The translations under genes and the position numbers were made by a program. The notes below the pieces were generated by a model. The model made no database searches, was not told where the DNA came from, and worked only from the letters and a program-made list of their open reading frames with translations. From Leucoraja ocellata (Eukaryota), in NCBI GenBank assembly GCA_036785375.1, contig JAWMAR010000008.1, positions 3,410,001 through 3,474,000 of the forward strand: a stretch of DNA of 64,000 bases, given 5' to 3'. This document shows positions 1 through 64,000 of the stretch, piece after piece (within the stretch, counting starts at the first letter, position 1; each line of letters begins with the position of its first letter).

Positions 1-470
1 TAAACTGAATAAAAAACAATATTTTAAATATCTACAGATATGTGATTTTATGAAGAAATATATACAAAGATTTCAAATTATAATTTTAGATCCACTGGAA
101 GAAGCAATGAATATTAAGGCTGACTCACAAAAATTAATATCATATCTATATAACAGTATTTTAAATAGAAAATTACCATCAACAGAGGCACTTAGAGAAG
201 ATTGGGAACAAGAATTAATGATAAAAATCTCGAAAGAAACGTGGGAAAAGTATTTGATATGTATACATAAATGTTCGATTAATGCTAGTCACAATTTAAT
301 TCAATTCAAAATACTACATAGACTATTATTCAAAAATTAGGCTGAATAAATTTTACCCAAATATTTATCCCATCTGTGATAAATGTCTCTCAAAATGCCA
401 ATATTCTTTTGTTTCTTGTACAAAACCTCACAAATTTTGGTGTGATATTTTTGATATATTCAAAAATTTA
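1..470 (+). mobile_element. L1/Tx1-clade LINE ORF2 C-terminal fragment (decayed)
   Basis: ORF 50-340 reads WEQELMIKISKETWE...LIQFKILHR, followed by a frameshifted RLNKFYPNIYPICDKC...SCTKPHKFW. This is typical of the post-RT zinc-knuckle region of fish L1/Tx1 elements. Confidence 0.75.
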
Positions 471-1789
471 TTGCCTGACTTGCTAAGAATTTCCAAGAAT
501 TTATAATTTTCCTCATATTTGCAGCAACCACAATGTTTTGGTTTTGCATTTCCTGGTTCAGAGGCCGTATGCAGAATTACAGATGTCAGCTCAGCAGAGC
601 CTTTCAAAATATATCTCATACTACAACCCCCTTCAACATCATATGCACCAATATTTAACTACTACTTTTTTACAATTTTTACATCTCAGACTACCATTTA
701 CATTATAGTCTGGATATTTAAACTCTGATTCAAAATCTGGGATAGCAGTGTTAAATGGAATAACCTTTTATCAATGTTGTATAAAAGCAATTTATTAGCA
801 GCCAAAAATGCCAATAAATGAATCCAGCAACTCCAGTCCAATTTGATGAATCAATCTTTGGCGTAATCATTTTCACTGGTGATTTTAAGGAACAAATTAA
901 GCAAAGATTTCTTGTTTATACATTTGTTATACACGTCTGGTGAAATGTAAAAGGAATTACAATTATTTTGTAGACGATGTGGATGGCGAATGCAAAAAAA
1001 AATTAAAATACAGTTTTGCAAAGAACGATTGCTGCATTGGGTAAGAAATGTTGCCAGAATAAATTATCATGATTAACAGCTTCACATGGTAGAACGGGAT
1101 TTCCCAGGAGGAAGAATGCCATGTGAGAAGGTAACTAGTCCAAATACAAATTGAGATTTAATTCACCAGAAGGGTACTATTTGATCATATGCTTAATACA
1201 ATAAGGTTATTAAAGAAGGATCATGCCAGAATAGTAATAGATATATATGATTATAGATTACTAGAGTCGCCATATTCTGGCGCCATTTACAAAAGGACCA
1301 GAGTCCAGTCCATGCGCTCGATGAACTGGATGTATTTTAATTTAAAGAAAAAATAAAAAATAATTTCGTACATCAGTCAGTAAAACTACTACTGGATAAG
1401 AAGAGAAACAAAATGTTTTTTTGCAAAAGGAACTCATTCCTTTAAACCTCATCTCATAAGTTGATTTGACATAGGAAGGACGTAAAATTGAATTCCGGTA
1501 ATGGTATGCTTTACTTACAGATGTTATTAATCTGAATAACTGTATTTGCGGGAATGGGTCCAACAAGACAAAGTGTATAGCCATCTTATCATGACAGCAT
1601 TAAATGCAAAATGTAAACTTAATGAAATGGAAGAAATTCACTCTTGCCGTATGAATTACTCTTACTGACGAAAAGGTTTTTCATTTTTATGAAATGGGGA
1701 TGATTATAGTAATAAGAAAAAGAATAGAGGTGAATGACTAAAGAAGCATACAGTGAATTGGATTAAAATATCAATGGACATTCTTCACT

Positions 1790-2540
1790 GAAATGTGGTT
1801 TGTTATTCTTGATGGTAATTGGTACCAGGACTATTAATTAATGATTTGGACAAGTATACAGTTACAAATCTCAAATTGTGGAGTACAGAGGCAAATAGAT
1901 AAATTATGGGTCTATGTCCCAAACATTATGGAGGGCACAGTAGTTGGGGAAATATGTACAAAGTTCATTGAAAGACTAAAGCTGGTTGGAAAAAGTAGTG
2001 AGGAAACGATGTGGGATCCCAGGTTAACAAGGAAAACAAAGGCAAGGGGGTCATTATATCTTGTTTTAAACTGGTTTGGCCATATATTGTGTATTGTTCA
2101 GGGTGCAACAGTTTAGGGAAGATGTGAAAGCTTTGTAGAAAGTTTTGAGGAAAATTACCAACATTATTTCAGGTGTGAGGAACTTTCGTTTTTTGCAGAT
2201 TGGAGAAATTGAGGTTGTTCGTAAAACAGGAGGATGAGGGGGGAGTTCTGGTGAAGCTATTTAAAATTGTAAACAATATGGAAAGAAACTGGTTCCGTTA
2301 GCAATTGGGTCAAGAAAAAGAATGAGGGTGATTTGGCAAAAGAATAAAGTGACATGAAAACATATTTTGACACAGGACGGTTTGGTCTAGATTGCACTGG
2401 TGGGAATAGTAGTGAAGGCAGGGTCAATTGCAATTGTAAAGGAAGTTGGATGAGTATATGAAAGGATAGCATTTGCAGGGCTATCGTGAGAGGGTGGGAA
2501 ATGGGACACTGGATTGCTCTGGCATCAACCCATTATGGAC
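1790..2540 (+). mobile_element. Ancient, highly decayed CR1-like LINE 3' part
   Basis: Degenerate CR1 RT and 3' motifs (attaatgatttgga; tgtattgttcagggtgca; taaaggaagttggatgagtatatgaaagg; tgcagggctat). Boundaries are approximate. Confidence 0.45.
1859..1940. mobile_element. Tc1 mini-remnant (TA-CAGT fused to the last ~80 bp of the right TIR, then TA)
   Basis: Matches the terminal TIR of the Tc1 copies ending at 30172 and 62485 (ttacaaatctcaaattgtggagtacagaggcaaa...ttatggagggcac). TA at 1857-1858 and 1941-1942. Confidence 0.75.
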
Positions 2541-3832
2541 TTTAGCAGCAAATGGCCCCCAGTGCTGTAACCACTGTATTCTGTTTTCTCAGCAAAGTTT
2601 GTTCAGTTGCAAGCTGGACACAGTAGAAGGGCTTATGAAATATTTCCTCAAGCATATAAAAAAAAGCTCCGGCCATCACCTTTCCTATGAAAACCTAGTG
2701 AATGCCATTTGCTTGTATTATACTATTTTTCAATGTATAATCCCATTAATTATAGTACTTTGAGTGGGACATTGCAGTACACTTTAATCTATGCCATGTT
2801 TTTTTCCATTTTTTTCCAATGAAGAGTAATTCTGAAACACTCTCAAACATTTCCAATCATTGTAAGATTTGGCACAATTCATGCATTTGCTTCCATTTAA
2901 CCACAATTTGGAAAGTGTTTTAATTTCATTTCATAAGTAAATTTTACAAAAAGAAATATATATGAGTGATCAATTAAATCACAACAGATTATTTTGTGCT
3001 TAACTTCAGAGGTTATGGCATCAGATTAATTATGTGGTTTGGAGATCATGGAAGCTTGATCCATCGTAAACTGTTGGACAATTTATAAATACAGGATTAG
3101 TGTTTCTCAAAAGCAAACCTTTCCATTTAAAATTATGCTGCAGTATTTGGATCGAAATATACAGAGCGACCTCCAGGTTAGTAATGCGAGGATCCATCAG
3201 CCTCTCTCACTCCATCTGAGAATGAAAATTACAGCCACTTCTGGCTCTCCTGTTAACTCCGGCTCTTGCCAATTGCCACAGAAAGTAGAAATTTTGAATT
3301 GTCTCCATAATATGTAGGAACATGTTGCAAATATTTCAGTCAAATACATAATTTGCTTCTCGATTTGGATCAATTATGAAAATGTTTGAAGCTGGGATTC
3401 TAAGAAGTAATTGCTGTGACCTTTTTTATTACAGTTTAAAACTAACTGCAGATTGAATATTAAATTGTGCATACATTATTTCAATCTCTCAGATATCCAG
3501 ATTTATGGGCTGTTTGCTTCTTAATGGTTCTTACATAAAAACCCTCTAATTTTCACAAGATAGTAACAAGTTCCTTCACAAATATGTGAATTTTTCTGGA
3601 GGAGGCTTTTGAACTAATTTGATATTCTAGGGTATAGTCAAAGTAATAGATATTCAACCAGCATAGAACATATTGAACCATGGAATACTAGCGATATGGT
3701 TCATTAGATGCAAGTATGAAGTTAAAGAGACAAATGGTGTACTGCCCTTTAATGCAATAAGATTGTAGTACAGTAATAAGTCATGATAAGATTATATGTG
3801 GCTTTTATGAAATTACATTTGAACTACTGTGT

Positions 3833-5475
3833 ATGGCCCAACTTGCCCAAAATTGGCCAACATTTCCCAGCTACACTAGTCCCACTTGCCTGCGTTTGGT
3901 CCATATCCCTCCACAGCTGTCGTATCCATGTACCAGTCTAACTGTTTCTTAAATGTTGTGATAGTCTCAGCCTCAACTACCTCTGGCTGCTTATTCCACA
4001 CACTCACCACCCTTTGTGTGAAAATATTACCCCTCAGATTCCTATTAAATCTTCTCCACTTCACCACTTCACCTTAAACCTATGGTCCTCGATTCACCTA
4101 CTCTGGGCAAAAGGCTCTGCATCTAAACGATCTATTCCTCACATGATTTTATACACCTTTATAAGATCACCCCTCATCCTCCTGCACTCCAAGAAATAGA
4201 GTCACAGCCTATTTAACCTCTCCTAATAGCTCACACCCTCTAATCATGGCAACATCCTCGTAAATCTTCTCTGTACCCTTTCCAGCATGACAACAACTTT
4301 CCTATAACATGGTGCCTAGAACTGAACACAAGACTTTAAATGCAGTCTCACCAATGTCTTATACAACTGCAACATGACCTCCCAACTTCTATACTTAATA
4401 CTTGGACTAATGAAGGCAAAAGTGCCAAAAGCCTTTTTGACCTGCTTATCTACCTGAGACTTGACCTTCAAGGCACTCCTAGATTCCTCTGCTCTACAAC
4501 GTTCCCCAGAGCCCTACCATTCGCAGTGTAGGTCCGGCCCACGTTAGACTTCCCAAAATGCAACACCTCACATTTCTCTGAATTAAATTCCATCAACCTT
4601 ACCTCAGTCCACCGGGCCAATCGGTCAAGATCCTGCTGTAATTTTTCACAACCATCTTCACTATCTGCAAAACCACCCACTTTTCTATCATCAGCAAACT
4701 TGCTAATCTTGCCATGTATGGTCTCATCCAAATCATTGATGTAGATGACAAACAGTTACGGGCCCATCACCGAACCCTGAGGCACACCACTAATGACAGG
4801 CCTCCAGTCCGAGAAGCAACCTTGCACCATCACCCTCTACTTCCTTTCCTTAAGCCAATTTCTATCCATTCAGCTATCTCTCCTTGGATCCGATTCTAAC
4901 CTTCCAGAGCAGTCTACCATGTGGAACCTTGTTGAATGCCTTACTGAAATCCATGTACACATCATCTACAGCTGCCCTCATCAACCTTTTTGGTCACGTC
5001 TTCAGAAAATAATCAGATTTGTGAGAGACGACCTCTCACGTACAAAACCATGCTGACAATCCATAATCAGCCTTTATTTATCCAAATGCCTGTATATCCT
5101 CTCTCTCTAGTAACTAGATTACTCTCTAGTAACTTTCTGACTACAGATGTTCTCACTGGCCTATAGTTCCCAGCATTTTCCCTGCAGCCCTTCTTGAATA
5201 GAGGCACCCTACAGTCTTCCGGCATCTCTCCTATATTTAAAGATGACTCGTAAATTTCAACCAGGGTTCAGGCAATTTCTCTCGTTTCCTACAATGTCCT
5301 CTGATATATCTGATCAGGCCCTGGAGATTTGCCTACCTTCATACATGATAGTACCTTCAGCACTTTGACCGTAAAACTAACTGCTCTCAAGACACTTCCA
5401 TTGACTTCCGCAAGTTCCTCCGTCCTCCTGTCTTTCTCCTCAGTAAATACAGATTAGAAATACTAGTTGAGGATG
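3833..5475 (-). mobile_element. CR1 LINE 3' half (RT to tail), nested in an older + strand CR1 relic (~3700-3832 and ~5476-5660)
   Basis: Minus-strand ORFs ISKFADDRKVGG...LQQDLDRL...FNSEKCEVLHFG and NIFTQRVVSVWN...GYGPNAGKWD. Confidence 0.9.
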
Positions 5476-6107
5476 GTTTAGGCCACCATATCCAGAAAGG
5501 ATGTATTTGTCATTCAGTAAAATTTACTAGATTGATTTGGGGTCTGACAGAATTATCCTATGGAACTAGGATAATAAGATCCTACACCCAATGGAATTTA
5601 AAAGAATGAGATGCAATCACTAATAAATGCATGATTCTGAGAAATAGTTTCCTGTAGCTGGATAATCCTTATTTAAGAATATATGATAACCCCTCCATAA
5701 TGAAGATCATCCTGATGGCCCATCTTTAAAATAGCCTTCAATTAAATATATTTTCTTAAATAGGACTAAAATTGACGTATCTTAGTATGCATCAGTAAGA
5801 TTTCTTTATTTTTATGCTGTAACTACCCCCCACCCCTTCAAACAAGAGCTTGTATTAGCGTCCCCCTATTATGTGTGCACTTTTGTGCTGGCTGTCTGTA
5901 TTTCAAGCCCCCTCCCAAATCCTGTCATGTGGAAGAACTCAAAATGTTTTTCTCAATTTAAATAATGCTCTTCTCTTCTGTTGTACCTTCCAAAACAAAC
6001 AACTTAAAGGAGTAGTAGAGGTTGAAGGAAAAATCTGCCTGAAGGTGTTAAGGGAATTTCTCCAATTACATTTAAAAAAGTAACTTATATGAGCACTTAA
6101 AGTAACA

Positions 6108-7665
6108 CAGTGCATTCAGAAAGTATCAGACCCCTTCACTTTTTCCACATTTTGTTGCATTACAGCCTTATTCTAAAATGGATTAAATTCATATTTTCAA
6201 TCATCAATCTACACACAATACCCTTAATAAAAAAAACAAAAACAGGTGTTTAGACATTTTTGCAAAGTAATTAAAAAGAAATAACTGAAATATCACATTT
6301 ACATAAGTATTCAGACACTTTATTCAGTACTTTGTTGAGGCACCTTTGACAGTGAGTACAGCCTCAAGTCTTATTGGGTATGACACTGCAACCTTGGCAC
6401 ACCATTCTTCTCTGCAGATCCTCTCAAGCTCTGTCAGGTTGGATGGGGAGTGTCGATGCACAGCTATTTTCAGGTCCCTCCAGAGAAGTCCGGGCTCTGG
6501 CTGGGTCACTCAAGGACAGTCAAGGACAGTCACAGACTTGTCACAAAGCCACTCCTGCATTGTCTTGGATGTGTGCTTAGGGTCGTTGTCCTGTTGGAAG
6601 GTGAACCTCCGGCCCAGTCTGAGGTCCAGAATGCTCTGGAGCAGGTTGTCATCAAGGATCTCTCCGTTCATCTTTCCCTCGATCCTGACTAGTCTCCCAG
6701 TTCCTGCCACTGAAAAACGTCCCCACAGCATGATGCTTCCACCACCATGCTTCACCTTAGGTATGGTATTGGCCAGGTGATGAGCAGTGCCTGGTTTCCT
6801 CCAGATGTAATGCTTGGCATTCAGGTCAGAGTTCAATCTTGGTTTCATCAGACCAGAGAATCTTGTTTCTCATTCCTTTTGACAAACTCCAAGCGGGCTG
6901 TCATGTGTCTTACTGAGGAGTGGCTTCCGTCTGGCCACTACCATAAAGGCCTGATTTGTGGAGTGCTGCAGATTTGGTTATCCTTCTGGAAAGTTCTCCC
7001 ATCACCACAGAGGAACTCTGGAGCTCTGTCAGAGTGACCATCAGGTTCTTGGTCACCTCCCTGACCAAGGCAGTTTTCCCCCGATTGCTCAATTTGGCCG
7101 GGCGGCCAACTGTATGAAGAGTCCTGGTTGTTCCAATGTTCTTCCATTTAAGAACGAGAGGCCACTGTGCTCTTCGGAACCTACAATGCTGCTGAAATTG
7201 TTTTATACCCTTCCCCAGATCTGTTACGACACAATCTTGTCACGGAGGTCTACGGACAATTCCTTCGTCTTCATGGCTTGGTTTTTGCGTTGACATGCAC
7301 AATTGGTGCAGGAGTAGGCCATTCGGCCCTTTGAGCCAGCACTGCCATATACTGTGATCATGGCTCATCATCCACATTCAGTACCCTGTTCCTGCCTTCT
7401 CACCGTGTACTCTGACCGCTATCAACTGTGGGACCTTATATAGACAGGTGTGTGCCTTTCCAAATCATGTCCAATCAATTTAATTTACTACTGCTGGACC
7501 TATGCTCAATTTTGAGTGTCATAGCAAAGGGTTTGAATACTTATGTGATATTTCAGTTATTTATTTTTAATTACTTTTCGCTTCTTCATTCTGGGGTATT
7601 GTGTGTAGATTGATGATTAAAAAAATAATAATTTTATACATTTTAAAATAAGGCTGTAAAGTTAC
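6108..7665 (-). mobile_element. Tc1/mariner IR-DR type transposon, decayed transposase, right TIR truncated
   Basis: TIR starts CAGTGCATTCAGAAAGTATCAGACCCC, with an internal DR (aagtattcagac ~6306). Minus-strand ORFs [12 protein letters not shown]...[12 protein letters not shown] and LWRDLKIAVHR...KGASTKY. Mirror TIR at ~7505-7665. Confidence 0.92.
7301..7420 (-). mobile_element. CR1 3'-tail fragment inserted in the Tc1
   Basis: ggtgcaggagtaggccattcggcccttt-gagccagc...gatcatggctcatc interrupts the Tc1 between tgacatgcac and tcaactgtggg. Confidence 0.8.
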
Positions 7666-7994
7666 AAGTCCCAAGCATCGGTTTTATTTATGTTCGACCA
7701 TTCTATTGTTGAAGAAATTCAGTAAAAGACCACGGTTTGGAGAATTGGTCTGATTTATCAGCCAAAACAAGCCTTATTTTTTCTAAATGTAGTGTCTCGG
7801 TCATTTGTGTGATCCACATCTTCATTGTGGGAACTGTTATCTTTGCCCGAGCTATTATTTGTCGCATCCTTCCATCCTAATAGTGTGTTGCATCAGATGC
7901 CTGCCACCCTGGCCATTCTACCTTCTGCAGCTCTTTTATCCCTTCTACCTTCCACTGCTTCCCCTTGGTTATCAGACTGGTCAACCAATCACCT

Positions 7995-8428
7995 CCTGCA
8001 GCCATCAGGCTATTAAACACGACAACAAATACGTTCTGAACTACAATCGACTATTATTATTATTATTGCACTATAATTGTCTGTTTATTGAGTGTGTAAA
8101 ACTTTTTTTTCTCCCGTTATGTAGTTTACATATTCTGTTGCGCTGCAAGAATTTCATTGTTCTATTTGGGACGTATGCAATAAAACACACTTGATTCTTC
8201 CAGGAGGTGCTGTCATGTACTATTAGCTCCCCCTTATTCACTTATTCTGTTATTGCACTATAGTATTTTGCACCACTTCATTACACCTTTGCATCATTCT
8301 GCTATTTTGTATTTGTTGATGTATGTGTTGTTTCAATCATCATCATGTATACTTTGTACAGTGACTTTATGTGAACGAGGAATGTCATTGCACCTCATGT
8401 ATAAACAATAAACAAGTCTGAATCCGAA
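7995..8428 (+). mobile_element. Rex1/Babar-like LINE 3' tails (two adjacent remnants)
   Basis: gccatcaggctattaaac; (tat)n; aagaatttcattgt...gcaataaa; a second aatgtcattgca...acaataaa followed by tctgaa repeats. Confidence 0.5.
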
Positions 8429-8529
8429 GATCATTTCAGGGTTTCAAACAATTCACTCGCGCGTTGGTAGTCAACAGAAATGTCGTTCTTCCCCAGATCC
8501 AGGCAGAAGCTGTAGGCTGGAATCTTGAG

Positions 8530-8626
8530 CAAAACACAAAGTGCTGGAGGAACTCAGCAGGTCAGGCAGCTTCTGTGGGGAGAATGGACAGTCTACGTTT
8601 CGTGTCGGGACTCTTCTTCAGACTGA
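8530..8626 (-). mobile_element. Penelope-derived terminal (pLTR) fragment with minimal hammerhead core
   Basis: Minus strand reads agtCTGAAGAagagtcccgacacGAAAcgta, followed by the family's gaagctgcctgacctgctgagttcctccagca block. Confidence 0.7.
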
Positions 8627-8689
8627 GTGACTGGAGCATTGTGAACATCCACTGAAGCGTCCTGCTTTACCCTGGGTCCAACTCCAGGA

Positions 8690-9960
8690 TCCAGTGCGGC
8701 CTCGCCGGCCGCTATACATCAAAGATCCTATATCTTTGCTAAACATCGTTGTAACCACACTTGCTAATAGGCTAGACGTTGGCCGCTGGCTTCCGCGATC
8801 AAAGGAAATGCAGGCATGGACTATCAAGCCCAGTTCTGGGCACTGATAGACAGACGGAGGAACCAAACAGACCGCAGACTGAGGCCATGACTCCCACCCA
8901 TCAGTCGCTGCCGTCCAATCAATCCATCCGCCCGACCTTCGGAATCGCGGAGGCTTCATTCGCTGCGTACATAAACAATCTTTCTTTCTAATTCAAAAAA
9001 TCAAAACTTGGCGTCCACAGAAGCCACGACATATAATATGCAATATAATGTTATGGTCGATCCAAATCTAAATTGTTTTCTTCCTGTACGTCGCCGCTTA
9101 ATCGATGGTTCCAACCTTTGACCTTCATCGCAAACCCGCGCTCGAGCCGCAGTTGAAGGTTTGATGGGCAGCGGCTCCACCCAATGAGAGGGCGGGGCGC
9201 GTTCATGGTGGGCGACGCGGGTGTCCGGGCGGCCAATGGTAGTGTGGGTGGGCGGGTGCTTCCGGCGGCGGGACGGGCTGCGCGGCGGCGGGAGACGAGC
9301 AGCTGCCGGTGTGGAGCGCGGCTGCCGTGGAATCCCGCCATTTTTGAACTCTCCAGTTGAAGCGAGCGACCAGTCTGCGCCCCCCCCCCCGGGTTGTTTT
9401 CATCACCGCAGTCGGGACGGCTGAGATCGGATAGGCCCTTGACGCCCGGCCCCCGTCTTCCCCGGAGCCGGTCAGCCGGCCGGCCGGCGCCCACAGAGGA
9501 CCATGGCGCCGCTGCTGGGCAGGAAGCCATTCCCGCTGGTGAAGCCGCTTACCGACATAACGTCAGAGGAGACCATCTACGTGATCGAGCACAGCGGCGA
9601 AGGGTTCAGGAGCAACGAGTATCCTTAAATCTGTTCCTGGCAACACAGGGTGTCGGCGTCGGGGGAAAGACGGCATCCACCTCCCCAGGGACTGTGGGCT
9701 CGGGGCAAGCGCCGGCGTTGATGCTTGTCTGGGCCGGGCAGGAGTTCCCACAGCTGTGGCGAAGCGGCAGTGATTGAGGGTCCTGTCACACCGCCTGTCA
9801 GTGATGGTGCATCAGCCCCGATCCGTTCTCTGGTCCCGTTCAGTGACAGGACTCTTGTGTTTTAAACTCTGCAATTTCGTCATTGGCGAGAAGCTCGGTC
9901 GGGCCAAGCTGGGCCTACTCGCCGATAGCTTTCCACGGAGATCCTAGAGGAGACGGTGTG
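8690..9960 (+). promoter_or_regulatory. CpG-island, TATA-less housekeeping promoter of BAZ1B
   Basis: CpG-dense island spanning exon 1. CCAAT at 9181-9185 and 9233-9237, GC boxes at 9190-9195 and 9250-9255, ETS-like CTTCCGG at 9259-9265, YY1-like CCGCCATTTT at 9335-9344. Kozak context accATGG. Confidence 0.85.
9503..9618 (+). CDS. BAZ1B: BAZ1B/WSTF coding exon 1 (start of WAC domain)
   Basis: MAPLLGRKPFPLVKPL... matches the WSTF N-terminus. Ends in phase 2 at GA|GTATCCTT. Confidence 0.97.
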
Positions 9961-11197
9961 TCAGGCTTCAATCATGTCGCAAAATTAGTGTGTGGGTGGC
10001 ATGGAGTTCACTATTGAACTGATTTTAGCGCCGTTCCATTTCTTGCCGTTTGCGAATGTTATCCTTGCTTTTTCTGCTAAGCCAATGATCTTGATCTTTC
10101 CAACTTTCTTGCTCCGATATTAAAGATCATTTTGAATTTGTGCTGGAGTAATATGCAACACGTAAACTGATAAAATTGCGATTCTGGAAATAAAGAAAAT
10201 CAAAGCCAATTGCAAGTCATTCAAATCTGAAAACTTGAGGCTTATAATAGCTAATAAGCACAAATGCCTAGAAATTTACTGATATGGGATTATTGTTTAC
10301 GTCTCCAGAGAATGCCTAGGAGAGGATTCCTGCTGAGAATTCCTAACACCTGGTGTACCTTTAGGATGTTTGTGGCCTTGTGACGCAATTTATCTGCAGT
10401 ATTTTCATATTGACAACCTTTTCATATATTAAGAGAGTTTCAAAGCAAATGTTCAAGAATGCTATTAAATATTTCTGCAGTTTTTAACTTAGGCAGACTA
10501 TTCCGAGTCTCTGTCGTTGAACCCTTTGTTGTGAATTTGATAATCTATTTAAATGTCTGCTGGATTTACCAATCCCATTAGTTTCTAAAGTCTTAGTAGC
10601 AGCATCTCTTTTGTGATTGATCTGCTGGATGTTCTGGCCCTTTCTGATTGTGAAGGCCTTTTCTGATTGTGGACACAGAGTTTTGGAAGAGTAAGTAGAA
10701 TAGAACTGAAATAAGTTCTTATCTTGTTACTTTACTTAATGTAGACTTTTCCTATTCTTTGTTGTTGAACCCTTTATAGTGAATTTGGTAATTAATTAAG
10801 TGAAAAGTTAATTTAGATGCTCTTGCAGCTGGTTACTATGGTTATGCTCAGTTTTTGTCTTCTAAGGGCTTAGGCCATTATAGGCTTTATGCAATGTGCC
10901 CTAGAGAACACATTGTCATTACATAAGTTCAACCATTTATGTAACCTAGTGTAACAAAATCACGGTGACATCTGTTTACATATGCTGTTAAAGATTTTTA
11001 TGAAGTTTTTTTTTAATTTGAATACATGTGTGCCTTCTAGAGATTGAATGGCAATGTGTAAGGGCAGCATTGCAATTCTTCTTAAGTTCTGCCTTGTAAA
11101 GGCTGAGATAATTCGTATTGATTTCTTGTTCGCAGTTTGAGTTCCAGCATTTCATGTCGGAGATTACGCAATAGTGAATATACTTATGAATAGAATG

Positions 11198-11720
11198 TTA
11201 AGAAAGAACTGCAGATGCTGGTAAAATCAAAGATAGACACAAAATGCTGTAGAAACTCAGCGGGTGAGGCACATCTATGGAGAGAAGGAATTGGCGATGT
11301 TTCCAGTTGAGACCCTTCTTCAGACTTTTTTAAAGTGGGTAGAGAACCAATCGGGGGAGTTCAAGAGGTGGGGGTACGTTGGAGACGAGAGAAGGGGTCA
11401 TCACTGGGTGGCGAGGACTCCTTCCCATTGGAAAAGGCATGGAGATGAAGGAAGAAGAGCTCCACATCGTGGCGGACCCAGAACTCGTTGAGGTGGGGGC
11501 GGAGGGGAACATAGGTGAGGCCTCTGCTGAGGACAGGCTGTTCCATATCAGAGAGGGGAAGGTCGGGGGATGGTGAACACACGACAAGGATGGGGGTTGG
11601 GGTCGGAGGAAGGCAGGTGAGTGGAAGGAGGCCGAGGCGATGTCTGGTGGGGATGGTGGGTGTTTAGAGAGGAAGGGGCATGGGGTCTATTGTATGGGTG
11701 GAGAGTTGGGGGTCTACCTC
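11198..11720 (-). mobile_element. Penelope-like element fragment (ORF N-terminus joined to terminal repeat) with 12-bp TSD
   Basis: Minus-strand PDLPLSDMEQPVLSRGLTYVPLRPHLNEF (PLE N-terminal LSxGLxFxP motif). pLTR block at 11198-11326. TSD atgaatagaatg at 11186-11197 and 11721-11732. Confidence 0.85.
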
Positions 11721-12094
11721 ATGAATAGAATGACAGTTTGACATATCTGCATTGGAGGAAGGAAATGTTTGCTGTGGTGAACTTATTTTAATTAATCAGT
11801 GTTTGTTTACAAATGGTCGTAACATGTTGTTTATCTTTAGATTTCTCACCTGAGATTTTCAGTGGTAGATTTCAGCAAACTATTAGCTCAGTTTGTTTTA
11901 CAGAACAATAATTTTTTTACTTGCGCTTTAATTGAAGCTTGTACCAACTTTGAGACCTCATCTTTCTGAGCATTGCTATCTATGCTTGTGTGGCACAGTG
12001 GATGGTGCAGGAGGTCTCAAGACAGGAGTGAGGAAACATAGTTTTTTTTTTTAAAGGGACATGTTACATGTGTTCTTAGAATAAAAGGAAGGTT

Positions 12095-12364
12095 ATTAAA
12101 CCTGAGGTGAGCAAAAACTTTTTCACCCAGAGAGTTGTGAATTTATGGAATTCCTTGCCACTGAGGGCAGTGGAGGCCAAGTCACTGGATGGATTTAAGA
12201 GAGAGTTAGATAAAGCTCTAGGGGGCTAGTGGAGTCAAGGGATATGGGGAGAAGGCAGGCACGGGTTATTGATAGGGGACGATCAGCCATGATCACAATG
12301 AATGGCGATCCTGACTCGAAGGGCCGAATGGCCTCCTCCTGCACCTATTTTCTATGTTTCAATG
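12095..12364 (+). mobile_element. CR1 3' end
   Basis: ttttcacccagagagttgtgaatttatggaattcc...gcacctattttctatgtttc tail; same subfamily as 60173-61727. Confidence 0.85.
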
Positions 12365-15300
12365 AAGGCCCATTCTTGTATTCGTCCAAATTTGAAACTA
12401 CTAAATGTACAGTTTATTTGCTTCTGGAGATGTGCACAGATGGAATGGGACAGTGAGTTGGATTATATTGAATCTGTTCTGTCACCTGCACTACCTGTTC
12501 TGAACAACCATACTGTGCTTCTGTGCTAGGAGGAGTAACTCTATACTTTAAACAGCTTTGGTCATTGGATTCTGAATGCCTGCCCCCCCCATTAATGCCC
12601 TTATGGCTTTTGACACAGTCAGCCTTTAAAGTTGGTTTTAATTATCTTTTGAATGTCAAAGCCAGTTAGAACGTCAAATATATTTAACTAAAGTTAATTC
12701 TGCTAATTTATTTTAAAGCTTCATAAAGTAACATATTTAAAAACATTAAATAAAGCTAACCAGTTATTGGCGTTTCCCATGTCCTCATAGGAGCTAACAG
12801 CTCCATTTAAATAAATGGGGTCCTGTCATCACTGACAATACTGTAAGGCCAGTTTCAACATGGTAATGTTCCACCACCTTGTGTCCAGCAGCAAAATGGA
12901 AAGTAACTTGTGCTGGTATTTAACCTCCAGCAAATCACAGACTTGTGTTTCTGTGAAAGCCCGAGACAAGCTGAACAATAATCAAAAGATAGCCGTCACT
13001 TCCCTGCAGAACTAGCATGAAGAGTTAAGTGTACACGGACACCTTTTTATCAAAAATGAAATAAACTCTGAAATATCCATGCCTAAAGAATTAGTCTAAA
13101 CCTTGACAACATAACATATCTTTCAATGGTATTTGAAATAATGTCCTTGAATTTTGGAGAAAGTGACTGAATGTTTTGCTTAGTTTATTGTGTCTTGTTC
13201 TCCTTCTTGTCGTCACTGGTAATGGATAGTACTTGCAGCTTACATGTTGTTTTCCAAATGATCAAAGTGGAATCTGTAGATTCATGTGTTCAGAACTCTA
13301 AAATCAATAATTCAATGGACATTTTTATACCCATCTAAAAGCTTTATAAATTAATAGTTGTATTATTTGTTTTATGTGCTGTAGATTATGTCATTGCATC
13401 CCTTGCTTCATTGTTGAACTTTATGAAGGTTGATGAAAGTTACGTTGGCACTATCACAGAGCATATTTGGTTTATTAACTAGATATATGCCAGTATACTT
13501 TAAGAAAAACTATATCTAAAATCGCAGCTTTCAAACTTATATAATTGTTTCAGTACGTCAATTGTTTTGAATAAAATAGTAAAAATAACCTGGATTTGCG
13601 AGTTTAAGGACTACAGCCAACTTGGGTGGGTTGTGCTGCCCAGGTCTCATCTCCCTTTCTTCACACCCAGGCAGATGTTGCAATCTGATGACTCTGCATG
13701 CCTGCAGTTGCTAGGGGTCGAAATGAGCCACAGGAGGTAAGAAGCTAAACTATAGGGACATTATTTTTATACTTATTTTTGAAAACAAATAACATTGTGT
13801 CATTTCAATGTTGAAGTCAATATTTAAACTCAGTTTAAAAATTAAGTGAACTCAAACTCTTTGGAGCAAATAAATAAACATAAAATGACGATAAAGTAAC
13901 GCCTTCGCTGTCACTCCCTGTGGTGTATATTTCAGGCCTTTTTGTTCCCCAGCATAGTGCTGGAAATCCTAGCAAGGCTGGCGTGCAATGGGCATAAGAA
14001 GTTAGCAGAGCAAACTCAGATTCAGCCTCCTAAATTTTTTTGTATGTCCAAAGTTTCCACATTTGATGTGTTATTATGTATGTTCACTCAGTTTGAAAGC
14101 ACACAATTCATGGGAAACCTTCAGCCACATCATTCATTCATTGGTGACTGAAACATCATTTGTCATTTATGTGCATTTTATTGTTGCATTTTATTAAATC
14201 TCCTATAGCCCTTCAGATTGTCAGAGCATTTCCTAATTTCTAATGTGATTCAATGGGTGGTGATAGTATTAACTAGCTTTTGAGTATCCTCCTCTGTGGG
14301 AAGGTTGCTGATGATGCTCATATAATGTCAAACTTTGGTGTTAATGCTACAGCCAACTGTTCAAAAATGTTTTAATGGATGGGGGGAGCATTTCAAACAA
14401 CTTCTAGATGTGTGATTTAAGAACATCACAAGTTTGAGTTTGTCACCAGTTCCAGTAAATCTGAAACCCAAATGTCTTTGCTATTTTGCAAACATCCACA
14501 TTTTAGGTTTAATTCAAATTTGGATTTGACCGGTTCCAGTTGTTGTCAGTATAATGGGTGCCACTCTTCTGGACACACTTTAATTCTTGTTACAGCACCA
14601 CTCCACTTGCCTACATTCCTTAATTTTTTTTTGTCATTTCTGCACTGTGTTATTTTGTAAGTTCACCTGAACTACCTGTTCTGAACAGCCAAGTTGCACT
14701 GTCGCAGACTTGCTGAAAAACTGCTGTATCTTTATTTTTCCGGTTCTGATAAAAAGGTAATTGAATGAAAATGTTTATTACTCACTCCCATATAGTCCAG
14801 GATATGAATATTTAATTTCAGACTTTCAACATTTACTATATTTAACTTTTGTGTTTGTCTTGTTTCTACCTTTGTGGGTACATATAAACTGGAACACTTT
14901 TTGGATTTAATGAGAAGTGAAAGTGACTGGTTAACTTCTAATCTCAAGATAAGTTTGGATCTTTCATAACCTGTATAATCTTGCCATGTGATTTGATATC
15001 TAAGCAGGAAGTGGGAGCAAGGTTAGTTGAGATATTGGTTATTGCACAGATTAGACAAATGTGATGAAAGTGGGATATTTTGCTGTTCCAGTACAATTAT
15101 TGTTTAAATTCTGCATTTTGGTGATGGTGAAATCTTTATCTGGAGGCCAATTTGCAATTGTCCCGGTAATCTGGTTTATACAGCAAGGGATCTGCTATTT
15201 TATATGCCTGGCGGTTGTGAAATAATTGTATTGATTATATTAATGATATAAAAATTGTACATATGAATGTTTTAATAACAGCAAATTTCAAACCATAAGT

Positions 15301-16054
15301 TATGTATTTCTTTAGATGTGGTCCTCAGTGTTCTTTGATGCACATTTTGGGATGCACTAAAAGCTTGAATGTTCATGGCTAAGAACCATTTAAGATTATG
15401 TTAAGAAACTGGTGAGATTTGTGGTGTACAACTGTCTCAGAATGCACCTATTGTTAATAGTTCAAATCACTGTGCAATGAGCTGTGTTGGAGGCAACTAA
15501 TTCATAGAATAATGTGGTGTATGTGATCAAGGTTTGTAGTTCGGCCCTAAAATCACATCAGTAGAGAACAGCTTTATGTGGGATATTGCCGCAGTGTAAA
15601 TAAATATGAACAGGAATTTATGTACGGGGTAATTTCCAGTTTTGACAAATACAAAACGTTAACCAAATTTGACCTTTTTCCCCCCCTCTTTTTCTCATTG
15701 CTGGATTTTTTTTGATACCCACCTTGCTGCCAAACCAAAATAAATTGTAATTGTTGAAAATTATGTATTGCGTGGTACATCAGCATAATTAAATAGTCCG
15801 CAGATACCTATGCGCTGATCATGCACAAGATTAGGTGAGGTTCAAAGATGCTTGAAGTGATTGTTTCTTGACTGTAGTCAGTACATTCAACAATGTAGAA
15901 AGAATTGGTAAGATCAAAGGGAGATAAGGGGAAAAAAGCATGTTTATGAATTAAATGGTTTGGTGATGTTACGTAAGGAACACATTTTCAGAGTGAGAAA
16001 GTGCTGTTTGTTAAACATAAATTTACCACTTAATTTTCCTGAGCTCTTAATCAG

Positions 16055-16171
16055 AGAATATGAAAGTCGTCTGTCTAGATACGCTGAGCGAATCTGGACG
16101 TGTAAAAGCACAGGCAGCAATCAGCTCACTCACAAGGAGGCCTGGGAGGAGGAGCAAGAAGTAACTGAATT
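16055..16171 (+). CDS. BAZ1B: BAZ1B exon 2 (WAC)
   Basis: EYESRLSRYAERIWTCKSTGSNQLTHKEAWEEEQEVTEL; cag|A...TT|gtaagt; 117 nt. Confidence 0.97.
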
Positions 16172-16691
16172 GTAAGTATATCGGAGATGTTTTTACACAA
16201 AATACTATTGATGACTGAAATTTGACTCCACCTGTTGCTGCAGTGAGATCTGTTAATCATTGTTGCATTAAATAGTGCTTTATTAACTAGTAACATCCTT
16301 CTATGAATTGTATATGTTTCATTGAAATAATGATAAATGGTAGGCTGGAGTCTATTTTAAATTGGATCAGCTGTCTAAATTGTCTCATGGTTTCTTACAT
16401 TACCACCATGACTGCACAGGTAAAACAGTAGTTTCTAGATGTGAAGTAACTCTGAATATCCTGAGGTCATGAAACCCATGTAAAACTATTTATGTCGATT
16501 ATGTGTACCTAATTCATCTATTAGGTGTATTATGGCTAAATCCTAATGTGACAGAGATCCTGTAAAATCAACATTTGGCAATTGGGAGATAAAATTATTG
16601 ATGATTGAGCATAAGTTTTGACAGCTATTTTGACACAGTGTTGTATGGTACAACTTTTAACATCCTGTCTCCAGTGCCAGACAGGGTAGAT

Positions 16692-16914
16692 CAGTGGTTC
16701 CCAACGTGGGGCGTACACCCCACAGGGGGGCATTTTGATTTTTAAGGAGGGCAATTGAGCGCGACTGAGGAGGTCTGGGTCCAAATTTTCGATTTTTATT
16801 TTTTGGATTTTCCATCAGATAAACATATGTAGTTTATGTTTCAGATGCTATTTTGAGTAAATATTTTAGAGGTGATTAGGTGGGGCATGGCCAAAAAAAG
16901 GTTGGGAACCACTG
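16692..16914. mobile_element. hAT (Charlie-like) MITE, 223 bp
   Basis: TIRs CAGTGGTTCCCAAC / GTTGGGAACCACTG; perfect 8-bp TSD gggtagat (16684-16691, 16915-16922). Confidence 0.93.
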
Positions 16915-17251
16915 GGGTAGATGGTTGAAAAACAGAATTTTACCTCTCCTGAACATTCTATTATCATCTGTCATCTTTGTCATTGAAGGGTGAAAGGAAA
17001 CTGTTTCTGCAGTACAGTATTACTAGGTTTACCTGGAAAAGGCGCTAATTTACAATCCCCTTCACTTAACTTTAGAGTGGTGTCTAATTTTAAGCAGTTT
17101 ATCCCCTAAAAAGAAGAGATATGGACTCATGCTGTACCTTGGAAACCCCAAATTCTGCAATTCTATACTTTGTTTTACCTGAACTTTTCATGGGTTTTTT
17201 AAAACTCAAGTTTGGTGTCAGTAATTTTCAGTTCACCTTATTTCACCTGTT

Positions 17252-17695
17252 TAAGAAAGATCTGCAGATGCTGGGGTAATCAAAGGTAGCCAAAAGTGCT
17301 GGAGAAACTCAGCGGGTGAGGTAGCATCTATGGAGTGAAGGAATAGGTGGTGTTTCGGGTCGAGACCCTTCTTCAGACATTGGGGGAGGGGGGGGGTCGG
17401 GAAAAAGAAAAGAAGAGGCGGAGACAGTAGGCTGTGAGAGAGCTGGGAAGGGGAGGGGAAGGAGGGAGAAAGCAAGGGCTAACAAATTGGAGGGCAATGT
17501 TCATACCGCTGGGGTGTCAACTACCCAACCGAAATATGAGGTGCTGCTCCTCCAATTTCCAGCTCTCCCACAGCCTACTGCCTCCGCCTCTTCCTTTCTT
17601 CCCCCCCCCCCCACAACAGTCTAAAGATGGGTCTCGACCCGGAACTTCGCCTATTCCTTCGGTCCATAGATGCTGCCTCACCCACTGAGTTTCTT
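17252..17695. mobile_element. Penelope 3' end with inverted pLTR copy (fold-back)
   Basis: Arms ~17302-17447 and ~17558-17695 are reverse complements. The centre on the minus strand encodes KLEEQHLIFRLGS*HPSGMNI, the C-terminus of the PLE GIY-YIG endonuclease. Hammerhead core on the minus strand at 17353-17376. Confidence 0.88.
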
Positions 17696-18559
17696 ATTCC
17701 ATCTGTTAATTGGTTAGAACCAACTGAATACAAATCATAACACCGTAACACCATAGAAGATAACCCTGCAGATTATTTGAGCCGACATCCATAGCTGCAA
17801 GAGCTTTGCTTTAAGGCCCTCTCCCCTATCCTATTCATGTAAACTTACAATTATTTTCCTATTGGATATTGATCCAATTCCATTTGGAAGCCACAATTGA
17901 CACTGCATCCACTGCCCAGCCAAGCAATTAATGCTATTAAATATTTACATTTATCCATGCTCCACTTTCTAAAATAGAATGTTATTTGCCTCCTCAAAAT
18001 AACTCCAAGCCATTCTGTGGGAATGTTGTTATGTTGCTAGATTAACTGCAATATGAGTCTATCCTTTAATGTATTCATTGCACTGATAGAATTGGCTTCT
18101 TGAAGATTCTTACCATGGGCTGATTTTAAACCAAAAGTTCACAAGGAGGGATCAAAGGCAAAACAATACAATTACTTTTATGAGTAGAAGAAAATCTGGC
18201 TGAGGTACTAGAGCTGTGTCCCTAGATTGCCAACTTGAAAGCAATGAGGGAAGAGTTAGCGACGGGTAATGTCAGAGTAGTTAATTCCGAAAAGTTACTA
18301 CCTTTTTAATCACCAGATACTCTTGCAGTTCCGAAAAGTAAGAATTCTTGCGATCATGGAGAGTAACTAGTTAAGGTGAATAACAATTAATTTAGAAAGG
18401 AGAACAATTGACCACATTGTTATTGTCAGTTTAGGAAAGAGTGATGACTGCTTTGGTGAAATGGGATGCAACTTTTTTCACATTTAAAAAATAAATAAAT
18501 AGGATACAATATAATAAACAAAATAGAAAATTACATTTGCTACTTTGTCCTAGTAGTGT

Positions 18560-19020
18560 ATAGAGTTTGCACTTTGGGAGCTATAACCAAAGAAGCTTTG
18601 GTGAACTTCTGTGATACATTCTATAAATGTATTTTTGTCCAGGCCATAGTGTGCTGCTTAGGGAAAGAGAAGTTATCATAGATGGTTTGACATTGAAGCT
18701 AAATAGCCAGGAGTTGCAGATGTTTAAGCAAGGTGAGGCTATTCTGTCACACCGGCATGCTGGAAAGGCTTGGTATGCGAGTCATTTGGTGCAGTATTCC
18801 CAGCTTCTGATCTAATTTTGTGGCTGCGGTATTTGTGTGTCTAGTCTATTTCAAATTCTTGTTAAGTAAACTACCTCGTCCATGCTCTCACACTCAGCAT
18901 ATTAAAAGTGGAAAATTTGATAATGTCTTTGAGTTTTAAGGGTTGGGAAATGATTAGAGTCTCTTGTTGAAGATGGTCAATGCTTGGTAATTGGGTGCTA
19001 ATAATGGTACTTACAATTTA
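18560..19020 (-). mobile_element. Old CR1-like relic (similar relics at ~24390-24740 and ~43080-43290)
   Basis: Degenerate shared blocks (tattccc...cttctg; ggaaggctttgg; ctggtccagtt). Recognised by eye only. Confidence 0.4.
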
Positions 19021-19522
19021 ACGAACAAAGCCTTTAAAATAAGCTTTGAAGTGATGTTAAATATATTAATTAATGTCTCACATGATAATGTCTTTAACGT
19101 GTTCCATCAATTTGCTGATTGAGAGTAAGCTAATAGTAATAGGATGACAATTTTCAATTTTTGTGGGAGAGGTGTTACAGAACTTTGGAGCAGCTTGACA
19201 AATGACAGTCTGGATTGCAGCAATACCTGAAATATTAACTCTCTGTTCCTCTGCACAGATGCTGCCCTATCTGCTGAGTGATTTCAGTCATTTTTAATTT
19301 CATGATCAATCCTCTTCTTTACCCCATTAGATGAGCGTGTTTGCAAGCACTTCGGTTGTACGGTTTGCATTGACATTGTTTGCTATTATTTGACAATTAT
19401 TTCTTGCACATGTTGAACTCTGGAATTAATCCATTCCCCAATCTGCTCAAATTTCTCAAATGTGTTACCTATATTCACAGTCAAAATTTTACAATTCTTT
19501 TACCAATGGACTTTTAACTCTC

Positions 19523-19818
19523 AGTTTTGTTTAGAGATATAGCGTGGAAACAGGCCCTACGGCCCACCGATTCCGCACCAACCAGCGATCCCCACACATT
19601 AACATTATCCTATACACACTAGGGCCAATTTACGCATACACCAAGCCAATTAACCTACATACCTGTACGTCTTTGAAGTGTGGAAGATCTCGGAGAAAAT
19701 CCACGTGTTCACGGGGAGAAGGTACAAACTCCGTATAGACAGCACCCGTAGTCGGGATCGAACCCGGGTCTCCGGCGCTATAAGGCAACAACTCTACCGC
19801 CACGCCACCATGGCCGCC
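19523..19818 (-). mobile_element. HE1-type tRNA-derived V-SINE
   Basis: Minus strand: ggcggccatggtggcgtggcggtagagttg (A box), ggttcgatccc (B box, 19754-19764), central V-like domain, and CR1-derived tail gggccgtagggcctgtttccacgctatatctctaaac. Confidence 0.9.
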
Positions 19819-19883
19819 TTAATTTGCTCTTGCCTATTATGTTTAATAGTGGCTTTTTGCCATGTTCTGCTTTGTTACCATAG

Positions 19884-20028
19884 GCTAAAGGAGGAGTATC
19901 CAGTATGGTTTGAAAAACCTGTGTTGGAACTGGTTCATCATAATACGTTGTCCTTGGACAAACTAGTTGACAAAACCTGGATGGAAATTATGACAAAATA
20001 TGCTATGGGGGAGCAGTGTGAATTTCAG
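19884..20028 (+). CDS. BAZ1B: BAZ1B exon 3 (WAC)
   Basis: LKEEYPVWFEKPVLELVHHNTLSLDKLVDKTWMEIMTKYAMGEQCEFQ; tag|G...CAG|gttagt; 145 nt. Confidence 0.97.
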
Positions 20029-20627
20029 GTTAGTTTTGGAAGACATTTTAGAAATGTGAAAAGTGTTCCCTAAATGACGACGTGTTGCATTTGTATAGTT
20101 TAGATTCAATAATCCTAGTGCTTGATATTTGTGCTTTGGTCCTTTAGCTAGAAATGAAAAATCAAAGGAGTAACTAGTAACAAATTAGTTTCTGTGCACA
20201 ACTGGACAATGGATGTAACGGAGATACTTCTACATCGGAACTCATGTAGAACAGCTTCTTGGATGTAAAGCTGTATGTTGCTAGAAATCTTTATTTTGGG
20301 TAGTTATAGATTTCACAAATCACTATTCAAAATTTTGAGATACTGAATAAGATTTGCTCCCATGGAATTTATGGGCCAGTGGGGGAGTAAATAAATCCAA
20401 TATGTTTATTTTCAACTCTAATTTATTGATGCAACCTGCAAATCCAGATAACATGGCACAGTGTTGTGGAATATTGGAATGTAAAATATCCCTTCCCTCA
20501 GTGGAACTCAGGAGTCACCTGTTGCTCAGGTCTCAGGAGCAATCTTTTCTTTTATGCATAGATGGTATTAATACAGTTTAAAATTGAAAGGTTACCAAAG
20601 CTAAATAACTGACCTCTTGCCTGCTAG

Positions 20628-20829
20628 GTTGGGGAAAGCAAAATCCTTCCAGTCGTGGTGGTAAAGATACATCCTCTGGAGTTGAAACAGGAGTTGTCTT
20701 CTGAGAAGAAAACTGAAGGATCCTGCAATTCGCCTTCCAGTGACAAAGAGAACTCCAGTCAAGTGGCACAAGATAACCTTCGTACAGAAGTTTGCGTCAA
20801 AGTTGAGAGCAAGAGGGACAACAATATCA
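20628..20829 (+). CDS. BAZ1B: BAZ1B exon 4
   Basis: VGESKILPVVVVKIHPLE...CNSPSSDKENSSQVAQD; tag|GTT...ATCA|gtatgt; 202 nt. Confidence 0.96.
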
Positions 20830-21169
20830 GTATGTGCTGCATAATTCTACGATGTATGGCGCAGGGACAGGCACACAGAATTGATGTGAATAATCAGTCT
20901 AGCTTTCTGTATTAATGTGAGAATTCCTAGGACATGATTCTGTCTTTCCCGTTGTTTCTTAAATTAACACTTTAAACATGCTCCATTTTACGAGTGATTC
21001 AATTCTACGTATGTTCAAGTTGTACGATTTACTCACAACCGGTAATTTTTCTAATGACAACTCAATCTTTGTACCTTATCCTTTCCCCATGCAATGAATA
21101 TTCTGTTTCAGTTTTTCAAAGCCATAATTTCTCTCTTTTCTTTGCATACAAACATAAGCTGTCACAATA

Positions 21170-21372
21170 CAAAACTCAAAATGCTGGTGGAATTCAATGG
21201 GTCAGTATATGTGGGAGAGAACAGACATAGGACATTTCAGGTTGGCACCCTGCAATCAGTCTGAAGAAGGATCCCAACTTGAAATGTCATCTGTCCATTC
21301 CCTCCACAGATACTACCTGCCCCATTTAATTTGTCCAGCGCTTAGTGTTTTGCTTAAGATTCTAGCATCAAC
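21170..21372. mobile_element. Palindromic Penelope-derived mini-element (diverged)
   Basis: Two inverted pLTR halves; + strand core CTGAAGA (21261-21267)...GAAAtgtc (21281). Confidence 0.65.
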
Positions 21373-22427
21373 TGTCACCACAACTTAATGTTTGGTCATA
21401 ACATCCTTTATTGGTATAATCCTAAATCAAACTATGACAAATTTTCAAATAGATGCTGAGAAACTTCTTGTGTCAGGCCATTCAATGACTGAGTAGGAGC
21501 ATTGCAGATCTTGAAAATAGGAAATATGTAAAGTATCTACTATCATGGTCTCTCCATTTTAATAAATATAAATATGGAGTATAAGAGGAGAACTGGTGCT
21601 GAATTGCTACATTGTTAATTGCTCGTTAGATTAAATGTCCAACTGGGGTTACTTGTGGGAATTATGTCATGAAGAGGACACAGAAGGTGTTACTGCATCT
21701 ACACAAGTGATGTTTATTTTAGAGTTCTCTGGCGGGTCATGGGTGGGGGGGGGGGGGTGGGGAGGAGGAGAGAAGTAAAATATATTTAAGTAAGGATTTG
21801 TAATGGGATTTGATCAAAGTGAAACTAGAATGGTAGAGAATTATTACATGAAAAAGTAATGAGATTTGCAGAAGGAAGGTTTATTGTTTTAATTGTAAAA
21901 TCCAAGGCTTGGGAAAACCACTGAACAGGGAGGTGGACAAAAGTAAACTCAGATGTTCAAGGACCTTTGCTATTGTAATGGTATTAGTCAATATTATGAG
22001 TTAGTGTGGCCTCAACATTTAACGAGTTTCCTCCCAGAAATTGATTTTTTTAAATTTCCCAAAGTCTACTAAATCCATTGAAGGATTAAAAATTAGGTTG
22101 TAAGAAGGAATGGCGTTGAGCTTCTTTTAGGCACTTCATGGTGAACTACGGTTTGGTGCTCCTGCTTGATGACATATTTGTTTTTTTGGTCAGTGGAGCA
22201 GTTCTATTAGAGCTCTTGGCAGCTGACTGAGCATAGAGAAGAGTTATTATTCCATGTTTATCAACATGGTAGAATTTAACAGATAAGACTGCAATGCCTT
22301 TAATGCTTTTGGAGTGGATTTTCTCATTCTATGTGAATCGGCTTATTGCATATAGTAATTGAAGTGTCGGTCTCCTTGTTTGCATTAAGATAGCAGAATT
22401 CTAAAATAAATGTGTTTTGCTCATCAG

Positions 22428-22549
22428 GTGACAGAGCTCGCCGATCACCACGGAAATTACCTACAAGCCTCAAGAAGGAAGAGAGGAAATGGGTTCACCC
22501 AAAATTTCTACCGTATAAATATGATGTAAAACTGCTGGAAGAGGACAAA
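22428..22549 (+). CDS. BAZ1B: BAZ1B exon 5
   Basis: DRARRSPRKLPTSLKKEERKWVHPKFLPYKYDVKLLEEDK; cag|GT...AAA|gtaaga; 122 nt. Confidence 0.97.
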
Positions 22550-23175
22550 GTAAGAAATAAAACAATCTTTTTAATAGGATTTGTTAGTCTGATCATTCTG
22601 TTTATAAAAATAAATGTAGTTATTAAAGATGGTCTCGGAAGATAAAATAGAACTGAGCAAGTAAGTAATCACTGAGCGTTTTGCATAATGCATCTTAGAA
22701 ATGTGGGGTAAGCTTGCCAATGTCGAGATTATTAATATTAGTGAATGGGATGAATTCCATTCTGACTCCTTGTGCAAACATTAAGCATCTCCTTGTCAAC
22801 TGCAGCAGTTTAAAAACAGCCAAATTACGTGTCTCAAAATTGGATTCTTAGTCTACATTATAAAGGTTGCATTTTTTTGTCTCAGCAAATGGTACGCTAT
22901 TCAGGAACTTTTCAATAAGAAATACATGTGAACTGTTAATTTATGCCTAAACTTTATTTGAAACAACTCATTCTTGTCTCATAGTTTAAAAAAAAATTTT
23001 TAATGAAGATTTTAAGGTTTACTGATGTCAAAATATGACTAAGACTATACATAATTGAAGGAGAGGGAAGAAACATAACTGTTTCAAGAAGATATAGATG
23101 GCATATGTTGTTGCCAACAGGGACATGTGCATCAATCTGGATAATTTCTGAAAGTACCAAGGGCAAATAGACATC

Positions 23176-23992
23176 AATAGTTCAATAGTTCTTCATTGTC
23201 ACGTGTACCCTGAGGTACAGTGAAATTTGATTTTAGCATACTGTCGTATCCAAAAAAGCAACAAGATACAAAATTACATAAAAATTAAACATAAACTGCC
23301 ACCATAGCGGTGTTTAAGAAACCCTGGGCACACAGCAAAAGCGGAGACTCACAGCCATCAGTCCAATGGACGTGCCACACACACGCTCTTTACCGTGATG
23401 TGACCAGAGTTGCACCGACCACTTGTCGCTCTCTCTGCAGTCCCTGTCTGCCCGAACAGTTGGAGAGCCGTCCGCACTCGCACCAGACTCCAGGACGCTC
23501 CTGTGGCGCGACGTTCCCGCAACACAGAGACCACCGCACTCACGGTAATCCCTCCGAGTCCCCGCCAGCGCAGGCAGCATCCATCTTGCTTTTGCAGACC
23601 TCGCACTCCTCACCGTGATGGAAGGCGAATAACTTTTACCTTCTTCCTCCTTTTCTCCCGCGGTCGGAGCGATCGAAACATCCGCAGTTGGGGCGATTGA
23701 AGCCCCTGCGATCGGGGTGATCGAAGCTCTTGCAGCTGGAACTCTCGAAGCCGATCTCTAACAAAGGGACCGCCAGTTCCACGATGTTAGGCCGCAGTGC
23801 GGATGGAGATAGGACACAGAAAAAGTTGCATCTCTGTCAAGGAAAGAGATTAAAACAAGTTTCGCCCCCAACATAATATAAAAACTAAAGATCAACTAAA
23901 ACATACAAATAAAACAGACTAAAAACTACACAGAAGAAAGGAACAAGACAGGCTGTTGGCGAGGCTGCCTCTCATGGCGCCACCAGGTGGTG
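23176..23992 (-). mobile_element. GC-rich non-autonomous retroelement with Rex1-like tail (copy 1)
   Basis: 7-bp TSD agacatc (23169-23175, 23993-23999). Minus-strand 3' tail tttcactgtacc...acacgtgacaatgaa(gaactatt)n. Both ends are shared with 42441-43001. Confidence 0.8.
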
Positions 23993-24119
23993 AGACATCT
24001 TAATTAACAGTAAAGGTTGGTTTGCAAATTGTACCACATCAGGTTGATCCACATGATCCCGTGTTAAACTGCTCCTGGATCCAGAATGCATCAAAAGGTA
24101 TCATACTATTATTGGGATT

Positions 24120-24290
24120 GACACAATGCTGGAGTAACTTAGCGGGACAGGCAGCATCTCTGGAGAGAAGGAATGGGTGACGTTGGAATACATCACCCAT
24201 TCGTTCTTTCCAGAGATGCTGCCTGTCCCGCTGAGTTACTCCAGCATTTTGTGTCCACGGTTTAAACGAGCATCTGCAGTTTCTTCTACA
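24120..24290. mobile_element. Near-perfect palindromic Penelope-derived mini-element
   Basis: ~63-bp inverted arms (24120-24255) around a ~7-nt loop, followed by the gcatctgcagtttctt terminus. Confidence 0.85.
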
Positions 24291-25809
24291 CATACCATTA
24301 TTGGGTCCTACTTGTATCGTTCATTTGAACTCGGTGGTATTTGGTTTATAGCCTCTGCAACTGGCGTATTATCCCATCTGTGCTGGGTGTAATTTGTGAA
24401 GTCACTCTGTCACTTTTAGTGGCCCTATTCATACATGCTTGGTGGTTGATGGTTCATCTCATTTCGACCACAGATATTTTGTGAGTGTTTGTTTCAGCAG
24501 TGCATTTACATACCATTCCTATTTCCCCTTGCACAAGGTGAGCCACTGCCTTGACTGCTGCCGTTCTAATGAAGATATTCTGCAGTGCAAATGGGGAGGT
24601 TACGGTGAAGCACTGATGGTCGTGTGCGCCTTGGGGGGCGGGGGGGGGGGACCTGTAGAATGTGATGTTACTGTGTACCTGCTGCCCTTTACTCATTGAT
24701 GGTAGTGATCACAGACTAGTGAACTCTGGTCAGTTTAGCCTAGGTAATGACAAGCTAAGTATGAAATAAAGAATGTCTATTTGAGTGTTCATTAGGTGTC
24801 TTTTCTATTTTAAAATTAAATACGCAATTTTTACTCATGGATTATCTTGGATAAAGGTCAGTGGTTTGTTGCATTTCCCAGTTGACCATCATTGAGATGA
24901 GAGCTGGACACTGAGCGTAGAAGTTGCCATGATTGGTACTCAGTCACTTTTTAAATTTGAGAGTCCGTGGATTGCTTTCATGAGTTAAGATATTGGTCAG
25001 CTGTTATATTCTTCAGCTTATCCCAAGATCGTGAGATTCTGTATCCCACGTGTTTTGACTGAGATGTTTGCTTAGACCCAAGACTCAAAATTCCTCATCT
25101 ATATAATCTGACTTGGGTTAGTTTACATCCCCACGTTATTTTGAATTTGTCCAAAATGTTTATGCTTCTGTCAATTCTAAGATGTATTCACTCTACTCAT
25201 CTTTCTGGTGCTCACAATTTGGAAAAAGCAATGTTTAAAATAATGGCCATGTATATTTCTGGCTGGTTGTGTGTTTAGTATTTCTTTACTTCATTGTTGG
25301 AGTTCAGGTTTTGGGCCCCAAACACTGGAAATCCTTCTCCAAACTGTTTAAATTTCCCCCGCACATCTAAATTTCCCTTAAAGGATTTTGCCAAACATGT
25401 GGTTATCTATGCTAATTCTTCCTTAATGCTTGATGTTAAACTTTATTTGATGTTTTTATGAAGTGTGCCTTAGGTTATTATTACATTAATGATGCCATAT
25501 AAATGCAAAACATTGCTGTAATAGTGCAACTTAATGCTTAAAATAAACAGTTGAATCTAATAATGCTGAAATGCTTGGTAGCTGAATAAAGCCACATTCT
25601 TCATGCTTTACGAATGTGGGAGGAAAACTTGGTCATTGGCACTCAGATACATGCCAATGGAACTAAATATATTGGAATGAATAGAGACAGTGTGGTTGCC
25701 CAGCTTTGATAACCAACAGGTGCAATTTTTCACTTTGCATATTCTATAAACCCTCTTGGGTAAACTTTTACAAGTTTTAATAAATTAAATGTTCTTTTTG
25801 GCACTCTAG

Positions 25810-26007
25810 ATAATAAGTAATGTTCCAACTGAAAGTCTCATCCGCTCGGAGCGTCCACCAAACAAGGAAATCTTGCGATATTTCATCAGGCATAACTCGA
25901 TGCGAATGGGGATGGGTGAAAATGCACCCTGGGTGGTCGAAGACAAGCTTGTGGATAAATATTCTCTGCCCAGTAAATTCAGTGACTTCCTGCTCTCTCC
26001 ATACAAG
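25810..26007 (+). CDS. BAZ1B: BAZ1B exon 6
   Basis: IISNVPTESLIRSERPPNKEILRYFIRHNSMRMGMGENAPWVVEDKLVDKYSLPSKFSDFLLSPYK; tag|ATA...AAG|gtaata; 198 nt. Confidence 0.97.
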
Positions 26008-26569
26008 GTAATAAGCTTTTATTTCTCAGAAACTAAAATGGGTGGGGTTTTTTTTGCGTGGAATGCTTGTTTATCACAAAAAAATGTTTTTGTTGTGCAC
26101 ATTTTTTTCCCCCCCCGATTCAGATGTGCAGCAGGCAGATCGAACTAAAGTATGGCTCCTTGTTCTTTCTCAACAAAATACTTGAGCATAGCATATGTCA
26201 TATCTAATCTTAATTGAGATTTAATATCCACTTTGTGTCTGAATTGTTTTAAGACCCTTCTCCCATCAAAGAAATCAGGTCAGAAAGTTAGCATGCGGGA
26301 AGTGTATGTAAGGGGAGTATATGACTAAAATTTTGCCTCAAATTTGGTGTGATCATATGGGGTCCTTGTTCTTTAATATGCATAGTTTCCTCCCTTGCTG
26401 TCAAAGATGGATCTCTCATCTGTGTCTCCTCTGTGTCTAGTAGTTCTGCTATCAGCATCTGCACTTCCTTGTAAGCTGCAATACCTGGGATATTGAATAC
26501 CTGAGATGAGGCTTTTGCGAAGCATTGAGCAGAATTGATGGATTTTAGAAAAATGAAGTGATTTTGCAC

Positions 26570-27130
26570 GAACACTGGAAAACAGGAGCAAAATAGGTCC
26601 TTTAAACCTGCCCTGCCATTCAATATAATCTATGCTTGCCTCAAATTCTCTCGTGCCAGTTCCCCAAAACATTCAGTTCCTTGATTCCTGAAATATTGAT
26701 GTATCTCCACCCTAAGTATATGAAATGATCCACCACCTTTGAGCAGAGAGTTCACAACCTTCTGATTGATGAAATTTCAACGCATCTCAGCTTAAACGTG
26801 TATTTTTTAAATATTTAACTTGAAATGTGAGTCTTGGGAGCTTAAACGGTATATACTGTAAGAATGTTACCTCTAAAGGCCAAATCTAGAACCAAAGATC
26901 AGAGTATCAGCCTCAATTAAAAATGAAATCAGGAAGAGTTTACTTTGATGGAGGTGTGAATCTTTGGAATGCTCTATCTGAGAGAACTATAGTTGCAGTT
27001 TTTTCTAAGTTGTCACAGCTAAGGTATATCATTTTTTGAATATATTGAAGGGATTTTGCAGGAAAGTGGGGTTAGAGCACAGATTAATCTTGATGAATGC
27101 TGGAATCACCAAGATTTTTTTGGGTTCTCA
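26570..27130. mobile_element. Two old CR1 3' relics (minus, then plus)
   Basis: acaggagcaaaataggtcctttaaacctgccctgccattcaatataatc (minus); gtgtgaatctttggaatgctctatc (plus). Confidence 0.5.
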
Positions 27131-28902
27131 CGAGGGTTCTTAATTTAAGTAGAGGACATTTCCAGTCATCAGAGAGAAGTGATTTTCATCTACCTGGTCT
27201 GTGAGATTTCAATCCATTTCCTGCTATTTATCAAAACCTGTATCTCTCCATTGTTGTGCTGTCTTCTTTGACGAATGGAAAATATATTGGCTCTCTAAAT
27301 TTGATCACCGCATTTTTGAGCCATTCACATGTGCAAAATAAGTGGTTTGGTTATTGCTTTATGATTGGCGTACTGATATCAGCAGGAAAGCCATGATTTG
27401 TCCAAAGATCTTGGTAGTCATATTAAATTTCCTAGCCTAGATCCTATGTGTCTCATTCAGCGTATACTCTAATTTGTTTAGAGTATGCTAACACTCTTGT
27501 TTAATTCTCCAACATGTTTTCGATTAAAGCTTATGCATTTTGATTCCACAGGTAATAGAGTACTTGCCACTGCTATTTCTAACTATGCCTTTTTATAATT
27601 TGTCTGTAAGCAATAGGCCAGTCCTAGTTTCCTTCACCTGACCCCCCCACCCACATAATCATCGACCCACCCATTTAATTGCACCTGTAATCCCTACACG
27701 GCCACATTGGTCTTTTGGATGAGATTAATCCTGCTAACCTCCTGCCCTCCTGAGTGGTGACATGGGGTCCGAGTAATAGCAGAGCAAGCCACTGGTAGCA
27801 CATGTGGGACTCCCTTTGACAGCTAATAAAGCTAGAGAAGGAGTCTTCTGGTGGTAATGGATATTAAAATGTTTTAAAATATTTAAAAACTAAAATTTGA
27901 ATTTAAATCCAGTTATCTTAAGGTGCGCACTTATCCAAACAATAATTAACCTGCCTTCCTATATTCGCTCTGGTGTTCTTTAATTATCCTCTTGGATTTA
28001 AAAAAATAGGGTCTTGGACTCTTAAATACTAATTCACTGAATGGACTGAATGCAATGGATAAGATGTTAAATCAGCCAGATCTCTCTGGACCGTGGTACT
28101 ATTAGTGAAAATTTGCTAATCACTGCTAACAAAATAAGGAGATATTGTGTGGTTAAAATACTTTAATTCCTTCATTATGGAAACAGTTTTGTGGTCATTT
28201 GACTATAATCTCAGGGGAGATGATGGTGTGACAAATAGCTCAGGAATAGAGCAGTGATTGATTAATAAAATTTCCAGTTCCTGTTCGCTGGCACTGGAAA
28301 AATGTTACAAGTTGTGATGCGAAACAATACGTGTCTAAGTAAAACAACTTTTGTGTCTTTTTAAATATTGCTACCATTTTGTTGTTTGTTTTGTGAGGAA
28401 GACCAGAGAAAAACAACCCAGGTTTGATGTTGCAAAATCAAATTAGTGTTGCCAGGTTAATATTTGCATAACAAAGCACAAATGTTTGAATTTTATGTTT
28501 AAAAACATTAGGCTGGAAATATCTGTGGCCTCCATTGGCTTGGCTGCTTAAAGTGGTTTGTCACTGAATCATGAGTTACTTTCAGTTGGATTGGCAGGAG
28601 GGCTGTTGCTATTGGAAACTTCCCCACTTGTTAAGGAGAACAAGCTTGTCATGCACAATCTTCTGCATGTTAAAATAACATGTTGAAGCAACACATGCAT
28701 ATCCATAATAATTACCTGCTGATCTCGACTTTCACGATGGGTGCTCATTCAGGCGATGGAAGGAATGAAAATTGTGTAAAAAATTAAAATTATAGATTAA
28801 TTAAAATGGGTCTCAACCATAATGCACATTGTGTACATTTATATAAAAAGTATAAATAGCATCCAAGCTCCTATTTGCCTTAAACAATTCGGAGTAGAAG
28901 CA

Positions 28903-30172
28903 CAGTACTTTCCATAATGTTTGGGACGAAGACGCATCATTTATTTATTTGCCTCTGTACTCCACAATTTGAGATTTGTAATACTAAAAAAAATCACATG
29001 TGCTTAAAGTGCACATTGTCAGGTTTTAATAAAGGGTATTTTTATACATTTTGGTTTCACCATGTAGAAATTACAGCGGGGTTTATACATAGTACCCCCC
29101 ATTTCAGGGCACCATAATGTTTGGGACACAGCAATGTCATGTAAATGAAAGTAGTCATGTTTAGTATTTTGTTGCATATCCTTTGCATGCAATGAATTCT
29201 TGAAGTCTGTGATTCATGGACATCACCAGTTGCTGGGTGTCTTCTCTGGTGCTGCTCTGCCAGGCCTGTATTACAGCCATCTTTAGCATGCTTGTTTTGG
29301 GGGATAGTCCCCTTCAGTTTTCTCTTCAGCATATAAAAGGCATGCCCAATTGGGTTCAGATCGGGTGATTGATTTGGCCACTCAAGAATTGACCATTTTT
29401 TAGCTTTGAAAAACTCCTTTGTTGCTTTAGCAGTATGTTTGGGATCATTGTCTTGCAGTAGAATGAACCACCGGCCAATGTGTTTTGAGGCATTTGTTTG
29501 AACTTGAGCAGATAGGATGTGTCTATACACTTCATATTTCATTATGCTACTACCATCAGCAGTTGTATCATCAATGAAGATAAATGAGCCAGTAACTTCA
29601 GCAGCCAAATGTGCCCAAGCCATAACAACCCCACCACCATGTTTCACAGCTCACCAGTGCTCTCTTTCTTCTTAATGATGTTCCAAACAGTTGATTGTGG
29701 TAAGCCTAAGGTTTGGCTGATGTCTCTAACAGTTTTATTCTTGTTTCTCAGTCTCATAATGGCTTCTTTGACTTTCATTGGCACAACTTTGGTCCTCATG
29801 TTGATAAACAACAACAATAATAGTTTCCAAAGGTGATGGAAAGACTGGAGGAAATACTAGCTGTTGAGAGCTCTCTTATACCTGCATTAAGGCAGCATTT
29901 AAACACACGTGAGCAATTACAAACACCTGCCAAGCCATATGTCCCAAACATTATGATGCTCTGAAAAGGAGGGGAGGGAGGGAACTATGTATAAACACAG
30001 CTGTAATTTCTACATGGTGACACCAAAATGTATAAAAATACCCTTTAATAATATTTGACAACGTGCACTTTAACCACATGTGATTTTTTTCTATTACAAA
30101 TCTCAAATCGCGGAGTACAGAGGGAAATAAATAAATGACAGATCTTTGTCCCAAATATTATGGAGGGCACTG
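28903..30172 (-). mobile_element. Tc1 IR-DR transposon, internally deleted (1.27 kb)
   Basis: ~230-bp TIRs (CAGTACTTTCCATAATGTTTGGGAC / GTCCCAAATATTATGGAGGGCACTG+TA) with internal DRs. Minus-strand ORF KHGGGVVMAW...QDNDPKH...SPDLNPIGH has the DD34E Glu mutated. Deletion junction at ~29648. Confidence 0.93.
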
Positions 30173-33111
30173 TAATAATGTTATCAGTATATATGATGGC
30201 GCCATCTTCATCTTATTATGTCGCTAGTTCCGTAATTCACTCCCACACACGTACTTCAGTTGCTGACCTGATAATAAAATATGCGTTTGTTGATGCAATT
30301 GTGAAGTCTTTTTTTTCTCTCCTCTAAGCCAGTTCCTCAGAGCCATTAAGAGAACAGAGGTTTTGATTTTATGCTAGTGATTTAAGAGGAGGGTTGCAAA
30401 ATGATAGGAAATTGAAATGCATGGTTTTAGTTAAGAGCACTTGGGAGTTAATTAAATCTCCAAATTCATCTGCTGAAGGGAATGTTTGTGAGTATGTCTT
30501 CTGTTCTTGAAAATATTTTGAGGTTGGCTTTGTAGTAGTAATAAAATCCCACATCTTCTATTGAAAAACTGCTTTGAAGTGCTATGTGTGCCCGGCTGTT
30601 TTTTTATGTGCTTCTTGCTTGATTTTTCAATCTCTGCTGACATTTTACCTTCCAGAATGAGCTTAATGAGAATGTTTCTGCGTTTCTGTGTGCGTCAAGT
30701 GTTCTGTGTGGGAGGGCTATATTTATCTCCTAACCCAGTCATCTTCATCCCAGCAGTGCTTCTGCTTCATCATTAGTATGGGGGAAAAGGCATTGGAATA
30801 GATGGACAGTAAATTTTGAAAGTTAAGGATGTGGCATATTTTTAGAGTTCCTGCATACGGAGACCAAGATGGTTTTTTGCAAAGATTGAAGTTGCCTATG
30901 CTAAATACGGTATAGAGTTTGAATGGCTCGCATTTGGGGTAAAATTATTGCAAGATTCTCTATGATCAGGAATAACCTTTATGAGTGGCGTGAGTCAGTT
31001 TGTGGAGAAGAAAAGTGTGGGGGGATTTCATTCCTGAATTTAAATAAAATGCTGTCATTGCTTTGGGAAAATGTGGAAATGATGCATAATGATAGTTCTT
31101 AAATATCTTAAAAGATTAGAAGCCAGATGATGCACTACAAGGTGTTAACAAAAAAAAAATCTAAATTCAGGTCAAGCATTATGGTGACAAGTGGAGGAAG
31201 TATTTACATATAATTTTTAATTGTCTGTTAATTTGTAGTGGAATTATACATGAGTCAGGGAATATGTTGTTGTCATGTTTATCTTGCTCTTTTAAAGTTT
31301 GAAATAAAGCAGAAAATGCTGACTTGAGTACTACCAGTATTTTCTGTCTTATTTCTCTTTTTCTCTTCTCAGCTTCATAGGCTGCTTTTACATTTTGTGA
31401 AAGGTGGAGAGCAAGGCACAAATTATAGGAAATGAAGGCCCGAATAGCTTCAGACCATCTTTGTGGTATGGATTCTAAGAAAGGTAGCCCTTAGCTCTCC
31501 TGTCTTCCCTATCTGTTATCTTTTTGCCTTTCATCTGTCTACATTGCTCTTTGCCTTAGTTGTGCTGTCATCCTTAAGGAAAGATGCCAAAATCACTTGG
31601 CATAGATTCTGCTTTACTATTTATTTATTGTCCAGCCTCTACTTAATTTCAGGCCATAGAAAGCTAAGTAAGAAAATGTCAGATCGTTTAATGCTACCAT
31701 TCTTCCGTGGGGAAATGAGCCTATTTTTATTGGTAGATGTTTTATTTTGTTCTGAGTTAATTGACCAGACTTGATCCATAACAATGAAGTGATGCATGTT
31801 GTCAGTGAATATCAGAAATGTATTACTGGCTATAAATCTCTCCCAAGTGCATGTTGTGCCTTCATGGCATTGTTAATCTACAAATGTATATTTCATTTAG
31901 ATGTATCAGCTAATAAATGCTTATTTTTTAACTCTCAAACTTCGGTTCGCATTTGAAAGTATTTGAATTGAATTTGATCAGTGGGGTTAATGATACTTTC
32001 ATGTCAACTGCTAATTCCCGTGCACAGGGCAGTTTATTATTCCCTAAATATAAGCATTTTGTTGGATTGCAAATAAATTTCTGAAGTAGATTACATTTGG
32101 TATTACTCAATCTTGCAGAAGCAGAACATTCATGATCTTTTTAAATTGGTTCTCAAGTTCAGGAGGGCCTGACAAAATCTTTGAATAGTTAGTTCCGGAA
32201 GACATGACCAAATCATGGAACTTTTAGAATTCAGAAGCATTCAAAAACTATTGAAAAACTAACCAAAAATTAAATTGACAAGATATTGAAAGCTTATTTT
32301 TCATTTTTCTTGACTTCAAAGAGTTTAGGCTGATTTAATTTGATCTCTTTTTTATAGAGTAACCAGCTCATCCTGGAATTGAAACGCGTCTTTGTTTTGT
32401 TTGGAGACCAAAAAAATAGTCTGGTCTCATTAAAAATAAAATAAGATTGGGGAAAATGTGGGCCAAATTTGGTAAGATTAACCCAAAGCCACAATTGCTT
32501 GGCTGGACTTTATGTGGCAAATTCTCAGCAGAATATGGGCAACACTTGTGAAGAGGGAAATCATTAATGTTTAAAGTCAATGAACTTCCATTAGAGCATT
32601 TTCTGTAGATTTTATTAAAGTCCAAGAGGTTCTCTTGTTGAAAGCAAGGGTGGAGGGGGAGAAGAGTGGGATTGAAAGAGCATGATTTTAAAAATCCTGG
32701 TATAATGGGTGGTTTTAGAGGTAGCCTTGTGACATAATATGGTCCAGCCAATTCTGATAGTATCCAGTGCTCGATTCAGTAATTAAATATCGAACAGTAC
32801 AGCACAAGAACAAGCCCATTGATCCACAATATAGGTGCTAATCATGATGTTGCATGTAGAGGTAAAGCTGTATCAACAAAAATAGAATACAATGTATATT
32901 TTCTGTGATCAGCAAAATGGAAGATATCCGGTTATCTTTTTTAACATGCTGTTTTGGGAAAGATGACTTCTTTTTTGATAAATTTTAATGAGTACTAAGC
33001 TGATTTGTGTATGATATTGAACCCAGGTTCATGGGAAAAATATGCCTGAGTGATAGTAGTGGTGGTACTCTTGCTGTTCAAATATTCTCACTGTTGACAT
33101 CTTAATATAAC

Positions 33112-33404
33112 TAAGTTTAGAGATACAGCACATAAACAGGCCCTTTGGTCCACCAAAGCCACATCGGTCACCCATTCACATCATCCCATTTTCTCATCCA
33201 CTCCCGACACATTAGGAGTAATTTAGAAACCCATTAACCAAATATTCTGCATTTCTTTCGGGATGTGGGAGGAAAACGGAGGAGACTAACGTGGTCACGG
33301 GGAATCATGCAAACTGCACGCAGACAGCACCCAAGGTCAGGATTGATCCTGGGTCTCTGGCACTGTGAGGCAGCAACTCTATCAACTGTGCCACTCTACT
33401 GCCC
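33112..33404 (-). mobile_element. HE1-type tRNA SINE (older copy)
   Basis: Colinear with 19523-19818: tttagagatacagc...aaacaggccct...gacagcacccaaggtcaggattgatcctgggtctctggcactgtgaggcagcaactct. Confidence 0.8.
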
Positions 33405-33409
33405 CTGAT

Positions 33410-34145
33410 ACGAAAATTGGTGGTGTAGTAGACACTGAAAAAAGTTGTATAAGGATCTAAATTAACTGGGAAAATGGACAAATGAATGTCCGATGGAATT
33501 TAAGTACAAAGTGATGTATTTTGAGAAGTTAAACCAGGACATACACAGATAAACCTTGGGGTACAAATACATGGTTCCCTGAAAATGGTGATACAGATAG
33601 AGAGGATTTTTGAAGAAATTAAATGTCATACTCGTCTTCATTGGTCAGCATTGAATACAAATGTTGGGACATCATGTTACAGTTGTACAAGGCAGTGGTG
33701 AGACCACACTTGGATGTATTGTGGGAAGCTCACAATGGTTACCTAAAAAATATGTTGCTATGACTGGAGTACTTAAGTAGTGATTGGATAGGCTGAGATT
33801 GTCTTCCCATGAGAAGTTGAAGGGTAACCTAAAAGATTTATCAAATTTTGAAAGGCTTAGTTAAGGCAAGATGGTCAGTCTTTTCCCCAGAGTATGCAGG
33901 TTAGACTAGCTAGCATAAATTTAAGTGAGAGAAATATTTAATATGGAGCTGGCAGACAGGTTTCCCACGCACAGGATGGTGGGTGTATGAAATAAGATGC
34001 CAGAAGTGGTAGAGACAGCTAAAATTCCAACATTTAAAAAAGAAAGGGACAAACACAGGCAAACGGGTCCAGCTCAGGTAGGCACCGTGGCTGTCCTTGT
34101 CAAGTTGGGCCGAAAGGCATGTTTCTGTGCTATATGACTCTCAGA
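33410..34145 (+). mobile_element. Decayed CR1 RT-to-3' end
   Basis: aaaattggtggtgtagtagac; ttgtacaaggcagtggtgagaccacacttgg; gggccgaaaggcatgtttctgtgctatatgactct tail. Confidence 0.7.
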
Positions 34146-34546
34146 GAATGAAGGAATTTGTGGGAGAATTAGATAGTCGTGAAGAGAATATGTTGCCCTG
34201 TGTTGAGAATAATGAGATATGTTCTCAATGAACATGATGTTTTCGTTGGCTATGGTGTTTAACAATTATGATAACCGTCTCAAAATTAAGAGCTAGCCAT
34301 GAAATACATTGATCAGAAGAAACCTTTTGGCAGTGAATTTTGGATCTTGTGATTGTATTGAATAGTGGAGGATGCACAACGGGAAGAATGGCTGGCTGTT
34401 ATTTTAACATTGTGCAATTTTCCAGCAATATGTAATTCCACCAATATTTAATTAGCTCACCACACTGAAGTATTTATGACATATTGTGTAATATTTCCAG
34501 TTTTGCATCCTTGCTGAAGACTAATGTACTCTTATATCTGTTTCAG

Positions 34547-36483
34547 TACATGATTCATAACCCTGTTGTGAATTTGGGGAAAAGAAAAAATTCTGGTTTG
34601 AATGAGGGAAAACCATCGAAAAAGGCCAGAGGAAATGGGGACCCAAACAAAGAGACAAACAAAAAACGGAAAATTAAAAATAAAGATAAGATTCCCTTAA
34701 GTCCACCTTTGAGCCCAACATTATGGGGACATGTACATGTGAAAAAGGCTATGAATGGTACTGACATGGCATATAGTCCCAAAAGATCTCCAGAACAAGA
34801 ACTGGAAGAAGTCATGAAGATAGTAACTCCAACCAAGCTGAACACCAATTTCCACATTCCCAAAAAAGGCTCCAATGCTGCCCGAAATTTAAAAAAGCTG
34901 CAAATCAAGGATAAAATTAACAAAAAGGAGAGGTCAAAGAATAAGAATAAGTTGGTTAATGGGCAGAAAACCCCAGGGAATAACAAATCTCCAAAAAAGG
35001 TTCTGAAAACACCAAAGAGAAAAATGAAGCAGATGACACTTTTTGAAATGGCAAAATCAGGTACTTCCAAGTCAGGAAAGATGCAGAAAGGTGTTGGAGG
35101 GGCATCAAGATCTGTGACTAAACCTCAGAAATACTTGCCACTCTTGGCTTTACAATTCCTTCGATATTTCAAAGAAAACAAAGGAAGGGAAGAGAGAAAG
35201 GGTGCAGTATCTGCATTTATCACTCGAGTAGCTAAAGTGCTTTCTGCTGAAGATCGTGCACGTTTACCAGACGAAGTCCGAGACCTTGTGCAGAAAAGAT
35301 ATGAGATGTTGGAACATAAGAGAAAGTGGGCATTGATGACCCTGGAAGAGCGAGAAGATTATCACAAGAAAAAACGTGAAGAGCTGAAGGTAAAGATGAA
35401 GGAAAAGGCCAAAGAACGAAGAGCAAAGGAAATGAAATTAAAATTGGAGAAACAGAAGAGATTCGAAGATCAGACTCTTACAGGGAAGAGTTTACCTGCG
35501 TTAAAGCTAGTTGATACTCCAGAAGGGCTCCCCAACACACTTTTTGGTGATGTTGCTATGGTAGTTGAGTTTCTCAGTTGTTATGCTGGTTTGCTAATGC
35601 CTGATGACCAATATCCAATCACAGCAGTTTCCTTGATGGAAGCATTGGCATCTGAAAAGGGAGGATTCCTCTATTTGAACAGAGTACTATTGATCCTCCT
35701 TCAAACTTTGCTACAGGATGAAATTGCAGAAGACTACCGAGAACTGGGGATGAAGCTGTCTGAGATCCCCCTCACTTTGCACTCTGCTTCGGAGCTTGTC
35801 CGGCTCTGCATGCGAAAGTCTGATGTACAAAATGAAAGTGAGGTGTCAGAAACTAATGAAGACTGTAAAGACTCTGTAGGGTTTGAAGACAATGAAGTTG
35901 CAGATGAATTTCTAGATAAGCTGGAAACTGCCGAGTTTTTCGAACTGACCCCAGAAGAGAAAGTGAAGATTTTAACAGCACTCTGCCATCGAATTTTGAT
36001 GACCTATTCGGTTCAGGATCACATGGAGGATTCACAGCATAAATCTGCAGAGCTTTGGAAAGAGAGGCTAGCCATGCAAAAAGAAGAGAACGACCGGAAA
36101 AAGGCTGAAAAACTGAAGAAAAAGGAAATGGAGGCAAAAAACAGAGAGCCAGAAAATGTAAAAACGAGTGACAAGAAAAAAGAGAAGAGGGAATTTGATA
36201 AAAAGCTAGAGGCCGACAAAGGTGTAAATGACTTATTGGTGGATGTCAACGGCAGTGAAGACCTCATTAGTGCCATTAAAAGCAGACGGCAAATGACAAT
36301 GCAAGCAAAAAAGGAGAAAGAGGAACGGGAAAAGCATGAGAAAGAGAGGATGGAAAAAGAGGTCGAGGGAGAGAAGATTCGCAAACAAAAAGCAGCAGCT
36401 GAAAAGGCTTTCCAGGAAGGAATTGCAAAGTCCAAACTTGTCCTACATAGATCACCGATGGGCACAGACCGCAACCATAATAG
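34547..36483 (+). CDS. BAZ1B: BAZ1B exon 7 (large, 1937 nt: kinase C-motif region, coiled coil, DDT, WHIM1, start of WHIM2/WSD)
   Basis: Contains PEGLPNTLFGDVAMVVEFLSCY (DDT), EEKVKILTALCHRIL (WHIM1) and SPMGTDRNHNR. cag|TAC...AG|gtatgt. Confidence 0.98.
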
Positions 36484-37026
36484 GTATGTAGTTTCACTGC
36501 TGATCAATCATGATCAGAAATCCACACTCCAGTGCTATTTTATTGATACGAAAATACTGTATTATTATGTTGATGCAATGTGAGATTTGTCAGTTCAGCA
36601 AAATGTTAAATTGGCTTTTGATTGGATGGACATTTGCTAAGATGTGCAACCCGACACATTGTATGAGGACCAATTCAACTTCTGGTTTGCAAATTTTTTT
36701 GGACGGAAGTCAGTACTGGTGACCTAAAAATATTGTTAAAAAATGTTTTTTTGCAGCTAATTTGAACTTGTTGAACTAGATTGGTTTTCCTCATCATGGA
36801 CAAGTATAGTTTTTCGATAAAATGGGGAAATCTCTTCTGGTTTTTTTCTTCTGTGTATAAAATTGTGCAGTAATTTCTGATGTAATAATGCTTAATTGTA
36901 TGTTCAACTGCGGTGAGATCTTTCTTAATAAATTAAGGACAATTAATTAAAGTTGAAAGTTTGCCCGTGAAAATGATTGGATGTGTGATCATGCAGTAAC
37001 AAAGCCTAACATTCCTTTTGCTGCAG

Positions 37027-37154
37027 GTTCTGGCTATTTTCTGACCTTGTACCTGGACTGTATGTAGAGAATGGCTGGGTACATGACAGTGTTGATTACA
37101 GCTTTACCCTTCCAGAAAAGTATACACGTCATGAAGAAGACCCAGACTCTAAAA
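37027..37154 (+). CDS. BAZ1B: BAZ1B exon 8
   Basis: (R)FWLFSDLVPGLYVENGWVHDSVDYSF...; cag|G...AAAA|gtaagt; 128 nt. Confidence 0.96.
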
Positions 37155-37947
37155 GTAAGTCTTCAATCCATACCATTTCATAAGAATCCCACTTTAGCTT
37201 AAATACCTATTGCTTATTCAGCAGGCAAAACAATTATTGATAACATGGCAGAATACTTCGTATGGGCAATTCCTGCACTATGGGAGGGATAGGCTCCTAG
37301 ATTTCCACATCTAGATTTTCTGTAAACCCACAATTTCTCTTTTGAATCCCATGTCCCATAGGCAGGGATTTGTTCCTGTAGATATGCTTTATCTCTCATT
37401 AAGACAATGACTGCGATCCACTGCCACTATATAACAGTTGACACCAACAGTAGCCTGTGGTGGACAAGGCTTATGAATTGAGAAAAGGTATAAGAAGTGC
37501 CGATATCAGAGAAAGGAATGACATTCGATAATGGGAGTACATGGTAGAAAGATTGTGTAGAAGTTCAGGTGGATAAAGGGCTGTGAAAGTGGAGTAAAGT
37601 CTAATGGATTGGTTTAAGCGGATGCAGTTTTCCTGCAATGCAGCTGTCGGGGAGAATGCCTCGTGCATGAAGAGCATGGCAGTACTGCCTCTGATGTGTC
37701 CATTCACGTGCTCTCAAGATAGAGGGGGTGTGACAAAGAAAGGAATCAGCTGTGACTGGCATGAGTTGGTGGTTTTATAGGCATAGGAGGAAAGAATATT
37801 ACAAAACTAATAATTTGAAATAATGGCATTGGTGGTGTGAACCTCTGGGTGGATTTGGAGTAATGGTATAGGCGAGCAATAGTGAAATTACTGCTTTTAT
37901 ATAGAAGGTAGCAACATCTTCAGCATGTCAATATTCCTGTTGTGTTT

Positions 37948-38093
37948 AAGAAGGAACTGCAGATGTTGGAAAATCGAAGGATTTTCTGAAATCGAAGCAG
38001 TCTGAAGAAGGGTTTCGGCCCGAAATGTTGCCTATTTCCTTCGCTCCATAGATGCTGTTGCACCCGCTGAGTTTCTCCAGCATTTTTGTGTAC
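37948..38093 (+). mobile_element. 146-bp Penelope-derived mini-element with hammerhead core and 15-bp TSD
   Basis: TSD attcctgttgtgttt (37933-37947, 38094-38108). Core CTGAAGA-a-GGGT(TTCG)GCCC-GAAA-tgtt at 38002-38029. A short inverted terminus sits at the left end. Confidence 0.88.
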
Positions 38094-38638
38094 ATTCCTG
38101 TTGTGTTTGTCTTGTCTGACTTTGTCAGCCCTGTTTATCTGCTTTGAATATTTGTGAAGATTGCTGCGATGAATAGATGGACATTTCCGGTCAAGAGACA
38201 CAATACATGTTACATTTAAAATTGTTTACCTTTTTGATTTCTATAAATCTATATTTATAGTATTTATTTTTCAGTCTAGTCTCTTATTTCGGAACGGAGA
38301 TCAAAGTATGATCCTTGTTCTTTGCTTTGGGGGAAGAGAATGAGAGGGAATTGGGGCAAAATGGTGTGTATGTAATGGTAATCCCATTTTTGACAGTCAA
38401 GGGATAGGCAAAGAAAGAAAAGAAAAACATCACACTGTTGTTGTGGGGATGCAAAGACCTTTGTTTTGCATGTTCCAGTGCTGAAGTAACTGACATTGAA
38501 ATTGCTTTTGGACAGAGGCTTCTATGATTTGTAATAATCGGGGTTAATGGATAAACTGGAAATATTTTAGTAAATATGTAATGAGTTAATAGTATTAATA
38601 TTCAAAAATTAAGGTGGATAACGTAATTCATCTTTCAG

Positions 38639-38756
38639 GCAATGATGACGACAGCATCGCTGAGAGCAGCTATAATGATGGTGGCCACCAGGGGTCCTCC
38701 TACGCAGCAGATATTTGCATTGGAACCACTGTGCCTAAACAAGGACAAAATCTATG
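38639..38756 (+). CDS. BAZ1B: BAZ1B exon 9
   Basis: NDDDSIAES...ICIGTTVPKQGQNLW; cag|GC...TG|gtacat; 118 nt, phases fit. Confidence 0.93.
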
Positions 38757-39298
38757 GTACATTCAGGTTTTACATTTATTTCGTATTATCAGAAAATTGT
38801 TGAAAATTTGGTTGTTTTAATCTTAAATTCTGTGTTTTCATTTTAAATGAAATGATCACTTTGATCATTTTGAATAAACTTTCCTCTTGTACTCTCCCAC
38901 ACGGATTTATAATTTCTCCGTTGCTGTTAAATTATATCTCATGAGCTGTGCATTGTTTACTTGCTTAATACATTTTAATTAGAAAACTTGAATTGTATTT
39001 TGGTATTCAGTTGCTGCTTTATTTTTCCATTACCTCTGCAATCCTTAAGCCAACCCTATCACCTTTCATGAGGTAGGCCTGCATGTCCCAGGCTCTTTGA
39101 CTGATTGAGGTGTTTTAAAAATCATATATATTGCAGCTTTTTGGGTGCTTTTTTGTTTGATTTTTACAATCTTGTCAACTTTCTTCTAGGGAGTATTCGT
39201 CCATTTATTTTAAAGTATTTTTGCACTATTTCTGATGTGTATATGTTTACTCTCCTCCTTTGGAAATAACAGTTGATGGGACTTTGATATATCCATAG

Positions 39299-39397
39299 GT
39301 TTGTGTGTGACACCCAGAAGGAGCTTGATGAACTTATGAACTGCCTTCATCTGCAAGGTGCCAGAGAAAGTGCACTAAAAGAACGACTTGAGAAAAA
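39299..39397 (+). CDS. BAZ1B: BAZ1B exon 10 (WHIM3/WSD)
   Basis: FVCDTQKELDELMNCLHLQGARESALKERLEK; tag|G...AA|gtaagc; 99 nt. Confidence 0.97.
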
Positions 39398-39409
39398 GTA
39401 AGCTGTAGC

Positions 39410-39565
39410 ACATGGACGTGTAGATGCTGGTTTACAAAAAAACTGTTAGAGTAACTCAGTGGGTCAGAGTCTGTGGAAGGATCCTGACCGAAATGTCGCT
39501 TTTCCATGTTCTTCAGAGATGCTTCCTGACCTGCTGAGTTACTCCAGCACATTGTCTTTTTTTGA
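39410..39565. mobile_element. Penelope-derived mini-element (diverged, partly palindromic)
   Basis: agatgctggtttacaaaa...gagtaactcagtgggtcag / gaaatgtc...gatgcttcctgacctgctgagttactccagcac. Confidence 0.65.
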
Positions 39566-39799
39566 GAAAAAATGTCCTCTTTAAAGTTCTCAGAAAACAA
39601 TTTTGTATTTTTGAAAGAAAGACTTGGTTTCAGCTTAATGATAGAATAAACCTTTGTATTTTATATATTTTACCAGTAAATTGGAAGGTTATTAATTTCC
39701 ATAAGATGATGGTAATACATTTTTTAATATGATTAGAAGCTAAGGGTCATGCAAATCTGCAAGTTAAAAATGCAGGTGCCTTTAAACAGTTATTTAATA

Positions 39800-40220
39800 T
39801 GTTATCCTATTAGAAGCTGTGAACCTTAAAGAACATGGCTGGAGTACTGAGCGAATTATTTGGTCTCTGTCTAAAGGAAGTGGTTGCCTTGGAGGAGATG
39901 TATTATTGACTTACTAGATTGATTCCTAGAACAAGGGAATTTGAGGAGAGTAAGATTGGCTTTTATAATTGATTTGGACAAAATTCCAAAAGGGATTGAT
40001 GGGGTATGTATGAAGAAGCTCTTTCTTCTGGCTGGCAAACAGTCAGTCTAGCTTCAGACAGAGAAATGTCTTTACTCAGAGTTGAAAAATGTTATAATTC
40101 TTTACAGTCAAGGTTATCACTAAGGGAATCTGAGGGAATGGGAGCCACACAAGATGGTCTAAGGTTAACTAGGAACTCTGAATGGCAGAAGAGACTTGAC
40201 TGGCTGATGGTCTTCGGTAT
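39800..40220 (+). mobile_element. Old CR1 3' relic
   Basis: ttactagattgattcctaga; agaaatgtctttactcagagttg; gacttgactggctgatggtctt. Confidence 0.45.
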
Positions 40221-40599
40221 TCCTCATCATCTGGCAGGTGAAACTATCTGAACTATAGCATTTTGGTTAGTTTAGTAACTCCATAGTATGGTAATGGTGT
40301 GTTAGCTTGGACTTTTGTGATCAACCCTCTGAAAAGGCATTTGTGACAGACCAGAAGGCAATAAGTGCAGGGCAAAAACAGTGAGGAACTATGCCTCAGT
40401 TCTGTTGCATTCTTCAAATACAACCTATTTGGTTTTATTGCTTTAATTAAAAATACATGTATATTTTGAAAGATTCACTGTGATTTCCACGCTCCTGCTG
40501 ACATCCAGACATCATATGGAGACCGTTGTTTGCTTGAAAGACATGTTATGGTCTAATGATGTAATTGACATTGCAATTTTTAATTATTTTAATTTATAG

Positions 40600-40777
40600 A
40601 TATCAAGATATTCTTCATTCACTTCACTTTGCACGGAAACCTAACTTAGGCCTAAAGTCTTGTGATGGCCATCAGGAGCTCCTCAACTATCTCCGAACAG
40701 ACCTGATTGAGGTGGCAACCCGATTGCAAAAGGGAGGGCTGGGGTACATGGACAAATGTGATGAATTTGAGGAGGGG
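40600..40777 (+). CDS. BAZ1B: BAZ1B exon 11
   Basis: YQDILHSLHFARKPNLGLKSCDGHQELLNYLRTDLIEVATRLQKGGLGYMDKCDEFEEG; 178 nt; gtgagt donor. Confidence 0.97.
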
Positions 40778-42255
40778 GTGAGTAACCACATAGACATACG
40801 TGTACTCTCCTAGTGTTTGTAGCACCAGCAGCTATTGTATATGGATGTTAGCACACTGTTAAAAATCAATAATTCAACGTCATTTGAAATGTTTCCCAGC
40901 AAATTATGACGAATAAAATTGCTGGATCTTTTTCCAGTTTAATGTTGAAACAAATGTTTTCTTTGCACTACCAAAAAGAAAGAATAAAACTGACTAGTCT
41001 CAAGCCATGAATATTCAGGTTTTGAAAACCACAAATGTGTATTTTCATGCCTTGTTAAAAATATTTAATCAGATTTTAAAGTAACTTATTTTTTATTTTT
41101 AAATTCAGGTGAATAAGCCCATCAACCTTGTCAAAGTTATTTTTCTTCTCCAAGAATTGTATCTGGAAGAAGTTTCAGCTATTATTCAGGAAGATTGTTG
41201 GAATCAAATGCAGAACATTGAATTACTATTAAGACAAATAAATCCTACAAAAAAAGAATGGCTAGCAAAATTTAATTAACCCTGGAACAGATGACAGTTA
41301 ATCAATTGACTGGGGAAGGATATTAGCTTCAAAGACAGACAGGGGAATCAATGTAAAGCCAGAAGAGTGGCCAAACTATCAATGGGGTATTTTATCGTAC
41401 TGAGGATAAGAATGGGATTAACAGAAAACTTAGAAATTCTCAGCAGGTGAGGCAGCTTCTTTAAAGACCGAAACAAGTTAATGTTTCTTGTTAAAGGCAT
41501 TTGGTAAGTCATAGTCCTGAACCATTAACTCTCTTTTTCTCTTTGCAGATGCTGCCTGACTTGAGAAGTTCAGTAGTTTGAATTTTTATTTTCCGTTTCC
41601 AGCATTTGGATTATTTTGCGTTTGTTGGATAAAATGGAGCTTGGATCAAATAACCCCATATTGGAATACTCTGTAGTACCTGTTATAGGGCTTCCCATGA
41701 AAATGGTCAAAGGAGGTATAGGCAATGGTTAGTCAACTGCCTGTACCTCTTATGATCATTTTCATAAAAAGTTACCTTTGAATTATGCTTTTTGGGTGGG
41801 TAGGGAAGGGTGAAGGTGAAGAAAGAAAATTATTGTCTTTATAACGCTTCTGATGTAATAGTAAGGAAGAGCACAGTTAATGCTTATATTTATATCCCCA
41901 TTGTTTCAAAGAACAGTGCCATGTGGATCTATTTCTGAAGCCAGGCAATTGGTAATATTCCTTTGTGGTGGCATCATTTCAGGACCAATTTATTAATCAG
42001 AACATTTTCTGAATTTATTAATCAGAACCAGAAAAAAATCTTTATGCCAAGCTATATGGGCAATAATTTCAAATTTGGCTTTGTTGATCTTTTTATACCT
42101 CTGGAGAACTACATCACATAATGTTTGTTATCGTGCATTTGAATGATGAGCATTTGAAGTTTGTGCCATTTAAGCAATACTGCTGTTAAGCTAAATTGAG
42201 GAGGCAAAAATAATTGCATGTTCCGATTGGTTGCTAATCTTGTATGATTTGCTAG

Positions 42256-42432
42256 GTGCGCTCGATGGACGATCTGAAGGATTTGGGCGAGTGCGTGATC
42301 ACACTTCAGGAGTGTGTAATAAAGAAATTTCTGCAAGGATTTATGGCCCCCAAGCAGAAGAAGAAGAAGGCAGGCGAGGAAGCAAAAGTGGAAGAAGTAG
42401 ATGAAGAAAAGAAGATGGCTGAAGAAGCAAAG
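42256..42432 (+). CDS. BAZ1B: BAZ1B exon 12
   Basis: VRSMDDLKDLGECVITLQECVIKKFLQGFMAPKQKKKK...EEKKMAEEAK; 177 nt; gtaagt donor. Confidence 0.97.
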
Positions 42433-42440
42433 GTAAGTTA

Positions 42441-43001
42441 TGTAGTTCAATGGTCCTTTATTGTCACATGTACAATTTAAGGTACAGTGAAATTTGATTT
42501 ACCATAGTCGTACCAGAAAAAAGCAACAAGACCCACAACTACATAAAAGTTAACATCCAACACAGCGGCTCTCCCACACTCCTCACTGTGATGCAAGACG
42601 ATAAACTCTTATCTTCTTTTCTCCTGCGGACGGGGCAGTCAAACCATCCGCAGTCAGGGCGATCGAATCTCCCGCAGCCGGGGTGGTCGAAGCTCCTGCG
42701 GCTTGGAGCTCCCGGTCGGTCCCTAAACAAAGGACCACGAGCTCCGAGGTCGATCCCCAGCAAGAAGCTACCAGCTCCTCGATGTTAGGCCACAGCGCGG
42801 ACGGAGATACGATACGGAAAACAATTGCATCTCTGTCGAGGAAAGAGATTAAAAAAAAGTTTCCCCCAGCCCTACCCCCCCACATAAGACAAAACTAAAG
42901 ATACATCAAACATACATTTAATAACATATTAAAAAGAACAGAGAAAGAAAAGGACGAGACAGACTGATGGCGAGGCTGCCATTGTACGGCGCCGCCCGGT
43001 G
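42441..43001 (-). mobile_element. GC-rich non-autonomous retroelement with Rex1-like tail (copy 2)
   Basis: Colinear with both ends of 23176-23992 (tttattgtcacatgtac...ggtacagtgaaatttgatt; cgatgttaggcc...gaaagagattaaaa; ggcgaggctgcc). Confidence 0.8.
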
Positions 43002-43694
43002 CAAGCTACACTCTTGGTTAAGAAACGGTGGTTGATAGTGTATCAGTCACGCATACTGCTTTGTCGCGGTGGGGTTGAACTTTCTGAGAGTTGTTAAAGT
43101 TGTATTTATAGAGGCAAGTGGAGAGTATTTGATCACGCTCCTGACTTCTGCCTATGTAAATGGTAGAAAGGCCCTGGGACTGGTAGTTATACCATTCATC
43201 GTAGTATGTCTGGCCTTTCACCTGTTCTTATAGCAGAATATTAATTTAGCTGGTCCAGTTGCGTGTTTGTAATATAGTAAGCCAGTCCCAATCTTGAAAT
43301 GGCAGAGTGAGAGGTGTGTTTAACGGAGTATTCTCATTAAACTTCTTGTATTTCTCATTTAAATTGCACCAAGAACAATATGCTTGATCTATCTTATTAT
43401 CTCACATTGTTTCCACTACCACTATTTCATCTTAATTTCAAAATGCTTTCACCACTTCAAGATTAGCCATTGGTGTGTTGTTCAAATAAACAGTTGAAAA
43501 TATCATATTCTCCACTAAATCACCAAAATTCCAATGAGGCAGAGAGCAGATGAATAGCACAAATAATCTTGACAATTCTGCACACCTATGTTTATTGCAG
43601 TGGCACTGCAGCATGCTGAAATGGCCAGCAGGGGTCAATATTAGTTTAACAAAGATAGCATATCATGTCAGTCTCTCCTCTCAGGCAGTCCTTT

Positions 43695-44130
43695 AGAAAA
43701 ATAGGTGTAGGAGTAGGCCATCCGGCCCTTCGAGCCAGCACCTCCATTCAATAAGATCATGGCTGATCATCGAAAATCAGTACCCCGTTCCTGCTTTCCC
43801 CCCCACATCCCTTGATTCCTTTAGCCCCAAGAACTAAATCTAACTATCGCTTGAAAACATCCAGTAAATTAGCCTCCATTGCCTTCTGTGGCAGATAATT
43901 CTACAGATTCATAACTGGGTGAAAAAATGTTTCCTCATCTCAGTCCTAAATGGCCTACCCCTTATTCTTAAACTGTGAGCCCTGGTTCTGGACTCCCCCA
44001 ACATTGGGGCCATTTTTCCTGCATTAGGGCTGTCCAATATAAAGAATTTTATATGTTTCTATAAGATCTCCTCTCATCTTCCTAAGTTCCAGAGAATACA
44101 AGTCCAGTTGACCCATTCTTTCATCATATT
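43695..44130 (-). mobile_element. CR1 3' end
   Basis: aaaataggtgtaggagtaggcc...cccttattcttaaactgtg...tataagatctcctctcatc. Confidence 0.85.
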
Positions 44131-45399
44131 GATGATCCCATTCTTTAGGATCAAGTATGACTTGTTTCTACTCTAACCTCAGAATCCACAAAACCAACAT
44201 GGGAGTCGCAGGCTCTTCCAAAGATGGTCCTGATGTACTGAGGGGGAAGTGATGTAGGGTGGGTGAGTGGTTATGCAGGACCTCGTATTGCACTCCATAT
44301 GTGGACTGTAGAGTGATCTCAAGATCATCCTAAAGGATATATTTCAATTTTCAGCAGTCATAGGCCAGGTATCACCAAGATTTTTTTTTTTTTATAGTCT
44401 TTTGCACATCCTTGAATCTCTGTTTCCCTGACACAGCTTGGTGCCTTTTCTGGGAGTTTAGTGTCAGGTATACACAAGACATTGGCTGCTGTTTGTAACC
44501 AACTTATAGGGTATCAGTGCTCCGGGCAATACCCTTCTATTAAATTTGGAGGATTTGGCAAAAAGTATGTTGGTGGTATTTATCCAGTGCCTTGAAGTGC
44601 CTGGTATAACAAAATCAAGCCCCAGGAACTACCGCTTTTCATTGAAGTGCATCAGGAAGTTTCTTCCTAAATATCATTGCTAGACAGGGCTACCTTCTCC
44701 AATATAAAAGTCTAATACAAGAAAATGTACTTGTGGCAAGAGTATTGTAAACAGAGAGTAATCGGTGGCTAATATTACATCGCTAGTTTTCAATATATCT
44801 CCCACAAATATATAGTGCAAGTTACACCATTCACTGACCTGCTAATGCTGCTGCCTTGTGCATTGCATTCACACTACATGAGTGGGCTAAGCAGGTGAAT
44901 CTTGAGTCAGTCAAGAGTGCAAAGCACCATCTCCATTTTAAGGAGTCATGAATAATTGACAGGCAATTGCAAATTGCTTCGCAATGTATTTGAGTAAGTT
45001 ACAGATTGGCCTTTTCAGCTGGAAAGAATCGTTGAATTTGAGTTTATGGAGGACACTCCGACCTATTTCTCTGGTGACAATTTAATCAGCAGTTCAGTAC
45101 AACAGGGAGAATGAGAAGGAGGCGTGTAGAGCGGTCAACCTGCCAAATGAGAACGAGGCACTATTCAGGAAGAGTATTAGGTGAAACATGAGAAAGTAGT
45201 CATGCCACTTTTGTTTTGTGCCAGTATGTAGTCTTTAAGCCATCAAGCCAAACCCAGTTTTGTGACGGGAAGACAGCTAATCTTTGTGCAAGTATCCCCT
45301 AAACTCAAGCATGAGCAAATGAGACCACAGCAAGTCATGTTGTGTTCTGCAATACCATTAAGCAAATTATTGGCGTATTAACACTTCTTCAGCTGTCTT

Positions 45400-45810
45400 G
45401 ATTATTCAGATGGTAGAGGCATTTTTGGAATTGGGTGCCTGCGGCTAAAGGTGTTCCACAGGGATTGGTGCAGGGATCTTTTCTGTTTCTATTACATGTG
45501 AATAAAGTGGATGTTGGAGGCATGATCAGCAAATTTGCGGATGACATAAAGATTAGCGGCAGTGTGGATGGTAAACTTAGGTTGCTGTGATGTTGGTGAA
45601 ATGGGCTGAAAAATGGCAGGTAGAGTTTAATCCTGATAAATGTAAACTGATACATTTTGGGAGTACTAATGAGGGAAGGACATACACTATATATGGTAAG
45701 ATCCTAGAGAGTATTGAGGACGGGGAACTTGGCCTGCAAGACCAAAGATCCTCGAAGGTGATACTGTGCGGGAGGTAATGTGGTTAAGAAGGTATACAGA
45801 TGCTGGTCTT
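45400..45810 (+). mobile_element. Old CR1 RT fragment, interrupted by L2 (resumes ~46440-46472)
   Basis: ggtgttccacaggga; agcaaatttgcggatgac (SKFADD); WAEKWQVEFNPDKC. Confidence 0.75.
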
Positions 45811-46437
45811 AATCTCCTCCCGACTGGACTATTGCAACTCACTTCGCCTTGGCATCAGCTCCACCTACATCAACCAACTCCAACTGGTCCAGAACGCAGC
45901 CGCCCGACTCATCACCCACACCAAATCCTGGCATCACATCACTCCAGTCCTCAAAAAACTTCACTGGCTTCCCATCTACCGGATCACCTACAAAATCATG
46001 ATCCTCACCTACAAAGCCCTCCACCATCTGCCCCCCCCATATCTCACTGACCTCTCCCCCTACCAACCCTCACGGTCCCTCAGATCCACATCAGCCGGTC
46101 TCCTCTCCATCCACAAGTCCAACCTCCGCAGTTTAGGGGACAGAGCCTCCCCCAACTGATCCGCAATTCCGTGTCCCTCACCATCTTCCAGTCCCGCCTC
46201 AAGACCCATCTCTTCACCTCTGCCTATCCTTAGCCCCACGTCCCCCTCCCTTTTCATCTGTGCATTAATTGCCTTATTATTGTGTTTTGTATTGAATTCT
46301 GTCTTTACTTTGTGTACTAGTCATGTCTCTACTATTTATTTCATTCCCCTTGCATGTTTTCCTCTACCTGCAAATTTTTTGTAAGGTGTCCTTGAGACTC
46401 TTGAAAGGCGCCCATAAATAAAATTTATTATTATTAT
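45811..46437 (+). mobile_element. L2-clade LINE 3' end
   Basis: ISSRLDYCNSL...LQLVQNAAARLIT...HITPVLKKLHWLPI (diagnostic of L2); tail cccataaataaaat(tta)n. Confidence 0.92.
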
Positions 46438-46649
46438 AATTTGTTAGTTGGGGTATTGAATACAAGAGCAGAAAGGGGGGGGGGGGGGGGGGGGGGAGGG
46501 AATAGAAGGCTGTCAAATGGGATGTAAAACTGGTTGTCTTAGATCAGGCACTTTCAACAATTTCCATTTGGCTCTTGAAGTTCCATCCATGGATTAAAAT
46601 AGCTTGTTATCTCTTTATTGCATGCTTTTTCTCATTTCAACTTTGATCT

Positions 46650-46900
46650 TTTGCCCAACCATTTGGCTATCAAAGCTGTCCCCCCCCCCCCCCCCCACCT
46701 GCATCCACCTATCACTTGCCAGGCTTTGTCCTGCCCCCACATCTCTTCCAGCTTTCATCCCCAATTACAATCAGTTAGAAGAAGAGGCTTGACAAAATAT
46801 TACCCGTCCATGCTCTCCAGTAATGCTTCCTGACTCGCTGAGTCACTCCAGCACTTTATGTCTTTTTTTTAAACTAGCATTTGTAGTTCCTTGTGTCCAC
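46650..46900 (+). mobile_element. Penelope pLTR-derived fragment (diverged)
   Basis: ccacctatcacttgccaggc...gcttcctgactcgctgagtcactccagcac...actagcatttgtagttccttg. Confidence 0.6.
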
Positions 46901-49060
46901 TTGTTAAAGTGACTATTCGCAATGAGTGAACCTGATCACTGAAAGTGGCCTGGTTGCAAAATAATTCCCATTAGACGTGATCCTTGTCGTATTCCTGGAG
47001 TCGCCTAAATAATTTACGCAATCTTATTTTCATCCTACACCTTCTCAAAGCCAGGGATGTTAAAGTGATTTGCAATTACCAACTGTTATCGTTATGAGAT
47101 CAGGTAATACAAAAGAGACTCAAATTGTCCCTGGGAACTTGCAGTCCGGTGTACTTCAGTGGCTATCATTTGAATCCTTTGATGTTACCAACCTACAATC
47201 AAACTCCAGTATGTTTTGGTTTAATGTATACCAGGCATTTTTCTGGATAATTATTTTATTTATGGGTAAAACTAGGTGATTAATCCACTTGTGTCCAGGT
47301 CATTGCACTTCAAAAAGCAAATAAAACCTGAACGTAAAATTGATACTGTTTGGCATTACAAAGCTGTAATCTAATTCTAGAATTCTTTAAATCAGACAAA
47401 TTTCAATACCTTCTGGACCCTTCAATTATTTCTCAGCCTTGTAATCACTTCCATGTCTGTAATTTTTTTTTCATGCAATCAAAGCAAAATGTATTACCTT
47501 TACACCTAGCTGAGGTAGTGTGTGGGTGCAGTGTTGAGTAGAGTGGGTGCAGCTGTTCAGCTGCTGTTGAATGACAAAATGCCTGTTGAATGGCAGTTCG
47601 GTGTGACTGCTCACTGTAATATGAGAAAAATAGACTCTTAAAATGAGTTGTTGCTTTGTTCAAAATTGGCAATAACAATTTTAAAGTTTGCAAAGGATTA
47701 CTGTGAGCCAGAGAGTGAAGATATTCCTCAGTACTTAACTTAAATTAGATTGCCACTGATTCTTTTGTCTGTTCAGGTTTTGCTTTTATGGTTAATGAGC
47801 ATAGAAAACATTTGGTTCCTTAGTAACCACATGCACTGAAGTGTGCTCATTTCTGTCTGTATTTGTTAAAACCAAGAGTCTTTGCTTCCGCTCTAATTCA
47901 TGTTTTCATAGGCTGTCAAAACTTTAAAACGTCTGTCTTATTTGAAGAACGATAAAAAGATTTTTAAGTCATCTTCAACATCTCTTAATTAACTGATGTT
48001 TATTACTTTACCCTTTGTTCTTTTTAATCAAACTATTGTGTCTATTCATCTTAGATTGTCAGTCAAGGAAAATGATCCTTAATGTTAGTTATCGTGTAAT
48101 GTTATCAACTAGCATATTGAATTATATATTTCAGTTTGTAAACTGTAATTAACTGAACATTACAGAGCAGATGGGAGATTCAATTCTGCTAACTGACCAT
48201 TTGGCCTAGAAGAAGAGGTACTAAAATTGAACAGTAATTGTTTAGAATATCAGACTCCTTTGAAATAAGAACAATCCAAACAAGATTAACTGGATTCCAG
48301 TTGACTATTGGCTAATTGAGTTTTGTAGAAATGGCTAAGAAGTGAGACATGCTGCTTTGTAAGAGTTGTGTGTTGGCTCTTTTCCAATTCTTTGTTTGCT
48401 TCAAGTTAAAGGTGGAAATAATTCCCAGAAGGGATAAGTTTCTACATTGATTATGTCTTCTCTATAGTTTGTAATAAAGTATATTTTTCAGGCCCAGCAC
48501 ATTATAAGCATTACAGACGCTTGAACTGTGATTTAGCAACCATTCTGTACAAAATAATTACCTTTTGTTGTGCCTAAATGCTTCATTTTCTTTCAAAGTG
48601 AACAAAATTAATGATAAGATGATGGCAGGTGTAAACCAATTATGCTGCTTATTTTCACTTTGGGTGAACATACATAGTAACAGTTAGTACGGGATGCATT
48701 TTGTCAGAGCATCCAATCTTTGTATAATGCAAAATAATGAGTGTGAAATATTTCTTTACATTTTAACAAAAGCTTGTCTTTCAATAATTTTTGTAAATGT
48801 ATGTTCTTGAGTGAAAGGCAAGTCAGGTGGGCGTTAGGAAGCTTGGATGATGAGAGAAAGGCTGTGGTCAAGAATAAGAAGGAGGCATAGGGCAGGTATT
48901 TGCAGCTGGGATCAAGTGGGAGGATTTTCGGGAAACGAGGGACACGCTAAAAAAGAGGACAGGAGATTGCTTTGACTAATAATAAGGATAATCCCAAAAA
49001 ATGTTAAGTACATTAAGGAAAAAAGGGTAACCAAATTGTAATTAATTAATTTACCTACAG

Positions 49061-49208
49061 GTTGCTTCTGCACTGGAGCTATGGAAAAGTGCTATCAGAG
49101 AGGCTCAGACCTTCTCCCGCATGCATGTGTTACTGGGAATGCTGGATGCCTGTATTAAATGGGACATGTCAACTGAAAATGCCAGATGTAAAGTGTGCCG
49201 CAAGAAGG
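49061..49208 (+). CDS. BAZ1B: BAZ1B exon 13 (start of PHD)
   Basis: VASALELWKSAIREAQTFSRMHVLLGMLDACIKWDMSTENARCKVCRKK; 148 nt. Confidence 0.98.
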
Positions 49209-49342
49209 GTAAGCACCACAGTCATCAGCTGTCTGATTGTGGGGAAATCTTCAAGTTGTGAATAGTTGTACAAAACAAGTTCGTATTTGAAGAAGGAAAC
49301 TTAACTTCATGATGCAGTTTAAGACGACCTGCAATTTCTAGT

Positions 49343-50085
49343 ATTTAGATAGCCTTTATTGTCATTCAGACCGAAGTCTGAACGAAATTGCAGCAGTCAT
49401 ACATATAATACAATAAAAACAACAATAAACACATATTAACATCCACCACAGTGAGTCCACCCAGCATCTCCTCACTGTGATGGAGGCAAAATTCTTAGGT
49501 CTGCAGTCTCTTCCCTCCTCTTCTCCCTCTGCGCTGAGGCGATACCCCCCGGGCGATGTTATAAATCAGTCCCGCGGCTCAAACACCGCGGCCCGGGGTG
49601 GTTGAAGCTGCCGCCCACCAGTCCTGCAGACGCAGCCGCTGACCCGCGGCCGAACCCCGGACTCAGGCCACCACCAGATGCCAAAGTTACCCTTGTGATC
49701 CTGGATGCTCTGAGAAATATCTTTCTTTATATATCACAGTTGATTTGTACACCGTCCCAGCCACCCTCACGTGAGTACCGCACCGTCTTCAGCCTCGGGC
49801 TGGGCCGCCCGACATGGGCGCCGAACCTCCGCCGGACTGGGCCGCCCCGACATGGGCGTCGCTTCTTCCCTGGGCCGGGCTGCCCCGACATGGGCGCCGA
49901 ACCTCCCTCAGGCTGCGAGCGCCGCACCTCCCCGAGCTCAGCCGCTCCGACGGGAGCCTCGTTCCACCCTCGGGCTGGCCGCCCTCACGGGAGCGTCCCG
50001 ACCTCTTCCAGCCCTGAGCCGGACCGCCCTCACGGGAGCGAGCTCAGGGCGAGTCCTGACGGGCTCTGCCTCCAGAGCCTCGAGT
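49343..50085 (-). mobile_element. GC-rich non-autonomous retroelement with Rex1-like tail (related subfamily, internal tandem repeats)
   Basis: cctttattgtcatt...gaaattgc tail and catccaccacag...ctcctcactgtgatgg block as in copies 1 and 2. Repeats ctgggccgccc(c)gacatgggcg x3 and gccctcacgggagcg x2. Confidence 0.65.
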
Positions 50086-50694
50086 AATTTTGACTATTAC
50101 TCGTTCTTCTTGGTGTTGATGCTGATATATAGTTTACCATCTGATTTTTATGTGCATGCTGCTCAAAACCCCACTGTTCGTGCACAGTTCAGGACTGCTA
50201 TTACATTGACTCTACCCATCCCTTCCTACAAAATGTGCTTCAGTATTAAATTCTGCTGCTGCTTGTTTGATTATTTTGTTGGACTATATATATGTCCTAA
50301 TGCACACGATTTACATTATTCTTGCATGTCTGCCAGTTCTTCACTTTTGGTATCTATGGAATTTGACTCCTGAGAAATGGCATTACGGTTCATCATTTTC
50401 AATTCAGCGTATCTTGCTGCTGGTTGTACCCTAGCTGGCCCTAGCTCCTACTCCATGAGCCTTAATTTTGATAAATAGACATTTATTGCCACTTTGACAA
50501 ATACTTCCTTAAACAAACTTCTGATGTCTGAATTTTATCTAATTTACTCTGTCCTGGATGTACCTATTTGGTTATTCCCTACCCTTACCTGGTATCAGTA
50601 TCCCAACCCATAACCACACACATATCTTGTCCAATCTATAACAAACATTTACTGCTCACTGTTCCACCACCCCCACTCAACCCATCCCATACAT

Positions 50695-51280
50695 CAGGGG
50701 TCGGCAACCTTGTTCTGCATAGGGGCCAGGAGGCATGTCTGTGAGCGGATGGTGAGCCACATCTATCACCTGTACACATGATCCCACCTTCATCCCACGC
50801 AGGGTGGCAGGCAACAAATCACGTAGATCCTGCCCCTTCGAGGACACCACCCAGAGCACTGGTGCTTAGTTATGGGTGCTCACGAACATGGCACAACCAA
50901 TTGCTTTGGCTCTGTCCTGAAGGTGGTGGTTCATATACTCACACTCACTTGTCCCTGGCGTATTGACAACCACGATCCCGACAGTGAAGCCCAGACACAG
51001 AAGGTGCGCGGCCGAGCCGGCGGCTTTGCGCAGGATGCGGTACAGCCAGTACTCGGCGCTGCTCGGTAGCGTTTGCCGGCTCCGCCATGGCGGCCGCCAG
51101 CGCAAGTCTCCTTGCGTCACTGCGCCTGAGCGCCGCGGCCTCGGGCCCGGGAGGGGGGGGTACCGGAGATGATGGAAGTCTTCAGGCCGGATAATTACTG
51201 GGAAAAAAATACCCCTGCGGGCCGAATGATTTCTGGTTACGGGCTGCATTCAACCGGGGGCCGTAAGTTGCCGACCCCTG
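50695..51280. mobile_element. hAT MITE, 586 bp
   Basis: TIRs CAGGGGTCGGCAAC / GTTGCCGACCCCTG; perfect 8-bp TSD ccatacat (50687-50694, 51281-51288). Confidence 0.93.
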
Positions 51281-51771
51281 CCATACATACACATATAAGC
51301 ACTTGTTCACAAACATGCTTTTCTCCATAGTTTTAAAGTTGGTTAGTTTGAAGGATGATAATTGTGAAATGTTAACTCTTTCCTTCTATCCATATTGCTG
51401 TCAGCTGCTGAGTGTTCACAATCTTTTTGTATTTTTGTCTTCGATGTTTAGCATCTGCAGTAGTCTGCATTTGTGAACTGGGCCTTTTGTTCTCTGCAAA
51501 AATGGACAATCTTTACTTTGTCTACTGTATTTATGTATACCCAGCAAATATATTCTTATTGGAATCCCCAAAATTATGAACAATTATGAAATGTTATTTC
51601 AAAATCTTTCATAGTTTTGGGGGATTCCAAGGAGAGTTTATTTAATGATTCTAATGTATCCTAACAGGTTTCAGAAACATTCTATTTAGTCTTTTAAATT
51701 AAAAAACAAACCTTGCTCAGATTGATCCATCTCCATGACTTAAACTTATATTTGTCATTTTATCTCCCCAG

Positions 51772-51919
51772 GTGAAGATGACAAGCTGATCCTGTGTGAT
51801 GAATGTAATAAGGCTTTCCACTTGTTCTGTTTGAGGCCAGCCCTGTATGTAATACCAGATGGAGAGTGGCTCTGTCCGGCCTGCCAACCACCCACAGCTA
51901 GGCGAGGAACACGAGATAG
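51772..51919 (+). CDS. BAZ1B: BAZ1B exon 14 (PHD finger)
   Basis: EDDKLILCDECNKAFHLFCLRPALYVIPDGEWLCPACQPPTARRGTRD; 148 nt. Confidence 0.98.
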
Positions 51920-52184
51920 GTACATTCTACAGCCTGCTTACTGTTCCACTTGTCTCATGGAGTCGTACATCACGGAAAGCTCATTCATGTTGTTCACAAT
52001 GCTGTATCTTAGCTAGTCCCATTTGTCTCCATTTGGCTCCTCTCCCTTTAAGCTTTTCTATGCATTACCTATCCACGTGTCTCTTATCACCTGTAGTTTT
52101 TATTTCATATGAAACCATACATGAAATAGATTCTAGCAGACATAATAGTAGGCTCAGTGAACATAATTGGCCTATTTTCATTAA

Positions 52185-53010
52185 CCATATAATAATAACC
52201 ATATAACAATTACAGCACAGAAACAGGCCATCTCGACCCTTCTAGTCCGTGCCGAACACATAATCTCCCCATGTCCCATATACCTGCGCTCAGACCATAA
52301 CCCTCCATTCCCTTCCCATCCATATAACTATCCAATTTATTTTTAAATGATAAAAACGAACCTGCCTCCACCACCTTCACTGGAAGCTCATTCCACACAG
52401 CTACCACTCTCTGAGTAAAGAAGTTCCCCCTCATGTTACCCCTAAACTTCAGTCCCTTAATTCTCATGTCATGTCCCCTTGTTTGAATCTTCCCTATTCT
52501 CAGTGGGAAAAGCTTTTCCACGTCAACTCTGTCTATCCCTCTCATCATTTTAAAAACCTCTATCAAGTCCCCCCTTAACCTTCTGCGCTCCAAAGAATAA
52601 AGCCCTAACTTGTTCAACCTTTCTCTGTAACTTAGTTGCTGAAACCCAGGCAACATTCTAGTAAATCCCCTCTGTACTCTCTCTATTTTGTTGACATCCT
52701 TCCTATAATTAGGCGACCAAAATTGTACACCATACTCCAGAATTGGCCTCACCAATGCCTTGTACAATTTTAACATTACATCCCAACTTCTATACTCAAT
52801 GCTCTGATTTATAAAGGCCAACACACCAAAAACTTTCTTTACCACCCTATCTACATGAGATTCCACTTTCAGGGAACTGTGCACAGTTATTCCCAGATCC
52901 CTCTGTTCACCTACATTCTTCAATTCCCTACCATTTACCATGTAAATTCCCTACCATTTACCATGTAAATTCCCTACCATTTACCATGTAGTTCCCTACC
53001 ATTTACCATT
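52185..53010 (-). mobile_element. Young 5'-truncated CR1 with uninterrupted ORF2 C-terminus
   Basis: 243-aa stop-free ORF 52210-52941 (QRDLG...LYKALVRPILEYGVQFWSP...FFTQRVVAVWNELP); (atatggtt)-type tail. Confidence 0.93.
52922..53009. repeat. ~23-bp tandem repeat, about 4 copies, at the CR1 5' junction
   Basis: (a)aattccctaccatttaccatgt repeated; the first copy is part of the CR1 ORF. Confidence 0.9.
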
Positions 53011-53793
53011 GTCTTGAATTATCTTCAATAATCAATTGTCACTGGATGTTTTCCTGACAACGAGTCACTTTCATCTAGATCTACTCAAAGGTTGTTCAGC
53101 TAAATAAAAGATCTGATGTTCATTGTCTTTCCTCTTCTGCTTGTGCCATTTTCCTTTGTTCTGCCCACATTATAGAGCTACAAAATTGAGTTCCGGAGAT
53201 CCACATTCAACACGATGTTTGGATCTTAGGCCATTTTGAAAATACAGGTGCCATTGTGCCCAGAATCTATGCTTATCATCAGTCAATCTGAAAATTAAAG
53301 GCATTGACACTGAGTGGAACTTGTGTCTTTGTAAAGTTATTTTATTTTATGCCTTTTGACTGCATCTCCACACAGAGTTCAACAATTTCAGATAATATTT
53401 TTCAACATTTTTTACTTTGTATTTTCAGCATTAACTGCAATGTCTCTGTATATTCAAGGAGTGATTCTATTTCTCCCATTGATACCACATACTAAATATA
53501 GTTTTCCCTTCTGAATTACACCCTAACATAGAGTACCTCCTTCCCTGTATTCTCTCCACTGTATAATCTATATAACTCCAATCTTTCTTCCTCCTAACAG
53601 CATGTAATGGACATGAAACTTCTAATTTGATTTCCCTCCACGGATGTTGTTTGATTTGCTGAATGTTTCCAAATTCCATTTTTATTCGCCATTTATGAAA
53701 GTCACTGTAATTTGCATTTGCAATAAAGATTGTAAGCCAAAAGTCATCCTTGCATGTGAATAAAAAAAATCTCTCTCAATTACGTCCTTTTAG

Positions 53794-53921
53794 AAATTAT
53801 GCTGAAGAGGAAGAGGAAGTAGAAGAAGAGGAGGAAGAGGAAGTAGAAGAAGAGGAGGAAGAGGAAGAAGAGGAGGAAGAAGACGATGATTATGAGGAGC
53901 GAGAAGGGCCTAGACTTAGAT
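53794..53921 (+). CDS. BAZ1B: BAZ1B exon 15 (acidic tract)
   Basis: NYAEEEEEVEEEEEEEVEEE...DDDYEEREGPRLR; tag|A...T|gtaaga; 128 nt; phases fit. Confidence 0.95.
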
Positions 53922-54039
53922 GTAAGATGTGTTTCTAAGCAATAATTTTCAACATTTAGTATCTTGTATTATTTTTGATTTATAATTGTCATGTATACAG
54001 TGAAAAGCATTGTGTACGCTATCTAGTCAAATGTACTAG

Positions 54040-54740
54040 GCAATCTCTAGGGCCTAAAGGCTGATAGGTTTCCTGAACTGATAGCTTACATCTTGGGCTC
54101 TTCTGGGGAGAAAAGAGTGGCTGTTGAATTGGTGCAATTTAACAATGAAGTTTGATTACCACTTTGATTGGATAGAAAATACAATTGGCAGATTTTTATG
54201 AAAGGATACAGTTTTTGAAAAACATTTGTGGGACTCTGGGGATGTAATGAGGGGACTCAACAAAGGCGATGCATTTGGATTTCCAAAAACTATTCAATAG
54301 GATGTTGCATTCAATGTCAATGCACTAACTAAGAACATACATGGTTATACATTAACATCAATAGAGGTTTGGCTAGCTAACAGAAAGCTGTGGTAAATAG
54401 ATGATATTCTAACTGGCACACTGAAGCTAGTCAGGTGACATGGGGGTCAGTATTGGAAGTCAATTAGTTACAGTTTATACTAATTCGGGACTGTGCACTA
54501 ACCACATTAGCTAGTCAGTTATCGGAACAATCTGGGAAAGAATGGTGATTAAGCAAGTGGATAACATTTGGTCGATGGCATGAGTATAATGTGAAGAAAT
54601 GTGAGTTTATCCACTTTGGTTGGGAAAGTAGAAAAGCAGAATATTGTTTAAATGGAGAGAGAGAATACAGAGCAATCTGGTTATTATTAAAGCTAACCAT
54701 CAAGTAATTAGGAAAGCAAATGGAATGTTCACTTTGTTAG
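54040..54740 (+). mobile_element. Ancient CR1 RT relic
   Basis: gcctaaaggctgataggtttcctgaactgatagcttacatc; aaatgtgagtttatccactttggtt; aattaggaaagcaaatggaatgtt. Confidence 0.65.
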
Positions 54741-54809
54741 GAAAGGATTAAACATTTCTTGCAACTTCTGAAACTTTAGTGCTTTTGATATATTATTTCT
54801 GTGCTTTAT

Positions 54810-56505
54810 TTTTAGAAATATAGAAACATAAAAAAATAGATGCAGCAGTAGGCCTTTCGGCCCTTTGAACCAGCACTGCCATGTGATCATTCCTGCTTTT
54901 TCCCCATACCCCTTGATTCCCTTAGCCCTAAGAGTTAAATCTAACTCTCTTGAAAACATCCAGTGATTTGGCCTCCACTGCCTTCTGTGGCAGAGAATTC
55001 CACAGATTCACAACTCTCTGGGTGAAGAAGTTTTTCCTCATCTCAGTCCCAAATGGCCTACCCTTTATTCTTAAACTGTGATGACCCCTGGTTCTGGACT
55101 CCCCTACCATCGGGACCATTTTGCCTGCATCTAGCCTGTCCAATCCTTTAAGAATTTGATATGTTTCTATAAGATCCCCTCTCATCCTAAATTTCAGTGA
55201 ATACAAGCCCAGTCGACCCATTCTTTCATCATATGTCAGTCCCGTGATTAAACCTGGTGAACCTACGCTGCACTCCCTCAATAGCAATAATGTCCATCCA
55301 CAAATTAGGAGACCAAAATTGCACACAACTCTCCAGGTGCGGTCTCACCAGGGCCCTGTACAACTGCAGTAGGACCTCCTTGCTCCTAACCTCAAATCTC
55401 ACAATGAAGGCCAACATGCCATTAGGTTACTTTACTGCCTGCTGTACCTGCATGCTTACTTTTAGTGACTGATCTACAAGCACACCCAGGTCTCGTTGCA
55501 CCTCCCCTTTTCCTAATCTGACACCATTCAGATAATAATCTGCCTTCCTGTTCTTGCCACCAAAGTGGATAACCTCACATTTATCCACATTATACTGCAG
55601 CTGCCATGCATCTGCCCACTCACCCAACCTATCCAAGTCGCCCTGCAACCTCGTAGCATCCTCATCGCAGTTCACACTGCTGCCCAGCTTTATGCCATCT
55701 GCAAACTTGGAGATGTCACATTGAATTCCCTCTTCTAAATCGTTAATATATATTGTAAATAACTGGGGTCCCAGCACCGAGCCTTGCGCACCCCACTAGT
55801 CACTGCCGGCCTTTCTGAAAAGGACCCGTTAATTCATACTCTGCTTCCTGTCTGCCAACCAGTTCTCGATCCATGTCAATACCGTACCATGTGCTCTACT
55901 TTTGCACACTAATCTCTTGTGTGGGACCTTGTCAAAGGCTTTTTGGAAGGCCAGGTACACCCACTGGCTCTCCCTTATCTATTCTACTCGTTACATCCTC
56001 AAAAAATTCCAGATTAGTCGAGCATGATTTCCCCTTCATAAATCCATGCTGACTTTGACCGATCCTGTCTCTGCTTTCCAAATGCGCTGATATAAGATCT
56101 TTAACAAATGACTCGAGCATCTTCCCCACTACCGATGTAAGGCTAACTGGTCTATAATTCCCCGTTTTCTGTCTCCCTCCTTTCTTAAAAATTGGCTACC
56201 CTCCAGTCCACAGGAACTGATCCAGAGTCGAGAGAACATTGGAAAATGATCACCAATGCATCCATAATTTCTAAGGCCACCTCCTTGAGTACTCTGGGAT
56301 GCAGACCATCAGACCCTGGGGATTTATCTGCCTTCAGTCCCAACAGTTTACCTAACACCATTTCCTGACTAATGTGGATTCCCTTCAGTTCCTCCATTCC
56401 ATTAGATCCTCAGTCCCCTCGTATTTTGGGGGGATTTTGTGTCTTCCTTGGTTAAGACAGAACCAAAGTACACGTTTAACTGTTCTGCCATTTCCTTGTT
56501 TCCCA
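54810..56505 (-). mobile_element. CR1 LINE (RT to tail), ~1.7 kb
   Basis: Minus-strand ORFs KADKSPGSDGLHPRVLKE, QHGFMKGKSC, LGPQLFTIYINDL...SKFAD and FFTQRVVNLWNSLP; tail (ttctatgt)n. Confidence 0.93.
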
Positions 56506-57132
56506 TTTGCTCTATGTAAGGTGAGCAGAACAGCTGCCATGACGTCTGTTCAGAAATGTGGTAGGGGGACTTGAGTTGCATGCCATTCTGTGGGCGCTGT
56601 TGGAGCTAATCTTAAACTGTACTAAGATTAATTTTAAATTGTTATTTTACGTATCGGCAAAAATGATAAATGGAGCTGAATAAGAATCATGGAATTAATC
56701 AGGAAATGTTTAGAGATAAAATTAACATTGTGGTATTGAGCTCTTCCAGAATCTTCTGGGTTTAGACCCTATGTTGCACAGCTTCATTCTGAGGCCTTGA
56801 TAACCCTTGCAACAAGGAAGGGAAAGAACGATCATACTCTCATGTCCTAATTACCTTGTAATCTAAGTGTCGGATTTTGTTCTGTGGAAAGTACTGAATG
56901 CCGGTAGGTTTTCGTGGAAAGACTAACATGAGACCTTGTCGTCAAGAAGATGGACTAATGTGGGGAGGGTGTCCTTATAAATTGAAACTTGAGGACTGAG
57001 CATAATGGGGTGAGAGATGATGGAATGCAGCTTCAAACCAAACAAAAGCTTTGCTGGAATCCACTTGAATGGTGCGCATGAAAGGATCTGTGTGCCAGCA
57101 GAGTGATCACATGTGAATCTTGCTCTTTACAG

Positions 57133-57287
57133 CGAGACCCAAGAAAGCTGCCAAAAAAAAACCAGGCGTTCGGGGCCGTCCTCGGAAACATCCCAAACAG
57201 CCGGAGAAGAAACGGTCCCCGCACGGTCAAGGCAAAAATACTCGACGCAAGACATCGCCTGTCAACGGAGTGGACATTGATGAGCTG
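57133..57287 (+). CDS. BAZ1B: BAZ1B exon 16 (basic linker before the bromodomain); the gene continues beyond the window
   Basis: (S)RPKKAAKKKPGVRGRPRKHPK...NGVDIDEL, aligning with human RPRK...EVDEL; cag|CG...CTG|gtgagt; 155 nt. Confidence 0.9.
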
Positions 57288-59782
57288 GTGAGTGCCAAGC
57301 TACCAATTTCAGAATTTCAAGTTGTGCAACAAGATAGTTATAAAATGAACAGGTGTTTGTCTGAAAATGCTTTAATGGTGTATTCTGAAATCCAAACTTG
57401 AGATAACAGATATTCGATTGCAAGGAGACAGACCATCGTATTTCTAGCTTTCGAGGGAATGCATTGTGGAAAAGAAAAATGTGTGAATTTCTTGCTTTCT
57501 GGTTGCATAAAATTATGATATATCTAAATGATACTTGTGTAAATGCCACACCTAATGATGGTTTGTGTTGGTTTTGGAACAACATTGCAACAAATGGAGA
57601 ATGGGAAAGTCATTAGTCACAGTGACTGACAAATTGTACAAGGCCCTAAAGCATGTCTCCGTAAATCAACACTTCATGTAGTCGTAGCGATTGCCTATTA
57701 TTATTATTCCTGGTCATGGATATAACATTTTTAAAACCTAACTTGGGTTTTAAGGTTAGAGATGATAATGCTAAATGCAGCACATTTTTTTTTAAAGCAT
57801 TCCTTCTTTCTCCGTAGCCAAGTAGCTGAGTTGTACTAGCCAGCAAAGACTCCAGCTGATTTTTACTGAGAAATGGTAGAGTTGGCCTGGATTTGGTGGC
57901 GATTCCATATTCAGTGTGCAGTTCTCTTTCGGAAGTCTTATGTAAACATAATGTGAGGACAGATGAGGCAGCTGTGGTGACGCTCCTAATCGGATCATGT
58001 CCAGTGTAATACAAGCTACATGTTAGCCCGAGAGACACGCAGTGTCATCTGGGCATAAGAGTATCCAATTGCAATACAAATTAAATGGTAAATAACCTGA
58101 TTTGAGATCAGTAATTTTTTCACAGTCATATAGACCATATTGTCTGTTGGCAGTGATGGCATTTCATATTGAAATGTTTTAAACATAAATAATTGTTGTT
58201 GGTAATTCAATCAGAGCCAACTCTGCCTGCATTGCCAAGACTTTGATGCTATATTAATTTCTCAAGCATCAATTGCAATACTTTCTTGAGATGCTTAAAA
58301 GCAATGATCAGCAGGAAGACTGCCAAAGATCGAAGATTCCATCAATTTACTATGAAGAGTCCAAATACTGTGAATGAAGGTCTAATGTTCTAATTTATTT
58401 GTTTGCTAACTAATGCAAGATCTGGTCGGGAGTGAAATTTTCAAGTAACATTCCTACACATCATTTACTAAACTTCATTATTAAATTGCAGATTTTTATT
58501 CAATTGCTGTGACTGCTTGATTATACAGAAAATTGACTTCCTATATTTCGTAGTATTAAAAAATAAAGTGTTAGAATCTGACCGTTTGATTGATAAGAAC
58601 ACTAAATCCTGCCATTTAACATTCTAAATGCCAGTTTAAATGATACCTTTGCAATTGGCTACCAAGAGGCCAATCAGGTCTGGGAAGTAGTTGGGATCTG
58701 GAAGTAAGCTTTGGGAGAAGGGAAAATGAAAGTCTAGGAATAGGCCTCAACGCCATCAGGTACGGTGGAAAGTCAAAGATGTTGTACCTTTTCTTGGCCA
58801 GACGTACTTAACTCACAAATTAAGTGTACTGTATACTTTTTGAGCTTAATCAATAATTAAGTGTTCTTCACAGATCATTCCAATCCCAAACGATTAACAT
58901 TCAGAGGCAAATAATTTAGAAGTCTCAAGAATTCCTGTCCATATTCTTCCCTTTAAAAAAATATTTCTTCTGATCAGGGTCATGAAATTCTTGTTTTTGC
59001 TGGCATTCCAACTATGTTGTCGGGTCTTTTCTTCTCTAACTTTGAGTAGGTCAAGCTGGAGATGCCAGGAAATTATTCTGGTCTCAACTAAGGGAACAAA
59101 AAAAAATCAGTGGAAGATTTTTGATAAATATCTCGGCAAAGATGCTCTTGAACCCATACACTTCATGGATTATTGAGAGATGATTCATAGGTCGTTAAGA
59201 GGGTTTAAAATAGGACTACATGTATCTGTAGACTGGGGGGTCCAATTAGTATTAGAATCCCAATAATGCAGCCGCAATTCGGGCTGTTTGTACTGCTGAC
59301 AGTTGTTTCTGGTCTGCTGGGGTTAGAGAGAGTCGTAGCACTCAGTCAGCTGTCCTGTTGTACTCCAGCCAAACAGAAGTGGGGTCGTCTTTCATGGGCA
59401 GCAATTATCAGGAGACCAAATAAACAGTATCTACGTACCCGACCTGATAATCCATCCTCATTTGTCACAGACAGATTCAGTAGGATAAACCAATCCAGAG
59501 TGTACTAGCATACGTGATCGTGCACACTTGTAAGGGGAAGCATGAGAAAAAAACATGTGGTAAGGATTGCGTGAGATGTGCAAGCTAAATTCGCGTACTT
59601 TGTTGACTTGAACTATGGTGGAGTATCCAGTATTTTCATAAATGTTCTGTACTGTAGGTTTGGAATAGTACTAATGGTTATAATACTTAGCACTGGTGAT
59701 GTCAATACAAACATACTGAAGATCAAATATCACTTAAAATACTTTCCTACAACATAGAATCTTTATTGGCTGAAATATCTTC

Positions 59783-60012
59783 AGTCTGAGGGTGGTGAAT
59801 TTGTGGAATTCTTTGCCACAGAAGGCTGTGGATGCAAAGTCAGTGGATATATTTAAGGCAGAGACAGATAGATTTTTGATTAGTACGGGTGCCGGAGGTT
59901 ATGGGGAGAAGGCAGGAGAATGGCGTTAGAAGAGAGAGATGATTGAATGGCACAGTAGACTTGATGGGCCGAATGGGCTAATTCTGGTCATTTCACTTAT
60001 GATCTTATGATC
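59783..60012 (+). mobile_element. CR1 3' end
   Basis: agggtggtgaatttgtggaattctttgcc...gatgggccgaatgggctaattctg, then (cttatgat)n. A similar copy lies at 62950-63150. Confidence 0.8.
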
Positions 60013-60172
60013 TGTTGTAATACATTTAAGTTTGCATGCTCCTGTGTTTTGATCATTAAGGATTACTTCACAGTCTTGCATTATTCAACCATATAATTTT
60101 AAAGTTATGTACTGTCAACGCTGTCAGGTAGAGGGTTGGCAAATATAGAGAATTAATAATATATTGTAAGAG

Positions 60173-61727
60173 CACGGGAGACTGGTGACTAAAATTGGTG
60201 TTGGGGGTAGGGTGTTGACATGATAGAAAATTGGTTTGCAGACCGGAAGCTTGACCGAATGAGTAGGAGTGAACGGGTCCTTTTCAGAATGGCAGGCAGT
60301 GGCGAATGGAGTGCCGCAAGGCTCGGTGTTGGGGCCGCAACTGTTTACCATATATATTACAAGATACAAGATAGATTTAATTGTCACGTGTGCCTGATGG
60401 CACAGTGAAATGAATTTCCATACAGCCATACAATAAAAATCAACAGGACACAACACACTATAGGGTTTGACATAAAACATCCCCACACAGCAGAATCAAA
60501 GTTCCCCACTGTGTGGGAAGGCACCAAAGTCTTCTTCCTCCACTATTCCCTGTGGTCAGGGCCTCCCCAAGCCCTCCGCAGTTGCCGCTACGGGCGGCCC
60601 GATGTTCAGGACCGCTCGCCGGGGTGTTGTTAGTCCGACGTCGGGGCTGCGGGACGTCCTCAGCGGCGTGGACACAGAGTCGGCCCCCTCCTACCGGAGT
60701 CTGCGGCTTCCAAAGTCCGCAGGCCGCGCCGGGCGGAGACCGCTGCTGGAGATCCTCTATTAATGATTTGGAAGAGGGAATTAGGAGCAACACTAGCAAG
60801 TTTGCGTATGACACACAGCTGGGTGGCAGTGTGAGCTGTGAAGAGGATGTTAGGAGGTTGCAGAGTGACCTGGACAGTTGAGTGAGTGGGCTGATGCGTG
60901 GCAAATGCAGTATAATATAGATAAATGTGAAGTTATCCACTTTGGCGGCAGAAATAAGGGGACAGATTATTATCTCAATGGGGTTAGGTTAGGTAAGGTG
61001 GAGGTGCAAAGAGACTTGGGCATCCTTGTACACCGGTCACTGAAAGTTGGCTTACAGGTACAGCAGGCAGTGAAGAAAGCTAATGGAATGTTGGCCTTCA
61101 TAACAAGAGGATTTCAGTATAGGAGTAAAGAGGTTCTTCTGCAGTTGTATAGGGCTCCGGTAAGACCACATCTGGAGTATTGTGTACAGTTATGGTCTCC
61201 AAATTTGAGGAAGGACATCCTTGTGATTGAGGCAGAGCAGCGTAGGTTCACGAGATTGATCCCTGGGATGGCGGGACTGTCATATGAGGAAAGATCAAAG
61301 AGTGGGCTTGTATTCACTGGAGTTTAGAAGGTTGAGGGAGGATCTTACAGAAATATAAAATTTAAAAGGACTGGACATGCTAGATGCAGGAAAAATGTTC
61401 CCAATGTTGGGCGAGTCCAGAACCAGGGGCCACAGTCTTAGAATAAAGGGGAGGTCATTTAAGACTGAGATGAGAAAAATCGTTTTCACCCAGAGAGTCG
61501 TGAATTTATGGAATTCCCTGCCATTAGGCAGTGGAGGCCAAGTCACTGGATGGATTTAAGAGCGCGTTAGATCTAGCTCTAGGGGCTAGTGGAGTCGAGG
61601 GATATGGGGAGAAGGCAAGCATGGGTTATTGATAGGGGACGATCAGCCATGATCACAATGAATGGCGGTGCTGGCTCGAAGGGCCGAATGGCCTCCTCCT
61701 GCACCTATTTTCTATGTTTCTATGTTA
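60173..61727 (+). mobile_element. CR1 LINE (RT to tail), interrupted by a SINE-like insertion
   Basis: GVPQGSVLGPQLF | INDLEEGIRSNTSKFAYDT...WQMQYNIDKCEVIHFG...FTQRVVNLWNSLP; tail ttctatgtttctatgtt. Confidence 0.93.
60360..60757 (-). mobile_element. GC-rich non-autonomous retroelement with Rex1-like tail, nested in CR1
   Basis: Tail (caagata)2...tttaattgtcacgtgtgcc...gcacagtgaaatg. 5-bp TSD tatta (60355-60359, 60758-60762) splits the CR1 IYIND codons. Confidence 0.8.
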
Positions 61728-62485
61728 TACTACCTCACCTGTGAAACACGGTGGTGGGGGTGTAATTGCCTGGGCATGTACGGCTACTGAAGGAACTGGC
61801 TCACTTATCTTCATTGATGATACAACTGCTGAAGGTAGTAGCATAATGAATTCTGAAGTATATAGACACATCCTATCTGCTCAAGTTCAAACAAATGCCT
61901 CAAAACTCATTGGCCAGCGGTTCATTCTAAAGCAAGCCAATTATCCCAAACATACTGCTAAAGCAACAAAGGAGTTTTTCAAAGCTAAAAAATGGTAAAT
62001 TCTTGAGTGGCCAAGTCAATCACCAGATCTGAACCCAATTGAGCATGCCTTTATATGCTGAAGAGAAAACTGCAGGGGACTAGCCCCCAAAACAAGCGTA
62101 AGCTAGAGATGGCTGCAATACAGGCCTGGCAGAGCATCATCAGAGGGAAAACTCCCAGCAACTGGTGATGTCCATGAATCACAGACTTCAAGCAGCCATT
62201 GCGTGCAAAGGATATGCAACAAAATACTTAACATGACTACTTTCATTTACATGACATTGCTGTGTCCCAAACATGATGGTGCCCTGAAATGGGGAGACTG
62301 AGTATAAACACAGCTGTAATTTCCACATGGTGAAACCAAAATGTATTAAAACGTCCTTTATTAGAATCTGACAATGTGTACTTCAACCACATGTGATTTT
62401 TTTCGATTACAAATCTCAAATTGTGGAGTACAGAGGCAAATAAATAAATGATGGGTCTTTGTCCCAAGCCTTATGGAGGGTACTG
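61728..62485 (+). mobile_element. Tc1 3' half (same family as 28903-30172)
   Basis: VKHGGGGVIAW...NYPKHTAKATKEFF...SPDLNPIEH; right TIR ends ggagggtactg+TA. Confidence 0.92.
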
Positions 62486-63754
62486 TATAGTGAAAAGGTT
62501 TGCTATGTACGTAATCCAATCAAGTCAGATAATACTATACATAAATGCAATCAAGTACAACAGGTAGAGCTAGCTAAGTCTAACCAAAAGCTGTCTAATC
62601 GCCATCATTCACAGCTGGAAATGGCAGGAATGCAAAGCTTTGATTTGATCCATTGGTTGTGGGATCATTCAACTGTTTTATGAGTATTACTTTCATTGTT
62701 TGGCATGTAAGCAGTTCTGAGTAGCTTCAACATGTTGGTGCCACATTCTTTGGACATCTAGTATTTTTGTTGGATATTCCTCAGAGATTCCTGCTTGTGT
62801 TAAAGTACAATTCTCTAGCTGATGTTCTTTAGCATCTTACGAATGCCATGAGATATGTTTGTTGGTCAAATGTGATGAGTTGCTTAGCTTTCTTCATTTG
62901 TCTTGCCATAGAGCAATATTTTAGAGTATTATTGAAAACCACAATTTGCTACTGAAGGAGGTCAAGTCAATGGATATTTTTACGGCAGGAATAGATAGAT
63001 TCTTGATTAGTACAGGTGTTGGGTTATGGACAGAAGACAGAAGAATGGGGTTAGGAGGGAGAGATAGATCAGCCATGATTGAATGGTGGAGTAGACTTGA
63101 TGGGCTGAATGGCCTAATTCTGCTCCTATTACTTATGGCCTTATGATCAATATGGAAGTATCTTTTTTCTTAGTTACAAATCTACCACAATCCTGTTACT
63201 GAAGCTAAATTGGTGGTAAATGTACATTGGGCGATGTCTGAGATTTTTCATTGCTGGGTATGTTGTTGAGAGCATATAATTTCAATGCTGTAGTCCCCAA
63301 TCTTCCCCACCTCCCAAACCCACTCATCCGGAGATACATGGGTTTGAATCCTTAGCAGTTTAATGCAGTTACCATGAACAACAACACTTCTACTGGGGAT
63401 ATTATCACGTTTCAATTGCTGTGTTTTTACTTGCGTAATTAGTATGTTTAATACAATCCTTTTGCCAAAGGACAATTGTTTCAAATTCTGTGTTTGCCTT
63501 CATTATCTTCTCTGGTTAATGTTAATTTACCACTAATCTGGATATTTTCAGTAGGAAATATTGGCAGTGGTAAGGCCTTCAACATTGAGCTGCAGTAGCA
63601 CTTAACCTCAACACTTGGTGGCATTTAACGGTGCCGCCTGGCCTGGGGAGGCATGGCTTTTAGCGGTCTGCAGACGCGGTAAAGATATTAGTTTCGCTTT
63701 GTGGGCTTATGAGCCTGTAAGCTACTCGTGGCGGAGGCCGCGTAGAGGCTGTCT

Positions 63755-64000
63755 TTGTCTCCTCCGCCATTCAATGTGATCATGGCTGATCACCCCCTGA
63801 CTCCGCTATTTTTAAGAGCCCTTTCAAGAGAGAGCTAGATAGGGCTCTTAAAAATAGCGGAGTCGGGGGATATGGGGAGAAGGCAGGAATGGGTACTGAT
63901 TGTGGATGATCAGCCATTCAATGTGATCATGGCTGATCATCCACAATTAGTACCCCGTTCCTGCCTACTCCCCATATCCCCTGACTCCGCTATTTTTAAG
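63755..64000. mobile_element. Zig-zag (minus/plus/minus) array of CR1 3'-tail segments, running off the window
   Basis: ccctgactccgctatttttaagagccct / agggctcttaaaaatagcggagtc and gatcagccat / atggctgatc mirror pairs. Confidence 0.8.

Follow-up and report, generated by a model that had tools for sequence, protein, structure and literature searches.

Glycine in place of mammalian Cys338 in the BAZ1B (WSTF) of a ray is probably the ancestral residue of jawed vertebrates

In human and mouse, BAZ1B (WSTF) serves the WICH remodeller as its accessory subunit, and it has been reported to be an atypical kinase for Tyr142 of H2A.X; Cys338 of the human protein is reportedly essential for this activity. 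According to a review, the WSTF kinase has no homology to known kinase domains, its activity is Mn2+-dependent, and the N-motif alone has minimal activity, while the C-motif is inactive itself and merely enhances it (PMC8536118). The supplement of a paper using a "kinase-dead" WSTF contains a C338A primer that spans PLNPKLW-A-HV, and this protein also does not accumulate at DNA lesions (PMC6614800). A study on the mouse germ line describes BAZ1B as dispensable for pY142 there (PMC4571090). Other properties have been mapped as well: human BAZ1B contains ATAD5- and PCNA-binding motifs (PMC11615311), and a preprint describes WAC-downWAC of Itc1, ACF1 and BAZ1B as a module that is predicted to bind DNA and sits on a disordered linker (10.1101/2025.04.27.650761). 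In the literature searched, with subscription papers outside its coverage, we found no earlier note of the variation at Cys338 or of the shark H2A.X tail reported here; the species tables of H2A.X-Y and H2A.X-F in PMC12153100 may already list shark H2A.X-F.

The DNA analysed here, a stretch of 64 kb (the window), contains the orthologue of this mammalian gene. With the BAZ1B protein of Narcine as tblastn query, 15 collinear exons were located on the forward strand between 9503 and 57290, matching Narcine residues 1-1374 (Table 1); bromodomain exons were not found within the 64-kb window. When exons 1-6, whose borders like that of exon 7 are AG/GT, are joined to the first 230 codons of exon 7, the resulting 530 codons contain 0 stops, and the direct junction of exon 6 to exon 7 is present in 35 reads of RNA run X24. 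WAC, WHIM1, WSD and PHD were found by Pfam in this order in Narcine BAZ1B, with which the window exons are collinear, and WHIM1 was detected directly in exon 7 of the window. The top named homologues of the window protein are BAZ1B proteins, its identity to Narcine across exon 7 is 89%, and in a tree of exon 7 (60 rows, 557 columns) it is the sister of Narcine BAZ1B with a support of 0.997, within the cartilaginous fishes. This BAZ1B stretch has a single match in the whole genome. Similarity to the mammalian protein is high in the N-terminal part (identity to capuchin 103/140 over residues 1-140 and 67/82 over 219-300), and the ATAD5- and PCNA-binding motifs of human BAZ1B are kept, with EQCEF at residue 121, KYDVK at 224, KIIS at 234 and KQMTL at 461. 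The gene is a spliced, expressed and ordinary BAZ1B (WSTF) of a ray or skate.

Table 1. Features of the BAZ1B gene in the window and the H2A.X gene of the same genome. Positions are those of the window unless a contig is given.
Feature	Position	Strand	Basis
BAZ1B coding exon 1, WAC start	9503..9618	+	tblastn, joined-exon translation
BAZ1B exon 2, WAC including invariant Cys55	16055..16171	+	tblastn, joined-exon translation
BAZ1B exon 3, ATAD5-binding motif 1 EQCEF	19884..20028	+	tblastn, joined-exon translation; motif according to PMC11615311
BAZ1B exon 4	20628..20829	+	tblastn, joined-exon translation
BAZ1B exon 5, ATAD5-binding motif 2 KYDVK	22428..22549	+	tblastn, joined-exon translation
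BAZ1B exon 6, downWAC, end of the predicted folded module	25810..26007	+	tblastn, AlphaFold
BAZ1B exon 7, linker, LSPxLW motif, KQMTL (35027-35041), WHIM1	34547..36483	+	tblastn, Pfam, RNA junction reads
Lys-rich spacer, long form	34634..34690	+	distances from exon-7 start to the Cys338 column
Short conserved motif L-[SN]-P-x-[LMI]-W-(G)-x-[VM]-x-[LV]-x-K in predicted disordered linker	34709..34747	+	93 rows, pLDDT
GGA codon, Gly361, equivalent of mammalian BAZ1B Cys338	34727..34729	+	alignment, RNA reads
Eight further BAZ1B exons to Narcine residue 1374, approximate borders	37025..57290	+	tblastn
H2A.X gene, single exon, ends SQDF	G000:C34:1455991-1456443	+	genome search, H2A domains

Exon 7 has a long open frame, in which positions 34724-34732 read TGG GGA CAT (W-G-H); the encoded Gly361 pairs with Cys338 of capuchin BAZ1B, with 10 of 15 residues identical over 331-345. 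The original prediction of a Gly at the Cys338 equivalent is thereby borne out. No alternative Cys can substitute for it, because the nearest upstream Cys is residue 182 and the first 250 residues of exon 7 are free of Cys; the check for a different Cys at the motif found none. The raw reads of run X24 cover 34720-34734 at a depth of about 52 and contain only GGA letters at the codon (alternatives were listed from a threshold of 5%); above this threshold, the TGY codon that would have spoken for a Cys is absent from these RNA reads. Contigs of runs X15, X19 and X1 agree with GGA; X15 may be the source of this DNA, and the organism label of X24 differs from that of X15. A single-base sequencing error had been regarded as unlikely from the start, and the RNA depth together with the three concurring contig sets confirms this. 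More generally, the Gly might be an artefact of sequencing, of misalignment or of a dead or paralogous copy, and the many broken H2A copies in the assembly show that errors do occur there. However, besides the concurring reads and contigs, the frame is open over exons 1-7, the single genome match groups with Narcine BAZ1B, and the identical Gly is present in 35 database proteins, so that we regard an artefact as extremely improbable.

The distribution of the residue was followed in an alignment of 121 rows, made of the window and the best 120 of 440 homologues, in which the Cys338 column holds G in 36 rows, C in 69, S in nine, D in four, N in two and a gap in one. Counted by genus (90 genera with 92 genus-state pairs; three unnamed rows and the gap row were left out), Gly is present in 5/5 genera of cartilaginous fishes, in the coelacanth and in both caecilians (2/2). 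The 21 genus-state pairs of ray-finned fishes are more diverse, with 14 G, three S, two D, one N and one C; the bichir has Gly, the gar Ser and the sturgeon Asn, and the only Cys is that of one cyprinid. In addition, Ala was found in the serrasalmids, the piranha family (6/6 proteins from four genera), and the column consequently tolerates C, G, S, D, N and A. Cys prevails in frogs (16 of 19; Xenopus and Pyxicephalus have Ser, Discoglossus has Gly) and is the only state in salamanders (2/2) and amniotes (42/42 genera). Among 62 rows of jawed vertebrates, Cys 52, 120 and 156 are unchanged in 62/62, and Cys338 is present in 36/62.

Except in batrachians and amniotes, Gly is the most frequent residue, and Cys is thus the derived state by parsimony over the clades. 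With this argument, made by hand and with a BAZ1B sampling without lungfish and lamprey, Gly is likely to be ancestral for jawed vertebrates; the root state rests on jawed vertebrates, because the hagfish and invertebrate homologues are without the motif. Cys may have arisen in tetrapods, either with one gain and a loss in caecilians or with two gains, and again in one cyprinid. The suggestion that Cys338 is restricted to certain lineages has therefore held up, whereas a peculiarity or loss in this one orthologue is not supported, given the Gly in cartilaginous fishes, coelacanth, caecilians and most ray-finned fishes. Two further observations concern the same column: the Ala of the piranha family is the residue of the human "kinase-dead" mutant, and BAZ1B_XENLA from Xenopus laevis, curated as tyrosine-protein kinase BAZ1B, has a Ser at this position and a degenerate motif.

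The Lys-rich segment preceding the motif, which had been taken for an insertion, is present, but it is not specific to this species. The start of exon 7 and the Cys338 column are 60 residues apart in the window protein. The corresponding distance is 56-60 residues in cartilaginous fishes, 52-69 among ray-finned fishes, 66 in the coelacanth, 54 in caecilians and 58 in salamanders, compared to 38-41 in amniotes and 36-47 in frogs. Judged by these distances, the long spacer is the common state, which appears shortened in amniotes and frogs. The window protein thus resembles those of Narcine, sharks, chimaera, coelacanth, caecilians and teleosts in having both the same Gly and the same long Lys-rich spacer, and differs from the mammalian protein in the Gly for Cys338 and in a linker that is about 20 residues longer. 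In the isoform models of catshark, smoothhound and chimaera, nine extra residues are found at the exon 6-7 junction, likely encoded by a micro-exon; this shark-type micro-exon was not found in intron 6 of the window (26008-34546), and none of the 35 junction reads contains it.

Gly361 is part of a short motif whose other positions are far more constant than the residue itself. In 93 rows, the flanking L is kept in 90, P in 89, W in 90 and the last K in 89, while position 0 holds C in 61, G in 24, S in five, D in two and N in one. By eye, the LSPxLW motif is absent in 27 more distant homologues, including BAZ1B-like proteins of hagfish, amphioxus, mollusc and crustacean. As in ACF1/BAZ1A and yeast Itc1 (10.1101/2025.04.27.650761), a predicted folded N-terminal WAC-downWAC module is followed by a long disordered linker; what sets the BAZ1B of jawed vertebrates apart from these proteins is the additional LSPxLW motif within the linker. 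AlphaFold models were calculated for Narcine (407 residues, 102 rows), which stands for the window protein, and for capuchin (387 residues, 106 rows). In both forms the preceding module is mostly predicted with pLDDT >90 and ends near residue 300 (~1-304). Around the motif, residues 353-376 of the Gly form from Narcine and 323-352 of the Cys form from capuchin have pLDDT <50 and no secondary structure, which is compatible with a thin alignment (the motif is present in jawed-vertebrate rows only) or with folding on binding.

The predicted module, encoded by exons 1-6 (9503-26007), appears to consist of a split Cac1-like winged helix and a split Tudor-like barrel. Parts of it resemble the Cac1 winged helix 5ejo_A (Z 9.9, rmsd 2.1, 71 aligned) and Tudor/PWWP-like barrels (best 6kco_A, Z 8.5, rmsd 2.2, 56 aligned), with middling scores; this agrees with the preprint's description of WAC-downWAC. 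Foldseek returned nothing at E<=0.001, the best match being fission-yeast Clr2 (5ikj_A), which is weak with E 0.017. A protein kinase was found neither among the Foldseek matches listed nor in the VIA top 50, in searches that were dominated by residues 109-252 and barely probed other parts; a sequence search of the PDB gave only PHD and bromodomain matches among the matches listed (60 of 500). Within the WAC domain, Cys55 of exon 2 is invariant in 102/102 rows including the distant homologues, and Ala68 and Glu72 are likewise invariant in the 102 rows. If a functional Cys is sought, this conservation would make Cys55 a better candidate than residue 338.

Two known short-motif patterns were compared with the LSPxLW region. 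The HP1-type xVxL pattern fits 59/93 rows. A reading of W-x-x-V as an LIR, which fits 73/93 rows, is not supported, since GABARAP binds residues 474-483 (10.1101/2022.10.04.510822). Heterochromatin targeting of BAZ1B has been mapped to C-terminal AT-hook-like motifs (10.1101/2023.10.20.563387).

The substrate side of the proposed pathway was investigated in the same genome. All 69 matches to the H2A C-terminus were read, and a single one ends in an SQ motif, which is SQDF; these searches give lower bounds, and a Tyr-ending copy may be missing from the assembly. The H2A.X of this genome has Phe in place of Tyr142, a codon known from the assembly letters alone, and its tail matches the SQEY tails of frogs and salamanders until the last residues. 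The question whether the tail ends in SQEY or SQEF, raised with the original prediction, is answered for the only H2A.X found, which is without Tyr. A second H2A.X ending in SQ was not found in a six-frame scan of 89 loci, made up of the 69 and of 20 further loci from a search with cod H2A.X that had 128 matches. DNA patterns designed for another H2A.X tail, three in number, matched 9, 2 and 20 times, with 4, 1 and 37 matches for their controls; an H2A core was present only in the SQDF gene. No H2A was found in 160 kb of sequence surrounding the H2A.X gene and the two copies of HMBS. On the contig of the H2A.X gene, DPAGT1 is 0.12 Mb and HMBS 0.6 Mb away. These two genes also flank human H2AX, and this neighbourhood suggests a canonical H2A.X rather than the maternal paralogue H2A.X-F. 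The C-terminal Phe for Tyr resembles that of Xenopus H2A.X-F (H2A.X.3); in contrast to the ray, in which the SQDF protein is the only H2A.X found, the Xenopus protein is maternal and coexists with an H2A.X that ends in SQEY (PMC4191874). Chordates often have both H2A.X-Y and H2A.X-F, which applies to 23% of those analysed in PMC12153100.

A tail with Phe is not confined to this genome. The 12 named H2A.X proteins of sharks and rays comprise seven from sharks with SQEF, three from batoids with SQDF and two from Mobula with SQDY, and the retrieved H2A.X proteins of hagfish, lungfish, sturgeon, teleosts, amphibians and amniotes end in SQEY. The state of BAZ1B does not follow the substrate, as Aldrovandia combines a Gly in BAZ1B with SQEY in H2A.X and Acipenser sinensis an Asn with SQEY. 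Since Aldrovandia pairs Gly with SQEY, the change from Tyr to Phe in sharks and rays looks later than, and separate from, the state of BAZ1B. Measured against the mammalian definition of a WSTF-type kinase, the ray protein has the WAC N-motif and lacks Cys338, and the one H2A.X found lacks the Tyr142 substrate. With an H2A.X ending in SQDF, phosphorylation of Tyr142 would not operate as a switch in this animal irrespective of BAZ1B, and judging from the genes found, the Tyr142 DNA-damage switch is likely to be absent in this ray. Signalling of Ser139 to MDC1 would be kept; H2A.X with Y142F is MDC1-proficient (PMC11143218).

We consider it probable that Gly361 is the ancestral residue of jawed vertebrates and that Cys338, acquired in tetrapods, serves docking or tuning and is not catalytic. 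From the conserved motifs and the mammalian data, ray BAZ1B would have its usual role as accessory subunit of WICH, an ISWI remodeller: WAC-downWAC would hold chromatin and ATAD5, the linker would bear two motifs, LSPxLW and KQMTL, the latter for PCNA binding, and SMARCA5 and histones would be bound by the middle and C-terminal domains. The human C338A mutation might then weaken what the motif docks to, which could be a partner or the module itself, and leave catalytic chemistry unaffected. This docking role is proposed from the conservation pattern of the motif. The basal activity of the N-motif (PMC8536118) and the failure of the "kinase-dead" protein to accumulate at DNA lesions (PMC6614800) speak for this view. 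The predicted disorder, together with the variety of residues tolerated, favours doubt about the role of C338, an alternative raised with the original prediction, over the "other chemistry" that it had also offered for this orthologue. Against the docking role stands that Cys is fixed in 42/42 amniote genera and CxxH present in 40/42, a sign of some kind of selection that would be consistent with a metal site. It is also opposed by the use of C338A as kinase-dead with loss of function in human cells (PMC6614800) and by the Mn2+ dependence of the activity (PMC8536118). These points would agree with the kinase being an invention of tetrapods, in which the change from Gly to Cys completed a CxxH metal half-site for Mn2+-dependent catalysis and the enzyme of this ray, like that of most fishes, is weak or inactive; CxxH is likewise found in 2/2 salamanders, and the His at +3 is already present in 5/5 cartilaginous fishes. 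Yet frogs have the Cys without the His (CxxH 0/19) and Xenopus has Ser, the site is predicted to be disordered in the Cys form as well, and the review assigns basal activity to the N-motif (PMC8536118). In addition, hagfish, sturgeon, teleosts and lungfish keep SQEY although BAZ1B of ray-finned fishes is mostly without the Cys, and we think a tetrapod origin of the kinase rather unlikely.

A joint loss of kinase and target in sharks and rays, with Cys and Tyr142 decaying as a pair, could explain why Gly occurs together with SQDF here and why SQ[ED]F is the ending of 10 of the 12 further H2A.X proteins from sharks and rays. But bichir, coelacanth, caecilians and most teleosts have this Gly too, the pairings in Aldrovandia and Acipenser sinensis show non-Cys residues beside an intact SQEY, and two Mobula species have SQDY, all of which makes such a paired decay very unlikely. 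Returning to Cys338 as a docking residue, a wider proposal is possible, if doubtful: the WSTF-H2A.X Tyr142 switch would not be vertebrate-wide, with both the Cys and the Tyr missing in most sharks and rays and the "kinase-dead" Ala occurring naturally in piranhas, the "kinase domain" would be a chromatin module made of a winged helix and a Tudor-like fold with Cys338 in a disordered docking motif, and WSTF may be a scaffold for a kinase instead of having intrinsic kinase activity.

As a gene, this BAZ1B is unremarkable, and its Gly is already contained in public fish records. The value of these data lies in a natural test panel for a claim with little structural support and in the lead to an H2A.X-Phe of sharks and rays. 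Orthologues that naturally have Gly, Ser, Ala, Asp or Asn at this site, with or without a Tyr-ending H2A.X, are a ready panel for the question whether Cys338 is catalytic, and the name "tyrosine-protein kinase BAZ1B" on all these proteins is a transferred annotation. If it is true that sharks and rays lack Tyr142 of H2A.X, they would be vertebrates without the repair-versus-apoptosis switch attributed to this residue.

Several minor observations were made in the assembly and the reads. HMBS matches twice in opposite orientations on the contig of the H2A.X gene (G000:C34:59200-61246 and 853765-855829), which is either a duplication or an assembly artefact. Of the H2A copies in the histone clusters on G000:C294, C435 and C368, many are frameshifted or truncated; these clusters also include an H2A type that ends in KVYV or KIYI. 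In the window, the intronic frames at about 6300-7250, 29060-29860, 52200-52950, 55900-56400 and 60900-62000 resemble Tc1/mariner transposase and CR1-type LINE fragments. Within exon 7, run X24 shows an extra A in the A-run at 34660 in 8/71 reads, probably due to slippage, and a synonymous G>A at 34741 in 27/49 reads.
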